Below the pieces are notes generated by a model, which did not search any database, was not told the origin of the DNA, and saw nothing but the letters and a program-made list of their open reading frames with translations. From assembly GCA_963738595.1 (NCBI GenBank), contig CAVTXF010000002.1:215168-279167 (forward strand): a stretch of DNA of 64,000 nt, given 5' to 3'. Both the position numbers and the translations under genes were made by a program. This stretch comes from an uncultured Alphaproteobacteria bacterium (GTDB lineage Bacteria > Pseudomonadota > Alphaproteobacteria > Rhizobiales > Aestuariivirgaceae). Below, one piece after another: positions 1 through 64,000 of the stretch (within the stretch, counting starts at the first letter, position 1; each line of letters starts with the position of its first letter).

Positions 1-47
1 GGCATCAAGGGCACGAGCGGCGGTTGCGATATCCTTGTCCGCCAGCA

Positions 48-911
48 TCAGATCACCTCGTCTGCGACTGCATTGCGCAAGGTGCCAATACCGTCAGCCT
101 CCACCTCTATCACATCGCCCGACTTCAGCCAGATGGGCGGATCGAAGCGCGCCCCTGCACCGGTTGGTGTTCCCGTGATGATGACATCGCCTGGCATCAG
201 GGTTGTGAACGTGGAAATGTAATTGATGATCTTGCGGAAGGAGAAAATCATCCGCGAGGTCCTGTCCTGTTGCCGCACCTCGCCATTGACGCGGGTGGTG
301 AGCTTTATGTCAGCCAATTGCGATTCATCCGTATACGGAACAAGCCACGGACCCATGGAACCTGAGCGATCAAAGTTCTTGCCTTGGGTCACATTGAACT
401 TGGCGTGGCGCACCCAGTCGCGCAAGGTGCCCTCATTGCACAGTGAAAGCGCTGCAATATGAGACAATGCGGTTTTTTCCGGAATGCGACGGCCTGCCCT
501 GCCGATGACAATGACGATTTCGCCTTCATAGTCGAGTTGCACTGATTCAGGTGGGCGGATCAGGGCCTGATTGTGGCCCACAAACGAGCGCGGGAAGCGG
601 ATGAACAATGATGGATTGGAAGGAGCGGCCTGATTGTCCTTGTACTCTTCATTGCGATCCGGAAAATTGACGCCAACGCAGATGATTTTTTCCGGACGTG
701 CCAGCGGAATGCTGAAGGAAACTTCATCCAATTTGTAGGTTACGGGTTTTCCTCGAAGATCGCTACCCAACCTCGACAATGCGTCTGCCTCCACCACAGC
801 CTGAAGCGTCGGCCACTTTTCGGTCGAGGCCACGATAATGCCGGCCTCGGTCCATAATCCATAACCACTTTTTGACTTGTGCTCAAAACTGACAAATCTT
901 TGGTGGTTCAT
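48..911 (-). CDS. Fumarylacetoacetate hydrolase family protein (HpaG-like isomerase/decarboxylase of the homoprotocatechuate pathway)
   Basis: FAH motifs KIICVGVNF, DYEGEIVIVIG, CNEGTLRDW, QGKNF, GDVIITGTPTG; 4-nt overlap with the decarboxylase stop; last visible gene of the hpa operon. Confidence 0.88.
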   Translation of the reverse strand: MNHQRFVSFEHKSKSGYGLWTEAGIIVASTEKWPTLQAVVEADALSRLGSDLRGKPVTYKLDEVSFSIPLARPEKIICVGVNFPDRNEEYKDNQAAPSNPSLFIRFPRSFVGHNQALIRPPESVQLDYEGEIVIVIGRAGRRIPEKTALSHIAALSLCNEGTLRDWVRHAKFNVTQGKNFDRSGSMGPWLVPYTDESQLADIKLTTRVNGEVRQQDRTSRMIFSFRKIINYISTFTTLMPGDVIITGTPTGAGARFDPPIWLKSGDVIEVEADGIGTLRNAVADEVI

Positions 912-2323
912 GGCGATAGTCTCCGCGATACTTCTGTGATGACGTGCAAGGCCATGTCGGCATCCGCTTCCATCATGTCGAATGATCCCGCCTGAAAGCG
1001 GATCGCAATTTCGCCGTCCACTTTAGTCTGGGTGAGATAGATGCGGCCGTCATCATTGATGGCGTTGACCAGTTCGAGATTGTGTTTGTCGAGATCTGCA
1101 ACGTTCTTTGGTTCATGACGGAATGAAAACAACGACAGCATTGGCTTACTGGTGATTCTGAAATTCGCGACACGCGCCAGTTTTTCCGCCAGGCATTCTG
1201 ACCACTTGACATGATTGCGGATCATGCCGCGCAATCCCTCCAAGCCATAGGCCCGCAGCAGAAACCAGATTTTCAAGGCACGAAAGCGGCGGCCCAAGGG
1301 AACCGTCCATTCCGAGTAATTGATCAAGCCATCGTGGCCATGAGTCTTGAGATATTCCGGCTGGATGGCCAGTGTTTTGACAAGACTCTTGGCATCGCGA
1401 ACGAAATGGATGGAGCAATCGAACTGCGCGCCAAGCCACTTGTGCGGATTGAAAACAATCGAGTCGGCATTTTCAATGCCGGCCCAGAAGTGCCGGTATT
1501 CCGGGCAGATCATGGCGGAACCCGCCCATGCGGCATCAACGTGAACGTAGAGCCCGTGACGTTTGGCCACTTCGCATACACTTGCAATATCATCGGTTGC
1601 GCCGATGCTGGTGCCGCCGACGCAGGCTATAAGTCCGGCTGGCATATGTCCCGATTTCTTGTCGGCCACAATAGCTGCTTCAAGCGCTGTGATATCCATG
1701 CCGCGCCTTTCACCGGTGACGGGAATGCGGACCAGATTGTCTTCGCCGATGCCCGACACCCAGATGGCGCGGTCAATCGAGGTATGAACCTGGCCGGAAC
1801 AATAGACGCGCAGTTGTGGGTTTTGTGCCAGCCCCTGTTTGTTGCCGCGCCATTGCAATGCCTTCTCGCGCATGACCAATACGGCAGACAGTGTCGCCGA
1901 CGAGGCCGAGTCCTGGATGACGCCGGAGAATGCATCGGGCAGGCCCACGGCGCGGCGCAACCAGTCTATCACGCGGGTTTCAAGTTCAGTCGCTGCGGGC
2001 GACGTTTGCCACAGCATGCATTGCGCACCCATGGCGGCAACGAGTTGCTCGGCTATCACCGAGGCGGGTGCCGCATTGGCCGGAAAATAGGCGAAGAAGC
2101 GAGGGTGCTGCCAATGGGTCATGCCGGGCATGATGATGTTTTCGAAATCGGCAAAGATCGCTTCCATCGTCTCGGCGGATTCCGGCGGATCGGCAGGTAG
2201 TGCTTTGTATGTGTCGCCGGGTTTGTTTTGTGCCCGTACGGGGCGATCACGCAAGTTCGCGCGATAATCGGCGCTCCAGTCTGCGGCCTTGTGACCCCAT
2301 ATGCGAAACGCTTCGTTGTCCAT
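908..2323 (-). CDS. PLP-dependent aromatic L-amino acid decarboxylase (group II, DOPA/tyrosine decarboxylase family)
   Basis: PGMTHWQHPRFFAYFP, SPAATELE, HVDAAWAG, PLP-lysine motif FNPHKW, PLGRRFRALK; start overlaps the hpaD stop. Confidence 0.93.
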   Translation of the reverse strand: MDNEAFRIWGHKAADWSADYRANLRDRPVRAQNKPGDTYKALPADPPESAETMEAIFADFENIIMPGMTHWQHPRFFAYFPANAAPASVIAEQLVAAMGAQCMLWQTSPAATELETRVIDWLRRAVGLPDAFSGVIQDSASSATLSAVLVMREKALQWRGNKQGLAQNPQLRVYCSGQVHTSIDRAIWVSGIGEDNLVRIPVTGERRGMDITALEAAIVADKKSGHMPAGLIACVGGTSIGATDDIASVCEVAKRHGLYVHVDAAWAGSAMICPEYRHFWAGIENADSIVFNPHKWLGAQFDCSIHFVRDAKSLVKTLAIQPEYLKTHGHDGLINYSEWTVPLGRRFRALKIWFLLRAYGLEGLRGMIRNHVKWSECLAEKLARVANFRITSKPMLSLFSFRHEPKNVADLDKHNLELVNAINDDGRIYLTQTKVDGEIAIRFQAGSFDMMEADADMALHVITEVSRRLSP

Positions 2324-3303
2324 CAGGGTGCCACGATGGGTTGGGCCTTGAGCACGGCGTCTTGCGGTTCGATGCCTTCAAATAAAGTTCCCTCTTCGAA
2401 CCAGGACCTTGGTGCTGGCGCGCCCCACAGGGTTTGACGTTGTGGATCTTTCAGGTCCCATTTGATTGGTTCAAGATCGGGATCAACAGTGAGATAGTCG
2501 GAGCAGTAGATTTCAATGCGGTGGCCATCGGGATCTCTCACATAGAGAAAAAAAGCGTTTGAGATGCCGTGGCGGCCGGGGCCGCGCTCGATATTGGCGA
2601 GATAGCCGGTGGTCGACATGAGATCGAGTAGATCAATGATGTTCAATGGCGTTGGCACCCAAAAGGCCACATGATGAAGACGGGGACCGCGGCCATTGGT
2701 GAAGGCCATGTCATGCACGCCACCCTTGCGGTGCATCCAGGCGGCCCATAGTTTTTTCGAAGCATCGTCTTCGGTGTATTCGGTGACGCGAAAACCCATG
2801 GCGTTATAGAAGGCAACGGAGTCATCGACGCTTTGCGAGAAGCAGTTGAAGTGGTCAATGCGCAGCGGCTTCACGCCCTTGTAGAGCGCATATTTCTGGT
2901 GAATGTTCGGCAGCCTGTCCATCGTTGCATAGAATTCGATGGGGACGCCTTGCGTGTCGCTGGCAAGAAGCGTGCGGCCCTGATGCGGGCGCGTGACCCA
3001 CGAGGTTTTGCGGCCCTGCGCTTCAAACCAGACTTTCGCCTTGTCGAGATCACCTTCGCTGTACACCTTGAAACCGAGCACGCGGGCGCAAGGCCTGTCG
3101 CCCTTGGTGAGGATCAGACAGTGATGGCCGCGTTCTTCCATGGCGCGCAAATAGATGTGCGAAGAGTCTTCAGCGGTGACTTGCAGGCCCAGAGTATCCG
3201 CATAAAAGGCGCGGGACTTTTTCAGGTCGGTCACGACGAGCTCAACGTGGCTCAGGCGCACCACGTTGAAGTCGGGATAGAGATTGGGTTTGGGCACGGG
3301 CAT
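2323..3303 (-). CDS. hpaD: 3,4-dihydroxyphenylacetate (homoprotocatechuate) 2,3-dioxygenase, VOC family
   Basis: RLSHVELVV, RIDHFN, HRKGGVHDMAF, ERGPGRHGISNAFFLY, DPDGHRIEIY, WGAPAPRSWF are typical of HPCD; hpa context. Confidence 0.95.
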   Translation of the reverse strand: MPVPKPNLYPDFNVVRLSHVELVVTDLKKSRAFYADTLGLQVTAEDSSHIYLRAMEERGHHCLILTKGDRPCARVLGFKVYSEGDLDKAKVWFEAQGRKTSWVTRPHQGRTLLASDTQGVPIEFYATMDRLPNIHQKYALYKGVKPLRIDHFNCFSQSVDDSVAFYNAMGFRVTEYTEDDASKKLWAAWMHRKGGVHDMAFTNGRGPRLHHVAFWVPTPLNIIDLLDLMSTTGYLANIERGPGRHGISNAFFLYVRDPDGHRIEIYCSDYLTVDPDLEPIKWDLKDPQRQTLWGAPAPRSWFEEGTLFEGIEPQDAVLKAQPIVAP

Positions 3304-3305
3304 GA

Positions 3306-4823
3306 TCAGCCTCCGAGCTGTGGAATTGAATGTTGCGAAGTGGCGAAGGAGACATTCTTGGTTTCCATGTAGAAATCAAATGACCAGTCGCCGCCATCAC
3401 GGCCGATACCGGAATTTTTCACGCCGCCAAAGGGAGTGGGCAAATGGCGGAGGTTTTCTGAATTCACCCAGATCATGCCGGCCTGCAGGGCGCTGCTGAA
3501 ACGAAAGGCGCGCGTGACATCTGAGGTCCAGAGATAGCCTGTCAAACCATATTGCACATCATTGGCTATGGCCAGCGCCTCGGCTTCATCCTTGAAGGGA
3601 ATGGATGTGAGCACAGGGCCAAAGATTTCTTCCTGTGCTATGCGCATAGCGTTGGTTGCATTGGTGAACAGCGTGGGTGCCACATAGCATCCGCCACCCG
3701 GACCATCGACCTTGGTGCCGCCTGCGCCGAGCGTGGCACCTTCGGCTTTTCCGATGGCGATGTAGTCCAGCACTTTCTTTTCGTGCACTGGATGGATGAG
3801 GGGGCCGACCACGGTTGAAGGATCAAGCGGATGACCCACCTTGATGCGCCTGGCCTTCTCTGCCACCATTTTGGTAAACTTGTCGTAGATTGATTGCTCG
3901 ACGAGCAACCGCGATGATGAGGTGCAGCGTTCACCGTTGAGTGAATAGATCATGAAGACGGCAGCATCGGCGGCGCGTTCCAGATCTGCATCTGCGAACA
4001 CGATCACGGGGTTTTTTCCGCCAAGTTCGAAATGGACGCGCTTCAAGGTATCCGCACCTTGCTTCATGATCATGCTGCCCGTGCGGCTTTCACCGACAAA
4101 GCCTATGGCCTTGATGTCAGCATGCTGGGTCAAGGCCTTGCCTGCGTCTTCGCCCATGCCGTTGACGAGATTCCACACGCCTTTCGGCAAGCCGGCCTGC
4201 TCAGCTATCTCGACGAGCAGACGTGCTGACAGGGGCGAAAATTCCGCAGGCTTGTGAACGAGGGTGCAGCCCGCAGCCAAGGCTGGCGCGATTTTCCAGG
4301 TCGACAACATGAACGGCGTATTCCAAGGCGTGATGATGCCGACGGGACCAATGGGTGAGCGCGATGTCATGTTCACCTGGCCGGGCGCGTTCAATACCTT
4401 GCCGTCGCGCGCTTCGGGGGCACGATCCGCGAAGAACCGGAAATTCTCTGCTCCGCGCAGTGCGGCTTTCGACATGAACCTGATGGCCTGGCCTGTGTCC
4501 ATTGCTTCCACAAAAGCGATTTCATCGGCGCGGGCCACAATGGCGTCGGCAATCTTGTGCAGCAGCGCCTTGCGCTTGTCGCCATCCATCGCCGCCCAGG
4601 CAGGGAATGCGGCTTTCGCCGCTTTGGCTGCCTTGTCGATGTCGGCTGCCTTGCCGTGGGCCACGCGTGCGAGCGGCTTTACATCAACGGGCGAGATGAT
4701 TTCGAAAGTCGTGGCGTCGGCAGCCGAAACCGCTTCGCCATTGATGTGGTTCAAAACGCCGTCGCGCTTGAAGCGTTCAAGGAAGCCGTTGGCGCGTTCG
4801 ATGTTGTCTTCGAGAGTTGTCAT
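3306..4823 (-). CDS. hpaE: 5-carboxymethyl-2-hydroxymuconate semialdehyde dehydrogenase
   Basis: ALDH motifs ITPWNTPF, ELGGKNP, NGERCTSSSR, EEIFGP, PFGGVKNSGIGR; adjacent to hpaD. Confidence 0.94.
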   Translation of the reverse strand: MTTLEDNIERANGFLERFKRDGVLNHINGEAVSAADATTFEIISPVDVKPLARVAHGKAADIDKAAKAAKAAFPAWAAMDGDKRKALLHKIADAIVARADEIAFVEAMDTGQAIRFMSKAALRGAENFRFFADRAPEARDGKVLNAPGQVNMTSRSPIGPVGIITPWNTPFMLSTWKIAPALAAGCTLVHKPAEFSPLSARLLVEIAEQAGLPKGVWNLVNGMGEDAGKALTQHADIKAIGFVGESRTGSMIMKQGADTLKRVHFELGGKNPVIVFADADLERAADAAVFMIYSLNGERCTSSSRLLVEQSIYDKFTKMVAEKARRIKVGHPLDPSTVVGPLIHPVHEKKVLDYIAIGKAEGATLGAGGTKVDGPGGGCYVAPTLFTNATNAMRIAQEEIFGPVLTSIPFKDEAEALAIANDVQYGLTGYLWTSDVTRAFRFSSALQAGMIWVNSENLRHLPTPFGGVKNSGIGRDGGDWSFDFYMETKNVSFATSQHSIPQLGG

Positions 4824-5206
4824 GTGGTGCGCAGCCTTGGGTGCATGGCGTTTTTCTTCCAGCTCAGGTTGCCGTTGATTTCCGTGATCTGGAAACTCAG
4901 GGCAAAGTGTGGCGTTGCGAAGAGAGACGCGAGGTGTTCACTTGCAGCCTTGAAAATATTCTCCCCTGCCTGCCTGAGGTCATCTGTACTGCGGCCCTGG
5001 CCCACCGCAAACTGCATGTCAAGGAAGGCGTTCTCCGGCAACTGATCAGCAATGGCATAGTGATCGGCGGGAAAGGCGCGAACCCTCACAGCACCCAATT
5101 CAAACAATCCTGTTTCCATGATGGCCTTGTGGATGACAGCACAGAACTCCGTCATATCCAATTTGGCCAAGATGTTCGATGAATATTCAATGCGGAAATG
5201 TGGCAT
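4820..5206 (-). CDS. hpaF: 5-carboxymethyl-2-hydroxymuconate isomerase
   Basis: Start reassigned to the ATG at 5206 (MPHFRIEYSSN, Pro-1 tautomerase N-terminus); GAVRVRA, GQGRS, C-terminal WKKNAMHPRL; 128 aa. Confidence 0.9.
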   Translation of the reverse strand: MPHFRIEYSSNILAKLDMTEFCAVIHKAIMETGLFELGAVRVRAFPADHYAIADQLPENAFLDMQFAVGQGRSTDDLRQAGENIFKAASEHLASLFATPHFALSFQITEINGNLSWKKNAMHPRLRTT

Positions 5207-5226
5207 CGGTGTTGACCCTGAATTAC

Positions 5227-5238
5227 TTAACATGTTAA
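5227..5238. promoter_or_regulatory. Perfect palindrome TTAACATGTTAA in the 42-bp hpaF/hpaR divergent gap; candidate HpaR operator
   Basis: Palindrome read directly from the sequence; MarR dimers usually bind short AT-rich inverted repeats between divergent genes. Confidence 0.6.
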
Positions 5239-5248
5239 TTGTTTGGCC

Positions 5249-5713
5249 ATGCCAGTCAAGAGCCAAATCAGGCGCAAACGCGTGAAGCCAAAACAGACGC
5301 GGCGCTCCCTTCCCATGGCGCTGTTGCGGGCGCGCGAGACAGTCATGGAGCAATTTCGGCCGATGCTGGCGCGGCACGAGGTGACGGAGCAGCAGTGGCG
5401 GGTGATCCGCGTTGTGGCCGAAGCAGGCAAGCTTGATGCCAGCGAGGTGGCGGCCCGTGCGTCGATCCTTGCACCAAGCCTGACACGCATGATCCGCGCG
5501 CTTGAATCACGGAAACTCATCAAGCGCCGCAAGGATACGGGTGATGGACGGCGCGTCATTCTCGAAATTGCGGCGGCTGGATCAGCTCTCATTGAACGCG
5601 CCAGCCCCGAGAGCCTCGCTGTATATGACCGGCTTGAGCTTCGGTTTGGCGTGCGGAAACTTGAAACGCTGCTCGATCTTCTCGATGAATTGACAGCAAG
5701 ACCACTGGATTAG
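5249..5713 (+). CDS. hpaR: MarR-family repressor of the homoprotocatechuate operon
   Basis: RSLPMALLRARETVM..FRP.L..H..TEQQWRVIR..SLTRMIRALE; divergent from hpaF; ATG at 5249. Confidence 0.93.
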   Translation: MPVKSQIRRKRVKPKQTRRSLPMALLRARETVMEQFRPMLARHEVTEQQWRVIRVVAEAGKLDASEVAARASILAPSLTRMIRALESRKLIKRRKDTGDGRRVILEIAAAGSALIERASPESLAVYDRLELRFGVRKLETLLDLLDELTARPLD

Positions 5714-6222
5714 CCGCCAAAGCTTCCCGATTGCGTCGGCACGTGTACATAGTGGCGGTCGAAATACAGAAGTGCATGGCCATCAGGCCGCTGCCGGAGG
5801 TCGATGACAGTGCCAATCAGAATGTTGTGGGTGCCGACGCGCTGTATCGCAGAAATCTCGCATGCAAACGAGACAATGGCATTGCGCAGTGCGGGAAGGC
5901 CCGACTTGAAGATGTGCCACTCCGCCGCGTCATAGCGCGTTTTCATGTCGGCCACGCCGCCTGCAAAGCCTGCAGCCAGGTCCTTGTGCTCGGCATGCAG
6001 GACATTCACGCAGAAGGCGTTGTTCCTCACAAACAGATCTGTCTGCGTTGACTTCGCATTCATGCACACGAGCAGTGTAGGGGGTTCATCGGTGACGCTG
6101 CACATGGCCGTTGCGGTAAATCCACCGCGGCCTGCAGGACCATCAGTCGTGACCACATTGACGGGTGCGCATACACGCGCCATGGCATTGCGAAACTCTG
6201 TCCGCGAAACGTGAGGTTCCAC
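5710..6222 (-). CDS. hpaC: Flavin reductase component of 4-HPA 3-monooxygenase
   Basis: FRNAMARV..VNVVTT.GPAGRGGFTATAMCSVTDEPPTLLVC, GTHNILIG, LLYFDR. Confidence 0.92.
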   Translation of the reverse strand: MEPHVSRTEFRNAMARVCAPVNVVTTDGPAGRGGFTATAMCSVTDEPPTLLVCMNAKSTQTDLFVRNNAFCVNVLHAEHKDLAAGFAGGVADMKTRYDAAEWHIFKSGLPALRNAIVSFACEISAIQRVGTHNILIGTVIDLRQRPDGHALLYFDRHYVHVPTQSGSFGG

Positions 6223-6226
6223 CTGG

Positions 6227-7786
6227 CTATTCCGCAGCCTTCAAGTCGGCGTTCCCACTGAGCGGTGGCAACCATGTATCCCCGGTCCAGCCATTCTCAT
6301 CGTAATCACTCATGCACGTGTCGACGAGTTCCTCCATGCGTTTCAGCGTGCCGGTGCGCTCGGCACCCTTCAGCACCTGTACACGCACTTCTTCGGGCGC
6401 ACCGGCATAATTCAGTTCATACAATGCATGGCGCCCACCAAACTCTGTGCCTGTTGCATCCCACAGGAGTTTCATGATCTTGATACGCTCAATATGCCCC
6501 ATGTCGTTGGAGCCACGCACATATTGCGCCAGGTACTTGTTGATTTCCGGATTCTTGAAATCCGCCGCCGAGGACGGAAGATAAATGAGACCCGATGCCA
6601 CGATCTTGCGCACCGTTTCAATCACACGCGGATAGGCTTCCGACATGAATGTGCGGTAGCAAAGGGCTGACTCCATGTTGGGCAGCACAGCGCCACTGGC
6701 CCAGGGTTGCGGGTTATGCGCCATGGCGTTGGAGAAACTCCAGAACATGTGGCGCAGTGCAATCACCTCGCCCAGTGCTGCCTGGTTGCCGCGGAAGGCA
6801 TCTCCGCCGGTGGCGCGCAGGGCCTTGGCCAAAAGACCAGCGAGGAAATCCATCTTCACTGCAAGGCGCGTGCAGCCCTGGAAGCAATAGCCATGCATGA
6901 AGCCCGATGCGGGATGAAACGACAAAATCTTTTGCGCATCACGCAGTACCAAAACATCTTCCCAGGGGATAAACACATTGTCGAGCACGAGGATGGCGTC
7001 GTTCTCGTCAAAGCGTGAGGACAGTGGGTAGTCGAATGGGTGCCCGACAGTATTGGCTGTCTGCTCATAGGACACGCGGCAGATCATCTTGATGCCCGGC
7101 GCGTTCATGGGCACGATGAACATCACGGAAAGCGATGGATCTTCCGTGACTGTCGCTGAACTTTGTGCCAAAAAATTGTAATGAGTGAGCGCTGCCGACG
7201 TAGCCACCACCTTGGCACCCGACACATATATGCCAGCATCAGTTTCCTTGGTGATGTGAACAAACACATCTTTCACGGCATCGGCGGGTTTATGCCGGTC
7301 GATGGGTGGATTGACGATGGCGTGGTTCATGAACAGCACGGATTCCTGGGCGCGCTTGTGCCAGGACAAGGCATTATCCTTGAAGGGGCCATACCAATCG
7401 GCATTGGCACCCAGCGTGTTCATGAGGGCCGCCTTGTAATCCGGCGTGCGGCCCATCCAGCCGTAGCTCATGCGTGACCAATCAGCGATGGCGCTTTGCT
7501 GGGCGACCAGTTCTGCTGAAGATTTTGCCACACGGAAATATTTGTGGGTGTAGCCGCCAGAGCCAGTATCGGTTTCAATTGTCAGCTTTGCCCTGGTCTT
7601 TTCGTCATGCAGGGCATCATAAAGTCGTGCCAATGAGCGGGCGGAATTGCGCATGGCGGGATGGGTCGTCACATCCTTGATGCGCTCGCCGTTGATGAAC
7701 ACGGTCCTGCCATCTTGCAGGCTCTTGAGATATTCAGCGCCGGTAAAGGGGCGTTTCCTGTCGGCTCGAAAATCTTCTGAACGCAT
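6227..7786 (-). CDS. hpaB: 4-hydroxyphenylacetate 3-monooxygenase, oxygenase component
   Basis: N-terminus MRSEDFRA..RPFTGAEYLKSLQDGR closely resembles the enterobacterial HpaB; GRTPDYKA, HAIVNPPIDR, SGAKVVAT, SSRFDENDAIL; 519 aa. Confidence 0.95.
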   Translation of the reverse strand: MRSEDFRADRKRPFTGAEYLKSLQDGRTVFINGERIKDVTTHPAMRNSARSLARLYDALHDEKTRAKLTIETDTGSGGYTHKYFRVAKSSAELVAQQSAIADWSRMSYGWMGRTPDYKAALMNTLGANADWYGPFKDNALSWHKRAQESVLFMNHAIVNPPIDRHKPADAVKDVFVHITKETDAGIYVSGAKVVATSAALTHYNFLAQSSATVTEDPSLSVMFIVPMNAPGIKMICRVSYEQTANTVGHPFDYPLSSRFDENDAILVLDNVFIPWEDVLVLRDAQKILSFHPASGFMHGYCFQGCTRLAVKMDFLAGLLAKALRATGGDAFRGNQAALGEVIALRHMFWSFSNAMAHNPQPWASGAVLPNMESALCYRTFMSEAYPRVIETVRKIVASGLIYLPSSAADFKNPEINKYLAQYVRGSNDMGHIERIKIMKLLWDATGTEFGGRHALYELNYAGAPEEVRVQVLKGAERTGTLKRMEELVDTCMSDYDENGWTGDTWLPPLSGNADLKAAE

Positions 7787-7880
7787 GGCGGAATTCCTCT
7801 CGGTTACAATCTTCTTAGGCGGAATTGCAGATTTCTGAAATTGACAAATCCATCAAATTGATTGTACTTTTTCAGGCACC

Positions 7881-8738
7881 ATGCCCCGCAACAGCATTCC
7901 CAGCTACTTTGTCTATGGAGAGTCTGTCCGCAACCTGGATGTGGGCTTCCTCCATGTTGAACTGGTTTCCACCCGTAAAAGTCTACATCGCGGCAATGTT
8001 GCGGCCCACAAGCATCCGCAACTGGCACAGATCACGTTGTGGACGAAAGGCGGCGGCACCTATCATATAGAAGATTCTTCTTGGACTTTTTCGGTACCCG
8101 CCATCAGCTTTGTGCCAAGCGGCGTTGTGCACGGTTTTGTCGCACGGCCAGGATCAGACGCAATTGTCGTTTCCATCGCAAATGACGCGCTTGACGGGAT
8201 TTTGCGACAACAAGAATCGCCCGCGCTGAAAGCGGTGTTCGTTGACCGGCAGGTGAACAGAAACGACTGGCAGGTCATTCGCACCTTGATGGACTTGCTG
8301 CTGCAGGAATATGGCAGTCTGCGCAGCTATCATACGTCGGTCATGGCGCACTTGATTGGCGCAGTGTTGGGGTACATCGCGCGGCAACAGGTCGCTGCGG
8401 AAGTCTCCATGCCACAACAAGCCTTGTTGGCGCAAAGACTTCAACAGGCCGTGGACCGGAATTTTCGCGAAAAGCTTGCCATCGAAGACTATGTCATTGA
8501 ACTTCATACAACCCATCATCTGCTCGACAAGGCGGCGAAGGCGGCTTTTGCAATGCCTGTGAAGCAATTCGTCCTGCAGCGGCGCCTGCTGGAAGCAAAA
8601 CGCCTCTTGCAGTTCACCATCCGCAGCGCCGAAGACATCGCCCATGAACTGGGCTTCAATGATCCTGCCTATTTCAATCGTGAATTCAAAAAGCAGACAG
8701 GGCTATCGCCAGGCATGTGGCGATCGAAGCGTGGTTGA
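7881..8738 (+). CDS. AraC-family activator (HpaA/PobR-like), divergent from hpaBC
   Basis: N-terminal cupin (HKHPQLAQI, VPSGVVHGF) and C-terminal AraC HTH (RRLLEAKRLL..IAHELGFNDPAYFNREFKK.TG.SP). Confidence 0.88.
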   Translation: MPRNSIPSYFVYGESVRNLDVGFLHVELVSTRKSLHRGNVAAHKHPQLAQITLWTKGGGTYHIEDSSWTFSVPAISFVPSGVVHGFVARPGSDAIVVSIANDALDGILRQQESPALKAVFVDRQVNRNDWQVIRTLMDLLLQEYGSLRSYHTSVMAHLIGAVLGYIARQQVAAEVSMPQQALLAQRLQQAVDRNFREKLAIEDYVIELHTTHHLLDKAAKAAFAMPVKQFVLQRRLLEAKRLLQFTIRSAEDIAHELGFNDPAYFNREFKKQTGLSPGMWRSKRG

Positions 8739-8793
8739 GGTCCATTCAGCGGGCGCGGCTTCGCTCGGGGTCCGGCCCGAACTTGATTGTTTG

Positions 8794-9648
8794 CTATTGC
8801 CGGCGCTTGGTTCGCACCGCTGACATGGTGCGCGACAGATTGTCTTCTGCCGAACTATAGCTTTTTTGTGCCACCGCCATGAAGATGGCATCCATGATGT
8901 TGAGTTGAGCGATGCGCGCTGCGGCATTTTCACTGGTCAGCGGCGAGCCCAGAGCGGTGGAGCATAGGACCACATCGGAGAGTTCTGCCAATGGCGACGA
9001 TTCGTAGTTGGTGAGCGCAATCACGCTTGCGCCCTTGTCGCGCGCAATTTGTGTTGCCTCAAGAACACCGGTGGTGCGCCCCGAATGGGAAAAGGCGACA
9101 ACAACATCGTTCGGATGCAGCAAGGCGGCGGACATCGCCATCATGTGGGTATCGTCCAGCACCGTTGCCCTTGTGCCGATGCGCAGGAACTTGTGAGCGA
9201 CGTCACGGGCGATCTGGGCTGACCCGCCAAGACCGTAGAAGTCCAGCTGCCGCGCCCCGTGAATGAGATCGGCCGCACGGCGAAAACCGGACATGTCGAG
9301 AATCGCCAGTGTTTCTTCGAGAGCCTGAATGGCCGTGCGAAATACTTTCTGCACAATGACCTCTGCGCTGTCGTGCTCGCCCAGGTCCTCATGAAGATCG
9401 ACATTGGGCTGCTTTTTGTAAGCGCTGAGGGCCGCGCGCAACTCCCTGAATCCCGAAAAGCCCAGCCGCTTTGCCGTCTTGACCACCATGGCTTCTGAAA
9501 TATCGGCGTCCGCAGCAACCTGCTTCAAGGGCAGGGGATCGTCGGATGCGCTGCGCAACATCAGTTCGGCAACGCGCGCCTCACTGGGGGTCAGCTCAGG
9601 CAAAAGCATGCGGATACGGGGACCGACGGTGCGGGGATCGTAGTTCAA
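8794..9648 (-). CDS. RpiR/MurR-family regulator (HTH + SIS), resembles AlsR
   Basis: SEAMVVKTAKRLGFSGFREL, FYGLGGS, KFLRIG, FSHSGRT, ARIAQL; TTG start directly after the permease stop. Confidence 0.9.
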   Translation of the reverse strand: MNYDPRTVGPRIRMLLPELTPSEARVAELMLRSASDDPLPLKQVAADADISEAMVVKTAKRLGFSGFRELRAALSAYKKQPNVDLHEDLGEHDSAEVIVQKVFRTAIQALEETLAILDMSGFRRAADLIHGARQLDFYGLGGSAQIARDVAHKFLRIGTRATVLDDTHMMAMSAALLHPNDVVVAFSHSGRTTGVLEATQIARDKGASVIALTNYESSPLAELSDVVLCSTALGSPLTSENAAARIAQLNIMDAIFMAVAQKSYSSAEDNLSRTMSAVRTKRRQ

Positions 9649-9651
9649 GAC

Positions 9652-10605
9652 TTATCCTTTGCCGCGCGCAAGCCGGTCCACCAGCATGGCGAGGATGATG
9701 ATGATACCGGTGGCCAGCAGTTGATAGAATGCTTGGACGTTCAACAAAGTCAATCCATTGCGCATGGCACCGAGAACAATTGCGCCAAGGATGGTACCAA
9801 AGATGGAGCCCTTGCCGCCCATCAAAGACGCACCCCCAATGGCCGCAGCAGCGATGGCTTCGAGTTCCCAGAGATTCCCGAGGATGGGCTCAGCGGCACC
9901 GAGGCGCGCAATCAGAATGATGGCCGCGAGTGAAGCAAGGCCGCCGGAGATCATGTAGGTGATGACTTTGGTGCGCTCGATGGGAACACCGCTGACACGT
10001 GCTGCCTCTTCATTGCCGCCCACCGCCAGAATATATTCGCCAAGAGGCGTTTTCTTCAACAGCACCGTTGCGGCAATTGCCAATATGCCAACGACGATCA
10101 CAGGAACAGGCAATCCGAAGATCTCGGATGCAAACAGGCGCCGGAATTCATTGGGCAGTCCCAGCACCGGATTGCCACCGGTGTAGATCAGGGCCAGGGC
10201 GCGAAACAGGCTGAGCGTGCCAAGCGTCACTATGAATGGCTGCAGGCCCCCATAGGCAATCAGGGCACCGTTGACGAAGCCACAGGCAAGCCCCACAGCC
10301 AGGGCCGACAACAAGACAACAGGCACCGGAAGACCGGCCATCAAAAGGCTCGCACTGATCACGGCAGCCAGTGCTGCAGCCGGGCCAACCGACAAGTCTA
10401 TCCCACCACTGATGATGACCAGCGTCATGCCGATGGCGATGCAGGCGTTGATGCTTGATTGCTGCAGGATGTTGATGAGATTGCGTTCTGTCAGGAATAC
10501 CTGCGACATGCTGGAGAACACGACGACCATGATCAGCAGGCCGACAACGGTGCCCATGTCGCGCCAGCTGATTTTCCATCCACCCAGTTTGTCGGTCAGT
10601 GCCAT
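9652..10605 (-). CDS. Monosaccharide ABC permease (RbsC/AlsC family)
   Basis: GMTLVIISGGIDLSVG, PFIVTLGT, GGNEEAARVSG, ELEAIAAAAIGGASL.GG.G. Confidence 0.93.
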   Translation of the reverse strand: MALTDKLGGWKISWRDMGTVVGLLIMVVVFSSMSQVFLTERNLINILQQSSINACIAIGMTLVIISGGIDLSVGPAAALAAVISASLLMAGLPVPVVLLSALAVGLACGFVNGALIAYGGLQPFIVTLGTLSLFRALALIYTGGNPVLGLPNEFRRLFASEIFGLPVPVIVVGILAIAATVLLKKTPLGEYILAVGGNEEAARVSGVPIERTKVITYMISGGLASLAAIILIARLGAAEPILGNLWELEAIAAAAIGGASLMGGKGSIFGTILGAIVLGAMRNGLTLLNVQAFYQLLATGIIIILAMLVDRLARGKG

Positions 10606-10638
10606 TTGATTTTTTCCGTCTGCATTCAGGCTCTTCGT

Positions 10639-12147
10639 TCAGGCCGCCAGCTTGCCGGTGATGGCAAGGCTCATGACGGATTCTTCAGTCAATTGCTCGC
10701 GGCTCAGGCGGCCCGCCATGGCACCGGCGCGCATCACAATCACGTTGTCTGACAGGCGCAGGATTTCCGGCAATTCAGATGACACGACAATGATGGCACG
10801 GCCCGCTTCGGCCAGGGATTCTATAAGTTTGTAAATCTCGCCCTTGGCACCGACGTCAATACCGCGTGTCGGTTCGTCAAAGACCAGAATATCCGAGCCC
10901 GCCATCAGCCAGCGGCACAGAATTGCCTTTTGCTGGTTGCCGCCGCTGAACAGGCGAATGGCGCGTTCAATATCGGGGGGCCGCAAATTCACGGTTCGGG
11001 CAAGTTCATTTACCTGTGCACTCAGTTGCGCAGTCCGGATAAACCCCACGCTTGTGAGCTTGCGATAGCTCGGCATCGCCGCATTGACGGCGACGGAGCG
11101 CAGGGGAATGATCCCCTCCTTCTTGCGATCCTCTGGCAACAGCGCAATGCCTGCCGCAATCGCCTCACGCGGATTGGCAAAAACCACCGCCTTGCCATTC
11201 AACACCATCCTGCCGCCCGTCGGCCTGTCCACACCAGCAAGAAGTTTCACCAGCTCCGTGCGTCCTGAGCCGACCAGACCTGCAATGCCGAGCACTTCAC
11301 CCTTGCGCAGTTCCAGCGATACATCGCGCACCTGGCGACCGCGCCCCAGGCCTTCAACAGAAAGCACCACCTGGTCCTGCACATGGCTGCGATGCGGCGG
11401 GATGTCGAGGCTACGACCCACCATCATGTTGACCAATGCATCCTGGGTGGTTTTTGACAGATCGACGTCTGCGACCTGCTTGCCATCACGCAGGACAGTG
11501 GCATGTGAGGCGACACGAAACACTTCATCCAGCTTGTGCGACACATAGATTACAGCCACGTCATTGGCTTTGAGGCGATCTATCACATGCACCAGCTTTT
11601 CAAATTCAACAGGCGTGAGACTTGACGTCGGTTCATCCATGGCAATGATGCGTGCCTGCCCGAGCAAGGCCTTGGCAATCTCGACGATCTGCCGTTGGGC
11701 CACGCGCAGTGTTCTCACTTTGGCGCACACATCGATTGTCGGGTCAAGTTGCAGCAGCAATTCCCTGGCGCGTGCCTGCATGGCGCTGCGGTCAGTGATA
11801 AAACCAAGTTTGGTCACCTGGTTTGCGAGAAACATGTTTTGCGCCACGTCAAGTTCGGGAACCTGTTGCAGTTCTTGATGAATGAGTGCGATGCCCGCAC
11901 GTTGCGCTGCCTTCGGATTGTGGAGGTCAACTGGCTTTGCGTTGATCAGAACTTCACCTGCGTCAGCGTGATAGATGCCGGACAGGATTTTGAGCAGGGT
12001 TGACTTGCCGGCACCATTTTCGCCCAGCAGGGCGCGTACCTGGCCTGGCTCGACGGCAAAACTGACATTCTCCAGCGCCTGCACGCCGGGAAACCCCTTG
12101 GAAATATCCTTCAGCTCGATTGCTGCGGTCGATCTATCGTCAGCCAT
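10639..12147 (-). CDS. Monosaccharide ABC ATPase with two NBDs (RbsA/AlsA family)
   Basis: GENGAGKST, MDEPTSSL, GLVGSGRTE, SGGNQQK, DEPTRGIDVGAK; start 12147 or 12159. Confidence 0.93.
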   Translation of the reverse strand: MADDRSTAAIELKDISKGFPGVQALENVSFAVEPGQVRALLGENGAGKSTLLKILSGIYHADAGEVLINAKPVDLHNPKAAQRAGIALIHQELQQVPELDVAQNMFLANQVTKLGFITDRSAMQARARELLLQLDPTIDVCAKVRTLRVAQRQIVEIAKALLGQARIIAMDEPTSSLTPVEFEKLVHVIDRLKANDVAVIYVSHKLDEVFRVASHATVLRDGKQVADVDLSKTTQDALVNMMVGRSLDIPPHRSHVQDQVVLSVEGLGRGRQVRDVSLELRKGEVLGIAGLVGSGRTELVKLLAGVDRPTGGRMVLNGKAVVFANPREAIAAGIALLPEDRKKEGIIPLRSVAVNAAMPSYRKLTSVGFIRTAQLSAQVNELARTVNLRPPDIERAIRLFSGGNQQKAILCRWLMAGSDILVFDEPTRGIDVGAKGEIYKLIESLAEAGRAIIVVSSELPEILRLSDNVIVMRAGAMAGRLSREQLTEESVMSLAITGKLAA

Positions 12148-12210
12148 TGAATGGTCCATGAAATCCAGCTCCGCCCAGAGGCGAAGCTGAATGAGCAACC
12201 GCTATCCGGG

Positions 12211-12242
12211 GCGCGGCGAAAGCAGGGAGACAGTCGCCGCGC
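12211..12242. other. Inverted repeat (9-bp stem, 14-nt loop) downstream of the binding-protein gene
   Basis: GCGCGGCGA (12211-12219) pairs with TCGCCGCGC (12234-12242). Confidence 0.55.
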
Positions 12243-12254
12243 GCCATCATACGA

Positions 12255-13319
12255 TTACTGCTTGGCGTCTTCCATCAGATTTGCACGCACGGCGGCTTCA
12301 TCACCGGTATAGCGGGCAATGTTATCCTTGGTGACGAGGGCCTGTGGCGTTGCGACGACCCGGGGCAGTTTCTGCCCGGCCTGCAGGCGCAGTGCCACTT
12401 CCATTGCCACTTCCCCTGTCAACACAGGAAAGCTGTCGACGGTCGCGGTCAGCTCGCCTGCCTTGATGGAAGCATAGGCATCGCTTATTCCGTCGGTGCC
12501 AATGACAGCGATCTTGTCAAGCTTGCCTGCGGCCTTTACAGCTTCAACAACACCCAGCGCCATGCCATCATTGTTGCAATAGAAGCCGATCACGTCAGGA
12601 TTCTGTGACATGATGTTGGTGGCGGCATCATATGATTTCTGACGATCCCAGTCACCCGGAACGGAGGCGACGACTTCAAAGCCCTTGCCTTCTGCGGCAA
12701 TGGTTTCCTTGAAGCCAGCGGTGCGTTGCACAGCGGCATAAACACCGGCCATGCCTTCGATCACAGCCAGCTTGCCGCCATCCTTGCGGTTGGCGATGAA
12801 CCAGCGGGCAGCGCGTACGCCATTGTCCTTCTGGACGTTGCCAATGTAGTTCTTGGCCGACGGAATGACGGCGTCATTGACGTTGATCACAGGCACACCA
12901 GCCTTTTCAGCTGCTTCGACAGCGGGCTGCAGGTTGGAATCTGTCTGTGGTGATACAAGCAAGAGCTTGTAGCCCTGTGACAGCATGTTTTCAGCGATTG
13001 CCAATTGGGCCAGCTGATCATTTTCATTTTGACCGGCTTGCAGATCAACCGTGACGCCAACCTTTGAGCCGAACTTGACGTAACCTTCACCAAGGCTGCG
13101 CCAGTATTCATTGGTCAAGGCCTTGGCCACGGCGCCAACCTTCATGCCTTTTTCAACAGCAGGCAGCGGGCCGAATTTGGCTTCAAGCTGCGACCAGTCC
13201 ATGCGGTCTGCTTCGACGTCAGAGTTCAAGGGGGCGAGACCCTGTGCATAGGCAACGGTAGAAAGCGCAACAGCGGCAATCGCACCCAGCAGCACTGAAC
13301 GCTTTGTCATCTTCATCAT
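12255..13319 (-). CDS. Periplasmic sugar-binding protein, RbsB/AlsB family
   Basis: Start reassigned to 13319 (GGGAGG RBS; signal MMKMTKRSVLLGAIAAVALSTVAYA); K.L.NEYW, DWDRQK..D.ATN, YCNNDGMALG, GTDGI. Confidence 0.9.
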   Translation of the reverse strand: MMKMTKRSVLLGAIAAVALSTVAYAQGLAPLNSDVEADRMDWSQLEAKFGPLPAVEKGMKVGAVAKALTNEYWRSLGEGYVKFGSKVGVTVDLQAGQNENDQLAQLAIAENMLSQGYKLLLVSPQTDSNLQPAVEAAEKAGVPVINVNDAVIPSAKNYIGNVQKDNGVRAARWFIANRKDGGKLAVIEGMAGVYAAVQRTAGFKETIAAEGKGFEVVASVPGDWDRQKSYDAATNIMSQNPDVIGFYCNNDGMALGVVEAVKAAGKLDKIAVIGTDGISDAYASIKAGELTATVDSFPVLTGEVAMEVALRLQAGQKLPRVVATPQALVTKDNIARYTGDEAAVRANLMEDAKQ

Positions 13320-13383
13320 ATTGGTATCCTCCCAAAGGTTAAAATCGAAAACGGCCGAGCGCACCGCATTCATGTGCAGGTGC

Positions 13384-14388
13384 TCAGATTTTTGCTGTGT
13401 CTGCTGACGGACCTCCATAAAATGCCTCGCGCACGACATTGTTGCTGGTCACAGCATCTTGTCCGGCAATGGCCGTCTTGAGGCGGTTGTCTGCTTGCAG
13501 TTTTCTGACGACTTTTCGCATGGCCTCCACGGTTGCAATGTTGGCACTGCACTCGGCGACCGGGTCCATGCCTGTCATATCCGGGAAAGTGTCGAAATAG
13601 ATGGGGCGGTCATATTTGATCTCCTCCAGCACGTAGAGCAGCTCCATGGTCTGGACGGGATGCACGGTGCCAACCATCAGGCCGTCGTCACGCTTGGCGT
13701 ATCCATCATTGAGATGCACACCGAACAATCTTGAAGCGCGCGCCGCCAGCGCTGCGGCATAGGCCGGCATTTCATCAGCATACAGAACATGGGCAAAGTC
13801 GATGGTGACGCCAACGTTCCTGCGACCCATTTCCTGAATGGCCAAAAGCGTCGTGCCGATATCAGGCATCAAGGCAAAGCTGCGCGGTTCATTCGGCTTG
13901 TATTCGATGCTGAGTTCGGACGACGGCACATGATCGGCCACTTCCGAGATGGCTTCCAAGGTCTGGTTCCAGAGCCGTGCATAATCTGCCTGGAAGGAGT
14001 AATCAAAACCGTCCTGGCCCATCCACAAGGTCATCAACGAGCCACCGAGTTCCAGCATCTGGTCGATGCCGCGCCTGGTCTGGTCAATTGCAAGGCGGCG
14101 CAGCCTGGCATCCGGATTGGTGAAGGCCCCGATCTTGAAGCCAGGATCGCTGTAATAGCGCATGGCGAAGCCATTGACCGAGAGGCCCAGCCGGTCGAGA
14201 TGGCGCTTCATCTCTTTTAAATCCGCGCCCTCCAGATGATCTGGAAAATTCAGGTCAACAGCATTCAGACCTTGAACTTTTGCAGCACGTGACAGGCAAT
14301 CGAAGACGCCTATTCCGCCATCGCCAGTCCTGAATGAATTGAGCCGGGCTGCATATTTGTGGTGTTGATGTGGCGCGGATATTGCCAT
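13384..14388 (-). CDS. Xylose-isomerase-fold sugar isomerase, substrate unknown
   Basis: Metal-site pattern WMGQDGFDY, IEYKPNEPR, TIDFAH, HLNDG..RDDG, YFDTFP, as in the XylA/L-rhamnose isomerase superfamily. Confidence 0.8.
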   Translation of the reverse strand: MAISAPHQHHKYAARLNSFRTGDGGIGVFDCLSRAAKVQGLNAVDLNFPDHLEGADLKEMKRHLDRLGLSVNGFAMRYYSDPGFKIGAFTNPDARLRRLAIDQTRRGIDQMLELGGSLMTLWMGQDGFDYSFQADYARLWNQTLEAISEVADHVPSSELSIEYKPNEPRSFALMPDIGTTLLAIQEMGRRNVGVTIDFAHVLYADEMPAYAAALAARASRLFGVHLNDGYAKRDDGLMVGTVHPVQTMELLYVLEEIKYDRPIYFDTFPDMTGMDPVAECSANIATVEAMRKVVRKLQADNRLKTAIAGQDAVTSNNVVREAFYGGPSADTAKI

Positions 14389-14457
14389 GTCGATCTTCCA
14401 TGAGACCCAACAAACTTCACATCATGATACATTTCTGTAAAGTTGAATCTGCCGGTG

Positions 14458-14718
14458 TGAAGAAAAACTGAAGACTTCATATGTTGATCTATCACCAATC
14501 GACTGCAAATGCATGATTTCAGTGATTTGACGGAGGCATTCGACTGGTCCCTGTGGAATTTGCGTAAAGTTACTTCAGAAACTTTACAAAAGATGTGCAG
14601 CCAACACCAAGTCAAACTGATCGTAAACACGCCGTGACGCTTTTGAATGCGATGATTGCCAACTGAAGCCCAAGAATGATTGCAATGGCAAAGTGTGAAG
14701 GGCTTTCATTTGACTTCA
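14458..14718. promoter_or_regulatory. Three related inverted repeats TRAAG-N12/13-CTTYA (14458-14479, 14565-14586, 14696-14718); candidate RpiR operators
   Basis: TGAAG-N12-CTTCA; GTAAAGTT-N8-AACTTTAC (perfect 8-bp arms, 14564-14587); TGAAG-N13-CTTCA overlapping a -35 box. Confidence 0.55.
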
Positions 14719-14738
14719 AAAATTCTACGCCATAGAAT
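14710..14738 (+). promoter_or_regulatory. Sigma70-type promoter for the CUT1 sugar operon
   Basis: TTGACT (14710-14715), 17-nt spacer, TAGAAT (14733-14738); GGAGG RBS before the ATG at 14803. Confidence 0.7.
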
Positions 14739-14802
14739 AATTTCATAAAAAGAAATCCGGGAAAGAAGCCTGGCCAAGTATTTCATCAAGGGAGGAAAAC
14801 CG

Positions 14803-16065
14803 ATGAAAGTCCTGAAGACCCTGCTGGCCGCTGCGGCGGTTTCCACACTCGCCATTGGCGCTGCCATGGCCCAGCCGAAGACATTGATGCTGCATCAATG
14901 GGCCACTGGCTCTGATGCCGCCTCGATTGCCAAGCTCGGTGAAATGTTTGAAGCCAAAGGCGGCAAGTGGGAACAGAACGCCATTGCCGGTCACACCGCC
15001 AATACGCTGGCCAAACTTCGCGCGGACGTGCTGTCGGGCAACGCGCCTGCTGCTGTCCAGTTGAAGGGACCGGAAATTGCCGAGTGGAATGAAACCGGCA
15101 AGACGGCAAACCTTGACGAACTCGCTGCCGCTGAAGGCTGGGAAAAAGTTGTTGCACCGGAACTGTTTCCAGTGATGAAGCCCAAGGGTTCATGGGTGGC
15201 GGCACCGATGAATATCCACCGCATCAACTGGATCTGGGGTTCGGTTCCAGCCATGAAAGCGGCAGGTGTTGCTGAATTGCCCAAGACCTGGGCCGAATTC
15301 AATGCTGCCTGCGACAAGGGCATTGCCGCTGGCAAGATTTGCCTGGCTCACTACTCTGCCGACTGGACCGATTCGACGACGTTTGAAGTCGTGCTCTATG
15401 GCATGGACAGGGATGTCTATACCAAGGCGTTTGTGGAAGGCGACACCGAAGCCATGCGTTCGCCAGGCATGATCAAGGCGTTTGAACAAATGCGCCTGAT
15501 GGTCACCAAGTACATGGATCCCGGCATTGTCGGTCGTGACTATGACACCGCTTCCAACCTGATGGCCAATGGCGATGCGCTTTTCCACATCATGGGTGAC
15601 TGGCAAGTTGGCGTGCTGAAGGCCGTCAACAAGGAACATGGCAAGGACTATGTCTGCGCCCAGGCTCCAACCGATTGGGGCAAGCCCGGCTTCATTCTGA
15701 ACTCGGACTCGGTGGTGTTCTTCCAGCAGTCTGACCCTGACTATGTCGAAGGCCAGAAGTTGCTCGCTTCAACCATCCTGTCGCCGGAATTCCAGACGGT
15801 GTTCAATATCACCAAGGGCTCGATCCCGGCGCGGCTGGATGTTGACCTGAGCAATGGCTTCAATCCCTGCCAGCAAACGTCACAGAAAGACCTTGCGGCA
15901 TCGATCAAGGAAGGCACGCTGGTTCGTTCGATGGCCCACAACATGACCGTGCTGCAAAAATATCGCGGTGCGATGATGGAAACCATCACGGAATTCGTGA
16001 ACTCGGACATTTCAGCAGCAGATGCCGCCAATGCCATGGCTGATGCGGTTGAAGCACAGAAGTAA
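14803..16065 (+). CDS. CUT1 sugar ABC substrate-binding protein (GtsA-like)
   Basis: Sec signal ending AMA-Q; LHQWATGSDAA, APMNIHRINWIW, MGDWQVG, KGSIPAR. Confidence 0.9.
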   Translation: MKVLKTLLAAAAVSTLAIGAAMAQPKTLMLHQWATGSDAASIAKLGEMFEAKGGKWEQNAIAGHTANTLAKLRADVLSGNAPAAVQLKGPEIAEWNETGKTANLDELAAAEGWEKVVAPELFPVMKPKGSWVAAPMNIHRINWIWGSVPAMKAAGVAELPKTWAEFNAACDKGIAAGKICLAHYSADWTDSTTFEVVLYGMDRDVYTKAFVEGDTEAMRSPGMIKAFEQMRLMVTKYMDPGIVGRDYDTASNLMANGDALFHIMGDWQVGVLKAVNKEHGKDYVCAQAPTDWGKPGFILNSDSVVFFQQSDPDYVEGQKLLASTILSPEFQTVFNITKGSIPARLDVDLSNGFNPCQQTSQKDLAASIKEGTLVRSMAHNMTVLQKYRGAMMETITEFVNSDISAADAANAMADAVEAQK

Positions 16066-16089
16066 CAACGAACACATACCTGACACGTC

Positions 16090-16112
16090 ATGGCCCGCAT
16101 CATGCGGGCCAT
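16090..16112. other. Inverted repeat ATGGCCCGCAT-C-ATGCGGGCCAT after the SBP gene
   Basis: 11-bp perfect arms, 24 nt after the stop; no U-tract. Confidence 0.65.
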
Positions 16113-16203
16113 CCACTGCGCATCAATCCGAAGCCCGGTGGATTCTCCGCATCAATGGAGGATGACGGATTGAGGGTGGAAAAGACATTTGAACCAGGCA
16201 GCA

Positions 16204-17112
16204 ATGAAACAACCACAACGGACAGGTGCGAGCCGCCTTCGCGACTTGCTGCCGTTTTGGCTGATCCTTCCTTCGCTCATTGCCTCGTTTCTCTATACGT
16301 TCGGTTTCACTGCCTGGACGGCCTACCTTTCCCTGTCTGATTCCGGCCAGCTGCCGAGCTACAATTTTCTCGGCCTTGAGAATTACGAACGGCTGTGGGC
16401 CAATCGACGCTGGAACATCGCGTTTTCAAACCTGTTTTTCTTCAGCGGTTTTTATGTCCTCGGCACCATGGCCGTTGGGCTTCTGCTGGCCATCCTGATC
16501 GACCAAAAAGTTCGGGCCGAAAGTTTCTGGCGCACGATTTTTCTCTATCCTCTCGCTGTGTCCTTTGTCGTCACCGGCGCGATCTGGAGCTGGCTCTACA
16601 ATCCGACATCCGGCATCGAATTTCTGGTGCGCGGACTGGGTTGGGAAAGTTTCTCTTTCTCACTCGCAACCAGCCGGAAATATGCAATCTGGGCCGTGAT
16701 CATCACCGGCATCTGGCAGGCGTCGGGGTTTGCCATGGCGCTGTTTCTTGCAGGGCTGAGGTCAGTCGATCAGGACCTGGTGAAGGCCGCGCAGATTGAT
16801 GGCGCAGGACCATTTCGGACTTATGTGCGGGTCATTCTTCCTTCCATCGCACCGATCTTCATCGCTGTTGCGGTGATCATGCTGCAATTCGCCATCAAGA
16901 CGTTCGATCTGGTTGTGGCACTCACGCGCGGCGGGCCGGGAATCTCGACGACCTTTCCGGCGAATTACGTCTACGACCTGATGTTCCAGCGCGGACAAAT
17001 TGGTGAAGGGGCGGCTGCCTCGATCATGATGGTTGCGGCATTGGCAGTGGTGCTTGTACCTTACTCCTTCTATCTCGTCTGGCGGCAGCACAAGGAACGG
17101 CAGAATGGCTGA
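16204..17112 (+). CDS. CUT1 ABC permease (MalF-like)
   Basis: YP.AVSFVVTG..W.W, EAA-like loop AGLRSVDQDLVKAAQIDGA, FDLVVALT.GGPG. Confidence 0.92.
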   Translation: MKQPQRTGASRLRDLLPFWLILPSLIASFLYTFGFTAWTAYLSLSDSGQLPSYNFLGLENYERLWANRRWNIAFSNLFFFSGFYVLGTMAVGLLLAILIDQKVRAESFWRTIFLYPLAVSFVVTGAIWSWLYNPTSGIEFLVRGLGWESFSFSLATSRKYAIWAVIITGIWQASGFAMALFLAGLRSVDQDLVKAAQIDGAGPFRTYVRVILPSIAPIFIAVAVIMLQFAIKTFDLVVALTRGGPGISTTFPANYVYDLMFQRGQIGEGAAASIMMVAALAVVLVPYSFYLVWRQHKERQNG

Positions 17113-17998
17113 CGCAATACTGCATGACGGGGAAGCTGCCGGTGCAGCTCGAAACTACCTGTTTTCGCGGATCGCCATCTATGGGTTACTGCTGCTCTTT
17201 GCCCTCATATACCTGATACCGCTTGTCGTTGTTGTGATGAATACCTTCCGCGAAAACGTCGATGTGGGGCGCAATGGCCTCATTGCTTTCCCGCGTTCAT
17301 TCACGCTTGAAGCTTGGCCCAAGGCGTGGGGCAGTTACTGCCTGAATGGGCGCTGCGAAGGCATGTCCGCGAATTTCTGGAATTCCGTTTACATGACCAT
17401 CCCTGCAACCATCATATCCACGGTGCTTGGCGCGCTGAATGGCTATATTCTCTCCAAGTGGAAGTTTACGGGATCAGATGTGATTTTCACCATCCTGCTT
17501 TTCGGCGTGTTCATGCCGGGCCAGATCGCGTTGATGCCCTGGGCCTATATCCTTGGCACAACCGGGCTCAACCAGACCCTCTGGGGCCTCATCATGGTGC
17601 ATGTGATCCAGGGCATTTCCTTCACAACGCTGTTCTGCCGCAATTTCTATGTCAACATTCCCGATGACCTGATCAAGGCCGCGCGCATTGACGGTGCCGG
17701 CTTCTGGCGAATCTTCTGGAAGATCATCCTGCCGATTTCACCACCCATCCTCATCGTCACGGTGATCTGGCAGTTTACCGGCATCTGGAACGAGTTTCTC
17801 TATGGCGTGGTCTTGACGACTGGCAAAACCCAACCCGTTACGGCTGCTGTTGTTGCCTTTGCGGCGCAAGAGCAGAATGTGAAAGAATACAACGTCATCA
17901 GCGCAGGCGTGCTGATTGCCGCGCTGCCACCGCTGCTGGTTTATTTCTTTGGCGGGAAATATTTTGTGCGTGGCCTGACACAGGGTGCGATCAAGTGA
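17105..17998 (+). CDS. CUT1 ABC permease (MalG-like)
   Basis: Start reassigned to the ATG at 17105 overlapping the previous gene; IPDDLIKAARIDGAG, WNEFL, LPPLLVY. Confidence 0.92.
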   Translation: MADAILHDGEAAGAARNYLFSRIAIYGLLLLFALIYLIPLVVVVMNTFRENVDVGRNGLIAFPRSFTLEAWPKAWGSYCLNGRCEGMSANFWNSVYMTIPATIISTVLGALNGYILSKWKFTGSDVIFTILLFGVFMPGQIALMPWAYILGTTGLNQTLWGLIMVHVIQGISFTTLFCRNFYVNIPDDLIKAARIDGAGFWRIFWKIILPISPPILIVTVIWQFTGIWNEFLYGVVLTTGKTQPVTAAVVAFAAQEQNVKEYNVISAGVLIAALPPLLVYFFGGKYFVRGLTQGAIK

Positions 17999-18014
17999 TG
18001 GGGGCGATCAAGTA

Positions 18015-19094
18015 ATGGCCGTTTTGCAGATCAGTGGCGTGAACAAGAGCTTTGGCGCAGTTGAAGTGTTGAAGGACATCAACCTTGATGTGAAGTCCGG
18101 AGAGTTCATCGCGCTTGTCGGCCCATCAGGCTGTGGCAAGTCAACATTGCTCGCCATCATCGCCGGACTGGAAAAGGCATCCGCGGGCACGATCACCATA
18201 GGAAATCGTGTGGTCAACAGTGTGGCACCGAAGGATCGCGATATCGCCATGGTGTTCCAGTCCTATGCCCTCTATCCCACCATGACAGTGCGCGAGAACA
18301 TGATGTTCGGCATGGAAGCGCGCGGGGTGCCAAAGGACCAGCGCGAAGCCGCGCTGAAGCGCGTGTCAGAGCTCCTGCAAATTGACCAGTTGCTGAAGCG
18401 CAAGCCGGGTCAACTTTCGGGCGGCCAGCGGCAACGTGTTGCCATGGGGCGCGCGCTGGTGCGTGATCCGGCACTGTTTCTTTTTGATGAACCACTTTCC
18501 AATCTCGATGCGAAACTTCGTGTCGAGATGCGCGGTGAAATCAAGAAGCTGCACCAAACCATCGGCAAGACCACGGTTTATGTGACGCATGACCAGGTTG
18601 AAGCGATGACCCTTTCGTCGCGCATTGCGGTTTTGAACAAGGGCGTGCTGCAGCAGTTTGACGAGCCACAGCAGATCTATGATTGTCCAGCCAACATGTT
18701 TGTTGCTGGCTTCATGGGATCGCCTGCGATGAACTTTCTGCCCGCACAGATGCGGGTGAATGGCGGCGTTACCGAACTTTTCCTTGAAGGTGGCTCGTCG
18801 CTGAAATTCAATCGCAAGGCGACGCCTGCGGGCAATGGCAATGTCATTGTCGGCATCAGGCCGGAACATCTGACAAGGGGTGACGCAAAGACTGCCAACA
18901 GTCTCATCTGCAAGGTGACGCTCGTCGAGCCTACAGGTTCTGAAACGCATGTGATATCGCGTTTTGGCAAGAGCGATGTCACAGCCAAGTTCTTCCCGAA
19001 CCAGGCGCCTAAATTGGGTGAGGATGTCTGGCTTAATGTCGACACCGATCGGATTTGCATTTTTGATGCACAAACTGAACAGGCCCTGGCGTGA
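18015..19094 (+). CDS. CUT1 ABC ATPase (MalK family)
   Basis: [38 protein letters not shown]-terminal TOBE region GIRPEH; start at ATG 18015. Confidence 0.94.
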   Translation: MAVLQISGVNKSFGAVEVLKDINLDVKSGEFIALVGPSGCGKSTLLAIIAGLEKASAGTITIGNRVVNSVAPKDRDIAMVFQSYALYPTMTVRENMMFGMEARGVPKDQREAALKRVSELLQIDQLLKRKPGQLSGGQRQRVAMGRALVRDPALFLFDEPLSNLDAKLRVEMRGEIKKLHQTIGKTTVYVTHDQVEAMTLSSRIAVLNKGVLQQFDEPQQIYDCPANMFVAGFMGSPAMNFLPAQMRVNGGVTELFLEGGSSLKFNRKATPAGNGNVIVGIRPEHLTRGDAKTANSLICKVTLVEPTGSETHVISRFGKSDVTAKFFPNQAPKLGEDVWLNVDTDRICIFDAQTEQALA

Positions 19095-19849
19095 GCAGTG
19101 GTTTTGCACTTTATCCAAGCCTGAAGGATACAGTGTGGCTGGTTTCGGGGGGAGCCAGCGGCATCGGTGCAAGTATCGTTGAGGCAGCGCATGGCCAGGG
19201 TGCCAAAGTGGCATTTCTCGATGTCTTGCAGAATGAGGGTGAGGCACTGGCAGCGTCCCTGCCCGGCTCGATATTCTTTCATTGTGATGTCACTGATACT
19301 TCGGCAACGGCACGTGCCGTTGCAACCGTGCGTGAACGGTCGGGGTCCATCGGTGTGCTGGTCAACAACGCCGCGAATGATGATCGACGTGCGCCAGCGG
19401 ACGTGACGCCTGATTATTGGGACAGGTCGATGGATATCAATCTCAAGCACCAGTTTTTCCTGGCACAACAGGTTCATCCCCACATGAAAGAATTGGGCTG
19501 TGGTTCCATCATCAATTTCTCGTCCATTGCCTGGCGCTTTGGCGCTGATGCAATGATCGCATACGCCACCGCAAAGTCCGCCATTACCGGCCTCACGCGC
19601 GCCTTGTCACGCAGCTTCGGTGCCGACAATATCCGCGTGAACACCATTGAACCCGGTGCCGTCATGACCGAAAGGCAAAAGCGCGTGTGGTATACGAAGC
19701 AGGACCAGATTGATGCAATGATTGCGCGCCAACGCATCCAGCGCGTGCTGGAGCCAGAAGAGATTGCCCGTGCCGTGTTGTTTCTCGCGTCTGATGACAG
19801 CCGCATGATCACCGGGCAAACCCTGATTGTGGATGCGGGGATGTCATGA
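19091..19849 (+). CDS. SDR aldose 1-dehydrogenase, similar to Caulobacter-type xylose dehydrogenase XylB
   Basis: YPSLK..V.VSGGASGIG, LVNNAANDDR, YATAKSA, RQKRVWY, FLASDDS. Confidence 0.8.
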   Translation: MSSGFALYPSLKDTVWLVSGGASGIGASIVEAAHGQGAKVAFLDVLQNEGEALAASLPGSIFFHCDVTDTSATARAVATVRERSGSIGVLVNNAANDDRRAPADVTPDYWDRSMDINLKHQFFLAQQVHPHMKELGCGSIINFSSIAWRFGADAMIAYATAKSAITGLTRALSRSFGADNIRVNTIEPGAVMTERQKRVWYTKQDQIDAMIARQRIQRVLEPEEIARAVLFLASDDSRMITGQTLIVDAGMS

Positions 19850-20835
19850 AAATTGATGTTGGACTGAACCCCTATGGCCTGACCTATCATCTTGGGTTGC
19901 AGGGCAAGGGCACGTCCCGTGCCAATCCACAAGGCAAGGGACTTGAGGGGTTCATTGAAATCGCCACTGAGCTGAAGGCAAGAGTGCTGGAGATTTTTGA
20001 CCCGTGGCTGGCTGAGCTGTCAGATGACGCGTTGCGTGATTTGAAAAAGCGGCTCACCGACCTTGGCATGACACCCGTGATCAGCGCCGGCCTCAACATG
20101 ATGGGTCCGATTGAAAGCGCATTTCGTTCGGCCCGCTTGCTTGATGCAAAGGTTATCAGGTTGGGACTTTCACCCGTGCTGGAAGGCAGCCGCAATGCCT
20201 GGGGGGCAAAGTGGTTTGAGTTGCAGCATGCAATACGGGATGGTTTGGCAAAGTATGTTCCTGTGGCAGAGGCTGAAGACCGGATTCTGGCGGTCGAAAA
20301 TCACCAGGATTTTGGCAGTGACGAGCTTGTCGGTTTCTGCCGTGAATTCGGCCCCGCCATGGGCATCACGATGGACACGGGCAATACGTTTCCCGTGGGC
20401 GAGGCACCGATGGATTTCGTCCGTCGCGTTGCAGCCTTCGTGCGACATGTGCATCTCAAGGATTACCGCGTACAATTCACCGATGAAGGCTATCGGCTGA
20501 TCCGCTGCGCCATTGGTGACGGGGCTGTTCCACTGACAGAGATGCTGGCGGAGCTTGCAAAACATCACAGGCAAATGAATGCCGTGCTTGAGCCCGGTGC
20601 GCTGGAAGCGCGGCATATCCGTTTTCTGAGACCTGAGTGGTGGAATGGCTACCGGCCAGCAGTGGCACAGGATTTCGCAGCTACGCTTGCGGCGGCCCGC
20701 GTCCATCGATTGGCGGATGATGCAGACTTCCGCACCCCTTGGGAACGTCATGCAGACGATGAACTGATCGACTATGAATTGGCGATGATCCGCCGCAGTG
20801 CCGCCAACATGCGCACACTTGGCATCATGAATTGA
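19846..20835 (+). CDS. Sugar phosphate isomerase/epimerase-like TIM-barrel protein (IolE/AP-endonuclease-2 fold)
   Basis: Metal-ligand pattern VENHQD, MDTGN, HVHLKDY, VLEPG. Confidence 0.72.
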   Translation: MKIDVGLNPYGLTYHLGLQGKGTSRANPQGKGLEGFIEIATELKARVLEIFDPWLAELSDDALRDLKKRLTDLGMTPVISAGLNMMGPIESAFRSARLLDAKVIRLGLSPVLEGSRNAWGAKWFELQHAIRDGLAKYVPVAEAEDRILAVENHQDFGSDELVGFCREFGPAMGITMDTGNTFPVGEAPMDFVRRVAAFVRHVHLKDYRVQFTDEGYRLIRCAIGDGAVPLTEMLAELAKHHRQMNAVLEPGALEARHIRFLRPEWWNGYRPAVAQDFAATLAAARVHRLADDADFRTPWERHADDELIDYELAMIRRSAANMRTLGIMN

Positions 20836-20844
20836 GAGGATGAC

Positions 20845-21654
20845 ATGACACAGGAACTTGCAGGAAAGATCGCATTCGTCACGGGTTCGGGCCGTGGCCT
20901 CGGCAGTTTCATGGCCAGGCGTCTGGCAGAACTTGGGGCACATGTCGCCGTGCATGACCTGTCAATGACGGAGACTGCCAAATATGGCGAGTCTGCAACT
21001 CTTGATGCGATGGTGAAGGAGATCGAGGCCCATGGCGTCAAGAGTGTTGGTGTCACCGGCAATATTGGCGACCAGGCCGCCGTGGCGCGGATGAAGGAAA
21101 CCATCGAGTCCAAACTGGGGGAGGTGGAAATCCTGGTGAATTGTGCAGGCGGCGACATTGGTGCCACTGGAAACAAGCCCAAGCCCAACAATGCTCTCGA
21201 TATCTCGTTTGAAGATATCAAGGTCCTGACCGACAACAATCTCATTGGGACAATGCTGGTGTGCCAGGCTTTCGTTCCACCGATGGTGAAACGTGGTGCC
21301 GGGAGTGTGATCAACATTGCCTCGGCAGCTGCGCATATGGGCTGCTCGCCAGAAGTCGTCTATTCAACACTGAAAGCCGCTGTCGTTCACTACACACGCT
21401 GCCTCGCCAAGGAACTCTACCACGAGGGTGTGCGCGTCAATGCGGTGAGCCCGGGTCCGGCCAAGACGGCACGCTTCCAGAACACGCGGGTGATTGATCC
21501 GGAGCGGATGAAGTCAGACAAGAAATCGTTTGACCGGTATGCGGAGCCAACGGAAATTGCCGATGCCGTGGCCTTTCTTGCGGGGCCTCGTGCCAAGTTT
21601 ATCAACGGCCAGGTCATTCGTGTGGACGGCGGACTGACGTTGTTCCCCGGCTGA
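20845..21654 (+). CDS. SDR oxidoreductase
   Basis: TGSGRGLG, LVNCAGG, YSTLK (YxxxK), VNAVSPG, INGQVIRVDGG. Confidence 0.9.
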   Translation: MTQELAGKIAFVTGSGRGLGSFMARRLAELGAHVAVHDLSMTETAKYGESATLDAMVKEIEAHGVKSVGVTGNIGDQAAVARMKETIESKLGEVEILVNCAGGDIGATGNKPKPNNALDISFEDIKVLTDNNLIGTMLVCQAFVPPMVKRGAGSVINIASAAAHMGCSPEVVYSTLKAAVVHYTRCLAKELYHEGVRVNAVSPGPAKTARFQNTRVIDPERMKSDKKSFDRYAEPTEIADAVAFLAGPRAKFINGQVIRVDGGLTLFPG

Positions 21655-21664
21655 AACGAAATGC

Positions 21665-22396
21665 TCAGATATCGAGCGCTTCAATATTCTTGAAGGCTGT
21701 CCGCAGTGCCTTGGACCATTCGGTGGAAAGCATCTTGAAATAAGGATCATCCGGGCCGATGCGCTTGGCATGTTCGATCTTCAAGGTTCCTGTTTCATAG
21801 GTCATGAGGTCAATCGGCAGGCCCACGCTGAGGTTCGAACGCAGGGTGGAATCAAATGACACAAGCACCATTTTCGCGGCCTCGCCCAGCTCCATATCAC
21901 TGCGTGCCACGCGGTCGAGGATGGGTTTGCCGTATTTGTGTTCGCCAATCTGGAAAAAGGGCGTGTCCGGCGTGGCTTCGATAAAATTTCCTGCCGCGTA
22001 AATATTGAACAGTCGCGGCTTCTCCTTGCCGATCTGGCCTGCAAAAATGAAACTGGCGGCGAAGGATTCTCCGTTGGCCGTGAGATGGCCTTCATCGGTT
22101 TCCTTGATCGCCCGCACAGCGGTTCCCACGACGTTTGCGGCCTGAAACATGGTTTTCGCACTCTTCAAGGTGTCGCCATGTTCGGGTGGATGCTCGACCT
22201 GCTCAGACAGAAGGCTGGTGACAGCTTGCGTGACAGCGAGGTTGCCTGCGGTGAGCAAGACGAAAACGCGCTCGCCCGGAAATTCCCAGGTGTAAAGTTT
22301 CTTGAATTTGCCCACATTGTCGACACCGGCATTGGTGCGCGTGTCCGCCGCCATGACCAAGCCCTTGTCGAGCAAAATACCTACACAATACGTCAT
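21665..22396 (-). CDS. anbu: Anbu proteasome-type protease (Ntn hydrolase)
   Basis: MTYCVG N-terminus with Thr nucleophile, DTRTNAGVD, QIGEHKYGKPILDR, DSTLRSNLSVGLPID. Confidence 0.93.
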   Translation of the reverse strand: MTYCVGILLDKGLVMAADTRTNAGVDNVGKFKKLYTWEFPGERVFVLLTAGNLAVTQAVTSLLSEQVEHPPEHGDTLKSAKTMFQAANVVGTAVRAIKETDEGHLTANGESFAASFIFAGQIGKEKPRLFNIYAAGNFIEATPDTPFFQIGEHKYGKPILDRVARSDMELGEAAKMVLVSFDSTLRSNLSVGLPIDLMTYETGTLKIEHAKRIGPDDPYFKMLSTEWSKALRTAFKNIEALDI

Positions 22397-22423
22397 TGAT
22401 GTGATTCCAGATTCCCGTTGGGC

Positions 22424-23242
22424 CTATTGTTGCGCAATCTCGGCCCGCACCGCAACAGTCAGTTGTTCTGAACCGAACGCACCGCGCCGCGAACCTTTCA
22501 CGGGTGCCACTGCACTGGCATCGAGCCCGGCAGCAAGGCGCACGTAATGATCGGTTGGACACTGGCCATTGGCGGCGTCAAAGCCAACCCAGCCGAGATC
22601 GGCTATATGCAGTTCCGCCCAGGCATGTGCTGCTGCTGATGATGCGCCAATACCTGTCACCAGATAGCCCGTCACATAACGGGATGGAATGTTGAGCGCG
22701 CGCGCCATGCCGACAATGATGTGGGCATGGTCCTGGCATACGCCGCGCCCCGATGCGAATGCCTGTGCAGCCGTTGTTTCCGCCACCGACGCACCAACCT
22801 CATAAACAATCCTGTCATGTACAAACTGCATCAAGGCGTGTGAACGCTCGAGCAATGTCCCCTTTTTTGACAGGTGCGAGAGAGACTCCTTTATCGCTTC
22901 ATCAGGTTGGGTTGCCGGGGTCTGGCGCAAATAAATGTTGTCGGGCAATGTGCTCGCCATTCCGCTCACAACGCCTGCAGCATCTGTGGTTTCAATTTCA
23001 CCTGCCGCGACGATCTTGTATACCTGGTCTGTCACTTCAGCGGTAACAAGATGCACCCTGTTGCCGAAGCCATCGATGTAGCTCAGCGCTTTTTCCATGC
23101 CAGGAGCCGAAATATTCCAGCTCAAGGTCTTTTGCGCAGAAAATTCATTTGGTGTCAGGTGCAAGCGCTGCACCAGATGGCTTGGGTACACATCGTAACG
23201 ATAAATTGTCTCGTGATGAATCCTGATGCGCATGGGGCTCAC
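22424..23242 (-). CDS. Transglutaminase-family protein of the Anbu module
   Basis: Catalytic triad GVCQDHAH / HAWAE / GFDAAN; GTG start overlaps the alpha-E stop (alternative ATG at 23233). Confidence 0.92.
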   Translation of the reverse strand: MSPMRIRIHHETIYRYDVYPSHLVQRLHLTPNEFSAQKTLSWNISAPGMEKALSYIDGFGNRVHLVTAEVTDQVYKIVAAGEIETTDAAGVVSGMASTLPDNIYLRQTPATQPDEAIKESLSHLSKKGTLLERSHALMQFVHDRIVYEVGASVAETTAAQAFASGRGVCQDHAHIIVGMARALNIPSRYVTGYLVTGIGASSAAAHAWAELHIADLGWVGFDAANGQCPTDHYVRLAAGLDASAVAPVKGSRRGAFGSEQLTVAVRAEIAQQ

Positions 23243-24186
23243 GGGAAATGATAGGTTTGTGCAATGCTGGACGACAGCGCGCGATTATTGTCGACAAAGG
23301 CTGTGATATATTCATGCAAGCCCGACTGGAAAATCTCTTCCATCTTTCCGCCCCGCAACCTGCTCAATGCCAGGGCTGCCATGTCGTGGCAGGCATAACG
23401 TTGGCCGTGCAGATGCCCCAAGCCATCCAGTGCGGTGTTGATCCACTGATAGCTGAAAACCAGCGAGCGCGGCATTTCCTCACGCAAAATGAGAAATTCG
23501 GCGACCAGCCATGGGCGGTAATGACTATCGCGATAAAACCAGCGATAGGCCCGGTGGGCCGAGACACTGCGCAGAATTTGCGCCCACTGCTGCATGTCGA
23601 CATCCGAACCAACATCTGACGGCTTCGGCAAAAGGATATAATATTTTACATCCAGTATGCGGGCTGTGTTGTCAGCGCGCTCGGTGAAATTACCAAGCTG
23701 GCTGAAGTAATAATTCTCGTTGCGCAGCATGGTGCCAAGCACGGCACCGCGAAATGCCATGGACCTCTGCTTTACCCATTCGAGAAACTCCGGCAGGCGG
23801 TCGGCGCCGAGATCCGTGTGCTTCACCGCGACCAACTCATTCCATGTGGCATTGATGCTTTCCCACACATCGCGGGTGATGGCCGTGCGCACCGCGCGGC
23901 AGTTGTTGCGCGCCGTGCGTATGGCAGACTTGATGCTGGATGGATTGCTCTCATCGAAGACAAGAAAATCGACGACATATTCAGCGCTGATGTCAGCGTA
24001 CTTGTCGTCATAACCCTGCTCACAGGCTGCACTCATCAAAGTTGACCGCCATTCGTCGCGGTGGCCTTCAATGGCGCCAGGCATGAGCGAAATGCGGTGG
24101 CCGACTTCGAGAAGCCGCGCCATGTTCTCAGCGCGCTCCATGTAGCGCGACATCCAGAACAGTGAAGAAGCGGTGCGGCCGAGCAT
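23239..24186 (-). CDS. Alpha-E domain protein
   Basis: [26 protein letters not shown] motifs (ERADNTARILDVKY), PRSL. Confidence 0.93.
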   Translation of the reverse strand: MLGRTASSLFWMSRYMERAENMARLLEVGHRISLMPGAIEGHRDEWRSTLMSAACEQGYDDKYADISAEYVVDFLVFDESNPSSIKSAIRTARNNCRAVRTAITRDVWESINATWNELVAVKHTDLGADRLPEFLEWVKQRSMAFRGAVLGTMLRNENYYFSQLGNFTERADNTARILDVKYYILLPKPSDVGSDVDMQQWAQILRSVSAHRAYRWFYRDSHYRPWLVAEFLILREEMPRSLVFSYQWINTALDGLGHLHGQRYACHDMAALALSRLRGGKMEEIFQSGLHEYITAFVDNNRALSSSIAQTYHFP

Positions 24187-25601
24187 CAGTCCTCCAAAAC
24201 CCAGGTGTCTTTCGTGCCGCCGCCTTGGCTGGAATTGACCACGAGCGAATCCTTTTTCAATGCCACACGGGTCAATCCACCGGGCGTAATGCGCACCTGG
24301 TCGCCAGACAAGACAAAGGGGCGCAAATCAACATGGCGCGGTGCCAGGCCGGAATTCGTGTAGGTCGGAACGGCTGAAAGTGCCAATGTGGGCTGCGCGA
24401 TATAATTCGCCGGGTTCGATTTGAGCTTTGCACGAAACGCCTCGATCTCCTTCTTTGAAGATGTTGGCCCGACCAGCATGCCATAGCCACCGGAGCCATG
24501 AACTTCCTTGACCACCAGTTCGCTCAAATGTTCGAGCACATAGGCCAGAGCCTTTGACTCACTGCAGCGCCATGTGGGCACATTCTTCAGCAGGGGTTTT
24601 TCGCCCGTATAGAATTCGATGACATCAGGCAGGTAAGTGTAGATCGACTTGTCATCGGCAATGCCGGTACCTGGAGCATTGACGATGGTCACACGGCCCG
24701 CGCGATACAGATCAATCAGTCCCGGAATGCCAATTGTGGAATCGGGGCGGAAGGACAGAGGATCAAGGTAGGCATCGTCAATACGGCGGTAGACGACATC
24801 AACGCGCCGTGGTGCTTGCGTCGTGCGCATATAGAGGTAGCCATCTGACACAAAAAGATCCCCGCCTTCACACAGTTCAACGCCCATTTCATCGGCGAGA
24901 AAGGCGTGTTCGAAAAAGGCCGAATTGAAGATTCCCGGCGTCAGTACAACAATTGTCGGCTCACCTTCACAGGCTGGTGGAGCAACACTCTCCAGTGTCT
25001 TGCGCAACATGGCGGGATAACCATCGACCGGTGCCACGCGCTGCTGCGCAAACAGGTCAGGGAACAGCCGCATCATCGCCTCGCGGCCTTCCAGCATATA
25101 AGAAACGCCAGATGGCGTGCGACAATTGTCTTCCAGAACATAAAACTCGTTCTCCGACACGCGCACCAGGTCAACGCCAGTGATATGTGCATAGACCCCG
25201 CGCGCCGGATTTACACCCATCATATCGGGAACGAAAGCCGCGTTCTGCACGATGACCTCTGCCGGGATCCGTCCGGCGCGGATGATTTCCTGGCGGTGAT
25301 ATATATCATGTAGAAAAGCGTTGAGCGCGCGTACCCGCTGTTCGAGGCCGGCGGACAGCTTGCGCCACTCGCGACCTGAAAAAACCCGCGGAATGATATC
25401 GAATGGGATGAGACGTTCAGCTGCCTCGCCATCGCCATAGACAGCGAACGTGATGCCCTGGCGGCGGAAAAGTTTCTCTGCCTCGCGCTTGGCACGATCA
25501 ACATCCTTCCGCGAAATTGTCTTTAGCCATGCAGCCACATGCGCGTAGGGTCGCCGTGCGGTGTCCTTGCTTTCTCCCAATTCGTTGAAGCTCTTGCTCA
25601 A
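24186..25601 (-). CDS. Circularly permuted ATP-grasp (type 2) peptide ligase
   Basis: [78 protein letters not shown]; TTG start overlaps the ureG stop. Confidence 0.93.
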
Positions 25602-26212
25602 GGGTTCAGCCCGCCCGTCTTTTCCAGAAAGGCCACGATGTCACTCACGCCACGCAAGCGCAAGAGATCGGTGAAAACATATGGTCTGGTACCGCGCGCC
25701 TTTCTGGTATCGCTCTCCATCACCGACAAATCCGCCATCACGTGGGGTGCCAGGTCGGTCTTGTTGATGATCAGCAGATCAGAGCGGGTGATGGCCGGAC
25801 CACCTTTGCGCGGGATTTTTTCGCCCTGGCACACGGAGATGACATAGAGAGTGATATCAGCCAGTTCGGGTGAGAAAGTTGCCGCGAGATTGTCGCCGCC
25901 GGATTCTATGAAGATGACGTCGAGACCTGTATGGCGCTTCACCATTTCATCGATGGCGGCGAGATTGATTGATGCGTCCTCACGGATTGCTGTGTGCGGG
26001 CAGCCGCCGGTTTCAACGCCCATGATACGGTCTTCCGGCAATGCCTGGAGCCGGTTCAGGATCAATGCGTCTTCCTTTGTGTAAATGTCATTGGTGATTG
26101 CCGCGACGGAATATTTGTCGCGCATGGCCTTGCAAAGTTTTTCGGTGAGGGTGGTCTTGCCTGAGCCGACAGGACCGCCAATGCCGACGCGAAGCGGGCC
26201 GTGCTTGCTCAT
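25598..26212 (-). CDS. ureG: Urease accessory GTPase
   Basis: [35 protein letters not shown]. Confidence 0.97.
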
Positions 26213-26853
26213 GTGCGAAAGATCCTTGGTTCAAGGGTTTCGTGTTGCATGGCTGCGATGTCTGCGGCCACACAATTGGTACCGATGTCTTCCCGTGTTG
26301 CTGCAGCGGCGCGATTTGCAATTGTTGCAATCAGCGGAGAGAGGTTGCGCAAAATTCTGAGGCCCGCTGTTTGGCCGATTGGCACCAGGCGCACGGCGAC
26401 CGAAACCTGTGCCGCGCAGAAACCTTGCAGGAAGGCGAGCAAAGCCTGTGACTGTGATATTCCCATGGCCTTGCAGGAGCAGCCTGCTGCGACCGGATAG
26501 GCCATCACGCTGCCTTGCTGTTCATCTCCAGTCCATACCGCTGCGGCGAGGTTGAAGTTGCGGCCCAGTTGGATGGTTTCGGAATATCGTTCAGCAGAAC
26601 CTGCAAGAGCCAGCGCCTGTTCGTTGATTTCCTCTGGAGAGCCAAGCCAACATTGTGCAAAAAGTACAGCGTCGTTCCAGGCTGTACCTGCTTGCAGGAG
26701 ATCGGCGATCCAGCGTGCGACATCGTCTGGTGCCGTGATGCGGCCATCAGCGATGGCTTGTTCCAGACCGTGGCTGTAGGCGAAGGAACCTATCGGGAAT
26801 GTCGGGGACATCCAATTGAGGAGGAGCAGGAATGAGGTCTGGTCAGTGGCCAT
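26209..26853 (-). CDS. ureF: Urease accessory protein
   Basis: [36 protein letters not shown]. Confidence 0.95.
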
Positions 26854-27283
26854 GGCTGTAGGCGCCGTGTTCGGGAAAGAAGACTTCGCTCACCGTTGTA
26901 AGTGTTGCGCCCAACTGCTCGAGCATTTGTGCGATCACATGGTCGCGGCGGATGAGAATGCGCGTTTCTTCAATCTGCGCTTCCAGATGGCGATTGCCGA
27001 TATGCCAGGCGAGTTGTGCGAGGTGCGTGGCATCACGTGCCGTCACCTGCAGCAATTCTTCATCGGACGCGATGATCTGCACCAATCTTCCGTCTTCAAG
27101 TATCAGACTGTCACGATCAGAAAAATAGACGGGTTTCTCCAAATCAACCAATACTTCATCGCCGCTTTTCAGTGTGATGAGCTTGCGCCGGAGGTGGCGC
27201 GCGGCAGAATCCATCACAACAATAGCCCATGGCGTTTCCGTGAGATACCGGGCGCGAACAAATGATGTGGCACGCAGGGTCAT
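26843..27283 (-). CDS. ureE: Urease nickel chaperone
   Basis: [26 protein letters not shown]; ATG overlaps the ureC stop (TGATG). Confidence 0.94.
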   Translation of the reverse strand: MTLRATSFVRARYLTETPWAIVVMDSAARHLRRKLITLKSGDEVLVDLEKPVYFSDRDSLILEDGRLVQIIASDEELLQVTARDATHLAQLAWHIGNRHLEAQIEETRILIRRDHVIAQMLEQLGATLTTVSEVFFPEHGAYSHGH

Positions 27284-28986
27284 CAAAACAGAAAGTATCG
27301 CTGCGCCATCGGCAGGCTGGTGGCGGGTTCGCAGACGAGCAGTTCGCCATCAGCGCGGACTTCGTAGGTTTCGGGATCGACTTCGATATTGAGAAGGGCG
27401 TGGTTGTGGACCATGTCTTTCTTGCCGATGCCGCCCCGTGTGTTTTTCACGGCGACCATTTTCTTGGCGGTGCCCAAGCGGTTTTGCAGTCCTGACGCAA
27501 GAGCGGCTTGCGATACAAAAGTAACCGACGAATTGGTGCGCAGTTTGCCGAAGCTGGCGAACATCGGCCGGTAGTGCACGGGTTGTGGCGTAGGGATCGA
27601 TGCGTTGGGGTCACCCATCGGGGCAGCTGCAATTGAGCCGCCGAGCAAGACCATTTCCGGCTTCACACCAAAGAAGGCGGGATTCCAGATGACAATGTCA
27701 GCGCGTTTTCCAATTTCGATGGCGCCGACTTCGTGGGACAGGCCATGGGCGATGGCCGGGTTGATGGTGTATTTGGCGATGTAGCGTTTGGCGCGGGAGT
27801 TGTCGTTTCCGTTATCGCCTGCAAGGCTGCCGCGTTGTTGCTTCATCTTGTGGGCGGTCTGCCAGCATCGGATTATGACTTCACCAACGCGGCCCATGGC
27901 TTGTGAATCAGAAGAGATCATCGAGAAGGCACCAAGATCATGCAAGATGTCTTCTGCGGCAATGGTTTCCTTGCGGATGCGGCTTTCGGCAAAGGCGATG
28001 TCTTCGGGTATTTGGGGGCTGAGGTGGTGGCAGACCATGAGCATGTCAAGATGCTCGGCAACCGTGTTAATGGTGAAAGGGCGCGTAGGGTTTGTTGATG
28101 ACGGCAAGACATTGGGCAGAGATGCCACCTTGATGATGTCGGGGGCGTGGCCGCCGCCTGCGCCTTCTGTGTGAAAGGTATGAATGGTGCGGCCCTTGAA
28201 GGCGGCGATAGTGGCTTCGACGAAGCCAGATTCGTTCAATGTGTCAGTGTGGATCGCCACTTGCACATCCATGGCATCGGCCACGGAGAGACAGCAATCA
28301 ATGGCTGCCGGTGTGGTGCCCCAATCCTCATGCAGTTTCAATCCACATGCGCCGGCCAGCACCATTTCTTCCAAAGCTGCGGGACGCGAGGCGTTGCCCT
28401 TGCCCATCAATCCGAGATTCATCGGGAAAGCGTCTGCGGCTTCGATCATGCGCTCAATATGCCAGGCACCGGTGCATGTGGTGGCGAGAGTGCCGTGGGC
28501 AGGGCCGGTGCCACCACCCAGCATGGTGGTGATGCCGGAGTAAAGTGCTTCTTCAATTTGCTGCGGTGCGATGAAATGGATGTGGCTGTCGATGCCACCT
28601 GCGGTGATGATCTTGCCTTCGCCCGCAATAATCTCCGTGGACGGACCAATGATGATGGTCACGGCGTTTTGCGTGTCCGGATTGCCGGCCTTGCCGATGG
28701 CGGCGATGCGGCCATCCTTCAGGCCGATGTCGGCCTTGTAAATGCCGGAGTGATCGAGGATCAATGCGTTGGTGATGACAGTATCCATCGCACCTTCGAC
28801 GCGCGTGGCTTGTGATTGCCCCATGCCATCGCGGATCACCTTGCCGCCACCGAATTTCACTTCCTCGCCATAGTGTGTGAAATCGTTTTCAACTTCAATG
28901 ATGAGATCGGTATCCGCCAATCGCACCTTGTCACCGACCGTCGGGCCGTACATCTGGGCGTAGGTTGAGCGGGAGATTTTGGCCAT
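27283..28986 (-). CDS. ureC: Urease alpha subunit
   Basis: [52 protein letters not shown]. Confidence 0.98.
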
Positions 28987-29291
28987 CAGAGTTCTCCCAT
29001 GATCTTTTGCTGGAAGCCGAATACCCGGCGTGCGCCGCCGAGCGGCACGAGCGTAACTTCACGACGCTGACCGGGTTCAAAGCGCACGGCTGTGCCTGCT
29101 GCGATGTCGAGGCGCATTCCCCGTGCCTTGGCCCGATCAAAACGCAGCGATTCATTGGTTTCGAAGAAGTGATAATGCGATCCCACCTGAATGGGCCTGT
29201 CACCCGTATTGGCAACCTCCAATGCCTCGCGTTCGACGCCGACATTCAATTCAATGTCGCCAGACTTCGCAATGATTTCACCTGGGATCAT
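28986..29291 (-). CDS. ureB: Urease beta subunit
   Basis: [35 protein letters not shown]; ATG at 29291. Confidence 0.96.
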
Positions 29292-29299
29292 GTTTGGCC

Positions 29300-29602
29300 T
29301 CAACGGATGGGATGATGAACGGTGACAAGTTTAGTGCCGTCGGGAAATGTGGCCTCCACCTGCACGTCATGGATCATGTCGGGAACACCATCCATACAAT
29401 CGGATTTCGTCACCACGTGGGCGGCTGCTTCCATCAGGTCGGCCACGCTGCGGCCATCACGTGCCCCTTCCACGACATAATCGGTGATCAGTGCAATGGC
29501 TTCCGGGTGATTGAGCTTTACGCCACGCTCCTTGCGGGCACGGGCGACGATGGCCGCCATGGCGACCAGCAACTTGTCTTTCTCTCTTGGCGTAAGATGC
29601 AT
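29300..29602 (-). CDS. ureA: Urease gamma subunit
   Basis: [32 protein letters not shown]. Confidence 0.97.
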
Positions 29603-29611
29603 AAATTTTCC

Positions 29612-30397
29612 TCAGCGTGCCCAAGATGTTGGCAGTTTTTCGCCGTCCAAACATGTCGAAAGCGCCTGAATCAGGGTCTTTCGCAAGTGAAAGCCATCTC
29701 TTGCCAATAGCCTAGCAACTAGCTTGCCATTCCAGGCTGAGGCGCCGCCGTGGGGACCAAGAACATCGCGCAACCGCTGTAGACGTGATTCCGCCCGTGG
29801 CGAAACAAACAGGACTGCGGCTGCAGCGTGATTGCCCGAGAAGGTTGCTGCGGATTGCGGCCAGTCTGGCCCAATGGTGAAGGCTTCGGCATGGATGAGC
29901 TTGCCGGCCTGAGAGATTTTCCAACGATCCTTCACTGACACATGCTTCACATGCTCGCCCATTTCGCGGCGGCCAAACACCATCGGCTCGACGGCAAGAA
30001 AGGTTGCGCCTTCGGCGAGATCAACATCCAATGAACGGGCGAGTGCGCTGCCTTCGAAAAAAATGCTTTCCTGCGGCATCCACAACAATGTTGCGCCTTT
30101 TGCGGCGGACAAGGTCACGCGCACGTCTGCCGCCGGACCGAGCGTGCGATATATACGTTCTGCCGCTTGCGATGTCAGCGTCAGGGTAGCTCGTTCGCCT
30201 ACTTCGGCCTTGATGTTCACCGTGTCGCCACCAGCAAGCCCACCAGCCGTATTGATCAGTATTGCTTCGTGTGAGCCGCGGGGCATGCGGCACTTCGATG
30301 AGCCCGCTTCGCGCATAACGGCCAGGCCGTCGCGCTCCATGCGGATGTGCACATGTCCAGTGCTGCGCTGTTCAAGAAGACGGGCTGTCGCGTTCAT
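29612..30397 (-). CDS. ureD: Urease accessory protein
   Basis: LINTAGGLAGGD, LTSQAAERIYR, LLWMPQESIFF, GASAWNGKLVARLLA, LPTSW. Confidence 0.93.
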   Translation of the reverse strand: MNATARLLEQRSTGHVHIRMERDGLAVMREAGSSKCRMPRGSHEAILINTAGGLAGGDTVNIKAEVGERATLTLTSQAAERIYRTLGPAADVRVTLSAAKGATLLWMPQESIFFEGSALARSLDVDLAEGATFLAVEPMVFGRREMGEHVKHVSVKDRWKISQAGKLIHAEAFTIGPDWPQSAATFSGNHAAAAVLFVSPRAESRLQRLRDVLGPHGGASAWNGKLVARLLARDGFHLRKTLIQALSTCLDGEKLPTSWAR

Positions 30398-30427
30398 AGG
30401 ATCAGACTAGAGGGATGCGGGCGGATG

Positions 30428-31123
30428 TCAAACCGTCAGGTAAGCGCGCACGTCGGTTGTTTCCAGAATCTTGCGGTCTCCCGACAGAACCGAGCGGCCA
30501 CGATCGAGCACCAAAAAATCATCTGCGAGCCTCTTGGCAAAATCAAAGTATTGCTCAACCAAAACTATGGCCATGGTGCCGCGGTCACGCAAGAGTGAGA
30601 TCACACGCTCAATGTCCTTGATGATAGAGGGCTGAATGCCTTCGGTTGGTTCATCGAGCAGCAGAAGTGTTGGACGCATGACCAAAGCGCGGGCAATGGC
30701 GAGTTGCTGCTGCTGCCCGCCGGAAAGATCGCCGCCGCGCCTGTGCAGCATGGACTTGAGAACCGGAAAGAGTTCGAAAATGTCCATGGGCAAGGTGCGA
30801 TCCTTGCGAGGCAGTGAAGCAAAGCCGGTCTTGAGATTTTCCTCGACAGTGAGCTGCGCAAATATCTCACGTCCTTGCGGTACCAGGGCAATGCCACTGC
30901 GCGCGCGTTCTGCGGTGGACAGGCGCGACAGGTCCGTGCCGGCAAATTCCAAACGTCCTGACCTGACCGGGGTCAGGCCCGATATCGCGCGAATGAGACT
31001 GGTTTTGCCCACGCCATTGCGGCCAAGAATGCACGTCACCTTGCCGACTTTGGCAGTCACTGATACGCCATGCAAGGTCTGGCTTGCGCCGTAGAACAGG
31101 TCGATGTTGGAAACGGTGAGCAT
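30428..31123 (-). CDS. urtE: Urea ABC transporter ATPase
   Basis: GRNGVGKT, VPQGREIF, DLSGGQQQQLAIARAL, VEQYFDFA. Confidence 0.93.
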   Translation of the reverse strand: MLTVSNIDLFYGASQTLHGVSVTAKVGKVTCILGRNGVGKTSLIRAISGLTPVRSGRLEFAGTDLSRLSTAERARSGIALVPQGREIFAQLTVEENLKTGFASLPRKDRTLPMDIFELFPVLKSMLHRRGGDLSGGQQQQLAIARALVMRPTLLLLDEPTEGIQPSIIKDIERVISLLRDRGTMAIVLVEQYFDFAKRLADDFLVLDRGRSVLSGDRKILETTDVRAYLTV

Positions 31124-31125
31124 GT

Positions 31126-31887
31126 TCAACGGCCCAGATACACGTCGATGACGCGTTGATTGTTTTGCACGGTATCAAGATTTCCTTCTGCCAGCACGGT
31201 TCCCTCGTGCAGAACTGTCACTCTCACATTCAGTGCACGGATGAATGTCATATCATGCTCGACGACAACGACTGACCGCGTTCTGGCGATGTCACGGAGC
31301 ATATCGGCGGTTTTTTCCGTTTCCGCATCAGTCATCCCGGCAACAGGTTCATCGACCAGCAGAAGCTCCGGTTGCTGCATCAGCAACATGCCGATTTCAA
31401 GCCATTGCTTCTGTCCATGCGACAGGTTTCCCGCCAGTGCGGCGAAAGACTGCTTCAGATTGATGCGCTCGAGCACTTCAATAATCTGCGACTTGTCTTC
31501 ACCTTTCAGATTCCAGCGCAGCGATGCCCAGGGCGAACGATTGGCCTTTAACGCCAATTCCAAATTGTCCCATACTGTATGGTTTTCAAACACGGTGGGC
31601 TTCTGGAATTTGCGGCCAATGCCGAAGTTGGCAATTGCTGCCTCATCAAGACGCGTGATGTCCGTGTTGTTGAACATGACGCGGCCTGAATCGGGGCGTG
31701 TCTTGCCAGTGATCACATCCATCATCGTGGTCTTGCCTGCACCATTGGGGCCGATCATGGCGCGCATCTCACCGCGGCCGACAGCGAGGCTGAGATCGTT
31801 AAGGGCCTTGAAGCCGTCAAATGACACGCTGACGCCCTCCAGAAAAAGCAGGGTTTCCGCGACAGCTGCTTTGGCGAGTGCTGTCAT
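31126..31887 (-). CDS. urtD: Urea ABC transporter ATPase
   Basis: GPNGAGKTT, GIGRKFQKPTVF, LSHGQKQWLEIGM, VVEHDM. Confidence 0.94.
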   Translation of the reverse strand: MTALAKAAVAETLLFLEGVSVSFDGFKALNDLSLAVGRGEMRAMIGPNGAGKTTMMDVITGKTRPDSGRVMFNNTDITRLDEAAIANFGIGRKFQKPTVFENHTVWDNLELALKANRSPWASLRWNLKGEDKSQIIEVLERINLKQSFAALAGNLSHGQKQWLEIGMLLMQQPELLLVDEPVAGMTDAETEKTADMLRDIARTRSVVVVEHDMTFIRALNVRVTVLHEGTVLAEGNLDTVQNNQRVIDVYLGR

Positions 31888-33017
31888 TCTGCGGCCTGCG
31901 GGACGTGCGCGCCTCTTGGCTTACGTGCGACAGCGTTGCGCCAACCGGCGAAGAACCCGGCAAGCCCCTTGGGCATGTACAGCGTTACCAGAATGAATAA
32001 CCCACCCAGCATGAACAGCCAGGCGTCGGGCAACAATCCGGTGAACCAGCTCTTCGCGGCGTTGATGACGATCGCACCGAATGCGGCACCCCACAACGTT
32101 CCGCGTCCGCCAAAGGCTGTCCAGACTACGGTTTCAATCGAATTTTCCGGTGAGAACTCTGACGGATTGATGATCCCGACTTGCGGCACATAAAGTGAGC
32201 CAGCGATGCCTGCCATGACAGCAGAAATTGCAAAGACAAACAGCTTGTAGTGTTCGACGCGATAGCCGAGGAAGCGTGTGCGGGATTCGGCGTCGCGGAT
32301 GCTGACGAGAATGCGTCCCAGTTTCGAAGACACAATCTTGCGTGCAATGATGAAGCACAGCGCCAAGGCCGCTGCAGAGGCGAAGAACAATGCACCGCGT
32401 GTTGATGCCGCCTGGACCGGGAAGCCGATAATGTCCTTGAAGTCTGTGAGGCCATTGTTGCCGCCAAATCCCATGTCATTGCGGAAGAAGGCAAGCAGCA
32501 AGGCATAGGTCATGGCCTGCGTGATGATCGAGAGATAGACGCCGGTGACGCGGGAGCGGAAAGTCAACCATCCGAACAGAAAGGCGAGAATGCCTGGTGC
32601 GAGCACCACCATGATCATGGCAAACGTGAAATACTCAAACCCTTGCCAGTACCAGGGCAATTCCTTCCAGTTCAGGAACACCATGAAGTCTGGCAAATCC
32701 GGGTTTCCATAAACGCCACGTGTTCCAACCTGGCGCATCAGATACATGCCCATGGCATAGCCACCCAACGCGAAAAATGCACCATGACCGAGACTGAGGA
32801 TTCCGCAAAAACCCCATACGAGATCCACAGACAAGGCGAGCAAGGCATAGCAGAGATATTTTCCGAGCAGTGTTACCATATGGTCCGGCACGTGGAATGG
32901 CGAGGTGGCTGGCATCAGCAAGTTCAGTGCGGGGACCAACAAGCCCGTGGCCATGACGACTGCCAAGAACAGCTTCGCGGCAGGATCCAACACTGGTGTT
33001 ATTGGCGCGGTGATCAT
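31884..33017 (-). CDS. urtC: Urea ABC transporter permease
   Basis: WGFCGILSLGHGAFF, PDFMVFL.W.ELPWYW, GVYLSIITQA, GGNNGLTDF, YVPQVGIINP. Confidence 0.95.
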   Translation of the reverse strand: MITAPITPVLDPAAKLFLAVVMATGLLVPALNLLMPATSPFHVPDHMVTLLGKYLCYALLALSVDLVWGFCGILSLGHGAFFALGGYAMGMYLMRQVGTRGVYGNPDLPDFMVFLNWKELPWYWQGFEYFTFAMIMVVLAPGILAFLFGWLTFRSRVTGVYLSIITQAMTYALLLAFFRNDMGFGGNNGLTDFKDIIGFPVQAASTRGALFFASAAALALCFIIARKIVSSKLGRILVSIRDAESRTRFLGYRVEHYKLFVFAISAVMAGIAGSLYVPQVGIINPSEFSPENSIETVVWTAFGGRGTLWGAAFGAIVINAAKSWFTGLLPDAWLFMLGGLFILVTLYMPKGLAGFFAGWRNAVARKPRGAHVPQAAE

Positions 33018-34612
33018 GCGTCCACCCAACGACCTTTCAATGCAAACAGTCCGCGTGGCCGCTTCTGGATGAACAGGATTACGGCAACGAGAATAATAAT
33101 TTTGCCGAGTACGGTTCCGGTGAAGGGCTCAAGAAACTTGTTTGTGATTCCGAGTGTTACGGCGCCTGCCAGCGTGCCCCAGAGATTTCCGACGCCGCCA
33201 AATACCACGACAAGGAAGCTGTCAATAATATAGCTTTGACCGAGATTGGGACTGACATTGTCAATCTGGGTGAGCGCAACACCTGCAAGGCCGGCGATGC
33301 CTGATCCCAGTCCGAATGTCAGCGCATCAACCCAACGCGAACGGATGCCCATGGCATTGGCCATTTGCCGGTTCTGCGTCACGGCACGCATGTGCAGGCC
33401 GATGGCGGATTTCTTCATCAACGCCATGAGCCCCATGAAGACTGCGATTGCAAAGACCAGAATGACCACGCGGTTCATGGTCAGCGCCAGTCCACCTGCG
33501 AGTTCAATCGACCCGTTCATCCAGTCAGGCTGTGTCACTTCCTTGTTGGTGGGACCGAAGATGGAACGCACCGCCTGTTGCAATATGAGCGAAATGCCCC
33601 AGGTCGCCAGCAACGTTTCCAGTGGCCTGCCATAGAGGTAACGGATTATGCCACGCTCTATTGCGATGCCGACGCCACCAGATACCATAAATGCAGCAGG
33701 AACGGCGAGCAGCAGCGACACCGGCATGATCGCTGGCGCATGAGCCGCTATTATCCCTTGCACCACATAAGTTGTGTAAGCACCGAGCATCACCATCTCG
33801 CCATGTGCCATGTTGATGATGCCCATGACACCAAAGGTGATGGCAAGGCCGATTGCTGCAAGAAGCAGGACGGACGCCAGCGACAGTCCATACCAGATAT
33901 TCTGAACTGCGGCCCATTTGGCCTGGCTGCTTTCAATGGAGTTGGCTGCAGCAAGCGCTGCGGCTTTCAGACTGTCTTCGGCAGTTGCGGCAAAACCTTT
34001 CAACAAGGCAACGGTGTCGCGGTCGGTGCGCGTTCTGAGCGTGTCAATCGCGGCGCGCTTGTCTGTTTCGGGGCGGTCACTGTTGAGCGTAGCGGCAGCG
34101 GCGGCCTGTTTCAGCAATTGTGCAAGGCCCGCATCTTTTTCAGACGCAATGGCGTTCTCAAGCGCTGGCAATGCAGCAGGATCGCCTGATTTCAAGACAG
34201 ACAGAACTGCCTTGCGGCGCGTGCCGATGTCAGGGTTGAGAAGTGTGAGGCTTCCCAGCGCATTCTGAAGAACGCGGCGCACCGCATTGTTGACCTTGAT
34301 TTTCTCAAATCCGGCTTTGGGCCCTTCACCTTCCGGCTTCATCCCCTCAGGGTTTGTCAGGGTAAGAAGGTCGCCATTTGCCGTGGTGATGAAAACCTTG
34401 CTGTCGGATTTTCGAACATAGAGTGTCCCTGCTGTCAGGGCGTCCAGCACTGGTATTGCGGCCTTGCTGCCTGATGCTGCGAGCGATGTGATCGCCGTTT
34501 CGCGATCCTTGAAATTGCCTTGCCCGAGCGCATCGATGAAAGTTGTTGCATCCTGCGCGATTGCGGTGATGCTCATGAGGAAGATGGCAATGGCAGTGAT
34601 AATCAGGCGCAT
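33014..34612 (-). CDS. urtB: Urea ABC transporter permease with N-terminal periplasmic helical extension
   Basis: GLAITFGVMGIINMAHGEMVMLGAY, YGRPLETLLATWG, IIDSFLVVVFGGVG, FIQKRPRGLF. Confidence 0.95.
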   Translation of the reverse strand: MRLIITAIAIFLMSITAIAQDATTFIDALGQGNFKDRETAITSLAASGSKAAIPVLDALTAGTLYVRKSDSKVFITTANGDLLTLTNPEGMKPEGEGPKAGFEKIKVNNAVRRVLQNALGSLTLLNPDIGTRRKAVLSVLKSGDPAALPALENAIASEKDAGLAQLLKQAAAAATLNSDRPETDKRAAIDTLRTRTDRDTVALLKGFAATAEDSLKAAALAAANSIESSQAKWAAVQNIWYGLSLASVLLLAAIGLAITFGVMGIINMAHGEMVMLGAYTTYVVQGIIAAHAPAIMPVSLLLAVPAAFMVSGGVGIAIERGIIRYLYGRPLETLLATWGISLILQQAVRSIFGPTNKEVTQPDWMNGSIELAGGLALTMNRVVILVFAIAVFMGLMALMKKSAIGLHMRAVTQNRQMANAMGIRSRWVDALTFGLGSGIAGLAGVALTQIDNVSPNLGQSYIIDSFLVVVFGGVGNLWGTLAGAVTLGITNKFLEPFTGTVLGKIIILVAVILFIQKRPRGLFALKGRWVDA

Positions 34613-34632
34613 GATGACTTTGTGAAAAATTG

Positions 34633-34668
34633 GAGTCCGCCCGACGGGAGGAGGTGCCAGGCGGACTC
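34633..34668. other. Inverted repeat (9-bp stem, 18-nt loop) between urtA and urtB
   Basis: GAGTCCGCC (34633-34641) pairs with GGCGGACTC (34660-34668). Confidence 0.55.
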
Positions 34669-34690
34669 GGGGTTGCGGTGGCTTTACATC

Positions 34691-36007
34691 TCAGCCGCCG
34701 GACGTGACTGCGGCTCCGCCACATTTTCCGGAGGCAACATTGAAGTTGCCGCATGACATCGGGGCGCGCCAATCAGAGATCAGGTCTTTTGATTCAGGCA
34801 GGAAGTCCGACCATTCATCACCGACGACGAGGCCAGGTGTTTGCCAGACAATTTCGAACTGGCCGGTCTCCTGGATTTCGCCGATCAATACCGGTTTGGT
34901 GATGTGATGGTTTGGCATCATGGTCGAGACGCCACCAGAAAGATTCGGGACGGCAACACCGATGATGGAAGCGGCCACTGGATCGGTCTCCGTGGTGCCT
35001 GCCTTCTTCACCGCCTCGACCCACATGTTGAAGCCGATGAAATGCGCCTCCATCGGATCATTGGTCACGCGCTTCTCGTCCTTGATGAAGGTCTTCCAAT
35101 CTTTGATGAATGCGGCATTGGTCGGGTTATCAATCGACATGAAATAGTTCCAGGCCGCGAGATGGCCAACGAGTGGGCCCTTGTCGATACCGGCAAGCTC
35201 TTCTTCACCCACGGAGAAGGCGACGACCGGAATGTCTGTTGCAGCAACGCCTTGTTGACCGAGTTCCTTGTAGAAGGGCACATTGGCGTCGCCATTGATG
35301 GTGGAGACAACTGCTGTCTTCTTGCCTGCGGAGCCAAACTTCTTGATATCGGCGACAATTGACTGCCAGTCGGCATGGCCAAACGGTGTATAGTTGATCA
35401 TAATGTCATCCGGTGCCACTTTCAGAACATCCTTGAGATAGGTCTCGAGTATCTTGTTTGTGGTGCGCGGATAGACATAGTCTGTGCCTGCGAGCACCCA
35501 GCGCGTTACCCCTTCATTGGCAAGATAATCGACGGCGGGAATGGCTTGCTGGTTGGGTGCAGCACCCGTGTAAAAGACATTCTTCGAGCTTTCCTCGCCC
35601 TCATATTGCACGGGATAGAACAGCAGACCGTTCAGCTCTTCAAACACCGGCAATACAGACTTGCGCGACACGGAGGTCCAGCAACCGAAGACTGCTGCGC
35701 ATTTGTCTGCTGAAATCAGGCCACGGGCCTTTTCTGCAAAGAGCGGCCAATCAGACGCCGGGTCAACCACAACGGCTTCAAGTTTCTTGCCCAGCAATCC
35801 GCCTTTGGCGTTTTGCCCTTCGATCAACATCAGCATGACATCTTTCAATGTGGTTTCGCTGATCGCCATGGTGCCGGACAGCGAATGCAGGACACCAACC
35901 TTGATTGTCTCACCTTCAGCGAAAGCGTATTGCGGCAGTCCCAATGCCGCTGCAGTGGCGGCGAATGCTGCTGCAGATTTCAAGAATCCCCGTCTGTTGG
36001 TCATCAT
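34691..36007 (-). CDS. urtA: Urea ABC transporter substrate-binding protein with a twin-arginine-type signal
   Basis: VGVLHSLSGTMAISE, FGCWTSVSRKSVLPV, YPVQYEGEE, GTDYVYPRTTN; start 36007 after a CAGGAG RBS; N-terminus NRRGFLK. Confidence 0.96.
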   Translation of the reverse strand: MMTNRRGFLKSAAAFAATAAALGLPQYAFAEGETIKVGVLHSLSGTMAISETTLKDVMLMLIEGQNAKGGLLGKKLEAVVVDPASDWPLFAEKARGLISADKCAAVFGCWTSVSRKSVLPVFEELNGLLFYPVQYEGEESSKNVFYTGAAPNQQAIPAVDYLANEGVTRWVLAGTDYVYPRTTNKILETYLKDVLKVAPDDIMINYTPFGHADWQSIVADIKKFGSAGKKTAVVSTINGDANVPFYKELGQQGVAATDIPVVAFSVGEEELAGIDKGPLVGHLAAWNYFMSIDNPTNAAFIKDWKTFIKDEKRVTNDPMEAHFIGFNMWVEAVKKAGTTETDPVAASIIGVAVPNLSGGVSTMMPNHHITKPVLIGEIQETGQFEIVWQTPGLVVGDEWSDFLPESKDLISDWRAPMSCGNFNVASGKCGGAAVTSGG

Positions 36008-36043
36008 TTTCTCCTGTGGTGCCTTGTGCACTGCAGGAGAGAT

Positions 36044-36059
36044 TGCAACGGGCGTGCCA
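36044..36059 (-). promoter_or_regulatory. Sigma54 (RpoN) -24/-12 promoter for the urt-ure-Anbu operon
   Basis: Minus strand reads TGGCACGCCCGTTGCA, a full match to TGGCACG-N4-TTGC(A/T), 37 nt upstream of the urtA ATG. Confidence 0.88.
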
Positions 36060-36203
36060 AGTGTTAATTGGCGTTAAGTAGCTGTGATATATGTATTTTA
36101 ATTGTGCCTCGTTTTTAGCCTTTTGTGATATGTGACTGTTAAATCACCAGTTCGGCAGTTTCAGGTGCATTTTTGTGCAATGCGGCGAAAACTTGCCTGG
36201 GTC

Positions 36204-37715
36204 TCAAACCTTGAGGCGCAGCATGTGGTACGTGAATGGTGCCAGTTTGACGGTGAGCCTGTCATCATCCACCGTGGCACCCGCGCCTTTTTGCGGGACC
36301 ACATTGTTCTGGTTCTTCAGCGTGTTGGTCGCCTCGAGATCCTTGTTGCTGATCATTTGATGATCGATGACCTTGGCCTTGTCAAAACCCTGCAACGAGA
36401 ACCCGGTATCGAGCGATTCCGTGGCGTGGCGGTTGACGAGGAAGAACGTGAGCGTTCCCTCCGCTTCATTGTGAACACCTGCAACATCGAGATAAGGCAC
36501 ATTGTCGGCGACGTCGGCGTCATAGCCTTTGCAGTTGACCGCGAGTTGCAGTGCGGTGCCACGGCCATAAATGGAAGCAAAGTAGTAAGGGTAGTAAATC
36601 GTCTGGCGCCAGGCATCGCCGCCGGGTTCGGTCATGATGGGAGCGATGACATTCACCAATTGCGCAATGCAGGCAATTTTCACGACATTGCTGCGCCTGA
36701 TAAAGGTGTTGAGAATGCAGCCCACCTGCAGCACGTCCTCAAAATTATAGGCGTCCTCCAACAGGCGCGGCGCATGCGGCCAGCCGGCATTGCCACCCAG
36801 AATGTCGCGGTCCCCGGCGCGCGAATGATACCACACGTTCCATTCATCGAATGAAATATGCACCTTGTGTTTCGAGCGCTTGTTGGCCTTCACCACATTG
36901 ATGGTGCTTTCGATGGTGCCGATATAGGCATCGAGCTTGTGGCTGAGCGCCAAAAAATTCGCCGTGTGCTTGGCGTGGTTGGCGAAATACATGTGGAGCG
37001 AAATGTGATCGACTGATTCATAGGAATGTTCGAGCACGGTGCGCTCCCATTCCGGGTAGGTTTTCATGTCCGAGTTGGAGGAACCGCAGACGATCAGTTC
37101 GAGTGACTTGTCGAAGGCGCGCAAGGTTTTCGCCGTTTCATTGGCGAGACGGCCATATTCATCCGCGGTCTTGTGGCCCACTTGCCAGGGGCCATCGAGT
37201 TCATTGCCCAGGCACCACATTTTCACATTGAAGGGATCTTTCTGGCCGTTCTTCTTGCGCAAGTCCCCCCAATAAGAGCCCGTCGGGCCGTTGACATATT
37301 CCACGAAATTGCGCGCCTCGTCGAGGCCGCGCGAACCCAGATTGATGGCCAGCATCATTTCGGTGTTCACCGTCTTGCACCAGGCGGCGAATTCGTGAAT
37401 GCCGACGTGATTGCTTTCAGACGTGTGCCAGGCAAGATCGAGCCGCACCGGCCGGTCCTTCACGGGGCCGATGCCATCTTCCCAATTGTAGGCCGAGACG
37501 AAATTGCCGCCTGGATAACGTACGCAGGGGATGTTCAGCTCACGGACGAGTTCGGCAACGTCACCGCGCATGCCGTCCTTGTCAGCCGTCTTGTGGCCTG
37601 GCTCATGAATGCCAGTGTAGACTGCCCGGCCCAGATGCTCGAGGAAGGCGCCGTAGACCCGGTCGTCGATCTTGGCGATGGCGTAGTCCTTGTGTGCAGT
37701 GACGGTTGCTTTCAT
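36204..37715 (-). CDS. abfA: Alpha-L-arabinofuranosidase, GH51, no signal peptide
   Basis: YGAFLEHLGRAVYTG, RYPGGNFVS.Y.WEDG, WCLGNELDGPWQ (acid/base Glu), ISFDEWNVW (nucleophile Glu), AQLVNVIAPI. Confidence 0.95.
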   Translation of the reverse strand: MKATVTAHKDYAIAKIDDRVYGAFLEHLGRAVYTGIHEPGHKTADKDGMRGDVAELVRELNIPCVRYPGGNFVSAYNWEDGIGPVKDRPVRLDLAWHTSESNHVGIHEFAAWCKTVNTEMMLAINLGSRGLDEARNFVEYVNGPTGSYWGDLRKKNGQKDPFNVKMWCLGNELDGPWQVGHKTADEYGRLANETAKTLRAFDKSLELIVCGSSNSDMKTYPEWERTVLEHSYESVDHISLHMYFANHAKHTANFLALSHKLDAYIGTIESTINVVKANKRSKHKVHISFDEWNVWYHSRAGDRDILGGNAGWPHAPRLLEDAYNFEDVLQVGCILNTFIRRSNVVKIACIAQLVNVIAPIMTEPGGDAWRQTIYYPYYFASIYGRGTALQLAVNCKGYDADVADNVPYLDVAGVHNEAEGTLTFFLVNRHATESLDTGFSLQGFDKAKVIDHQMISNKDLEATNTLKNQNNVVPQKGAGATVDDDRLTVKLAPFTYHMLRLKV

Positions 37716-37753
37716 GGCGGTCTCCCGGGTGTGTCTTGCAATTCATGTTTTTG

Positions 37754-37765
37754 GGTTTATATCGG
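37754..37765 (-). promoter_or_regulatory. Motif CCGATATAAACC upstream of abfA; related copies at 38900-38911 and 43211-43222
   Basis: 11/12 identical to CCGATACAAACC at 43211; read directly from the sequence. Confidence 0.5.
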
Positions 37766-37861
37766 GAAGATGGGTATGTAAAGGTGAAGGTCAGCAGCCC
37801 ATTTGCCACTGACAAGATTTTCTAAGTGGTTTGATCGGAGGTGGGGGACACGGACCGCATC

Positions 37862-38794
37862 TCACCCCCGCGCCACTTGCAGCCGCATGACGATATCCTG
37901 ATCGTAATTCCCAAACCCGCGCCCGAAGATGTTGATGCCGCCCCTATGTTTGGCGTCTTCTCTTACTTCTATGCGCAGGCGGATGCTGTGGTGGTTGTCG
38001 AGGTCGAGCTCTTTCAATGACACCGGCGATATCTTGGTGCCGTCGACGTAGGTTCCATCGTCCAGCACGCGCCAGGTTTTGAGCATGCCGTATTGGCTGC
38101 CTTTGAGTTTCCACCAGGCGGGGGTGTAGACACCGCGCTTGTCGCCGAAATCGCCCGGCGACATCCAGGTGCCGATCTCGATACCGTTGACGGAGAGCGT
38201 GATGTCAGACGGCCAGTCAGCTGAGGTGCCGGGCACTTCGGAGGAGAGTTCCATGGCGAATTCGAGTCCGCCCAATTTGCGGTTTCCCAGCTTGGCATTG
38301 TTGGGGAACTGGTATTCGAGAAATCCCCTGGTGAACCAGATGAGGCCTGCATGCATGCGGTCAGGATCAAGAAACGCGTTCGGCACGTCGAGCAAGCCGA
38401 TGATGCCTTGCGGCGAACAGAGGCCGCAGGGGCCAGCGACTTCGCAGCTTGTATAGAGACCCAGCGGCATGGCCACTTCGATGGAATCAGCGCGAAGGTT
38501 TTCGGTGTCCTCCTTGAACATCACCAGCACCTGATCAAAAGTGGAGTGACAGATTTTCTGGTTGCCCTTCTTGGCGCGTTGCGACTGGGTGCGGATCAGG
38601 CCTGCATCTTCCAGCACCTGAATGTTCGACGAGATGGTGGATTGCGGCAATGCCAGCGCCGCAGCGATGTCGTTGACGTTCATGCCACCCTTGAGATGCA
38701 AGAGCTTCAGCACCTTGACGCGCACATCCGACGCAAAGGCCTTTAACACGTCGAGGCTGTCTTCCGGATCGATGACGAGAAATTCGCGGCTCAC
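37862..38794 (-). CDS. ArsR-type HTH regulator with a large C-terminal effector domain (arabinoside locus regulator)
   Basis: N-terminal HTH KAFASDVRVKVL..NVNDIAAAL.LPQSTISSNIQVLEDAGLI; C-terminal CGLCS, ELSSE.P, SPGDFG..RG, GINIFG..FGNY; GTG start. Confidence 0.8.
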   Translation of the reverse strand: MSREFLVIDPEDSLDVLKAFASDVRVKVLKLLHLKGGMNVNDIAAALALPQSTISSNIQVLEDAGLIRTQSQRAKKGNQKICHSTFDQVLVMFKEDTENLRADSIEVAMPLGLYTSCEVAGPCGLCSPQGIIGLLDVPNAFLDPDRMHAGLIWFTRGFLEYQFPNNAKLGNRKLGGLEFAMELSSEVPGTSADWPSDITLSVNGIEIGTWMSPGDFGDKRGVYTPAWWKLKGSQYGMLKTWRVLDDGTYVDGTKISPVSLKELDLDNHHSIRLRIEVREDAKHRGGINIFGRGFGNYDQDIVMRLQVARG

Positions 38795-38899
38795 GGGGTA
38801 TTCTTTCTTTTGATGGCGACAGGTTCTGTATCAGCAATGACGGTACAGTCAAGATTGGCTCGCCAGACCGATGCCAAACCAGTTACCATAACGGAATAT

Positions 38900-38911
38900 C
38901 CGATACATATC
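38900..38911 (+). promoter_or_regulatory. Motif CCGATACATATC in the regulator/SBP divergent region, just upstream of a TTGACA hexamer (38922-38927)
   Basis: 10/12 match to the 43211 copy; weaker variants at 38822-38834 (minus strand) and 38868-38880. Confidence 0.4.
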
Positions 38912-39026
38912 TTGCAAAGCGTTGACAGTTGCCTGCGATTGCTAGAGTGTCATGCCGTCAGGCTCATGAAGAATGACGTATCTGGGCCGCGGCGCAATGG
39001 CGAAAGACCAACCCTGGGAGGATCCA

Positions 39027-40295
39027 ATGATCAAGAGAATGTTATCGGCGGCAGTATTGTCCACTGCACTTTTCATTTCCAATGCCTATGCCAAGGAAAC
39101 TGTCGTGTGGTGGGATTTCCTCGGCGGCGGTGATGGCGTGCGCATGAAGAAGATGATCGAAGACTTCAACAAGGAACATGCTGACAAGATTGAGATCAAC
39201 GCCACCACGCTGGAATGGGGTGTGCCGTTCTACACCAAGGTGCAGACATCTGCCTCCGTTGGCGAAGCGCCTGACGTGATGACCTATCATGCCAGCCGCC
39301 TTCCGCTTGCTGTGTCACAGGGAATCCTGCAGGAGGTGACAGCCGCCGACTGGACCACGATGGGCATGGGCGAAGCGGATTTCGCCAAGGCGACATGGGA
39401 TGCCGTCACCGTTGATGGCAAGCAATATGCCGTGCCGCTCGATACGCATCCGATCGTGCTCTATTACAACAAGGATATTCTGGGCAAGGCCGGGCTGCTG
39501 GATGAAAACGGCAAGCCCAAAGGTTTCAATGGGGCCGACAACTTCAAGGCCGCCATGCAGAAGGCAAAAGATGCCGGAGCCAAGTGGGGCATTGCCGGCG
39601 TGACAGCTGACGGCAATTTCATGTACCGCACCATCTATTCGCTGATGGGCCAGCAGGACGGCGAGCTGATGACCGATGGCAAGTTCCTGCAAGGCGACAA
39701 TGGCAAGAAACTTGAAAATGCATTGGGCGTTCTGGCCGACTGGACCAAGAGCGGGTTGCAGTCTCCCTACACGGATTATCCGTCAGCAGTGGCGCTCTTC
39801 ACATCGGGCGAAGCCGCGATGATGATCAATGGCGTGTGGGAAGTGCCAACGATGACAGATTTGAAGGCCAACGGAAAACTGTTCGAGTGGGGCGCCATCG
39901 AATTGCCGGTGATCTTCGCGCATCCCTCGACCTATGCCGACAGCCACGCATTCGCCATCCCCGCCAACAAGGGCAAGGACATGGCTCCTGAAAAACGTGC
40001 TGCCGTTCTGGAAGTGATCAGCTGGATCGACAAGCATTCGCTGTTCTGGGCAACGGCTGGCCATATTCCGGCCTATGGGCCTGTGACCGCGACAGATGGG
40101 TACAAGAAGATGGAGCCCAACGCGACCTATTCACCCCTGACGGCCAACATGATCTTTGACCCGAAATCCACCGTGTTTGGCGTGGCAGGACCAGTGTTCG
40201 ACGTGATGTCGACGCACTTCGTCCCAACGCTCAATGGCGAAATGGATCCAGCGGCGGCGGTTGAAAAGATCAAGGCTGATCTGGACAACATGTAA
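39027..40295 (+). CDS. CUT1 oligosaccharide ABC substrate-binding protein
   Basis: Start reassigned to ATG 39027 (GGGAGG RBS, signal ending AYA-KE); WWDFLGGGDG, YAVPLDTHPIVLYYNK, MMINGVWE, GHIPA. Confidence 0.92.
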   Translation: MIKRMLSAAVLSTALFISNAYAKETVVWWDFLGGGDGVRMKKMIEDFNKEHADKIEINATTLEWGVPFYTKVQTSASVGEAPDVMTYHASRLPLAVSQGILQEVTAADWTTMGMGEADFAKATWDAVTVDGKQYAVPLDTHPIVLYYNKDILGKAGLLDENGKPKGFNGADNFKAAMQKAKDAGAKWGIAGVTADGNFMYRTIYSLMGQQDGELMTDGKFLQGDNGKKLENALGVLADWTKSGLQSPYTDYPSAVALFTSGEAAMMINGVWEVPTMTDLKANGKLFEWGAIELPVIFAHPSTYADSHAFAIPANKGKDMAPEKRAAVLEVISWIDKHSLFWATAGHIPAYGPVTATDGYKKMEPNATYSPLTANMIFDPKSTVFGVAGPVFDVMSTHFVPTLNGEMDPAAAVEKIKADLDNM

Positions 40296-40308
40296 AACCC
40301 TGCAATGA

Positions 40309-40343
40309 TCGGGCTGCCCGCAACCTCCCTGCGGGCAGCCCGA
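40309..40343. other. 14-bp perfect hairpin after the SBP gene
   Basis: TCGGGCTGCCCGCA (40309-40322), 7-nt loop, TGCGGGCAGCCCGA (40330-40343). Confidence 0.75.
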
Positions 40344-40357
40344 ATTGTGATTGATCC

Positions 40358-41245
40358 ATGCTGCGCAACGTCCGCACCGAAGCCCTGATTGCCCTGCTCT
40401 TGCTGGTGCCGTTCCTTGCCGTTTACGGCCTGATCTTCATCTATCCCACCATCCAGATGTTCATCACGTCGTTCACCGATGCGCCGCTGATCGGCGAAGG
40501 CAAGTGGGTGGGCGTGGAGAATTACGCGCGGCTGCCAAAGGACCGATTGTTTGTACTGTCGCTGTGGAACACGGGGTACTTCGTTCTTCTGTCAGTCGTT
40601 CCCGGCGCGTTCATTGCTCTGTTCATCGCGCTGGGCGTGAGCAGGCTTTCAGGCTGGTTGCAGTCCACTGTCTTGGCGCTGTTCTTTCTGCCTTTCATCC
40701 TGCCGGTCTCAGTGGTCTATTTCGTGTGGGACTGGATCCTGAATTACCAGTTCGGTGTCGGCATGCACATTCTCAATTTTTTCGGCATTCCGCGCTCACC
40801 CGTATTCAAGACCATCACCTGGTTCATGCCCGCTGTTGCGCTTGTTACAATCTGGTGGACGGCCGGATTTTCATTGTTGCTTTTTCTCGCTGGTATTCGT
40901 GCCATCCCGCCAGAAATCTATGAAGCCGCAGCACTCGACAATTCCGGCCCGTGGCGCACGTTTCGAAGAATCACCTGGCCGCTGTTGTGGCCCGTGACCG
41001 CTTTGGTGCTGACAATCCAGCTGATCCTGCAGTTGAAGATATTCGACCAGGTCTATCTGTTTTCGATCGGCAGCAGGCCGAACGACACCATGGTTATGGT
41101 GCAGTATATCTACACCCGCGCCTTTGTGAACAATCAGGGCGGCCGCGCGGCAGCGATTGCCGTTACATTGTTTGTCATCGTCATTATCATCACTGTCTTT
41201 CAATTCCAGCTCCTGCGGATGGCAGGGGGAGCGGAGCGCAAATGA
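40358..41245 (+). CDS. CUT1 ABC permease
   Basis: FFLPFILPVSVV, EAA loop IPPEIYEAAALD..G.WR.FRRITWPLL, QLKIFDQVY. Confidence 0.93.
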   Translation: MLRNVRTEALIALLLLVPFLAVYGLIFIYPTIQMFITSFTDAPLIGEGKWVGVENYARLPKDRLFVLSLWNTGYFVLLSVVPGAFIALFIALGVSRLSGWLQSTVLALFFLPFILPVSVVYFVWDWILNYQFGVGMHILNFFGIPRSPVFKTITWFMPAVALVTIWWTAGFSLLLFLAGIRAIPPEIYEAAALDNSGPWRTFRRITWPLLWPVTALVLTIQLILQLKIFDQVYLFSIGSRPNDTMVMVQYIYTRAFVNNQGGRAAAIAVTLFVIVIIITVFQFQLLRMAGGAERK

Positions 41246-42084
41246 ATTACGCTTCGGCCCAGCGCTGGAACCTGTTCGGCGGCATCGCTACCATACTGAC
41301 GGTTGTCTTTGCCGTGATCTGGGCGTTTCCCTTGTATTGGGGTGTCATATCGTCACTCAAACCCGAGGACGAAGTGATCCGCCCCTATGTGGAATTGTGG
41401 CCGCAGCATTTGACGTTTGAACATTATACCAATGCGCTTTTCAAAACGCAGATTGGAATCTGGTATCTCAATTCTGTTGCTGTTGCGATTGGCGCAACAG
41501 TCATCACCATCATCTCGGCAATGCTTTGTGGCTATGCGATTTCGCAACTGAAATTTCCGGGACGGACCGTTCTGTGGTGGCTGATCCTCGCCAGTTTCAT
41601 GGTGCCGACGCAAACCCTGATCATCAATCATTTTCAGTTGATGGCGGGCATGGGATTGTTGAACACCTGGGCCGGGATGATCCTGCCGCAACTCATTCAT
41701 CCGGTGATCATCATCGTCTACAAGCAGTTCTTCGACAACGTGCCCAAGGACTTTCGCGAGGCTGCGGTGATGGACAATGCCTCGGAGCTGCGCATTCTTG
41801 TCAAGGTGTTCATGCCGATGAACTGGGGGATTACGACGGCGCTGTCCATTGTGGTTTTCATCTGGACCTGGAACGCATTCCTGTGGCCATTCCTTGCTGT
41901 CTCGAAATCAGAAATGATGACGGTGCCGGTGGGCATCACGCAAGTGAACGATAATTTTGGTGTATTCTATGCGCGGCAGTTGGCGGCGGCGATCCTGGCG
42001 GGGCTGCCAGTTGCCATTGTGTATCTGCTGTTCCAGCGGCAGGTGACGCGGGCGATAACCTTGTCGGCGGGAATCAAGGGGTAG
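41242..42084 (+). CDS. CUT1 ABC permease
   Basis: Start reassigned to ATG 41242 (ATGA overlap); YKQFFDNVPKDFREAAVMD, WNAFLWP. Confidence 0.92.
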   Translation: MNYASAQRWNLFGGIATILTVVFAVIWAFPLYWGVISSLKPEDEVIRPYVELWPQHLTFEHYTNALFKTQIGIWYLNSVAVAIGATVITIISAMLCGYAISQLKFPGRTVLWWLILASFMVPTQTLIINHFQLMAGMGLLNTWAGMILPQLIHPVIIIVYKQFFDNVPKDFREAAVMDNASELRILVKVFMPMNWGITTALSIVVFIWTWNAFLWPFLAVSKSEMMTVPVGITQVNDNFGVFYARQLAAAILAGLPVAIVYLLFQRQVTRAITLSAGIKG

Positions 42085-42115
42085 CACCACGGGTGCCCGA
42101 ATGGCAGAGGTGGGG

Positions 42116-43177
42116 TCAATCTGCGTGATACGCCTTGCCTGATGCATCAAAAAAATGGCTCTGCGTCATGTCGAAGGAAAGCTGCACAATGTCTTTCGGT
42201 TGCAGCGATGAATTGCCGATATCCTGCGCTGTGAGCAAAGCACCATCGCCCATGCGGGTGTAAACCAACGTTCGATCACCGAGGCGTTCGACGACTTTGA
42301 CCTGGCCACTGGCGTCGCCGCCCTTGGGGACGACCCGCAAGGATTCGGGGCGGATGCCCAGTTCATAAGTACCGGAGGAAAAATTTGCCGGTGGGCGCGG
42401 GAGCTTGGTGCCATCTGCTGCGGTGATGCCGCCGTCCGACACCTTGACCTTTATGAAGTTCATCGCCGGTGAGCCGACAAAGCCTGCGACAAAGCGCGAG
42501 GCTGGCTTTGAGTACACTTCCATCGGTGTGCCGATCTGCTCGATCTTGCGGTCATTCAGCACAACAATGCGGTCGGCGAGCGTCATCGCTTCGGTCTGGT
42601 CATGGGTGACATAGACCATCGTTGATTTCATGCGCTGATGCAGCTCGGCGAGTTCAACGCGGGTGCGCACGCGCAAAGCCGCATCGAGATTGGACAGCGG
42701 TTCATCAAACAGAAACGCCTTCGGCTCCTTGACGATAGCACGGCCAATGGCGACGCGCTGGCGCTGGCCACCGGACAGCTGCGAGGGTTTGCGGGCCATG
42801 AGCGGCTCGATTTCCAGAATGCGTGCCGCATCCTTCACACGTCGCTCAATTTCGGCTGCTGGCAGGCCAATGTTTTCGAGCCCGAAGGCCATGTTTTGCT
42901 GCACACTCATGTGCGGGTAAAGCGCGTAATTCTGGAACACCATCGCAACATTGCGCTGGCCGGGTGGCAAGGTTTCGCAACGCACGCCGCCAATCATCAA
43001 TGTGCCGCTATCAATGGTTTCAAGACCGGCAATCATGCGCAGCAACGTCGTCTTGCCCGATCCCGACGGCCCCAGGAACACGATGAACTCGCCGTCATTT
43101 ACCGACAGCGACACGTTCTCAATGACCGACACAGTGCCAAATTTTTTTGACACGGAATCGAGAGTGATATCTGCCAT
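42116..43177 (-). CDS. CUT1 ABC ATPase (MalK family), inverted relative to its permeases
   Basis: [43 protein letters not shown]. Confidence 0.94.
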   Translation of the reverse strand: MADITLDSVSKKFGTVSVIENVSLSVNDGEFIVFLGPSGSGKTTLLRMIAGLETIDSGTLMIGGVRCETLPPGQRNVAMVFQNYALYPHMSVQQNMAFGLENIGLPAAEIERRVKDAARILEIEPLMARKPSQLSGGQRQRVAIGRAIVKEPKAFLFDEPLSNLDAALRVRTRVELAELHQRMKSTMVYVTHDQTEAMTLADRIVVLNDRKIEQIGTPMEVYSKPASRFVAGFVGSPAMNFIKVKVSDGGITAADGTKLPRPPANFSSGTYELGIRPESLRVVPKGGDASGQVKVVERLGDRTLVYTRMGDGALLTAQDIGNSSLQPKDIVQLSFDMTQSHFFDASGKAYHAD

Positions 43178-43210
43178 TGCGTGCGCCCTCCAGGTTCAAT
43201 ACCATCATTT

Positions 43211-43239
43211 CCGATACAAACCAGAAGTCAAGGTATAAT
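43211..43239 (+). promoter_or_regulatory. Motif CCGATACAAACC (43211-43222) and TATAAT -10 box (43234-43239) in the malK/GH127 divergent gap
   Basis: Read directly from the sequence; a minus-strand TTGACT lies at 43226-43231. Confidence 0.5.
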
Positions 43240-43272
43240 AGAAGCGACATTACCGGAAGAAGAACTGCCACC

Positions 43273-45186
43273 ATGACACTTCGCCAATTTCACCCCGTCA
43301 ATTTCAAGGCTGTTGCGCTCACGGGAAAGTTCTGGTCGGAGCGCCTCGACACAGTGCTCGAAAAAACCATTCCCAGCCAATATGACAAGCTCGTTGAATA
43401 CAACATGGTGGAGAGCCTGAAAGTGGTGCAACCACCGCCCCCGCTGACCATTCCGCGCAACAACCATAATTTCACCACGCAGATCTTCTGGGACTCGGAC
43501 ATCGGCAAATGGATCGAAGCGGCGAGTTATGCACTGGCGCACGGGCCGGATGCCGATATCGAGGAAAAGATCGATGGCATTGCCGATCTCCTGGAGAAGG
43601 CACAGTTGCCGGATGGCTATCTCAATACCTGGTATATCGGCCGCGAGATTGACAAGCGCTGGAGCAATCTGCGCGACAATCATGAACTCTACAATGCGGG
43701 CCATATGCTGGAAGGTGCCATTGCGTATTTCCAGACCACCGGGAAACGCAAGCTGCTGGGCCTCATGGAAAAATATCTGGGGCATATCGAGAAAACACTT
43801 GGCCCCGGCGCTGCGCAGAAGCATGGTTATTGTGGACACCAGGAAATCGAAATAGCCCTGGTCAAGCTCTATCACCTGACACAGGAACGGCGCTGGCTGA
43901 ACCTGTGCGCCTACTTCATCAACGAACGCGGGAAGCAGCCGCATTATTTCGACCAGGAAGCAGTGGCACGCGGTGCTGATCCCAAGACATTTGTGCAGAA
44001 GACGCATGAATACAGCCAGTCACACAAGCCGGTGCGTGAGCAGACCAAGGTTGTGGGCCATGCGGTGCGGGCTTTCTACATGTATACCGCAATGGCGGAT
44101 CTGGCCGCCGAGCTTGATGACAAGACTCTGAAGAAGGCTTGCGAGGTCTTGTGGCGCGATGCCGTGACAACCAAAATGTATGTGACAGCAGGGTTTGGCC
44201 CTTCGGCATCCAATGAAGGCTTTACCTCGGATTATGACCTGCCGAACGACACGGCCTATGCGGAAACCTGTGCGACTGTCGCGATGATATTCTTTGCACA
44301 GCGCATGCTGAACCTCGATCTTGATCGTCAGTATGCGGACATTATGGAACTGGGGATCTACAATGGCGGGCTTTCCGGCCTGTCATTTGACGGCAAACAT
44401 TATTTCTACGAGAACAAGCTGGAGAGCAGCGGCAAAGACAGCCGCTGGGCCTGGCATGTGTGCCCGTGCTGCACCATGAATGTGTCGCGGCTGGTGGCAT
44501 CAATTGGCAGCTATTTCTATTCGAGCGGCAAAGACCTGATTGCCATCCATCTCTATGGCGGCGCTGAAACCGAAATCGAGCTTGGCGACACCAAGGTCAA
44601 AGTGTCCGAAAGCAGCAATTATCCGTGGGATGGTGCCATTTCCATCAAGATCAATCCGGCGAAGGAAAAAACCTTCAAGCTGAAACTGCGCATTCCGGCC
44701 TGGGCTGAAGCGGGCGCCAAGGCAACAGTCAACGGCAAGGCCGTGAAGATCAAGGGCGCATTGCAAAAGGGCTATCTCAGCCTCGATCGCACATGGCACA
44801 AGGGTGACGTCGTGAAGCTCGACCTGCCGATGGATGCGCGGCGCATCTATGCCAATCCGCTGGTCAAGGCCGATCAAAACAAGGTGGCGCTGGCGCGCGG
44901 ACCACTGGTTTATTGCATCGAACAAAAAGACAATGGCAAGACACCTGTGGCAACGCTGGCGCTGCCGCGCAAAGGCAAGATCAACGTAACGAAGACGGGA
45001 TTGTTCGGCGGCATTACTGTGTTGCAGGCCAAGGGCAAGGCACTGTCAAAGAAGGGGTGGGAAGGTTTGCTCTATCGCAATCTGCCGCCAGCGGCAGTAC
45101 CTGCAACCATCACCGCTGTACCCTATTACGTGTGGAACAACCGGGGGCCCAACGCCATGCGCGTTTGGATCAACGAAGAGACGTGA
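43273..45186 (+). CDS. Beta-L-arabinofuranosidase, GH127 (HypBA1-like cysteine glycosidase), no signal peptide
   Basis: Start reassigned to ATG 43273; DSDIGKWIEA, HELYNAGH, GHQEIEIAL, GHAVRA.YMY, YAETCA, CPCC (Zn/nucleophile cysteines), PYYVWNNRG. Confidence 0.93.
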   Translation: MTLRQFHPVNFKAVALTGKFWSERLDTVLEKTIPSQYDKLVEYNMVESLKVVQPPPPLTIPRNNHNFTTQIFWDSDIGKWIEAASYALAHGPDADIEEKIDGIADLLEKAQLPDGYLNTWYIGREIDKRWSNLRDNHELYNAGHMLEGAIAYFQTTGKRKLLGLMEKYLGHIEKTLGPGAAQKHGYCGHQEIEIALVKLYHLTQERRWLNLCAYFINERGKQPHYFDQEAVARGADPKTFVQKTHEYSQSHKPVREQTKVVGHAVRAFYMYTAMADLAAELDDKTLKKACEVLWRDAVTTKMYVTAGFGPSASNEGFTSDYDLPNDTAYAETCATVAMIFFAQRMLNLDLDRQYADIMELGIYNGGLSGLSFDGKHYFYENKLESSGKDSRWAWHVCPCCTMNVSRLVASIGSYFYSSGKDLIAIHLYGGAETEIELGDTKVKVSESSNYPWDGAISIKINPAKEKTFKLKLRIPAWAEAGAKATVNGKAVKIKGALQKGYLSLDRTWHKGDVVKLDLPMDARRIYANPLVKADQNKVALARGPLVYCIEQKDNGKTPVATLALPRKGKINVTKTGLFGGITVLQAKGKALSKKGWEGLLYRNLPPAAVPATITAVPYYVWNNRGPNAMRVWINEET

Positions 45187-45225
45187 AACAGCCTGTTTGC
45201 CCAGAATTCGGTGCGAAGCAAACGT

Positions 45226-46575
45226 TCAGTTCAAGGCCTGGATCAACGTCGGTGAACCCAGGCGTTCGGCAATTTTTTCGGGCGTGTCGCGGGATATGGT
45301 GCGTGACGTGGTCGAACCACCTGCGTCGACGACCAATTTTGCGATATCAGCCCGGTCGATCCGTACTGCCAGTGTAAGAACCGTGTCGCCATCAAGGTTT
45401 TTCTGATTGATGTCGGCGGCGAGCGGCAGGAGGAGCCTGACGGCTTCCAATCGGCCCCTTGCTGCAGCCAACATGAGCGGCGTGTTCCCGCTCTTGTCGA
45501 GGGCCTCCACCTCGACCGGTTTTTGCAGAAGGGCATTGATGATTTTTGTGTTGCCAGTGTTGGCTGCGACATGAAGCGGCGTGAAGCCTTCATTGTCCGA
45601 GGCTGTGAAAGCTCCGTCACGCTCCAACAGCATTTTGGCCAATGGCTCATTGCCGCTGGCAATGGCACGCCACAGGGGGGTGCGTCCGGCAGCGTCGGGG
45701 AACACTGCGTCCTCTTCCGAAACCAGGTTTCCTGGCACTTCAACTTCAGGGCAATTGCGCGCCAAGACATGGGCTGCCGTTTCGCCTGCATGGTTTGAGC
45801 GTGACTGGCGGAAATGCGATTCCGCCTCCTCAAGGGTTTGCAGATTGCACTGGCGGGCGGCCAGCAGATCGGCGGAGTTGCCGTGAGCCGTTTTCTGGTC
45901 AACGTTGGCGGCAGCGCCCACAAGAATTTTTGCGAGCGCGATGTTTCCGGTTTCAATGGCCCAGAGATAGGCCGACATGCCACCCTTGTCAGACAGGTTG
46001 ACGTTGGCCTTCAAGGCCAGCAATTGTTCCACCAGTTTTGTATTGCCGCTCCGGACCGCAACAATCAGAGGCGTTTGTCCTGCAGCATCGCGCGTATTGA
46101 TATCTGCTGGCGTGGCCGGTGTATCCACTTTTTCAAATGGACGGGCCACACTCAATATCAGCCAGTCCTGCTTTCCGGACGGTTGTGGCTTCAATTTGGC
46201 CAGAGATGCAATGCGCGGATTGCGCAAGGTTGTTGCATCAGGAACCGGAACAGCTTCAGTGGTGACAATGTTTGCAAGGCTGGTGAGCAATTTCCCCGCC
46301 TCGGCATTGCCTCCTGCGGCGGACTTTCGCAACCAGTCGCGGGCCCTTGCATCGTCGCGTCTGGTGCCGAGACCGCTTCGCAACATGACAGCCAGGCGAT
46401 ATTGCGACAGTGGATTTCCTGATCTTGCGGATTTGGTGAGCAGGGCAACGGCCTGCTTGTAGTGGCGGCCGAGGATGAGTTTCTGGTAGGCGTCATCCCT
46501 GGCGAGCGCTTGCGGCGCTGTCGCAAGAGCTACAATCAGACAGGCAGTGCCAAGGAAGGTTCTAAGCGGTGCCAT
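45226..46575 (-). CDS. Exported SEL1-repeat + ankyrin-repeat protein
   Basis: Signal ending PQALA-RDD; SEL1 repeat SQYRLAVMLRSGLGTRRDDARARDWLRKSA; about 8 ankyrin repeats (GQTPLIVAV, GRTPLWRAI, GFTPLHVAA, GNTPLMLAA, GDTVLTLAV). Confidence 0.88.
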   Translation of the reverse strand: MAPLRTFLGTACLIVALATAPQALARDDAYQKLILGRHYKQAVALLTKSARSGNPLSQYRLAVMLRSGLGTRRDDARARDWLRKSAAGGNAEAGKLLTSLANIVTTEAVPVPDATTLRNPRIASLAKLKPQPSGKQDWLILSVARPFEKVDTPATPADINTRDAAGQTPLIVAVRSGNTKLVEQLLALKANVNLSDKGGMSAYLWAIETGNIALAKILVGAAANVDQKTAHGNSADLLAARQCNLQTLEEAESHFRQSRSNHAGETAAHVLARNCPEVEVPGNLVSEEDAVFPDAAGRTPLWRAIASGNEPLAKMLLERDGAFTASDNEGFTPLHVAANTGNTKIINALLQKPVEVEALDKSGNTPLMLAAARGRLEAVRLLLPLAADINQKNLDGDTVLTLAVRIDRADIAKLVVDAGGSTTSRTISRDTPEKIAERLGSPTLIQALN

Positions 46576-47866
46576 ATTTTGTCACCATGTCGATGCCTGC
46601 CGATTTCAGGAATTCGGTGGGGAGAATTCCACCAGCACAGATGATCACGGCGTCATTTTCCATGCGGCCTTCCTTGCCATCGGATGCCAGGACCACGGCG
46701 TCACCGGTGATTTCCTTGACCACTGATTTGAACAAAAGAAGCAGTTTTCCGTCACGCGCCATCGCCGAAGCCTTGTCGCGATTTTTGGAGCGGGCCCTTC
46801 CGAATGCGTCGCCACGATAGGACAGGGTGACCGTGGTGCCGGGCTGTTCGGCTATGCTGGTTGCCGCTTCAAGGGCTGAATCACCACCACCCACAACAAG
46901 CACATGCTTGTTGCGATATTGCTCGGCATCGATGAACTGGTAGACGACTTTCGGCAGGTCCTCTCCTGGAACGCCAAGTTCGCGCGGTGTGCCACGGCGG
47001 CCGATGGCCAGAAGTACGGCGCGACACAGATTTTGTACGCTGCCGGTGTTGACGGAAAATCCGTCGCCGGATTTCGCTATGCTGCTCACCCGCTGGCGGT
47101 ATTTCACATTGAGTGAATGCTTGACTTCAATGTCCTTCCAGAATTCCAAAAGCTTTTCTTTCGAGACTTCCCGGAAATTCACTTTGCCGACAATCGGAAG
47201 AATTGCCGGTGCCGTCATGACGACCTTGCCACGGGGATACTTGAACACTGTGCCACCGAGATCATCCTGCTCGATGACAAGATAGGACAGGCTCTTTTGT
47301 TTTGCAGCAAGGGCTGCGGCAATGCCTGCCGGACCCGCGCCCACGATGATCAGGTCAAAGCGGCCCGGCTGGCCGAAGCCTGTCAGTTTGCTGATTGATT
47401 CAACTGCCTGCCTTCCTTGCTCGACGGCATTGCGGATCAGGCCCATGCCACCCAATTCCCCGGCGATGAAAATCCCCGGAACATTGGATTGAAAGTCCGG
47501 CTTGACGACTGGCAGGTCAATACCGCGCTGCGCGGTTCCAAAGACCAATGTTATCGCATCGGTCGGGCAGGCCGTCTTGCAGGCACCATGGCCAATGCAA
47601 TGGGTCGGCTCGATCAATTCCGCCTTGCCGTTGATGATGCCCAGGATGTCACCCTCAGGACAGGCCAGGGTGCAGGTCGCGCAGCCCAGGCAGGTGGCGG
47701 CATTGATAACAGGATGCAGCGAGGTTGGCTCCGACAGGCCCGCTTCAAAGGCTGCCGTCTTGATCGCAATCGCGCGTTTTTCGGAACGACGGCTGATCGT
47801 CAGATATATGGCCCAGATTGTGGCCATGATGATCAGATAGGGCGAGAAGAGTTTTATGGTTTCCAT
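46562..47866 (-). CDS. Membrane-anchored ferredoxin fused to a thioredoxin-reductase-fold (YpdA/FNR-like) FAD/NAD(P)H oxidoreductase
   Basis: N-terminal TM helix; CLGCATCTLACP and CIGHGACKTACP; PGIFIAGE; GAGPAG; LAIGRRG; GGGDSA; no CxxC. Confidence 0.85.
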   Translation of the reverse strand: METIKLFSPYLIIMATIWAIYLTISRRSEKRAIAIKTAAFEAGLSEPTSLHPVINAATCLGCATCTLACPEGDILGIINGKAELIEPTHCIGHGACKTACPTDAITLVFGTAQRGIDLPVVKPDFQSNVPGIFIAGELGGMGLIRNAVEQGRQAVESISKLTGFGQPGRFDLIIVGAGPAGIAAALAAKQKSLSYLVIEQDDLGGTVFKYPRGKVVMTAPAILPIVGKVNFREVSKEKLLEFWKDIEVKHSLNVKYRQRVSSIAKSGDGFSVNTGSVQNLCRAVLLAIGRRGTPRELGVPGEDLPKVVYQFIDAEQYRNKHVLVVGGGDSALEAATSIAEQPGTTVTLSYRGDAFGRARSKNRDKASAMARDGKLLLLFKSVVKEITGDAVVLASDGKEGRMENDAVIICAGGILPTEFLKSAGIDMVTKYGTA

Positions 47867-47881
47867 GGGGCGCGGTGCTGT

Positions 47882-49084
47882 CTAGTTTTCCGATATTCCA
47901 AGTTCCGCGGCGCTGGCCTTGAGCTGCGCCTGGGTCGGTGCATCATCGGCAAATATCGTTAAGGCTTTGCTGAGTGCGGCACGGGCCTCTTCCTTCTGTT
48001 GCAGCACCATGCGCGAACGCATGAGTCTCACCCAGCCTTCGGCATCGCGGGGCGATGCATCGAGTTTTGCCGCAAGCCTGTCGACCATGGAGCGGATCAT
48101 TTCCTGCTGGTCGGCAGCGGGCATGGACTGGATTGCGGCAACATCGTCTTGCGAAATCTGCGGGGCCGCTGTCTTCATTTCCTGCGGTGGCTCTTTCAGC
48201 TGTTGTGACACGTCGCGGCCCAGCGCCTTGCCGAGATCGGCAATATGTGTGCGCACATCGGTCAGCCAGCCTTCGCCGTCTGGGGCATCGGCGAGAAGCG
48301 CCAGCCACTTGTCGAGAGAAGCTGCCTTGTCGCCCGCTTGCTCCAGTTGAAGTGCGTCATAGAAACGCGAGCGCGGATCCTTTGGTTGGCCTGCCAGCAC
48401 CTTTTTGAAGTTGGCAAGCGCTTCCGGGGTGACGATGCCTTGCGCCGCCTGAACCTGGGCTTCGGCGAGTGCCGACAGATAATCCAGATTGGCCGGGTCC
48501 AATGCAACTGCCTTGGCATAGGCTTCCATGGATTGCTGGTAGCGCTCAGTGTTGAAATAGGACCAGCCCAACATGCGCCAGCCCTCGGCATCGGCGGGAT
48601 TCTGTTTCAGGCGGTCTTCCAGCTTGGTGATCATGGCGTCAACCTGGCCCGTTGACGCGCCCATGCCGGGGGTTGCTGCGGGCTGGGCTATGGGCTGGGA
48701 TGCGACAGTGGGCCTGCTGTCAACAATTGGAACAAGCGTCGGGCTGCCGAGTTTCGCATAGAGAAAGACCGAGGCAAGCGCGACGAAGCCGGTTGTCGAG
48801 ATCAAGGCAAGGCCACGCCAAGCGGGCGAAAGTGGACGAGCCGTCGTGCTTTCTTTCAACGCCGCGATCATGCGGCGCTGGATTTCAATGCGGGCAGAGC
48901 TTGCTGCAGTTGCGTCAATCTGGCCGGACTGCAGGTCGCGATCGAGTTGCTCGAGCTGCAACTCGTAGATTGCCGATGTCCCTGCCTGCGGCGCATTGGC
49001 ATGTTCGAATTTGCGAATGAGCGGAATGCTCACTGCCACACAGGCAGCGCATGCCATGAGGGTCAGGATAATCCAGAGTGTCAT
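47882..49084 (-). CDS. ccmI: Cytochrome c maturation protein CcmI/CycH (TPR)
   Basis: Start reassigned to 49084; TM-IYELQL.QLDRD...ARIEIQRR-TM-Y..LGSP, NPADAEGW.MLG, DAEGWVRL.RS. Confidence 0.9.
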   Translation of the reverse strand: MTLWIILTLMACAACVAVSIPLIRKFEHANAPQAGTSAIYELQLEQLDRDLQSGQIDATAASSARIEIQRRMIAALKESTTARPLSPAWRGLALISTTGFVALASVFLYAKLGSPTLVPIVDSRPTVASQPIAQPAATPGMGASTGQVDAMITKLEDRLKQNPADAEGWRMLGWSYFNTERYQQSMEAYAKAVALDPANLDYLSALAEAQVQAAQGIVTPEALANFKKVLAGQPKDPRSRFYDALQLEQAGDKAASLDKWLALLADAPDGEGWLTDVRTHIADLGKALGRDVSQQLKEPPQEMKTAAPQISQDDVAAIQSMPAADQQEMIRSMVDRLAAKLDASPRDAEGWVRLMRSRMVLQQKEEARAALSKALTIFADDAPTQAQLKASAAELGISEN

Positions 49085-49563
49085 GTGTTCTTGCCCTTGA
49101 TTTCTTCCAGCAGTCTCGTTTCTTCCGGTGACAATGGTTCCGGTACGGCAGGCGAAGATGCCGACCTGCGGCGCATATAGACCAGGAAGACTGACAAAGC
49201 GCTGGCAAAAACCAGAAGCGGACCCAGCCACAGCAGTACGGTGCTTGGTTGCAGTGGCGGTTTCAACAGAACGTAGTTGCCAAACCTGTTGACGATGAAT
49301 TCCTGAACCTGCGCGTCAGTCTCGCCCAATTGCAGGCGCTCGCGCACGATCAGGCGCAGGTCGCGCGCGAGGCCGGCGTTGGAATCATCAATTGACTGGT
49401 TTTGGCAAACAAGGCAGCGCAGGTCGGCACTGATGGCGCGCGCGCGCGCTTCAAGCGCTGGGTCTTGCAGCATTTCCTGCGGCTCTACAGCCATGGCATG
49501 AACTGCCAGGTACATGAAGGAGAAGGCTGTGAAAAACAACCGTGTCATCATTGTCGCCTTCAT
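49081..49563 (-). CDS. ccmH: Cytochrome c maturation protein CcmH/CycL
   Basis: LRCLVCQNQSIDDSNA.LARDLR, RFGNYVLLKPP, LLWLGP; start 49563 (ATGA overlap) or 49551. Confidence 0.93.
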   Translation of the reverse strand: MKATMMTRLFFTAFSFMYLAVHAMAVEPQEMLQDPALEARARAISADLRCLVCQNQSIDDSNAGLARDLRLIVRERLQLGETDAQVQEFIVNRFGNYVLLKPPLQPSTVLLWLGPLLVFASALSVFLVYMRRRSASSPAVPEPLSPEETRLLEEIKGKNT

Positions 49564-51533
49564 GCCGCGGCACCTGCGAGCCTGACGCGATGCGGTGCGC
49601 CAATACGGAAACGCCGGTCGGTGAGCGAGACAAAGCCGCCCAACGCCATGGTGAAACCGCCGATCCACAGGAAGGGGGCGAGTGGGTGATAATAGAGGCG
49701 CACCGTCCACTTGCCCGACTGATCGGCCTCGCCAAGTGCAATGTAGAGATTCGAAATGATGTTGGTCCGGATTGCCGTTTGCGTTACCTGATTTTGCTGC
49801 AACGGGAAAAAGCGACGTTCTGCCACCATGGTGGCGAGCGACTTACCGTCGAGCGTCACATCGAAGGTTCCCTGCTCTGCTTCATAGTTGGGGCCATTGG
49901 CCTGGGTGATGCCCCGCAATGTGACCATGTAACCCGCAATCTCGGCTGTTTCGCCCGGGGCCATGGACAGAATGTTCTCGCGTTGCCAGGTTGATACAAC
50001 AGTAATTGCACCCACAAGGAGGCCAAGCCCGAGATGGGCGAGGACCATGCCAAAGACGCTGCGCGGTGTATTGGCGAGAAGGCTCACGGATGAATCAAGT
50101 GAAGTCTGGGCGAGCTTGATGCGGGTGAACAATGCCCAGACTGCGCCCAAGATGAGCCACAGCGACAGCGCGATACCGCCCGCGGTGAAGATGTAGGACA
50201 GGTGGCCGAATGCAAGGACCGCCAGAAATGCCGCCAGTGCAATCACCAAGGGTATGCGCAGCTTCTGCAACGCAGGCACCACTTCGTCGCGCTTCCATTT
50301 CAGCATCGGCCCAACTGACAATGTGAGCAGCAGCAGAATGAAGATCGGGACGAAGGTGCGATTGTAGAAGGGCGGGCCAACGGAGATCTTGTCGTTGCCC
50401 ATGAGGTCGATCAGCAAGGGATAGAATGTGCCGATGAAGACGGTTGCAGTTGCGGTCACAAGCAGCACATTGTTGAGGGACAATCCGCCTTCGCGGCTGA
50501 CGAGGGAGAATGGCACGCCGGATTTCACCTGCGGGATGCGCAAGGCATAGAGCAGCAATGCGCCGCCCGTTGCCACCGAGAGAATGGCGAGAATGAACAC
50601 GCCGCGTTCAGGGTCCTGGGCAAATGCATGGACACTTGTGAGGACGCCTGAGCGAACGACAAAGGTGCCGATGAGACTCAACGAGAATGTGAGAATGGCG
50701 AGCAGGATGGTCCAGCTCACCAGAGCGTGACGACGCTCGACCACGATGGCCGAGTGCAGCAGGGCCGTGCCTGCGAGCCATGGCATAAGCGACACGTTTT
50801 CAACCGGATCCCAGAACCACCAACCGCCCCAGCCAAGAATATAATAGGCCCAGAAGCTGCCGAGCGTGATGCCCATTGTGAGGAAACACCAGGCAGCCAG
50901 AACCCAGGGCCTGACCCAGCGGGCCCAAGCAGGATCCACTTTTCCCTCGATGAGAGCTGCTACCGCGAAAGAAAAGGTGACGGAAAATCCGACGTAACCG
51001 AGATAGAGACAGGGCGGGTGAATGGCGAGGCCCGGATCCTGCAAAAGCGGATTCATGCCATTGCCTTCAGCCGGTGCGAAGGCAAGGCGCGCAAAGGGAT
51101 TCGAAGTGAAAATGACAAAGGCCAAAAAAGCTGAGGCAATCATACCCTGCACTGCAAGGACACGCGCCTTCAACTGATGCGGAAGTGCTGATCCGAAAAC
51201 CGCGATGAGACATGAGAACAATGTCAACACCAGAACCCACAGCAACATCGAACCTTCATGGTTGGCCCAAACACCGGTAAATTTATAGACAAGTGGTTTG
51301 GTTGTCTGTGAATGAGTCGCAACCAAGGCCAGTGAAAAATCTGAGCTCACGAATCCTGCTGTCAGAAGTGCAAATGCGGCAGCGACGCACACAAAGGCCG
51401 CAATGGCGCCATAATTCCCTAACGCCATCAGGCTTTCATCGCGCCTGTTTGCGCCGATGATTGGTGCTACTGATTGCACCAAGCACACTGAAAAACCTAA
51501 CAAAAGCGCAAACAGTCCAAGCTCTGCAATCAT
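49560..51533 (-). CDS. ccmF: Cytochrome c heme lyase CcmF/CycK
   Basis: WANHEGSMLLW, NPLLQDPGLAIHPP, WWD motif WGGWWFWDPVEN.SLMPW, VRSGVLTSVHAFA, SVGPPFYN; start at ATG 51533. Confidence 0.97.
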   Translation of the reverse strand: MIAELGLFALLLGFSVCLVQSVAPIIGANRRDESLMALGNYGAIAAFVCVAAAFALLTAGFVSSDFSLALVATHSQTTKPLVYKFTGVWANHEGSMLLWVLVLTLFSCLIAVFGSALPHQLKARVLAVQGMIASAFLAFVIFTSNPFARLAFAPAEGNGMNPLLQDPGLAIHPPCLYLGYVGFSVTFSFAVAALIEGKVDPAWARWVRPWVLAAWCFLTMGITLGSFWAYYILGWGGWWFWDPVENVSLMPWLAGTALLHSAIVVERRHALVSWTILLAILTFSLSLIGTFVVRSGVLTSVHAFAQDPERGVFILAILSVATGGALLLYALRIPQVKSGVPFSLVSREGGLSLNNVLLVTATATVFIGTFYPLLIDLMGNDKISVGPPFYNRTFVPIFILLLLTLSVGPMLKWKRDEVVPALQKLRIPLVIALAAFLAVLAFGHLSYIFTAGGIALSLWLILGAVWALFTRIKLAQTSLDSSVSLLANTPRSVFGMVLAHLGLGLLVGAITVVSTWQRENILSMAPGETAEIAGYMVTLRGITQANGPNYEAEQGTFDVTLDGKSLATMVAERRFFPLQQNQVTQTAIRTNIISNLYIALGEADQSGKWTVRLYYHPLAPFLWIGGFTMALGGFVSLTDRRFRIGAPHRVRLAGAAA

Positions 51534-51706
51534 GTTTTTTCCATTCATCCCAGGTTATCAGGCTGCCACAAAATTGACTAAAGTTTTATCGGAGAAAAAG
51601 CAAAAAAACATCGATTTTCTCCACATTTGTTAGCTGATTGTCAGACTAAGGTATGTAAGGACGGCAGCAAGAAGAAAAGTTCCTTTTAACAGCCGGGGGC
51701 ATTCTG

Positions 51707-52687
51707 ATGAGTACTGCGTTATCGCGCAAGTCTGCGCGTGAACTTGTTGCATTTGATCCAGCCGTAAATCCGGCTTCACGACCGCCACAGCGCAGTGCAC
51801 CGCGTCCCGGCTCCAAGCCTGCGCATGTTGCTGCACCGTCTGCGCCGCGCGAAGGTCTTGGAACATATTTCATCCTTATCACATCGTTGCTGGCGATTGC
51901 CTATGGCTATTCGACACGCAATGCCGATGTGTTTGTTCCCTATGAAGGGGCCGGCTACTGGATTGGTGTTGCCGGCGGCAGCGGCATGCTGCTGCAGCTT
52001 GCCTATTCATCGGTCAAGCGGCTGAAATTTTTCCGGCGTCTTGCGGCTTCACGCATGCTCTTCCAGATGCATATGGTGCTCGGTCTCGCAGCACCCATCC
52101 TCATTCTCTATCACGCCAATTTTTCTTGGGGGGCAACGAACAGCAATGTGGCACTTGGCACCATGCTTGCCGTGGTTGCCAGCGGGCTGATTGGCCGCAT
52201 CGTTTACCGGCACATCCACTTTGGTCTGCACGGTGCCAAGGCCAACGCGAACCAGATGTTTGAACATGCCCGACACCTTTTGGGCGACATTGAAGAAGAT
52301 GTCGGCGGTTCGCAGGGTCAAATTGCGGCACGGCTTGCGAATTTCGCCGCGTTGCCGATCTTCCACGAGCGGTCATTGTCGCGGCAATTCGTTTCGGCGC
52401 TGGTCATACCTTTCAAAGTGCGGCTTGCCAGACTAAAGTTCAATTCAATGATTCGGCGAACCGTTGCTGAAAATGCGGTCAGAAACGGTTGGTCTAACGC
52501 AGAGCTGGCACGCCACAGGAAACAAGCACAACTGCATGTCAGGGATTTTCTCCAGTCTTTCAGCGCTGCCTCGCAGCTCGCCTTCTGGGAACGGTTGTTT
52601 TCAGTCTGGCACCTGCTGCATGTGCCCTTGTTCTACCTGCTGCTGGTCAGTGGCGTGGCTCACGTCATCGCAGTCCACTGGTACTGA
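51707..52687 (+). CDS. Inner-membrane bis-heme-b protein of the ferric-reductase-like transmembrane superfamily
   Basis: About 5 hydrophobic helices; two H-x13-H pairs (H-MVLGLAAPILILY-H and H-VPLFYLLLVSGVA-H); long helical soluble insert; first gene of the cytochrome operon. Confidence 0.72.
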   Translation: MSTALSRKSARELVAFDPAVNPASRPPQRSAPRPGSKPAHVAAPSAPREGLGTYFILITSLLAIAYGYSTRNADVFVPYEGAGYWIGVAGGSGMLLQLAYSSVKRLKFFRRLAASRMLFQMHMVLGLAAPILILYHANFSWGATNSNVALGTMLAVVASGLIGRIVYRHIHFGLHGAKANANQMFEHARHLLGDIEEDVGGSQGQIAARLANFAALPIFHERSLSRQFVSALVIPFKVRLARLKFNSMIRRTVAENAVRNGWSNAELARHRKQAQLHVRDFLQSFSAASQLAFWERLFSVWHLLHVPLFYLLLVSGVAHVIAVHWY

Positions 52688-52696
52688 GGATGTTCC

Positions 52697-54070
52697 GTGA
52701 TCAGGAGGCTGGCCCAATTCCAAATTGGCCTGGCCTTCCTGGTGGGTCTGGTGTTTCTTACAGGTCCCCTGTGGGCGCAAAACACAGTCGAAAACCTGGT
52801 TCAGCCTGACCTGCTGGCGACAGCACACAAGAAACTCGAAGAAGACTGCAGTACCTGCCACATGGCCTTCAAGAAGGCTGCGCAAAGCTCACTCTGTGCC
52901 GATTGCCACAAGCCGGTGAAACAAGACATTGCCAAGGGCGAGGGCTTCCACGGCAAGAATCCCCTGGTGAAAAAGTCCGAGTGTGCCAACTGTCACGCTG
53001 AACACAAGGGTCGCGACTTCAAACAGGACCGGTTCACCAGCATTACCTTCAACCATACTGAAACGGATTACCCGCTTGATGGCAAGCATGCCCAGGTGGA
53101 TTGCAATGGTTGCCATTTGCCGGGCAAGAAGTTCAGCGCAGCACCACATGCCTGTTTCGACTGTCACGAGAAGGACCAGCCACATCGCGGCAATCTGGGA
53201 AACAAGTGCGAGTCCTGCCACAACACCAAAGACTGGAAAAAGACCGCGATCTTTGACCACAGCAAGACAGACTTTCCGCTGAATGGCGCGCATGCCAAGG
53301 CGACATGCTTTGGTTGCCATGTCGGAGAAGTCTACAAGGGTGTCTCCAAAACATGTTTTGGCTGCCACGCGATGCAAGATGTGCATGATGCGCGGTTTGG
53401 CGAAAAATGTGAGAGCTGCCACACTGAAAAAGACTGGAAGCACAAGGCTTTTGATCATGGCAAGCTGACGCGCTTTGCCCTGACAGGGGCCCATGCCAAG
53501 GCCGCATGTGCCGACTGTCATGGCAAGAACCTCACATCAAAACTGCCGATGGGCTGCTTTGATTGCCACAAGAAGCAGGATGTCCACCTGGGCCAGCTTG
53601 GACAAAATTGCGAGAGCTGCCACAAGACTTCTGCCTGGCGGCAGGATGTGACATTCGACCATGCGCTCACGGCGTTTCCGCTGTCTGGTTTGCACGTCGC
53701 AGTGGCCTGCGAAAGTTGCCATGCGAGCCCAGCCTATAAAGATGCCAAGACAGATTGCTTCTCGTGCCACAAGAAGGACGACGTGCATGAAGGACGGCTC
53801 ACGGCAAAGTGTGAAAGTTGTCATTCGGCCTCCGGCTGGACAAAGGTTGCCTTCAACCACGATACCGGAACGAAATTCCCGCTGACGGGGGCGCACAAAA
53901 AGCTTGGTTGCCATGGCTGCCACAAAGAGAAAAACGTGGTTTCGGCCAGCCTTCCGGTTGCGTGTTATGCCTGCCACAAGGCCCAGGACATACATCGCGG
54001 GGCGTTTGGCCAGAACTGCGCCGAATGTCATTCAACGGTCAGTTTCAAAGGCGCAATTATCCGTAAATGA
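52697..54070 (+). CDS. Periplasmic multiheme cytochrome c, 18 CxxCH
   Basis: Hand count of 18 CxxCH; Sec signal ending PLWA-Q; GAGGA RBS, GTG start; five ~68-aa triheme repeats. Confidence 0.93.
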   Translation: MIRRLAQFQIGLAFLVGLVFLTGPLWAQNTVENLVQPDLLATAHKKLEEDCSTCHMAFKKAAQSSLCADCHKPVKQDIAKGEGFHGKNPLVKKSECANCHAEHKGRDFKQDRFTSITFNHTETDYPLDGKHAQVDCNGCHLPGKKFSAAPHACFDCHEKDQPHRGNLGNKCESCHNTKDWKKTAIFDHSKTDFPLNGAHAKATCFGCHVGEVYKGVSKTCFGCHAMQDVHDARFGEKCESCHTEKDWKHKAFDHGKLTRFALTGAHAKAACADCHGKNLTSKLPMGCFDCHKKQDVHLGQLGQNCESCHKTSAWRQDVTFDHALTAFPLSGLHVAVACESCHASPAYKDAKTDCFSCHKKDDVHEGRLTAKCESCHSASGWTKVAFNHDTGTKFPLTGAHKKLGCHGCHKEKNVVSASLPVACYACHKAQDIHRGAFGQNCAECHSTVSFKGAIIRK

Positions 54071-54211
54071 GTCATTAATCCGAATCATTTCACTAGACTT
54101 TACGAATGAATCCTGACTTTAGTTAACGCGCCAAAAGCATGGGGAAAACGGCACTCCGGCTGAAACTGACAAAGCGCTGACAGGGTTCGCGCCGCGATCG
54201 GAGAGGAAGGA

Positions 54212-54268
54212 ATGCACAGAGGAAAAAGTCCAGTGGTGCCGTTGTCGGAAGAGTCGCTGCTTTCGTGA
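54212..54268 (+). other. Possible 18-codon upstream ORF (MHRGKSPVVPLSEESLLS) whose stop overlaps the GTG of the 17-heme gene
   Basis: Purine-rich GGAGAGGAAGG just before ATG 54212; TGA 54266-54268 overlaps GTG 54265-54267. Confidence 0.3.
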
Positions 54269-55632
54269 ATGGTGCGCTGTCATATTCCACAATCGCCAAT
54301 GCCGCCTTGCGTGGCATTGTGGCGTTGTTTGTGCTTCTCGTGCTGGCTTGCGGGTCTGCTTCCGCAGAAACAGTGATCGACAAGAATTTCGACCACTCCA
54401 GGACCAACTTTCCGCTGACCGGCAAGCATATCGATGTACGGTGCGAAACATGCCATGCGGGAGCCAAGTTCAAAGGTACTCCTACTGCCTGCTTTGCCTG
54501 CCATGACGGCAAGACAGCGTCGGGCAAGAGCCGCAATCATCCACCGACCACGAACCAGTGCCTGGACTGCCATGACACGGCACGCTGGAAAAATGTAAAG
54601 GTCGATCACAGCAAGATCTCGACCAACTGCTTCAGTTGCCATGACGGAAAGATTTCAACCGGCAAAAGCAAGACACATATTCGCAGCAGCGCAACATGCG
54701 AAGACTGCCACCAGGTGAGCACGTGGAGTGTCGCAAAATTTGACCATGCGATGACGACACTTCCCTGCGCCAGCTGCCACAATGGCGTGCAGGCCATCGG
54801 CAAGGGTCCGAAACATGTTCCTTCATCCAACAATTGCCTGTCCTGCCACACGACAGCGAAGTGGGAACTCAGCGGCTTTGATCATGCCGGCATTACCGGA
54901 TCGTGCTTTGGATGCCATAACGGGCGGGTCGCGACAGGCAAAACGCGCAATCATGTGAAGACCACCAATACCTGCGAAGACTGCCATTCGGTGCGGGTGT
55001 GGATTCCGACGACACGCTTTGACCATGCGTCAGCTCTCGGCAGCTGTGTGAGCTGCCACAGCGGCAAGGTGAAATCCTCTGAAGGGACGATCCAGGGAAA
55101 GTCGCGCAGCCACTTCAAGACAACCGATGCCTGTGAAACCTGTCATAGTGTGACAACCTGGACCACCTCGCGCTTTGACCATGCGGAAGCGCTGGGGACG
55201 TGTTTTTCGTGCCACGACAACCGGCATCCGCCAGCAGGTGGCAAGGGTCGCCGGCATTTTGCAACGTCGAATGCCTGCGAGGCCTGCCATGTTGTTTCAA
55301 CGTGGATCACTTCACGTTTCGATCACGCCGAGGCCAGCGGAACATGCTACTCGTGCCACGACAACAACCATCCGCCAGCCGGTGGCAAGGGCCGCAGGCA
55401 CTTTGCCACGTCGAATGTGTGCGAGGCCTGCCATGTCAATTCGACCTGGACGACCTCGCGCTTTGATCACGCGGAGTCGACCGGGACCTGCCTGTCGTGC
55501 CATGACAACCGGCATCCGCCAGCCACCGGAAAAGGGCGCAGGCACGTTGACACGGTGAAACCCTGCGATATATGCCACCTCAGCACTGCTGACTGGACGA
55601 TCCTCGATCCCAACTGGCCGCAGCTGCAATGA
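54265..55632 (+). CDS. Exported multiheme cytochrome c, 17 CxxCH, possibly a lipoprotein
   Basis: Hand count of 17 CxxCH; hydrophobic signal with VLAC (lipobox-like) and ASA-E (SPase I-like); one triheme plus seven diheme modules. Confidence 0.92.
   Translation: MNGALSYSTIANAALRGIVALFVLLVLACGSASAETVIDKNFDHSRTNFPLTGKHIDVRCETCHAGAKFKGTPTACFACHDGKTASGKSRNHPPTTNQCLDCHDTARWKNVKVDHSKISTNCFSCHDGKISTGKSKTHIRSSATCEDCHQVSTWSVAKFDHAMTTLPCASCHNGVQAIGKGPKHVPSSNNCLSCHTTAKWELSGFDHAGITGSCFGCHNGRVATGKTRNHVKTTNTCEDCHSVRVWIPTTRFDHASALGSCVSCHSGKVKSSEGTIQGKSRSHFKTTDACETCHSVTTWTTSRFDHAEALGTCFSCHDNRHPPAGGKGRRHFATSNACEACHVVSTWITSRFDHAEASGTCYSCHDNNHPPAGGKGRRHFATSNVCEACHVNSTWTTSRFDHAESTGTCLSCHDNRHPPATGKGRRHVDTVKPCDICHLSTADWTILDPNWPQLQ
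55170..55600 (+). repeat. Three tandem 144-nt (48-aa) diheme repeats within the 17-heme gene
   Basis: GCCA(C/T)GACAA recurs at 55211, 55355 and 55499; unit FDHAE..GTC.SCHDN.HPPA.GKGRRHF.TS..CEACH...W.TSR. Confidence 0.88.
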
Positions 55633-57833
55633 AGTATCGCGCATTCAAACAGTTGCACGGATTCAGCGCCAGCGTGATCGCATGCACGGTCGCCGCTTCG
55701 AGCCAGACCAGTATCGCGCAATCCGTGCCCCAGAAACTGATGACGTCCCTGCAAGTGACCGAAGATGGAAATTGCGAGCAAATTCACCTTCGGCTGAATG
55801 AAGCGGCGAACTTTGCCGGAGCGACACAAAGCGGAACGTCGGCCATCGTCGAAATTCCCATCGAGATCCTCGCGGGTGATACTCCGACACTGCCGACGGC
55901 AGAAATTCTGCCCGTCCCGGCCGACAATGCGGCTGGTGTGAAGACAATCGGATTTTTGCGAAATGCCGGGCAAACGCCCGCGATTGCCATCCGGTTTAAC
56001 GCAGCCGTCAACTATCGCATCATCATGGACGCTGAAACGCGCCATATCAGGGTTGATGTATCCAAGTCCGGCAGCACAGCGGCCTGCAACACAGGCCAGG
56101 CTGCAGTCGGCAGCATCACGCAACAGCCGCCAGCAGGGCCACTGGCACAAGCCAGTACCGCGATTGCGGCGGGACTCCATGAAGAGGCGCTGAAACTTCT
56201 GGCTCCCCTCATCGTGTCACTTGCCGGAAACGACAAGCAGAAGGCGATGGAACTCAATGGTCTGGCACTTGAGCGTCTCGGTCGGCTTGATGATGCCAAG
56301 TTGCAGTATGAAGCAACTCTCGCGCTTTTTCCCTCCCATGAAAGCAGCGGTCGCATCCGGCAACGCCTCGCTGATGTCGTTGATGCGCTGAACGCAGCAG
56401 CAATTGATGATGCAGCCAAGGGCGACCTGCCGCGCGAACTGCAGGGCGGTGACAAGGCCAACGAGAGTCTTGCCGACAACAGCGGGGCGCTGCGGGGGAC
56501 AATTGCACCCGAGAGCACGTTGCGCAGCATGCGCAAGATCAAGGACCCGGTTGTTGATCCTGACGCCTGGACCTGGACCAAATATGGCCTGGCCGGACAA
56601 GCCTATTACCGTGACGACCAGTTGGGTGATGACCATGAGCTTGTTGAAAGCGAAGTGATCAGCAATGTCAGCGTTGCCTTCAAGGGTGAAAACCAAAAAC
56701 GTGTTGTTTCCCTGCGGGTGGATGCGCTGAACCGGCAAGACCTTGGCATCAATGGCAACGAACGCAAGAACAGTGTCGCGACGTTCTATGCCGACGTTCT
56801 CGACAAGCCTTCCGGTGCTTCGGCGCGCATCGGCCGGCAGGTGCGCAATGATGGTGGCATCTTCGGGCGGTTCGACGGCGTTTCGATGACGTACAAAGCG
56901 AACAAGGCCCTTGACCTGTTGATTGCCGCAGGTTCGCCGGTTTATGACCGTGGCGCGCTTCCCTTTGAAGATGAGATGTATTTTTTCAGCGCCAGCGGGG
57001 TTTATGAATTCCCGGACAGCCCGTGGAGCAGCGAAGTCTACGTGATCGAGCAACGGGCTGGCAGCATCGTTGACCGGCGGGCGATTGGCAGCGAACTGAG
57101 ATATGAAACCGATGACCTTTCGGGCTACACGGGCATTGATTTTGATTTCAACCAGAACAAGGTCAGCAGCGCATTCATTTCAGCAAACTGGCAAGCGAAT
57201 GACCGGCTGGCGCTGAACGCGTCCCTGGACTTCCGGACGCAGCCATTCTTGCTGACATCCAACGCGCTCTCAGGGCAAGAACTGGACAGGCTGCCGAGCC
57301 TGGTCAACCTGCTTGGTGAAAAGCAGGTGCTGATCCTGGCCAAAGACCGGACCGCTGACGCGGTGACGGCAGCACTTGGCATCAGTTATACATTCTCTGA
57401 CACATGGCAAATGTCATTCGATGCCTTGTGGTCAGATGTGTCGGGGATGCCAGCTTCCGGCGGCATTGATGAAATCCCCGAACTTGCCAATGACATTTAT
57501 GTGGGGGCCTATCTCAATGGTACCAGCATTCTCAAGACTGGCGATACATTGGGACTTGGCCTGACCTACAGTCATGGTGAAAGGCGCTCGAAGATCGGCG
57601 CTGACATTTCCTGGCGCTTCCCGGTTGACGAGGCATTGCGCCTTACCACGCGGCTCAGGACCACTGTGACCACGCGCAACGGGGACGCCATCTACAGCAT
57701 CACGCCCAGCATTGGTGCGCGTTACCGGATCGACAAGCACTGGCTGCTGGAGTCGGAGCTTGGAGTGACCCTGCAAAACGGCGAAATGCCTGCAGAACTG
57801 CAGGCATTTGCCGGATACAGATATGAATTCTGA
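55629..57833 (+). CDS. Outer-membrane beta-barrel protein with an N-terminal periplasmic beta domain and TPRs (putative cytochrome-associated porin)
   Basis: ATGA overlap with the 17-heme gene; TPR (KAMELNGLALERLGRLDDAKLQYEATL); ~420-aa C-terminal region of alternating amphipathic strands ending AGYRYEF (terminal-Phe BAM signature). Confidence 0.8.
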   Translation: MKYRAFKQLHGFSASVIACTVAASSQTSIAQSVPQKLMTSLQVTEDGNCEQIHLRLNEAANFAGATQSGTSAIVEIPIEILAGDTPTLPTAEILPVPADNAAGVKTIGFLRNAGQTPAIAIRFNAAVNYRIIMDAETRHIRVDVSKSGSTAACNTGQAAVGSITQQPPAGPLAQASTAIAAGLHEEALKLLAPLIVSLAGNDKQKAMELNGLALERLGRLDDAKLQYEATLALFPSHESSGRIRQRLADVVDALNAAAIDDAAKGDLPRELQGGDKANESLADNSGALRGTIAPESTLRSMRKIKDPVVDPDAWTWTKYGLAGQAYYRDDQLGDDHELVESEVISNVSVAFKGENQKRVVSLRVDALNRQDLGINGNERKNSVATFYADVLDKPSGASARIGRQVRNDGGIFGRFDGVSMTYKANKALDLLIAAGSPVYDRGALPFEDEMYFFSASGVYEFPDSPWSSEVYVIEQRAGSIVDRRAIGSELRYETDDLSGYTGIDFDFNQNKVSSAFISANWQANDRLALNASLDFRTQPFLLTSNALSGQELDRLPSLVNLLGEKQVLILAKDRTADAVTAALGISYTFSDTWQMSFDALWSDVSGMPASGGIDEIPELANDIYVGAYLNGTSILKTGDTLGLGLTYSHGERRSKIGADISWRFPVDEALRLTTRLRTTVTTRNGDAIYSITPSIGARYRIDKHWLLESELGVTLQNGEMPAELQAFAGYRYEF

Positions 57834-57839
57834 ACGCGC

Positions 57840-60800
57840 TTACAGAATGAAATCGACCGCTCTCAATTCGTGGTGACCTGCCAGCTCAATCTGGAAATCA
57901 GCCTTGGCATCGCCGTCAACGTCAACTGCAACAATCGTGTTGTCACCCGAGAAGCGATAGTCAACGTCTCCGGCCCGGCCCGAAAGCCCATGCCAGCCGA
58001 TGAACTTGAAGGCGTTGTTGCCGCTGGCAAAGCTGTTGGCGTCAATCGATGACAGATCAATCCTGTCGGTTCCCTGGTTGAAATCCATGACCACATCGCG
58101 TGATCCTGCAGCGGTGCCGGAGTCCTTCAGGGAATTGAAGTCGAAGACGTCCTTGCCGCCACCGCCCCGCATCGTGTCCACCCCGGTTCCGCCTGCGAGA
58201 CGGTTGGCAGATTCGTTGCCGATCATGATGTTGTCAAGCGAATTGCCGATGCCGTTAATTGCCTTGGTGCCGCTCAGTTGCACGCTTTCGACATTTGCAC
58301 CGAGGCGGAAATTGACCAAGGTCTTGACCAGATCGCGGTCGGCATTGGCGGTTTCGATAACCTGGTCGCTGGACCCGTCGACGATATAGATATCGGTGCC
58401 AGAGCCACCATAGAGCTTGTCAGCGCCGAGGCCACCATTCAGCACGTCATTGCCGCCGCCGCCGCTCAGCATGTCATCACTCTGGCCGCCGAATATCTTG
58501 TTGGCGCCCTTGTTGCCGACGATGGAATTTGCCAGGGCGTTGCCTGTTGCGTCGAGTGCTGCAGATCCCGTGAGCATGAGATTTTCGACATAGGCACCCA
58601 GCGTGTAGCTGATTGAGGATCTTACGGTGTCAGTTCCACCGTTTGCAATCTCAACAGCCCGGTCGCCAGAGTCATCGACGTAGTAAGTATCATTGCCGTC
58701 GCCGCCGTAGAGCATGTCGGCACCAGCGGCACCATTGAGCGAATCATCACCCGCGAGGCCGTAGATCGTGTTGTTGTCGGCATCGCCATTCAGCGTATCG
58801 GAATTGCCCGTGCCATTGTTGGTCGTTCCACCGCCAGTTCCACCACCTGTGCCGCCGCCTGTTCCACCACCTGTTCCTGCGGTCAGATTTGCCAAGGTGA
58901 CAGTGCCGTCGGAGAATTTGAAATTCTCGACGTTGGTGACCGTTTCGACGCCGTCGCGGCCTGTCGTCAGATCGGTAATCCTGACCGTCGTGGCATTGAT
59001 GGAAGTGACCTGATAGTTGGCCTTTGCGCCCGTAAGCACTAGCGTATCGTCACCTGCTCCGCCATCAACCGCATCGTCGCCACCGAGACCGGACAGGGTG
59101 TTGCTGGCGCTGTTGCCCGTGAGGCGGTTGGCAAGGCTATTGCCCGTGCCATTCGTTGCGCTTGTCCCGGTGAGTTCAAGGTTTTCAACGTTTGCGCCGA
59201 GGATATAGGCAATCGCAGACCTGACAGTGTCAGTTCCTTCGTTTGCCTGTTCCGTGATCGTGTTGCCGCCTGTGTTGATGACATAGATATCATCGCCCAG
59301 ACCGCCGACCAATGTGTCGGCACCCACAGCCGCCGTCAGCGTATCATTGCCGGCAAGGCCGTTGATGGTGTTGTTCATTGAATTGCCGGTCAGCGTGTCG
59401 GCACTTGCGGTGCCGTTGATCACGACAGGGTCACCGGGAACAACAACCGGAATGAAGCTTGCGACGGTATAGGAGGTGCCGCCGATTTCGATTTTGGTGA
59501 TGCCCGAGAGCGTGTCGGTGACGCCGCCAATCGTAACGGTGGCGTGGGTGGCGTCCGTTGCGGTGATGGAGTAGTTCCCAACGGCACCCGTGTAGACGGC
59601 TGTATCAGTACCGCCGCCGCCCGTCAGTGTGTTGGTGGCGCTGTTGCCGGTGAGACGGTTGTCCAACGTGTTGCCGGTTCCATTGCTTGCACCCGAACCG
59701 GTGAGTTCAAGGTTTTCGACGTTTGCGCCGAGGCTATAGGTGATTGCCGACCTGACAGTGTCGGTGCCTTCGTTTGCCTGTTCCGTGATGGTGTTGCCGC
59801 CCGCGTTGATGACATAGATATCATCGCCCAGACCGCCGACCAATGTGTCGGCACCCAAAGCTGCCGTCAGTGTATCATTGCCGCCGAGGCCATTGATGGT
59901 GTTGTTCTGCGAATTGCCAGTCAGCGTGTCGGCACCCGCGGTGCCATTGATGACGACGGGATCGGCCGGGACAACAACCGGAATGAAACTTGCGACGGTA
60001 TAGGAGGTGCCGCCGATTTCGATGGTGGTGATGCCCGAGAGCGTGTCGGTGACGCCGCCAATCGTAACGGTTGCGTGGGTGGCGTCCGTTGCGGTGATGG
60101 AATAGTTCCCCACAGCACCCGTGTAGACGGCCGTATCGGTGCCGCCGCCGCCAGTCAACATGTTGCTGGCGCTGTTGCCGGTGATGCGGTTGTTGAGTGC
60201 GTTGCCGGTGCCATTGATCGCGGTGGACCCGGTGAGGACCAGGTTTTCAACATTGGCTGTCAGGGTGTAGCTGACTGCTGCGTTGACAGTGTCGGTGCCT
60301 TCATTGGCATTTTCGACGACGACATGGCCGCCGGCATCATTGATGTTAAAGGTATCATTGCCCTGACCACCATTCATCGTGTCGGTGCCGCCGGAGGCGG
60401 TGATCGTGTCGTTGCCGGCCAGACCATTGATGGTGTTGCTGACGGAGTTGCCCGTCAATGTGTCAGCGCCTGCGGTGCCATCGATTTGGACCGGCGTGAC
60501 TGGAGGTGGAGGAGGAGGTGGTGGCGGTGGTGGAGCAACCGTGACCAGCGTGCCGATGGCAAAGGTGCCGTCAGTGAATTTCACGTTTTCGATGTTGAGC
60601 AACTGGTCAGTGCCGTCAGCACCCGTGTTATCAACGATCTGGTACGTGGTGCCACTTACTAATGTGACAGTGTAATTGGCTTTTGCGCCCTGCATCACAA
60701 CAGTGTCTGTGCCTGCCGCGCCGTCGATCGTGTCATTGCCACCCAAACCAAAAAGCCATGCATCGGATGCAGTCGTACCTGTAATCGTATTTGCAGCGGC

Positions 60801-61064
60801 AGTGCCCAAGTTCAGTGTGATGTCAGCATATTTGAACACTTCGAAATTCTTGAACTGCATTGTCCCTGCGCCGCTTGCGCTGGTTGCCACCAGTGTGCCA
60901 TCGTTGAGGGCACTGAGTGTGAAGTAGCGCGCAGCTGCCGAGCGGGTGTCGGTACAAGAAATCGTATCTGTACCGGCAAGACCATCATAAATATTATTCC
61001 AAGTGAGACCCTGCTTCAGCACGGAGTTGGTGTCATTACCTGTGGTATGATTGATCAGTGCCAT
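57840..61064 (-). CDS. Large RTX/Ca2+-binding repeat protein, probable type I secretion substrate (1074 aa, no catalytic domain seen)
   Basis: Start reassigned to ATG 61064 (GGAGA RBS); many GGxGxDxL nonapeptides, VENL.LTG beta-roll repeats, serralysin-like C-terminus D.IDLSSIDAN...DFIL; no Sec signal. Confidence 0.9.
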   Translation of the reverse strand: MALINHTTGNDTNSVLKQGLTWNNIYDGLAGTDTISCTDTRSAAARYFTLSALNDGTLVATSASGAGTMQFKNFEVFKYADITLNLGTAAANTITGTTASDAWLFGLGGNDTIDGAAGTDTVVMQGAKANYTVTLVSGTTYQIVDNTGADGTDQLLNIENVKFTDGTFAIGTLVTVAPPPPPPPPPPPVTPVQIDGTAGADTLTGNSVSNTINGLAGNDTITASGGTDTMNGGQGNDTFNINDAGGHVVVENANEGTDTVNAAVSYTLTANVENLVLTGSTAINGTGNALNNRITGNSASNMLTGGGGTDTAVYTGAVGNYSITATDATHATVTIGGVTDTLSGITTIEIGGTSYTVASFIPVVVPADPVVINGTAGADTLTGNSQNNTINGLGGNDTLTAALGADTLVGGLGDDIYVINAGGNTITEQANEGTDTVRSAITYSLGANVENLELTGSGASNGTGNTLDNRLTGNSATNTLTGGGGTDTAVYTGAVGNYSITATDATHATVTIGGVTDTLSGITKIEIGGTSYTVASFIPVVVPGDPVVINGTASADTLTGNSMNNTINGLAGNDTLTAAVGADTLVGGLGDDIYVINTGGNTITEQANEGTDTVRSAIAYILGANVENLELTGTSATNGTGNSLANRLTGNSASNTLSGLGGDDAVDGGAGDDTLVLTGAKANYQVTSINATTVRITDLTTGRDGVETVTNVENFKFSDGTVTLANLTAGTGGGTGGGTGGGTGGGTTNNGTGNSDTLNGDADNNTIYGLAGDDSLNGAAGADMLYGGDGNDTYYVDDSGDRAVEIANGGTDTVRSSISYTLGAYVENLMLTGSAALDATGNALANSIVGNKGANKIFGGQSDDMLSGGGGNDVLNGGLGADKLYGGSGTDIYIVDGSSDQVIETANADRDLVKTLVNFRLGANVESVQLSGTKAINGIGNSLDNIMIGNESANRLAGGTGVDTMRGGGGKDVFDFNSLKDSGTAAGSRDVVMDFNQGTDRIDLSSIDANSFASGNNAFKFIGWHGLSGRAGDVDYRFSGDNTIVAVDVDGDAKADFQIELAGHHELRAVDFIL
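58820..58880 (-). repeat. (GGGT)n linker inside the RTX protein
   Basis: Translation AGTGGGTGGGTGGGTGGGTT. Confidence 0.8.
59100..60180 (-). repeat. Tandem duplication with 531-nt (177-aa) period inside the RTX gene
   Basis: GTGTAGACGG at 59590 and 60121; AGGAGGTGCC at 59471 and 60002; protein copies near-identical; boundaries approximate. Confidence 0.9.
60501..60533 (-). repeat. Eleven consecutive Pro codons (poly-proline linker)
   Basis: Minus-strand CCN x11, mixed CCA/CCT/CCG. Confidence 0.9.
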
Positions 61065-61193
61065 TTCGCTTCTCCAGACGGACAGAATTTCAAATAGGGC
61101 CGACCAATGATGTTTGCCCGGCACGGGTTCAGAAAAATTTTCTCGGTTTTGATTGTTTGAGGCGGCACGCCGCCCCAAACTTACATGTCATTC

Positions 61194-62006
61194 TCAGGCG
61201 ATGAAATCGACGCTGGTCAGCGTCTTCAAGCCCAGCAAGTCAATGGTGAAATCGACAATCTTGTCGCCGTTCACGTCACCTGAAATGATCGTGTGTCCGG
61301 AGGCCTGACTGTAATGCAGTTCACCGGCGATCTTGTGGAACACAGTGCCCTTGGTAATGGTGCCAAACTTGTGCGAGGCATTTGTCGGATTGATCGTGGA
61401 CAGGTCGATCTTGTCCACACCATGGGTGAAATCGGTGATTTGGTCACGGGTCGAGGACGTTTTCCCCGTTTCCGTGATGGCGTTGAAATCAAAGATGTCC
61501 TTGTCGGCACCACCGGTCAAGCGATCTGCGCCTGCACCGCCGATCAGTTTGTCAGCTCCCGCTCCACCCATCAGCCAGTCACCGCCACCCAGACCCGAAA
61601 TCGTATCAGCGCCACCAAGTCCAAAAAGGAACTTGTCAGCAAGCTTGCCGCCAGTCACCTTGTCCGCTGCAGCTGTGCCGAGGTTGATGCTCAAATCTAC
61701 GATCGTCGAGTGGGTCTTGTACCACGTGAATTTTTCAACATTTTTGAACTTTGTGATGCTGCCACTGGACACAGTCATCGTCATCACGCCGTCGGCAGTC
61801 GCCGTCAAGGTGAAGTATTTTCCGTAATTATTGTCAGATGTAACAGTGTCTATGCCGCCAAGTCCATCAACAGTCTGTCCCTTGAGATTGGCGAACCCGG
61901 ATGTGTCATCTCCTGGAATAACGTAGCCGGGTGATCCATTCAGGTCATATGACGAACTAATAAACATATCGAGCTTATCGCTTCCAGCAGTCAGTAAAAC
62001 AGTCAT
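61194..62006 (-). CDS. Small RTX/Ca2+-binding protein, paralog of the large RTX protein, probable type I secretion substrate
   Basis: AGGAGAG RBS 12 nt after the apbE stop; GGAGADKL repeats; C-terminus D.IDLS...GDVNGD...DFIA; N-terminal domain aligns with that of 57840-61064. Confidence 0.85.
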   Translation of the reverse strand: MTVLLTAGSDKLDMFISSSYDLNGSPGYVIPGDDTSGFANLKGQTVDGLGGIDTVTSDNNYGKYFTLTATADGVMTMTVSSGSITKFKNVEKFTWYKTHSTIVDLSINLGTAAADKVTGGKLADKFLFGLGGADTISGLGGGDWLMGGAGADKLIGGAGADRLTGGADKDIFDFNAITETGKTSSTRDQITDFTHGVDKIDLSTINPTNASHKFGTITKGTVFHKIAGELHYSQASGHTIISGDVNGDKIVDFTIDLLGLKTLTSVDFIA

Positions 62007-62018
62007 TCAACTCTCTCC

Positions 62019-62924
62019 TTAGGTCGGTGGTTTATTCAAAAATTTCTGGCCGTGAATATCGACAAGTAGATATCCGCAACCTTCCTCAACTAAAAATTTC
62101 TCTGCTTTATTTTCCTTTAACATTGCAACCGTGGAATAAACGCCGGCCTTTAGCGTAGATGCCTGACTTATGCTGACAGAAGACCAACAATTCACGGGCC
62201 ATCCGGTTTTGGGATTAATAATATGACAATATCTGCGGCCATTTTGCATAAAGTACTTCACAGCATCGCCACTGGTGGCCAGTCCGCCGTTTGAAACCGG
62301 GATGGTCGCGATGATGGCCCCTTCTTCGCGGGGATTGGATACGCCGATCAGCCAATCCTCCCCGCCAAGCTGAGGACCCAGCGCACAAATATCGCCGCCG
62401 AGATTGACGTAACCGGAGCCTATACCGTGTTCTTTCAATTCCCTGCCAGCGCGGTCGGCTGCATATTCCTTGCCGAAACCGCCAAAGTCGATCTCCATTC
62501 CCGCTTCCCGCAAGCGTACTGAATCGTCTTTTATTTCAAGCTTGTTCCAGTCCACCAGTTGCAAAAATCCTGCAATGGTTTCATCAGAAGGAATGACAGG
62601 TTCGGCAAAATTCCAGGCCTTGCGCAACACACCCGAGGTGATGTCAAACAAGCCATCACTTTGAGTGTAAATCTGGTTGGCAAATCTGAAGAGACTTATT
62701 GTTTCAGGGTCACATTCAATCCATTCGCCATTTCCGGCGCGGCTGTTGATGCGATAGATAATGCTGGAATCGTCAAAGCGGTAACGCGAATACTTGTCCT
62801 GTATGCGCAGAACTTCCCTCGCAGCTGCTTCCATTGCAGTTGCTGCGTGCTGATGGCCATCTGTTACAATGACAATTTCATTTTCGCCACCCATGGCAAA
62901 AAATGTTGTTCGGAAATTCTGCAT
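62019..62924 (-). CDS. apbE: FAD:protein FMN transferase (ApbE family) with no signal peptide
   Basis: FFAMGG, FDITSG, DFGGFGKEYAAD, NLGGD, ATSGD, HIINPKTGWP; an in-frame TAG two codons upstream of the ATG rules out an N-terminal extension. Confidence 0.88.
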   Translation of the reverse strand: MQNFRTTFFAMGGENEIVIVTDGHQHAATAMEAAAREVLRIQDKYSRYRFDDSSIIYRINSRAGNGEWIECDPETISLFRFANQIYTQSDGLFDITSGVLRKAWNFAEPVIPSDETIAGFLQLVDWNKLEIKDDSVRLREAGMEIDFGGFGKEYAADRAGRELKEHGIGSGYVNLGGDICALGPQLGGEDWLIGVSNPREEGAIIATIPVSNGGLATSGDAVKYFMQNGRRYCHIINPKTGWPVNCWSSVSISQASTLKAGVYSTVAMLKENKAEKFLVEEGCGYLLVDIHGQKFLNKPPT

Positions 62925-62943
62925 TCCCTAAAGCGCCCACAAT

Positions 62944-62961
62944 GGAGCCGTTCCCGGCTCC
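62944..62961 (-). other. 7-bp hairpin with GGAA tetraloop upstream of apbE
   Basis: Minus strand GGAGCCG-GGAA-CGGCTCC; no clear U-tract. Confidence 0.45.
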
Positions 62962-63057
62962 GAACTGGTTGCCAATTGTGGCATCCTTATGTCTGACCAC
63001 TAAGGTATAGATATTATTTCCAAATATAAATTGTCACTAAAAGACGATTCAACTGTG

Positions 63058-64000
63058 TCAGCGCCGCTTCTTCTTCGCAATAGCCGGAGGGTTGAGGCGT
63101 GGTGCGGCCTGACCTTGTGCATCAAAGAGGTGGCAATTCGCAGGTTCGAAAGTGAGGTTGACCGTGTCGCCGATGTCAAAGGCTTCAACACCGTCTACGA
63201 GGGCGGTGAGGGGACGCTCCGAACCGATGTCGGCTTCAAGGAATGTCTGATGGCCGAGAAGTTCCACAAGGCCAATCGTGCCTTTGCAAGTCGCTTTTTT
63301 TGCGGTGGCCCCAACATGTTCGGGGCGGATGCCGACCTGCACCGGCTGGCCTTGCGACAGGCCCTGCGGAGAAACCGGGACATTGATCTTGCCGGTGCCC
63401 TTGCAGTCGACCGTCACACCGGTTTTTGCCACAGCCGTGATTTCGCCCGGCAGGAAGTTCATCTTGGGTGAACCGATGAAGCCTGCGACAAACTGGTTTT
63501 GCGGCTGGTGATAAAGCTCTAAGGGCGAGCCAAACTGGCGAACGGTTCCGGCATCGAGCACAACAATGCGATCCGCCAGTGTCATTGCTTCCACCTGATC
63601 ATGCGTCACATAGACCATGGTTGCACCGAGATCACGATGCAGCTTGGCGATTTCGGCTCGGGTGCCGACACGCAATGCGGCATCGAGATTGGACAGCGGT
63701 TCATCGAACAGAAAAACTTCCGGCCTGCGCACAATGGCGCGGCCGATGGCGACGCGCTGGCGCTGGCCGCCGGAGAGCTGCGAGGGTTTGCGATCGAGCA
63801 ATGGCTCGAGCTTCAACATGCGGGCGGCTTCGGCGACCTTGGTTTCGATTTCACCTTTCGGTGCGCCGGCAATGCGCAAGCCGAAGGAAACATTGTCGCG
63901 CACGGTCATGTGTGGAAACAGCGCATAGGACTGGAACACCATGGCGATGGAGCGGTCTTTGGGCGGCAGGTCGTTGACGACACGATCCGCGATGCTGATT
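63058..64000 (-). CDS. CUT1 sugar ABC ATPase (MalK family), 5' end beyond the window
   Basis: The frame continues to the edge ([23 protein letters not shown]); [35 protein letters not shown]. Confidence 0.93.

Follow-up and report, generated by a model that had tools for sequence, protein, structure and literature searches.

In the 64,000-nucleotide stretch of DNA analysed here (the window), nine close-packed genes form two divergent operons, and every open reading frame is present at the positions given below. The rightward operon (plus strand) encodes an inner-membrane protein (IMP), an 18-CxxCH cytochrome (MHC1), a 17-CxxCH cytochrome (MHC2) and a TPR/beta-barrel protein. The leftward operon (minus strand) carries ccmF, ccmH and ccmI followed by the genes of an Fe-S flavoprotein and an exported Sel1/ankyrin protein. 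A sequence-only reading had already described divergent operons with a common gap at 51534-51706. The arrangement was confirmed, while the A+T-rich intergenic region had to be corrected to 51549-51706 (158 bp) when the sequence was read; no match to the sigma-70 consensus was found within it. The ATGA overlap claimed for the last two rightward genes was read directly at 55629-55632, the ccmF/ccmH and ccmH/ccmI junctions are ATGA overlaps as well, given the likely true starts, and the flavoprotein gene shares 14 nt with the ankyrin gene. Moreover, apart from the two cytochrome genes no open reading frame of the 3.55 Mb genome has more than two CxxCH motifs, and therefore the arrangement of the cluster is not a chance pattern.

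The cytochrome operon starts with the PCC3-type IMP (51707-52687, plus strand; 326 aa), whose gene lies 9 bp upstream of MHC1 and which was recognized by its motifs and an AlphaFold2 model (pLDDT 85.5) with five transmembrane (TM) helices. It carries H122-x13-H136 on TM3, S159-G-x-x-G163 on TM4 and H305-x13-H319 on TM5. The two H-x13-H pairs, noticed before from the sequence, and the SGxxG motif are invariant or nearly so in 80 homologs. We infer that the His pairs hold two bis-His hemes b, one near each membrane face. The TM4-TM5 loop of about 130 aa was placed in the cytoplasm because it is basic and helical. The suggested NOX-like route holds as an analogy, but not as kinship of sequence or fold: none of the 80 members matched PF01794 (Ferric_reduct) even at E 10, the model gave no ferric-reductase-type match and nothing below E 0.1 in Foldseek, and alignment with the genome's own FRD protein reached an hhalign probability of 0.14%. 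Homology of the IMP to NOX or ferric reductases was thus not supported, and the likeness is one of motif only. As the IMP shows no detectable kinship with NOX/FRD proteins, it may still contain a quinone site. It matched no Pfam family at the default threshold, and within its family there were weak matches to DUF4405 (29 of 80 members) and Ni_hydr_CYTB (5 of 80). Known members of diheme cytochrome b families of these types react with quinones. The matches therefore favour a quinone-linked PCC3, in which the IMP would be a quinol dehydrogenase or quinone reductase of the diheme type, with the flavoprotein serving regulation, repair or unrelated redox chemistry. We consider this published model (He et al. 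2017, PMC5566968) rather unlikely for the cluster in view of the gene neighbourhoods described below.

The CxxCH counts of the sequence-only reading proved exact. MHC1 (52697-54070, plus strand; Pfam Cytochrome_C7 5.5e-23) is an 18-heme periplasmic cytochrome of c7-like triheme repeats with 25.4 aa per heme. Within the family it is the conserved cytochrome, with 18, 21 or 24 hemes, and orthologs with 36-58% identity are present in nearly all loci. MHC2 (54265-55632, plus strand), with 17 hemes and 26.8 aa per heme, is the variable member, for which roughly 10-91 hemes were counted in other loci. No CxxCK or Cx3-4CH variants were found in either multiheme cytochrome. MHC2 weakly resembles MtrA/DmsE, with 65.7 bits against the DmsE family TIGR03508 (cut-off 192) and a weak match to 6r2q_A (E 0.0015). 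Its lipobox-like VLAC is present only in this lineage, and it may be exposed at the cell surface. Translationally coupled to MHC2 is an outer-membrane protein of 734 aa (55629-57833, plus strand; AlphaFold2 pLDDT 82.7), which consists of a beta-sandwich (38-145), TPR-like helices (171-265), a disordered linker and a barrel (315-733) of about 22 strands in the model, with the usual terminal aromatic residue at its end. In Foldseek the barrel matched generic 16-24-strand outer-membrane barrels (E about 1e-9), and it matched no Pfam family and no MtrB/PioB family. Such generic folds together with a TPR domain would also suit another task, for instance TPR-porin export of the PgaA/BcsC type, with the cytochromes acting as a periplasmic electron store or reductase chain; one locus (L089) indeed has the flavoprotein, IMP and both cytochromes with no adjacent barrel. 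We regard this as the least probable of the readings weighed here, as barrel orthologs follow MHC2 in 44 loci (a count limited mainly by how far the contigs extend), the two genes overlap in our cluster and MHC2 weakly resembles the barrel-threaded MtrA.

PCC3 is a purely computational class introduced by He, Barco, Emerson & Roden in 2017 (PMC5566968), and it had been named rightly in the sequence-only reading. Its IMP is described as measuring about 300 aa and crossing the membrane in five TM helices, with SGxxG on TM4 and a (W)x3-H-x13-H motif on each of TM3 and TM5 (PMC5566968). The IMP analysed here carries this signature, with the Trp only ahead of the TM5 motif (W301). The heme densities of both cytochromes and their Cytochrome_C7 repeats also agree with the class. 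The cluster of B. oligotrophicum S58 (Bradyrhizobium/Agromonas) is listed in the paper that defined PCC3 (PMC5566968). At this locus the IMP is 37% identical to ours (E 8e-49) and MHC1 46%, and we counted 91 CxxCH motifs in the second cytochrome. Accordingly, by motif and homology the rightward cassette is a PCC3 member, with the homology check run against the cluster of B. oligotrophicum S58. PCC3 was patchy within genera in our genomes (3 of 19).

The membrane-anchored Fe-S flavoprotein (46562-47866, minus strand; 434 aa) had been read as a ferredoxin-FAD/NAD(P)H enzyme, and the Pfam/NCBIfam search returned a 4Fe-4S dicluster (Fer4_10 4e-11) and Pyr_redox_3 (5.6e-41). An N-terminal TM helix is followed by basic residues and no Tat motif is present, which is why we place its domains in the cytoplasm. 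The Fe-S motifs are CxxCxxCxxxCP and CxxHxxCxxxCP, the second differing by a His, and they are conserved together with the TM anchor in 52 orthologs. In all of these orthologs H93 of the second motif and R351, which follows the second Rossmann strand, are unchanged. The FAD/NAD(P)H domain is of the YpdA/TrxR type with both GxGxxG-type dinucleotide motifs, but no redox CxxC was found in its NADPH domain. The nearest PDB entry is YpdA/Bdr 7a7b (E 2e-31), and every NCBIfam score fell below its cut-off. Judged from these comparisons, the protein appears to share the TrxR/YpdA fold but to belong to no named enzyme family, and its cytoplasmic side, H93, R351 and the lack of a redox CxxC would fit an electron donor. 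Downstream lies the gene of the exported Sel1/ankyrin protein (45226-46575, minus strand; 449 aa; Ank_2 7.7e-39, Sel1 6e-09), for which Pfam confirmed both repeat types and whose Sec-type signal ends between ALA and RDD.

The sequence-only reading had proposed a co-occurrence test of the flavoprotein and ankyrin genes with the cassette, and the association turned out to be strong and to cross phyla. Of 76 informative loci, which belong to Alpha- and Gammaproteobacteria, Nitrospirota, Nitrospinota and Thermodesulfobacteriota, 68 have a flavoprotein ortholog no farther than 10 kb from the IMP, and Sel1/ankyrin orthologs adjoin the flavoprotein in 62-65 loci. Related genomes are among those counted here and in the samples below, and the counts are not independent. 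The flavoprotein is divergent from the IMP in 58 loci, with smallest gaps of 186 bp, and in L088 one strand encodes the flavoprotein and ankyrin protein as well as the IMP, two cytochromes and barrel. Three of five seemingly flavoprotein-less loci carry the gene elsewhere in the genome. In the order sample all seven flavoprotein-positive genomes were also IMP-positive, on the same contig, and the flavoprotein occurred in none of 392 IMP-negative genomes. The class sample comprised 44 genomes with both proteins, four with the IMP only, 349 with neither and three with the flavoprotein only, one of which is explained by a contig end. Moreover, flavoprotein orthologs are better conserved (52-70% identity) than the IMP (31-47%). 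In an independent variant locus, only 89 bp separate an IMP homolog (hhalign 98.9%) from the upstream gene of a differently built protein with Pyr_redox_3, cNMP-binding and 4Fe-4S domains, and a 4-heme cytochrome lies next to them. Flavoprotein-IMP fusions were not found among the best 150 of 3677 profile matches; the sole long match, P0409, has the look of a frameshift or chimera in the gene call, and a fusion was not confirmed. Since the cassette is almost always accompanied by a membrane-anchored NAD(P)H-type Fe-S flavoprotein, the data suggest that electrons may enter the PCC3 wire from the cytoplasm rather than from the quinone pool. A quinone link would agree with at least one genome (G602) that has the full cassette and in which the standard flavoprotein was not found, but it leaves unexplained why, of all genes in the neighbourhood, that of a cytoplasmic, membrane-anchored Fe-S flavoprotein is conserved best and occurs almost only in IMP-bearing genomes, and why a second flavoprotein architecture is paired with another IMP homolog.

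The leftward operon begins with paralogs of CcmF (49560-51548; TIGR00353 650 bits), a heme lyase with the WWD motif, CcmH (49081-49563; PF03918 1.4e-47) and CcmI (47882-49084; TIGR03142 1.2e-20, PF23914 1.3e-18), which is of the TM plus TPR apocytochrome chaperone type. Pfam and NCBIfam thus confirmed the ccmF-ccmH-ccmI order named before, whereas the starts were corrected to 49563 for ccmH and 49084 for ccmI, whose reading frame stays open to 49231. The claim that the conduit has its own heme lyase was supported, as these genes are a second copy and the housekeeping set lies elsewhere in the genome (contig C13; identities of 52.5% for CcmF, 49% for CcmH and 29% for CcmI). In a phylogenetic tree the cluster CcmF falls in a PCC3-linked clade apart from the housekeeping copies, and three other alphaproteobacterial genomes have CcmF in two copies as well. 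The flavoprotein gene lies among cytochrome-maturation genes here, a position that would suit an assembly role too. Flavoprotein and IMP might accordingly export reducing power that keeps heme iron and CxxCH thiols reduced while CcmFHI, CcmI-like and Sel1/ankyrin proteins mature at least 35 heme sites, and both would then stand outside the working wire. The operon shared with ccmF-H-I in this window, CcmI-like TPR genes in 41 loci, a CcmG-like thioredoxin in L088 and the fact that MHC1 and MHC2 are the only multiheme proteins of the genome speak for such a role. However, most loci have the flavoprotein without ccmF or ccmH (found in 24-26 of 76), the IMP is co-operonic with the cytochromes, and we know of no System I pathway that requires an enzyme of this type. 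We therefore hold an assembly module to be clearly unlikely.

We give about even odds to the cluster being a PCC3-type trans-envelope conduit with the co-encoded flavoprotein as its cytoplasmic entry. Electrons would pass from NAD(P)H via FAD to the two Fe-S clusters, one of them His-ligated, of the membrane-anchored enzyme, and through a putative contact with the IMP to its cytoplasm-side heme b (H122/H305) and periplasm-side heme b (H136/H319), presumably independently of quinones. The 18-heme periplasmic wire would then deliver them to the 17-heme cytochrome in or at the barrel and finally to an external acceptor. The CcmFHI paralogs, and probably the exported Sel1/ankyrin protein, would assemble the two very heme-dense cytochromes. 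Electrons most likely flow outward, because this direction would be downhill and favoured by the membrane potential, in the manner of NOX or MsrQ-Fre. The direction cannot be fixed by sequence, and in an inward conduit Fe(II), Mn(II), minerals or cathodes would supply electrons that pass through barrel and cytochromes to the flavoprotein and on to NAD(P)+ or ferredoxin. However, Fe(II) could reduce NAD(P)+ only in a steeply uphill reaction, and electrons moving inward would work against the membrane potential. The genome looks heterotrophic, as the sequence-only reading had supposed, and aerobic: its RuBisCO-family match is OiaX, an aa3-type oxidase is present, and a Calvin cycle was not found. 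PCC3 occurs in Fe(II) oxidisers and was proposed as an oxidase (PMC5566968). In Sideroxydans ES-1, in contrast, PCC3 clusters were down-regulated on Fe(II) (PMC8788666) and were not Fe-responsive in the proteome (PMC11429942), which argues against a role as dedicated Fe(II) oxidase. Taken together, we consider an inward conduit very unlikely.

In a broader sense, we tentatively propose, with somewhat less confidence than for the cluster itself, that PCC3 systems are not Fe(II) oxidases but quinone-independent, NAD(P)H-driven outward conduits, i.e. a split trans-envelope 'NOX' in which an Fe-S flavoprotein would feed a new family of diheme b gates and these in turn cell-surface heme wires. If true, this would explain why PCC3 is common in aerobic heterotrophs, patchy within genera and unresponsive to Fe(II) in Sideroxydans. 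In aerobic heterotrophs it would serve extracellular reduction (Fe(III) for uptake, Mn(IV), humics) or redox balancing, and a direct connection to NAD(P)H would set the conduit apart in its bioenergetic design, with energy dissipated and not conserved. PCC3 genes, now scored as possible Fe(II)-oxidation markers in environmental genomics, would have to be read differently. The PCC3-linked CcmFHI clade could also serve to examine why cytochromes with canonical CxxCH sites would need a lyase of their own.

With regard to known systems, the maturation genes recall NrfEFG in being a second CcmF-CcmH-CcmI set without CcmA-E that lies beside the cytochromes presumed to be its clients and depends for heme delivery on the housekeeping genes. 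However, NrfEFG acts on a CxxCK site, while the 35 sites of this cluster are all of the canonical CxxCH kind, and the cluster CcmF reaches 635 bits, short of the NrfE-specific cut-off of 927. MtrCAB, MtoAB and PioAB share the logic of a heme wire through an outer-membrane barrel and the adjacent cytochrome and barrel genes. They differ in that the MtrA/DmsE-type signal of MHC2 is far below the family cut-off, the barrel gave no match to the MtrB/PioB family, and the inner-membrane partner is a predicted diheme b protein instead of a CymA/NapC-type quinol dehydrogenase. The proposed entry resembles MsrQ (YedZ)-Fre and NOX/FRE/STEAP proteins, in which electrons from a cytoplasmic NAD(P)H flavoenzyme enter two stacked bis-His hemes b and move outward across the membrane, and the His pairs sit on two helices with 13-residue spacing. 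The IMP, though, has five helices instead of six and a large cytoplasmic helical insert, and the proposed donor is an Fe-S flavoprotein of TrxR/YpdA fold instead of an FNR-type domain. PCC4 and porin-less clusters (He et al. 2017) likewise combine an IMP-type diheme protein, another redox protein and multiheme cytochromes, and the variant locus L101 resembles such clusters; they differ in their IMP subfamilies and partners (Fer4_11 proteins), and PCC4 is without a second large cytochrome. The closest likeness is to PCC3 itself, whose four genes (IMP, periplasmic multiheme cytochrome, second multiheme cytochrome, barrel) appear in the same order, as in Slit_1446-1449 of Sideroxydans lithotrophicus ES-1 (PMC11429942). 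Here the 17 hemes of the second cytochrome lie at the short end of the family range, and the barrel has about 22 strands in the model compared to up to 42 predicted in 2017. PCC3 is elsewhere drawn as quinone-linked, whereas our cluster has a divergent flavoprotein-ankyrin-Ccm operon. The PCC3 literature searched, including He et al. 2017 (PMC5566968) and the Gallionellaceae pangenome paper that also covers PCC3 (PMC9900912), makes no mention of the flavoprotein, the ankyrin protein or the Ccm genes. Thus, the PCC3 core was already described in 2017, and what appears to be new, on genomic evidence, are its flavoprotein, ankyrin and CcmFHI partners.

The nine close-set genes at 45226-57833 form two divergent operons with an A+T-rich gap of 158 bp between them (51549-51706). 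The rightward operon (plus strand) starts with the gene of a 326-aa inner-membrane protein (IMP), followed after 9 bp by that of MHC1, a cytochrome of 457 aa, and after a further 194 bp by that of MHC2, a cytochrome of 455 aa, which shares an ATGA overlap with the gene of a 734-aa outer-membrane barrel protein. Both cytochromes carry a signal peptide, and the motif counts given for them in the sequence-only reading were confirmed exactly, with 18 CxxCH in MHC1 and 17 in MHC2; these are the only ORFs with more than two such motifs in the whole 3.55 Mb genome. The leftward operon (minus strand) comprises ccmF, ccmH and ccmI, which overlap by ATGA at their junctions given the likely starts, then, 15 nt beyond ccmI, the gene of a membrane-anchored Fe-S flavoprotein of 434 aa (46562-47866) and, overlapping it by 14 nt, that of an exported Sel1/ankyrin protein of 449 aa. 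A scan for promoters and terminators returned fewer matches than in shuffled sequence. The nearest named relatives of the cluster genes lie in Aestuariivirga and Rhodobiaceae MAGs. The minus strand directly downstream of the cluster (57840-62924) encodes two RTX calcium-binding repeat proteins, one large and one small, and ApbE; this block also follows the cluster in its closest relative (L086) and is absent from the wider family.

He et al. defined PCC3 as a porin-cytochrome cluster that comprises a porin, one extracellular and one periplasmic multiheme cytochrome plus a conserved protein of the inner membrane, about 300 aa long, whose five helices carry SGxxG (TM4) and H-x13-H (TM3 and TM5) (PMC5566968). 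In our IMP these motifs are H122/H136, H305/H319 and S159-G-x-x-G163, and they are invariant or nearly so in sets of 24 and 80 homologs. Relatives of the protein were found in 493 stretches when one genome per species was scanned, including Bradyrhizobium (Agromonas) oligotrophicum S58, a strain listed by He et al. (PMC5566968). Because of the matching signature and this homology, the rightward four-gene cassette is PCC3, as the sequence-only reading had suggested. By the positive-inside rule the N-terminus of IMP and its 130-aa TM4-TM5 loop are predicted to be cytoplasmic, which would place one histidine pair near each membrane face. Searches for homology to NOX or ferric reductases were negative with Pfam, Foldseek and hhalign, and the Pfam matches of IMP were weak ones to DUF4405 and Ni_hydr_CYTB only.

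Within the family, MHC1 represents the conserved cytochrome (18, 21 or 24 hemes) and MHC2 the highly variable one, with roughly 10 to 91 hemes. Its counterparts have 81 CxxCH in an Aestuariivirga genome (L003, 11859-18932) and 91 in Bradyrhizobium (L034, 12778-20919), against 17 in the window; the window gene contains recent 144-nt repeats, which had been noted before. In the AlphaFold2 model of the barrel protein (pLDDT 82.7), a beta-sandwich and TPR-like helices are joined by a linker to a barrel of about 22 strands. Generic outer-membrane barrels were the sole matches to this fold, and neither Pfam nor Foldseek gave a match to an MtrB-type barrel. By the Pfam/NCBIfam criteria for MtrCAB the cassette is not a member, and MHC2 gave a weak MtrA-type signal (MtrA presumably being chain A of 6r2q). 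A system confined to the periplasm is also possible. Public gene calls miss heme-dense cytochromes at L089 3019-4400 and L087 11039-13536, where short antisense ORFs are called instead; at L089 a frame with 21 CxxCH is open where the public annotation has no cytochrome. Therefore, surveys based on annotation undercount PCC3.

The sequence-only reading had proposed that the conduit could connect to NAD(P)H/ferredoxin of the cytoplasm, in place of or besides the quinone pool, and had suggested co-occurrence of the flavoprotein with the cassette as a test, which it passed. We searched with the nine cluster proteins by tblastn against 80 fetched loci, the best from the one-genome-per-species scan and none of them from Gallionellaceae; 76 were informative. 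A flavoprotein ortholog (at least 50% identity) was present in 68 of these 76, divergent from IMP in 58 of the 68 with a shortest gap of 186 bp, and the ankyrin protein was found in 62 loci. The co-occurrence spans Alpha- and Gammaproteobacteria, Nitrospirota, Nitrospinota and Thermodesulfobacteriota, and the flavoprotein is conserved at 52-70% identity compared with 31-47% for IMP. For three of five loci seemingly lacking the flavoprotein, its gene lies elsewhere in the genome. Among 31 relatives, two had both genes, none the flavoprotein only, one IMP only (on a 3-kb contig of an 85%-complete genome) and 28 neither. Among 401 genomes of the order, seven had both, always on the same contig, none the flavoprotein only, two IMP only and 392 neither; the IMP of these two is probably a second one of PCC4 type. 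Among 400 genomes of a gammaproteobacterial class the numbers were 44, three, four and 349, respectively, and one of the three flavoprotein-only cases is the end of a contig, with the barrel and a cytochrome still present. These tallies take in related genomes, so that counts do not equal independent events, and the pattern holds across many families. L088 has a single co-directional operon for the flavoprotein, the ankyrin protein, IMP, two cytochromes and the barrel, with CcmI-like, CcmG-like and type II secretion genes on its flanks. At 4838-6348 and 17621-20795 this locus has genes for a CcmI-like TPR protein and a CcmG-like thioredoxin (WCGPC), divergent from the cluster, and GspK-N just downstream of it. 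In B. oligotrophicum S58 strain E20 (L034, 8377-9754) either a frameshift or a sequencing error divides the flavoprotein gene into two frames that overlap; it is intact at three other Bradyrhizobium loci (L036, L039, L049). Bradyrhizobium SSBR45G is one of the strains whose cluster is intact.

A genome of the gammaproteobacterial class, G602, has the full cassette, yet the standard flavoprotein was not found in it. On its contig C16 (L101, 2463-5880) a differently built, cytoplasmic protein of 829 aa with Pyr_redox_3, two cNMP-binding and 4Fe-4S domains is encoded 89 bp upstream of a 279-aa IMP homolog with both histidine pairs (hhalign 98.9%), adjoined by a divergent 4-heme c554-like cytochrome. 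There is thus more than one pairing of an IMP-type protein with an NAD(P)H-type Fe-S flavoprotein, and the L101 set may be the same electron gate under cyclic-nucleotide regulation. Among the 150 best IMP profile matches, the ten longest showed no fusion of flavoprotein and IMP; their N-terminal extensions were low-complexity, TPR or SPOR. A separate search limited to long proteins returned P0409 only, which we rejected as wrong-frame-looking sequence parts its IMP and flavoprotein pieces. Flavoprotein-like ORFs of 780-856 aa were checked in the class sample (L100-L102); those at L100 216-2576 and L102 908-3250 belong to a separate flavin, 4-TM and Fe-S family without the histidine pairs, and the third is the cNMP-binding protein of L101. 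In the 780-786-aa proteins of L100 and L102 an N-terminal Pyr_redox_3 flavin domain is followed by four TM helices (Fer4_5), with a 4Fe-4S dicluster at the C-terminus.

The flavoprotein starts with a TM helix that has basic residues after it, and it lacks a Tat motif, which suggests that its cofactor domains face the cytoplasm. It contains the Fe-S motifs CxxCxxCxxxCP and CxxHxxCxxxCP, the histidine of the latter being invariant in 52 orthologs, and two dinucleotide motifs with an invariant Arg after the second Rossmann strand; a redox CxxC is absent. Among solved structures, YpdA/Bdr, thioredoxin reductases and TrxR-type ferredoxin-NADP reductases are its closest relatives, and the Fe-S domain is similar to that of RnfB. 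A 'GD'-type FAD motif (residues 126-142, invariant G-E-L-G-G-M-G) precedes the first GxGxxG, and the alignment with YpdA ends 55 residues before the YpdA C-terminus; judged from motif order and alignment length, this would fit a circular permutation. Histidine-ligated clusters are often entry or exit points of electron-transfer chains, and the predicted one here may have such a place.

The best-supported reading of the cluster, to which we give an even chance, is an outward NAD(P)H-driven route through the flavoprotein. NAD(P)H would give electrons to FAD and two Fe-S clusters, from which they would reach the two hemes b of IMP and then travel along the 18-heme wire of MHC1 to the 17-heme MHC2 at the barrel. 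A quinone link is also possible and was drawn by He et al., who had nevertheless pointed out the likeness of the IMP motifs to ferric-reductase/NOX domains (PMC5566968). Inward flow is possible as well; however, reduction of NAD(P)+ by Fe(II) would be neither downhill nor aided by the membrane potential, and we prefer the outward direction because it would be both. As previously proposed, the source organism looks heterotrophic. Its genome encodes an aa3-type oxidase and lacks a Calvin cycle: the only RuBisCO-family gene (contig C16; L099, 3610-4974) is that of OiaX, 3-oxo-isoapionate-4-phosphate decarboxylase, which scores above cut-off at 772 bits and lies next to OiaK within an apiose-catabolism locus. 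In Sideroxydans lithotrophicus ES-1 the PCC3 clusters were down-regulated on Fe(II) (PMC8788666) and constant in proteomes (PMC11429942).

The cluster also has its own heme lyase, as claimed earlier, since ccmF-ccmH-ccmI is a second set besides the housekeeping ccmI-ccmE-ccmF-ccmH on contig C13. The genome has one ccmC and one ccmE, and heme delivery must depend on the housekeeping genes because the cluster set lacks ccmE. A tree places the PCC3-linked CcmFs from 20 alphaproteobacterial loci in one clade (support 91/81), and second CcmF copies of the source genome and an Aestuariivirga genome group outside it (100/99). Linkage of ccmF was seen in 24 of the 76 informative loci, or in 26 by ORF clustering of all fetched loci, which also linked a CcmI-like TPR gene in 41. 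All 35 heme sites of MHC1 and MHC2 are canonical CxxCH, and therefore the need for a private lyase is not self-evident. It might serve capacity, timing or the portability of a patchily distributed cluster, which is carried by three of the 19 genomes of the genus. A role of the flavoprotein in assembly only is possible too.

Compared with known systems, the four-gene core belongs to the already known, computationally described PCC3 type. The searchable PCC3 papers do not mention its conserved partners (flavoprotein, ankyrin protein and lyase), and therefore the cluster as a whole departs from PCC3 as described there.

Follow-up and report, generated by a model that had tools for sequence, protein, structure and literature searches.

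A PCC3-type inner-membrane protein with paired histidines on two helices and its proposed flavoprotein partner

The reading frame 51707-52687 on the plus strand of the window, the whole 64,000-nucleotide stretch of alphaproteobacterial DNA that was analysed, is open and encodes a 326-residue membrane protein. Judged by its match to the published description of features, this protein (referred to here as IMP) is the inner-membrane protein of a PCC3-type cluster and a candidate di-haem b transmembrane electron carrier. Synteny and co-occurrence support a ferredoxin-flavoprotein, encoded at 46562-47866 of the same window, as its conserved partner. With a probability of roughly 0.55, IMP would be a PCC3 inner-membrane subunit that holds two b haems, is fed by this flavoprotein and exports electrons without involvement of the quinone pool. 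The core of the di-haem idea is already in print as a prediction and IMP itself adds little beyond what was published in 2017; the main value of the result is the comparative evidence for the flavoprotein partner.

The description of PCC3 goes back to He, Barco, Emerson and Roden (2017, Front Microbiol 8:1584, PMC5566968), where an inner-membrane protein is combined with two multihaem cytochromes, one periplasmic and one extracellular, and with a porin. The inner-membrane protein is characterized there by a length of ~300 residues, five transmembrane (TM) helices, an SGXXG motif on TM4 and WX3HX13H on TM3 and TM5, and it was proposed to be a two-b-haem protein like the ferric-reductase domain or cytochrome b, linked to the quinone pool (PMC5566968). 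PCC3 is used too in Hoover et al. 2023 (PMC9900912), and later papers go on treating its inner-membrane protein as a prediction (10.1101/2025.02.27.639646). IMP agrees with this description in length and helix number (326 aa and five helices, from hydropathy and AlphaFold2), in the SGXXG motif of TM4 (S159, G160 and G163, present in 93/93 homologs) and in the genes downstream of it, which encode proteins with 18 and 17 CXXCH motifs and a 734-aa porin-like protein with a presumed barrel. The WX3HX13H motif is complete on TM5 (W301/H305/H319); TM3 has H122/H136 but Leu in place of the Trp, which is present in 76/93 homologs. Because every published feature except this Trp is found, the "orphan" label given by the first-pass annotation has to be dropped, and IMP stands in a large family, with 125 relatives in a word-indexed search and 1494 cluster representatives at E<=0.001 in an exhaustive one.

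Hydropathy and AlphaFold2 agree in placing the five TM helices at residues ~49-69, 81-105, 116-136, 144-168 and 296-325. The AlphaFold2 model, for which 93 homologs served as input, is confident and all-helical (mean pLDDT 85.6, pTM 0.75), and its own helix limits (49-69, 81-105, 116-136, 144-175 and 264-325) let the segment between TM4 and TM5 partly continue these two helices into the cytoplasm. The two helices with His pairs 13 residues apart that were first noticed in the sequence are there: H122 and H136 lie on TM3 (52052..52114, plus strand; residues 116-136) and H305 and H319 on TM5 (52592..52684, plus strand; residues 296-326), with 13 residues inside each pair and both pairs inside membrane-type helices by hydropathy and in the model. 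TM5 also carries W301, which gives the WX3H before its pair, as well as H302 and H324, the last completing an HX13HX4H pattern that the cytochrome b of this genome also shows in its helix D. On TM4 (52145..52210, plus strand; residues 147-168) the SGXXG of He et al. takes the form S159-G160-x-x-G163-R164. A soluble insert of ~110 residues had been described between the two His helices; a helical insert does exist and measures 127 residues (169-295; 52211..52591, plus strand), with helices at 181-199, 205-214 and 224-260 in the AlphaFold2 model, but TM4 likewise lies between the His helices. The Pro/Ala-rich N-terminal tail was also seen correctly, 16 of the 32 residues at 17-48 being P or A. 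The reading frame has no match in Pfam, in NCBIfam or among PDB sequences, in keeping with the earlier view that no dehydrogenase domain is fused to this 326-aa protein.

The orientation of IMP can be predicted from its charges. The insert has 16 Lys and Arg residues, the N-terminal tail 8 and the TM2-TM3 loop 5, against 0-1 for the two short periplasmic loops, and because of this distribution the positive-inside counts predict an N-terminus in the cytoplasm and a C-terminus outside. TM3 would therefore run parallel to TM5, and the insert would be cytoplasmic. In this orientation the cytoplasmic side of the membrane would have H122 and H305 close to it, and the periplasmic side H136 and H319.

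Conservation was assessed in an alignment of 93 sequences with identity down to ~25%. All homologs (93/93) have H122 and H136, and 92/93 have H305 and H319, bearing out the expectation that the paired residues would be conserved. Since these four are near-invariant while other His residues of the protein vary (H169, for example, is kept in 20/93, and the column of H190 is led by R, 22/93), the alignment speaks clearly for selection on the four. Further conserved positions are S159, G160, G163 and R164 of TM4 (93/93), W301 (92/93), H302 (90/93), H171 (84/93) and H324 (83/93). The mean frequency of the top residue is 0.66-0.72 in TM2-TM5, reaches 0.79 in the periplasmic TM3-TM4 loop and falls to 0.39 in the insert, whose length is conserved (109-131, median 127) and whose sequence is poorly so. 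By the logic of these motifs IMP probably binds haem, most likely as two bis-His b-type haems. The cytoplasmic-side haem would be held by H122 of TM3 with H305 of TM5, and the periplasmic-side haem by H136 with H319.

Such an arrangement is familiar from NOX, ferric reductase and MsrQ proteins, in which His pairs on the third and fifth helices hold two stacked haems that lead from the cytoplasm to the outside. These proteins receive electrons from a cytoplasmic NAD(P)H flavoenzyme, which is fused in NOX and separate for MsrQ (MsrQ with Fre in E. coli), and in NOX the cytoplasmic TM4-TM5 loop, or "D-loop", touches the dehydrogenase domain. A Pfam scan of IMP at E<=0.1 returned no match to PF01794, PF00033 or PF01292, and six-frame scans of the genome with the same three families matched only other genes. 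With hhalign, the IMP family profile reached a probability of <1% against this genome's MsrQ-like protein, 0.2% against its cytochrome b, 0.5% against its cytochrome b561 and 0.3% against an alignment of 24 MsrQ/FRD sequences from sampled Alphaproteobacteria, so the profile-profile comparison detects no homology with any of them. A Foldseek search of the PDB with the IMP model gave a best E of 0.3 and a TM-score <=0.27, with no NOX, MsrQ, cytochrome b or other haem protein among the matches. The look-alikes it did return (chemoreceptor sensor domains, ABC exporters and BAR domains, E>=0.3) were rejected as long-helix similarity. The long insert may mask a partial fold match, which leaves room for a remote relationship with NOX or MsrQ.

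The assignment of IMP to the ferric-reductase type thus keeps its motif and its analogy of topology, and loses its claim to homology at the level of Pfam, hhalign (0.3% against MsrQ/FRD) and Foldseek. Its helix number also departs from the type, since the NOX/STEAP/MsrQ fold has six helices and IMP has five, and the TM5 pair has a spacing of 13, against 12 in PF01794-type proteins, on helices whose His pairs are invariant (TM3) or near-invariant (TM5). Pfam, hhalign and Foldseek all failed to detect a relationship with any haem b family, and this counts against electron export by haems of IMP. It counts against the published quinone-linked model of PCC3 as well, since IMP has no detectable homology to the known quinone-reactive cytochromes b.

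The IMP gene stands at the head of an operon. A periplasmic multihaem cytochrome c (52697..54070, plus strand; 457 aa, 18 CXXCH, signal peptide) begins 9 nt past the IMP stop and is followed by a second multihaem cytochrome c (54265..55632, plus strand; 455 aa, 17 CXXCH), which has a lipobox-like signal (VLAC) and is a candidate surface or extracellular cytochrome. The next gene, for a porin-like outer-membrane protein with weak N-terminal TPR matches (55629..57833, plus strand; 734 aa), overlaps the preceding one by 4 nt. On the minus strand, the haem-ligation genes ccmF-ccmH-ccmI (47882..51548; Pfam CcmF_C, Cytochrom_C_asm, CcmH and TPR_CcmH_CycH) stand between the flavoprotein gene (46562..47866, 434 aa) and the divergent IMP operon, and an exported Sel1 and ankyrin-repeat protein (45226..46575; 449 aa, Pfam Ank and Sel1) is encoded downstream of the flavoprotein gene with a 14-nt overlap. 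A scan of the IMP operon for promoters and terminators found no more sites than in shuffled sequence.

To see which of these neighbours are conserved, the best 80 of 258 IMP-related loci, with flanks of up to 10 kb from named genome assemblies, were searched with the proteins of the window. These 80 represent Alpha- and Gammaproteobacteria, Nitrospinaceae and Thermodesulfobacteriota besides other groups, with Paraglaciecola and Thalassolituus relatives as examples of cultured carriers, and none of them is labelled Gallionellaceae. A homolog of the 18-haem cytochrome lies directly 3' of IMP in 77/80 loci and one of the 17-haem cytochrome is found in 75/80, so that the order IMP, cytochrome, cytochrome recurs in 75-77 of them. 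The porin-like protein has a homolog in 56/80, contig ends curtailing many of the loci, and a Sel1/ankyrin homolog is close to the cluster in 56/80 as well. CcmF occupies the corresponding place in just 11/80, mostly in near alphaproteobacterial relatives.

The ccm genes invite a reading in which IMP is not an electron carrier and its His residues handle haem in transit or another metal, in the assembly of the two very haem-rich cytochromes. The ccmFHI genes do adjoin the IMP gene in the window, CcmF and CcsBA are generally known to use conserved membrane His as well, and the missing homology to electron-carrying cytochromes b would fit. Yet the ccm genes accompany the cluster in no more than those 11/80 loci, IMP has neither a WWD-type motif nor a match to Pfam Cytochrom_C_asm, and parallel helices with a two-by-two HX13H spacing have the geometry that goes with haems stacked across the membrane. 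An assembly role would moreover leave nothing for an NAD(P)H flavoprotein partner to do, and it is considered very improbable.

The flavoprotein itself looks suited to the cytoplasmic face of the membrane. It begins with a TM helix followed by basic residues, and because of this N-terminal anchor its Fe-S and FAD domains are expected in the cytoplasm. Two cluster motifs, CxxCxxCxxxCP and CxxHxxCxxxCP, have ligands that are invariant in 61 orthologs, and the Pfam matches are Fer4_10 and Pyr_redox_3. The FAD/NAD(P)H part has the two-dinucleotide thioredoxin-reductase fold, lacks the redox CxxC and finds its nearest solved relatives in YpdA/Bdr, TrxR and TrxR-type FNR.

A dehydrogenase acting in trans, namely this very flavoprotein, had been postulated from the window, and the comparison of loci and genomes supports it. 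An ortholog occurs in the flanks of 68/80 loci at 53-70% identity (IMP itself has 31-47%), usually divergent from IMP and at a median distance of 1.4 kb; of the 40 loci whose flanks reach at least 9 kb on both sides, 38 have it. As a sample that does not rely on best matches, 401 genomes were drawn evenly from the phylum and scored with cut-offs of >=240 bits for long IMP and E<=1e-60 for the flavoprotein. Long IMP was found in 5/401 genomes and the flavoprotein in 5/401, and these are the identical five, from four families. Each of them has a single flavoprotein copy, which lies on another contig in one genome and ~15 kb off in another. Among the papers searched, none describes a conserved flavoprotein partner of the PCC3 inner-membrane protein.

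The first-pass annotation had suggested a search for natural fusions of the two proteins. No genuine fusion of IMP with the flavoprotein is among the 150 and 120 matches listed for the two families. Ten long IMP homologs (449-687 aa) have low-complexity, TPR or SPOR extensions only, and the best 120 flavoprotein homologs are all 407-454 aa long. A length-shifted search, covering IMP domains in proteins of 373-1188 aa, yielded as its sole candidate an 863-aa protein (P0397), which was rejected: the IMP and flavoprotein parts lie in alternating frames and the IMP part ends at its own stop. Its contig has 71% G+C and, by its name, ~2x coverage, and P0397 is a frameshift or gene-calling artefact that reveals only the adjacency of an IMP and a flavoprotein gene on one strand. 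The name "pyridine nucleotide-disulfide oxidoreductase" on two homologs (P0071 and P0093) was likewise set aside, there being no domain behind it. The lack of a true fusion, the 2/40 full-flank loci with no flavoprotein nearby and the two sampled genomes in which it is on another contig or ~15 kb off count against electron export through this pair.

The evenly drawn genomes also bear on the purpose of the insert. About 22 of the 401 (~22/401) carry only short relatives of IMP, 188-252 aa long and without the long insert, which retain both HX13H pairs and SGxxGR but have just a short TM4-TM5 linker. They match long IMP over TM1-TM4 and TM5 only, at 44-72 bits, and their matches to PF01292 and DUF4405 are below threshold. 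Five of the six examined adjoin cytochromes with 6-10 haems. None of these ~22 genomes has a flavoprotein ortholog. As the genomes with short relatives are without the flavoprotein and those with long IMP all have it, the long insert and the flavoprotein appear together, and this joint occurrence is the strongest indication so far that the insert may serve the flavoprotein. The low conservation of the insert (0.39) is not what one would expect where a partner conserved at 55-70% identity docks, and it counts against the export of electrons as proposed here. Because the short relatives work without the flavoprotein, the core function of the family should not need it.

The last point leads to the published model of PCC3, in which IMP is a quinone-linked cytochrome b through which the quinone pool and the periplasmic cytochrome trade electrons, as in Fe(II) oxidation or in the manner of a CymA-like quinol oxidase; the flavoprotein would then be an accessory with another task. 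He et al. proposed the quinone link on the same motifs (PMC5566968), and the PCC3 inner-membrane protein gene is up-regulated in iron-oxidising cells of Sideroxydans CL21 (10.1101/2025.02.27.639646). The short relatives next to 6-10-haem cytochromes, in genomes free of a flavoprotein ortholog, need some other donor or acceptor, and the periplasmic TM3-TM4 loop, the most conserved part of IMP (0.79), could line a quinone site. TM5 shares its HX13HX4H pattern with helix D of the genome's own cytochrome b. In that helix the final His lines the Qi quinone site, and H324 is by analogy a weak hint of a quinone site in IMP as well, counting to that extent against quinone-independent export. A quinone link does not explain why the genomes with the long insert, and no others in the sample, have the flavoprotein, or why it lies beside IMP in 38/40 full-flank loci, and a quinol oxidase on the periplasmic side would need neither a second haem at the cytoplasmic face nor an insert of 127 residues. 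Many carriers of the cluster are, by name, aerobic or sediment heterotrophs and not known iron oxidisers. On balance a link of IMP to the quinone pool is held to be unlikely, while deserving serious attention.

Electron export from the flavoprotein through IMP would proceed as follows. Electrons would pass from NAD(P)H to FAD and on to the two Fe-S clusters inside the flavoprotein, from these clusters to the cytoplasmic-side haem of IMP and then to its periplasmic-side haem. From there they would reach the 18-haem cytochrome, the 17-haem lipoprotein cytochrome at the porin and finally an external acceptor. The TM4-TM5 insert, which occupies the position of the D-loop of NOX, is the likely contact surface for the flavoprotein. 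A more ambitious formulation, held with some reserve and at somewhat less than even odds, is that the long-insert PCC3 protein and the anchored Fe-S flavoprotein make up a two-component NOX-like enzyme that would carry electrons from cytoplasmic NAD(P)H over two haems and a ~35-haem wire to the outside, bypassing the quinone pool. Such an enzyme would be an NAD(P)H oxidoreductase lengthened over the periplasm and the outer membrane by its cytochromes. "NOX-like" is to be taken here as a statement on how IMP may work, not on its descent.

The same chain could also be read in reverse, with electrons from the cell surface passing through IMP to the flavoprotein and on to an acceptor, either NAD(P)+ or one of ferredoxin type. 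In principle, haem wires and TrxR-type FNR enzymes can both work in either direction. Fe(II) oxidisers are, moreover, the organisms in which PCC3 was discovered, and for them it is discussed as a route of electron uptake (PMC5566968; 10.1101/2025.02.27.639646). Outward flow is nevertheless preferred because, as a matter of bioenergetics, inward flow would oppose the membrane potential, because electrons from Fe(II), whose couples lie at much more positive potentials than those of NAD(P)+ or ferredoxin, would also have to climb the redox gradient, and because the cluster encodes no machinery for a coupling ion. Uptake by this route is accordingly rated improbable.

PCC3 clusters are widespread in Proteobacteria of soil, sediment and sea and beyond, and on the strength of predicted components they are candidate marker genes for iron oxidation. 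If an NAD(P)H flavoprotein, and not quinones, feeds the inner-membrane protein, both the presumed direction and the physiological meaning of PCC3 would change, from a route of Fe(II) oxidation into quinones to a device for electron export. It would then be the first trans-envelope pathway from NAD(P)H to an extracellular acceptor that bypasses the quinone pool in Gram-negative bacteria. Possible uses would include the reduction of metals or humics, iron acquisition, redox balancing and the formation of extracellular superoxide.

Among known systems, the PCC3 inner-membrane protein is closest, sharing with IMP its size, five TM helices, SGXXG, WX3HX13H, the cytochrome and porin neighbours and the proposal of two b haems. 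Here the genes follow one another as IMP, periplasmic cytochrome, surface cytochrome and porin, the haem numbers of 18 and 17 fall near the lower limit of what has been published, and Leu replaces the Trp of the TM3 motif. The published model links PCC3 to quinones and leaves the conserved neighbouring flavoprotein and ankyrin genes unmentioned. The PCC4 inner-membrane proteins and those of porin-less clusters, in which multihaem cytochromes c are combined with a five-helix protein with two HX13H pairs and a redox protein (He et al. 2017, Supplementary Table 6, PMC5566968), likewise have five helices, two HX13H pairs, adjoining multihaem cytochromes and often a cytoplasmic redox protein; by their sequence features the short relatives found here are of this kind. 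In contrast to long IMP, their long cytoplasmic insert is missing or different and their genomes are without a flavoprotein ortholog.

Two families of haem proteins offer a more distant comparison. Cytochrome b of bc1 (PF00033) resembles IMP in having HX13H on two helices and HX13HX4H on helix D. However, its His residues sit on the second and fourth helices, which cross the membrane in the opposite direction, the profile probability is the 0.2% given above, and IMP has no Rieske or cytochrome c1 partners. NOX, ferric reductase and MsrQ share with IMP the His pairs on the third and fifth helices and the cytoplasmic TM4-TM5 loop, whereas IMP differs from them in its five helices instead of six, in HX13H instead of HX12H on TM5 and in the 127 residues inserted into that loop, and it has no detectable similarity to them in sequence, profile or fold. 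The proposed partner would also be of another build, combining two Fe-S clusters with a flavin domain of TrxR fold where NOX and MsrQ systems use an FNR-type domain. Finally, the electrons that NOX, ferric reductases and MsrQ hand to O2, Fe(III) or MsrP would be passed by IMP to a wire of multihaem cytochromes.

The membrane-anchored ferredoxin-flavoprotein encoded at 46562-47866 (-), the proposed cytoplasmic electron donor to the inner-membrane protein (IMP), carries a second Fe-S motif, CxxHxxCxxxCP, at residues 90-100. Across 61 orthologs, C90, H93, C96 and C100 of this motif are invariant, as is an additional histidine, H51. These invariant residues suggest that the second cluster is ligated by histidine or is in some other way unusual, and its site is the likely exit point for electrons.

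An exported protein with Sel1 and ankyrin repeats (45226-46575, -) is encoded in a gene that overlaps the flavoprotein gene by 14 nt in the window and is retained beside it in 56 of the 80 related IMP loci compared (the best 80 of 258). On the other side, a ccmF-ccmH-ccmI set at 47882-51548 (-) separates the flavoprotein gene from the IMP operon. Within the same best 80 of 258, only 11 loci have CcmF in this position, chiefly those of the closest alphaproteobacterial relatives, and the set looks like a lineage-specific addition rather than a core part of the system.

One apparent fusion of the ferredoxin-flavoprotein with IMP, the 863-aa P0397 from a public metagenome (L128:1401-3992), was rejected as a gene-calling artefact. 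Its contig has 71% G+C and a name that points to about 2x coverage. No stop codon interrupts frame 3, whereas the true IMP and flavoprotein segments switch between frames 3 and 1. Two IMP homologs, P0071 and P0093 (312 and 380 aa), are labelled "pyridine nucleotide-disulfide oxidoreductase" in NCBI records. Despite these names, the IMP family lacks such a domain, and the label was probably transferred from a neighboring gene or from a mis-called fusion.

Short relatives of IMP (188-252 aa; loci L088-L092 and L097, in sampled genomes G034, G102, G281, G241, G042 and G349) retain both HX13H pairs and the SGxxGR motif and lack the long insert. Cytochromes with 6-10 haems directly adjoin them in five of the six loci, and at L091 a 343-aa variant lies downstream of a 537-aa Fe-S protein. 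Pfam returned only sub-threshold matches for these short proteins, to DUF4405 and Ni_hydr_CYTB.

Comparison of IMP with cytochrome b from this genome (L086) reveals a likeness confined to the motif level (hhalign probability 0.2%). TM5 of IMP (52592-52684) bears H-X13-H-X4-H at residues 305-324, a spacing identical to that of cytochrome b helix D. The last of these histidines, H324, is conserved in 83 of 93 IMP homologs; in cytochrome b the final histidine of the pattern lines the Qi quinone site.

Follow-up and report, generated by a model that had tools for sequence, protein, structure and literature searches.

The locus and the 17-heme cytochrome

The window (the whole stretch of DNA analyzed here, 64,000 nucleotides in length) contains four genes in a row on the forward strand, encoding an inner-membrane protein (51707..52687), an 18-heme cytochrome (52697..54070), a 17-heme c-type cytochrome (54265..55632) and an outer-membrane protein (55629..57833). 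We assign the cluster to the PCC3 type because its synteny and motifs match those of PCC3 as described by He, Barco, Emerson and Roden in 2017 (PMC5566968); PCC3 is also described by Hoover et al. 2023 (PMC10734462). The inner-membrane partner in PCC3 is approximately 300 aa long and carries SGxxG as well as H-x13-H in two places (PMC5566968), and the translation of the first gene of the window cluster likewise has H-x13-H twice, with W-x3-H-x13-H near the C-terminus, and the SGxxG element in the form SGLIG. The same four-gene order was found in two sets of loci, numbering 11 and 15. The 18-heme cytochrome is built of c7-type triheme repeats and is the invariant partner, with 18 CxxCH motifs in the window protein and in all eight complete orthologs compared (454-471 aa). 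Within the genome, which is 99.4% complete, the 17-heme and 18-heme genes are the only open reading frames with three or more CxxCH motifs, and thus there is no separate surface cytochrome.

The outer-membrane protein (734 aa) is predicted to comprise an N-terminal beta domain, TPR-like helices, a linker and a beta-barrel of approximately 22 strands, those assigned by DSSP spanning residues 315-733 of an AF2 model with a pLDDT of 72.8. A porin of the MtrB type was considered and rejected, given the strand number (MtrB has 26) and the Foldseek matches, which were generic outer-membrane barrels, ushers and exporters of the AlgE/PelB/BcsC type; MtrB was not among the top 50. The TGA of the 17-heme cytochrome gene overlaps the ATG of the barrel gene (ATGA), as it does in G155, the genome of the nearest species, and the barrel gene is translationally coupled to that of the cytochrome.

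The 17-heme gene has a GTG start and encodes 455 aa with 17 CxxCH motifs, while a search of the protein for CxxxCH, CxxxxCH and CxxCK returned none. This amounts to 26.8 aa per heme overall, and to approximately 25 in the mature chain. Its 37 His residues are accounted for by 17 proximal ligands, 17 distal ligands and exactly three spares, and since there are only two Met residues, His/Met ligation is unlikely. The composition supports the view, at the level of sequence, of a densely packed multiheme protein in which every heme is bis-His ligated. The Pfam families Cytochrome_C7, Cytochrom_c3_2 and Paired_CXXCH_1 are all matched above their cut-offs, and the scores for PF14522 (69.3 bits, cut-off 24.8) and PF14537 (68.9 bits, cut-off 25) place the protein in the cytochrome c7/c3 superfamily.

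Following the signal peptide (aa 1-34, 54265..54366), an N-terminal triheme unit (aa 42-112, 54388..54600), collinear with that of the orthologs, is succeeded by diheme modules M1-M4 (aa 113-303, 54601..55173), by modules M5, M6 and M7 (aa 304-447, 55174..55605; three times 144 nt, of a 48-aa 'HPPA' subtype), and by a short C-terminal tail with the stop codon (55606..55632). The motif layout bears out the original prediction of 17 hemes in one triheme unit and seven diheme modules, and the modules are regular at 46-52 aa each. The spacer of eight or nine residues that had been claimed throughout between CxxCH and GK is found in M5-M7 (x8), whereas it is x6 in M1-M3 and x12 in M4. Module M1 has positional orthologs (64-76% identical), which occupy the same place in the long orthologs.

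Orthologs, the C-terminal cap and the signal peptide

Within one GTDB genus, the orthologs carry 17, 17, 19, 21, 35, at least 51, 53, 55, 55, 55, 57, 59, 65, 65 and 81 hemes. It had been proposed that the wire evolves in length by module duplication, a proposal against which an invariant module number would have spoken; the number proved hypervariable, and tandem gain and loss of modules across the 17-81 hemes of the genus is a family-wide process, with near-identical adjacent modules present in G140, G143 and G145. The window and G155 form a sub-lineage in which the number of hemes is a constant 17. The G155 protein is 78% identical in amino acids to the window's (the porins are 60% identical), matches it in the position of every one of the 17 hemes and also has M5-M7, and as this independent assembly has identical architecture, collapse of repeats during assembly is argued against.

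Where the window protein ends in its short tail, the other orthologs continue into a C-terminal triheme domain of approximately 110 aa (motif ..PDCAxCH..ELRDCxGACH.Y.D..HR..F/W). We refer to this domain as the cap, an empirical feature of the orthologs compared and not a published criterion of PCC3. It is present in all orthologs with an available C-terminus except those of the window and G155, and in 45 of 120 database homologs (42 apparently full-length and three truncated), including ones of 13-15 hemes. The cap is absent from the window protein, from the G155 protein, and from anywhere in the G000 genome, where a search for a separately encoded copy yielded nothing beyond weak, generic matches to CxxCH within the 18-heme gene. 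No further member of the capless lineage was found in either of two wider searches: a metagenome scan with the window and G155 alignment returned only distant relatives (at most 32% identity over long stretches), and a search of 5.8 billion proteins gave no match above 50% identity. As judged from these comparisons, the protein is a derived and stable short form within its family. What appears to be new here is that all other orthologs, and 13-15-heme homologs elsewhere, are capped while the window and G155 proteins are capless, and that among the orthologs a lipobox-like Cys occurs only in these two.

Both processing sites claimed for the signal peptide are present, namely a lipobox-like V-L-A-C29-G (Cys29 codon 54349-54351) and an A-S-A|E signal peptidase I site five residues after Cys29. 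Capped orthologs have plain AxA|Q/E signal peptidase I sites. Were translation to begin instead at a TTG (Leu15), the signal would be short and of textbook lipoprotein type; no better ribosome-binding site was seen at this TTG.

Among the alternatives, the likeliest is that the capless lineage gained a lipobox, such that the short wire would be tethered N-terminally to the outer membrane beside the barrel (under default Lol sorting, in its inner leaflet), with the tether replacing any positioning role of the cap or of the long extension. The Cys lies at the same residue in both species (V-L-A-C-G in the window, L-L-A-C-S in G155) even though the h-region itself has diverged, and the signal peptides of capped orthologs contain no Cys. 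A signal peptidase II substrate is expected to end its h-region in a lipobox (strictly [LVI][ASTVI][GAS]C) with the Cys among residues 15-35, and to have a positive n-region; in V-L-A-C29 the -3 and -1 positions fit, but Leu at -2 fits only a broader PROSITE-style pattern, although a crude census of 40 candidate lipoproteins of this genome found 'LLA' before the Cys in three. Among database homologs, eight of nine lipobox-bearing proteins are capless, yet 47 capless proteins are without a lipobox, which makes for a weak association that carries no weight in our reading. Against lipidation, the A-S-A|E site is ideal, is equally conserved in G155 and sits at the cleavage position of the orthologs; the first seven residues counted from the GTG contain no K/R, R16 being the sole positive residue; and the argument from conservation depends on two sequences. 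On balance we regard a lipoprotein as a reading to be taken seriously, with somewhat less than an even chance of being correct. Lipidation, if present, would under Lol-type sorting put the protein on the periplasmic face of the outer membrane, and would not by itself bring it to the surface. The fuller scenario, in which the window and G155 lineage lost the cap and more than 30 hemes, gained the lipobox Cys, and thereby turned a long Sec/SPI extracellular nanowire into a short lipid-tethered trans-outer-membrane wire, we offer as tentative and rather doubtful.

A soluble periplasmic store or shuttle of electrons (a capacitor) outside the barrel, with the 18-heme protein or nothing crossing the outer membrane, would be consistent with the signal peptidase I site, with a 22-strand barrel narrower than the 26-strand MtrB, and with a literature in which PCC3 cytochromes are without experimental localization, the published 'extracellular' label resting on CELLO/PSORTb only. 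However, the gene overlaps the barrel gene or sits directly upstream of it in every cluster, and a length variation of 17-81 hemes is hard to fit in a periplasm of fixed width. In addition, the protein has a heme spacing like that of MtrA/DmsE which is not common to the 18-heme protein: the DmsE/MtrA family model (TIGR03508) matches aa 52-266, covering hemes 1-10, at 65.7 bits (E 4.2e-18), far below its cut-off of 192.2, as compared to 17.6 bits for the 18-heme protein. We consider a capacitor improbable.

Age and character of the M5-M7 array

The original prediction described the last three modules as DNA-level near-copies at 144-nt spacing by which the wire had recently been lengthened. The spacing is borne out by TRF, which reports an array of 144-nt period at 55154-55568 (2.9 copies, 75% matches, no indels, score 466). 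The copies are not near-identical, however, DNA identity being 76% for M5 and M6 and 63-65% for M7 against these two. M5 and M6 disagree at half of their third codon positions, and dS among the three modules is approximately 1-2.2 (saturated) with omega of 0.04-0.3, the M5/M6 pair giving 1.7-2.2 and 0.04-0.07. Moreover, M5-M7 have one-to-one counterparts in G155 with heme positions identical, in a gene that is itself synonymously saturated against the window's (dN 0.127). Among 266 modules of the family, M5-M7 are each other's nearest neighbors. We read the array as old and lineage-specific, made when a 48-aa 'HPPA' module of a type already in existence was triplicated in tandem, and kept since under purifying selection.

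The motifs DN(R/N)HPP and GKGRRH are, as claimed, confined to M5-M7 within the 17-heme protein, and each of the three modules carries one spare His together with GKGRRH. (The triheme unit likewise contains an 'NHPP', whose His is at the canonical ligand position.) That the duplications added the extra His is not supported, given that the spare-His subtype (CH-D-N/G-x-H-P-P-A-x-GK) is ancestral and present in every full-length ortholog in one to four copies, the residue before PP across ortholog modules being H in 21, W in eight, R in seven and K in five. GKGRRH is unique to the window and G155 lineage. The distal end is not net positive as had been supposed, with net charges of +1 for M5, 0 for M6 and -2 for M7 with the tail, against +5 for the N-terminal triheme unit; no other part of the protein is less basic than M5-M7.

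These data bear directly on the possibility that the wire was just lengthened by 144-nt duplications, and that a lipid-anchored protein at the surface would have acquired in the process a new tip, positively charged and with a spare His, for docking on minerals. The mutual proximity of the modules does indicate tandem duplication in this lineage, GKGRRH is kept in six of six modules across the two species, the lipobox-like Cys is kept in G155, and recent duplications do happen in relatives. Divergence of the copies, the same array in a saturated sister species, the ancestry of the spare-His subtype and the lack of distal basicity nonetheless stand against it, and the protein is the shortest among its relatives. 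The 'recent' component is largely refuted, and the reading as a whole strikes us as very unlikely. Weaker still, to the point of being scarcely credible, is the notion of an internally deleted, C-terminally truncated PCC3 cytochrome nearing loss and with no function of its own: unlike every other ortholog the protein is capless, and it has at least 30 hemes fewer than most, the cluster occupies the longest branch of the porin tree, and PCC3 is patchy (28 of 155 other genomes of the genus) with a G156 porin interrupted by seven internal stops, but all four genes of the window are intact, the capless 17-heme architecture and the translational coupling are kept in two species at the divergence given above, and neither the CxxCH motifs nor any of the 34 His that serve as heme ligands have been lost. 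Loss of an otherwise universal cap could still have altered or reduced the function.

A probable short porin-adjacent wire and its relation to known systems

Taken as a whole, the evidence makes it likely that the product of the 17-heme gene is the multiheme cytochrome found next to the porin in PCC3-type clusters, an electron wire probably threaded through the barrel, in a derived, short and capless form. As we envision it, the cluster would consist of an inner-membrane protein of di-heme-b type, the 18-heme and 17-heme cytochromes, and the outer-membrane barrel. Sec export and heme attachment would yield a chain with 17 bis-His hemes bound at approximately 25 residues per heme; this wire would be co-produced with the barrel of approximately 22 strands by way of the ATGA overlap, and its first ten hemes appear to resemble the MtrA/DmsE decaheme in motif spacing. 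It may carry electrons between the periplasmic 18-heme wire and the outside of the cell. The sequence data establish the number of hemes, the modules, the synteny, how the orthologs compare, the age of the triplication and the lack of a cap; barrel threading, the direction in which electrons flow and the physiological substrate we infer.

Extracellular electron transfer is a candidate function of PCC3 clusters, which are widespread, and the window locus is the smallest natural PCC3 found here, its 17 and 18 hemes belonging to the sole multiheme cytochromes of the genome. Its congeners, with 19-81 hemes, make up a comparative series for asking what sets the length of the wire, what role the cap has, and whether a lipid anchor can substitute for it. 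That length varies only in the porin-adjacent wire while the 18-heme partner is fixed constrains models as to which component spans a periplasm of fixed width. Should the wire prove to be lipid-tethered as well as capless, it would amount to a naturally occurring 'minimal PCC3', from which one could learn what the cap and long extension are, or are not, needed for.

Like the 'extracellular' cytochrome of PCC3, the window protein adjoins the porin in a cluster of inner-membrane protein, two multiheme cytochromes and porin, and shares with PCC3 cytochromes many CxxCH motifs, a very low residue-to-heme ratio, heme-bearing repeats and a heme number that varies among genomes. Slit_0868 of Sideroxydans lithotrophicus ES-1 also has 17 CxxCH motifs, and both PCC3 clusters of that organism are down on Fe(II) (PMC8788666). 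PCC3 systems are not known from experiment to move electrons, and we found no publication that connects the Aestuariivirga-like genus with multiheme cytochromes. The present case departs from known PCC3 in its host, an Aestuariivirga-like alphaproteobacterium of the Hyphomicrobiales, and from the other orthologs in its missing cap, its conserved lipobox-like Cys and its hemes fixed at 17 in the sub-lineage.

The AF2 model of the cytochrome is moderate (pLDDT 73, pTM 0.41) and gave no PDB match in Foldseek; the sole PDB match by sequence is 6r2q_A (E 1.5e-3), which we take to be MtrA, chain A of the MtrCAB complex. As in the decahemes MtrA, DmsE and MtoA, the gene for a bis-His wire immediately precedes that for an outer-membrane barrel, but the window protein has 17 hemes in place of 10 and regular diheme modules of 46-52 aa, and its predicted barrel combines approximately 22 strands with a large beta/TPR extension in the periplasm. 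With the c7-type polymers of Geobacter (dodecaheme GSU1996, PF14522), it has in common a modular, repeat-built wire, matches to Cytochrome_C7 and a triheme first unit. Unlike those polymers, it is triheme in the first unit only and diheme in the rest, its hemes are apparently all bis-His ligated, and its gene is encoded with a porin and an inner-membrane protein of heme-b type.

The cytochrome gene and its cluster

The product of 54265-55632 (+) is, judged from its sequence, a genuine multiheme cytochrome of a known kind. The open reading frame starts at a GTG codon and encodes 455 residues with 17 CxxCH and no variant heme motifs, and Pfam recognizes cytochrome c7/c3 and paired-CxxCH domains. 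Its 37 histidines divide into 17 proximal, 17 distal and exactly 3 spare residues; with 17 distal histidines and only 2 methionines, bis-His coordination is possible for all hemes. As originally predicted, a triheme unit (aa 42-112), here preceded by a 34-aa signal sequence, is followed by seven diheme modules (M1-M7) of the pattern F/V-D-H, x6, CxxCH, spacer, GK, x3, H, x6, CxxCH, x4, W. The predicted spacer of eight or nine residues holds for M5-M7 (x8), but not for M1-M3 (x6) or M4 (x12). Tandem Repeats Finder recovers the expected 144-nt repeat as a single array at 55154-55568 (period 144, 2.9 copies, 75% matches, no indels, score 466), and the motifs D-N-(R/N)-H-P-P and G-K-G-R-R-H are indeed confined to M5-M7.

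The gene is flanked on the same (+) strand by genes for a membrane protein of 326 aa that has two H-x13-H pairs and SGxxG (51707-52687), an 18-CxxCH cytochrome of c7-type triheme repeats (52697-54070) and a 734-aa barrel protein (55629-57833), the ATG of which overlaps the cytochrome TGA as ATGA. In predicted content this four-gene set is a match to PCC3, a porin-cytochrome cluster type (inner-membrane protein, two multiheme cytochromes, porin) that He et al. put forward in 2017 (PMC5566968) and that Hoover et al. pursued further in Gallionellaceae in 2023 (PMC10734462). Internal repeats and variable heme counts of PCC3 cytochromes are already published (PMC5566968, PMC10734462), and in Sideroxydans ES-1 both PCC3 clusters are down-regulated on Fe(II) (PMC8788666). 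Hoover et al. describe AF2 models of these cytochromes as long and linear (PMC10734462); our AF2 model of the 17-heme protein is moderate (pLDDT 73.2, pTM 0.41) and had no PDB match by Foldseek, so that an elongated fold is only putative here. Judging by related loci, the cluster occurs in Aestuariivirga and further Hyphomicrobiales, and a literature search found no paper tying Aestuariivirga to multiheme cytochromes. Convergent to the barrel gene lies a gene for a 1112-aa RTX calcium-binding repeat protein (57840-61178, -), and RTX-type proteins are also encoded near the cluster of the nearest relative, G155 (L039 2-3115).

Age of the module array and heme number among relatives

The original prediction held that the protein had been recently lengthened by modules that are near-copies at the DNA level. 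A module HMM extracted 266 diheme modules from the full set of orthologs; among these, M5, M6 and M7 are mutual nearest neighbours (88, 63 and 63% amino acid identity), and they did originate by tandem duplication in this lineage. They are not near-copies, however, as DNA identity is only 76% for M5/M6 and 63-65% for M7 against the others. Between M5 and M6, 24 of 48 third codon positions differ (dS 1.7-2.2, omega 0.04-0.07), and pairs with M7 give dS of 1.0-2.2 and omega of 0.15-0.37. G155 (identity to the window 60% for the porin, 84% for the 18-heme protein and 78% for the 17-heme protein) has an ortholog of 446 aa whose 17 CxxCH fall at residue numbers identical to those of the window protein; the alignment is gapless up to the last ten residues, and all three modules contain D-N-(K/R)-H-P-P-A-G-G-K-G-R-R-H. 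Given that the same M5-M7 are present in G155 and that synonymous sites between the two genes are saturated (whole-gene dN 0.127), the triplication is older than the split of the two species, and it has stayed under purifying selection. Recent lengthening is thus refuted by the dS of M5-M7, by their G155 counterparts, and by the window protein being the shortest form among the orthologs compared.

Ortholog clusters were located with the barrel protein as marker, which is patchy in the same GTDB genus (28 of 155 other genomes) and was absent from all 85 genomes searched in the other genera of the family. One porin homolog (G156:C4:464383-466107) has 7 internal stop codons, and the PCC3 cluster of that genome has apparently decayed. 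Wherever a cluster offers enough sequence, the 18-heme partner is constant at exactly 18 CxxCH (454-471 aa). The porin-adjacent cytochrome, by sharp contrast, ranges from 17 to 81 CxxCH: 17 in the window and G155, 19 in G140, 21 in G143, 35 in G154, at least 51 in G022 (where a contig end cuts the gene), and 53, 55, 55, 55, 57, 59, 65, 65 and 81 in the remainder, with lengths up to 2357 aa. Near-identical adjacent diheme modules in G140 (L052, aa 263-308 versus 309-354), G143 (L043, three copies, aa 308-445) and G145 (L005/L040) show truly recent tandem duplications; module duplication is therefore active in the family, in agreement with the published repeats and heme counts. The long cytochrome gene of G145 and that of G142 are each broken into overlapping frames, possibly through frameshifts or through misassembly of the repeats. 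The proposal that wire length evolves by module duplication, already published, is therefore upheld at the family level; module number varies across the genus but is invariant within the window/G155 sub-lineage. What is new is the within-genus span of heme numbers.

The missing cap, the signal sequence and the spare histidines

The most distinctive feature of the locus is a missing C-terminal domain. All orthologs with an available C-terminus, other than the window and G155 proteins, carry at their C-terminal end a conserved ~110-aa domain (the cap) that contains three CxxCH and is marked by P-D-C-A-x-C-H, E-L-(K/R)-D-C-x-G-A-C-H-x-Y-x-D and, at the very end, H-R-x5-(F/W). Pfam detects weak generic c7/c3 similarity only, and we know of no description of this domain. 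It closes the porin-adjacent cytochromes of L006-L015 and L040-L053 (in the 59-heme ortholog at L014:9294-9668), and its HMM matches 45 of 120 database homologs (42 apparently full-length, 3 truncated), 13- and 15-heme proteins included, such that capped porin-adjacent cytochromes span 13 to 81 hemes; one capped homolog, P0027, is encoded immediately upstream of a barrel homolog of 741 aa. The window and G155 proteins stop a few residues past M7, where the cap would start, and none was found encoded elsewhere in the source genome, G000. No further close relatives exist in the collections searched. Also new is this variant itself, which is conserved and short, lacks the cap and may be lipidated.

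The signal sequence contains both the lipobox-like V-L-A-C29-G and the ASA-E site that had been noted. The cysteine is at residue 29 in the window (V-L-A-C) and G155 (L-L-A-C), the preceding h-region having diverged, and 'LLA' precedes Cys in 3 of 40 lipoprotein candidates of G000 in a crude census. Leu at -2 falls outside the strict lipobox, and G000 Pal and BamD have canonical A-A-C and S-G-C. In the capped orthologs, without exception, the signal region lacks Cys and has an ordinary AxA-(Q/E) site, with 7-40 residues from there to the first F-D/N-H, and A-S-A-E-T-V-I-D-K-N-F-D-H of the window protein is the positional equivalent of these sites. Processing by signal peptidase II is possible, though somewhat less likely than not. 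Under default Lol sorting, a protein lipidated at its N-terminus stays tethered to the periplasmic side of the outer membrane; such an anchor would fit an MtrA-like orientation and would not by itself make a surface component. G000 encodes a GspD secretin, so the protein could also reach the surface by type II secretion.

The claim that the duplications added an extra histidine fails, as each full-length ortholog has 1-4 copies of the 48-aa subtype C-H-(D/N)-(N/G)-x-H-(P/A)-P-A-x-G-K, which in L013 and L015 is also the final module ahead of the C-terminal domain. The residue preceding P-P is H in 21 cases, W in 8, R in 7, K in 5, N in 1 and F in 1 (the window's three included), and the extra histidine therefore came with the module type and is not strictly conserved. 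Such modules always keep the canonical G-K-x3-H ligand, and a second-shell or propionate-contact role would fit the spare histidine better than that of a new iron ligand. Within G-K-G-R-R-H, the G-R-R is found only in the window/G155 lineage, where 6 of 6 modules keep it; it is thus under constraint. Net side-chain charge is +1 for M5, 0 for M6 and -2 for M7 plus tail, with +5 for the triheme unit and +3 for M3; at the sequence level, the C-terminal end is not the positively charged tip that had been proposed.

A possible electron route and known systems

We consider it probable that the 17-heme wire, with the barrel, links the 18-heme periplasmic wire to the outside. The inner-membrane di-heme-b-type protein would connect to the invariant 18-heme wire, and the latter to the cell exterior through a 17-heme bis-His wire that would be produced jointly with the ~22-strand barrel and would probably run through it. 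Both the threading and the direction of flow are suggested by gene order, by translational coupling and by a weak MtrA/DmsE likeness. A six-frame scan of G000 (3.55 Mb, 99.4% complete) returned only two ORFs with at least three CxxCH, those of the 18-heme and the 17-heme protein. Should the cluster carry electrons across the outer membrane, the 17-heme protein must therefore be its outermost heme component.

The AF2 model of the barrel protein (pLDDT 72.8) places a beta domain at the N-terminus (aa 38-145), followed by TPR-like helices at 171-263, a linker that is disordered (263-306) and, over 315-733, ~22 strands interrupted by a short helical insert (558-573). Its Foldseek matches are outer-membrane barrels generally (pilus ushers, AlgE, Occ porins, PelB/BcsC-type exporters), among them the TPR-plus-barrel polymer exporters PelB, BcsC and AlgE; MtrB is absent among the best 50 matches. 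The 17-heme protein resembles MtrA/DmsE weakly, over hemes 1-10 (aa 52-266), where the NCBIfam DmsE/MtrA-family match is sub-threshold (65.7 bits against a cut-off of 192; the 18-heme protein reaches 17.6 bits only), and the sole PDB chain it matched by sequence is 6r2q_A (E 1.5e-3), which we take to be MtrA of the MtrCAB complex.
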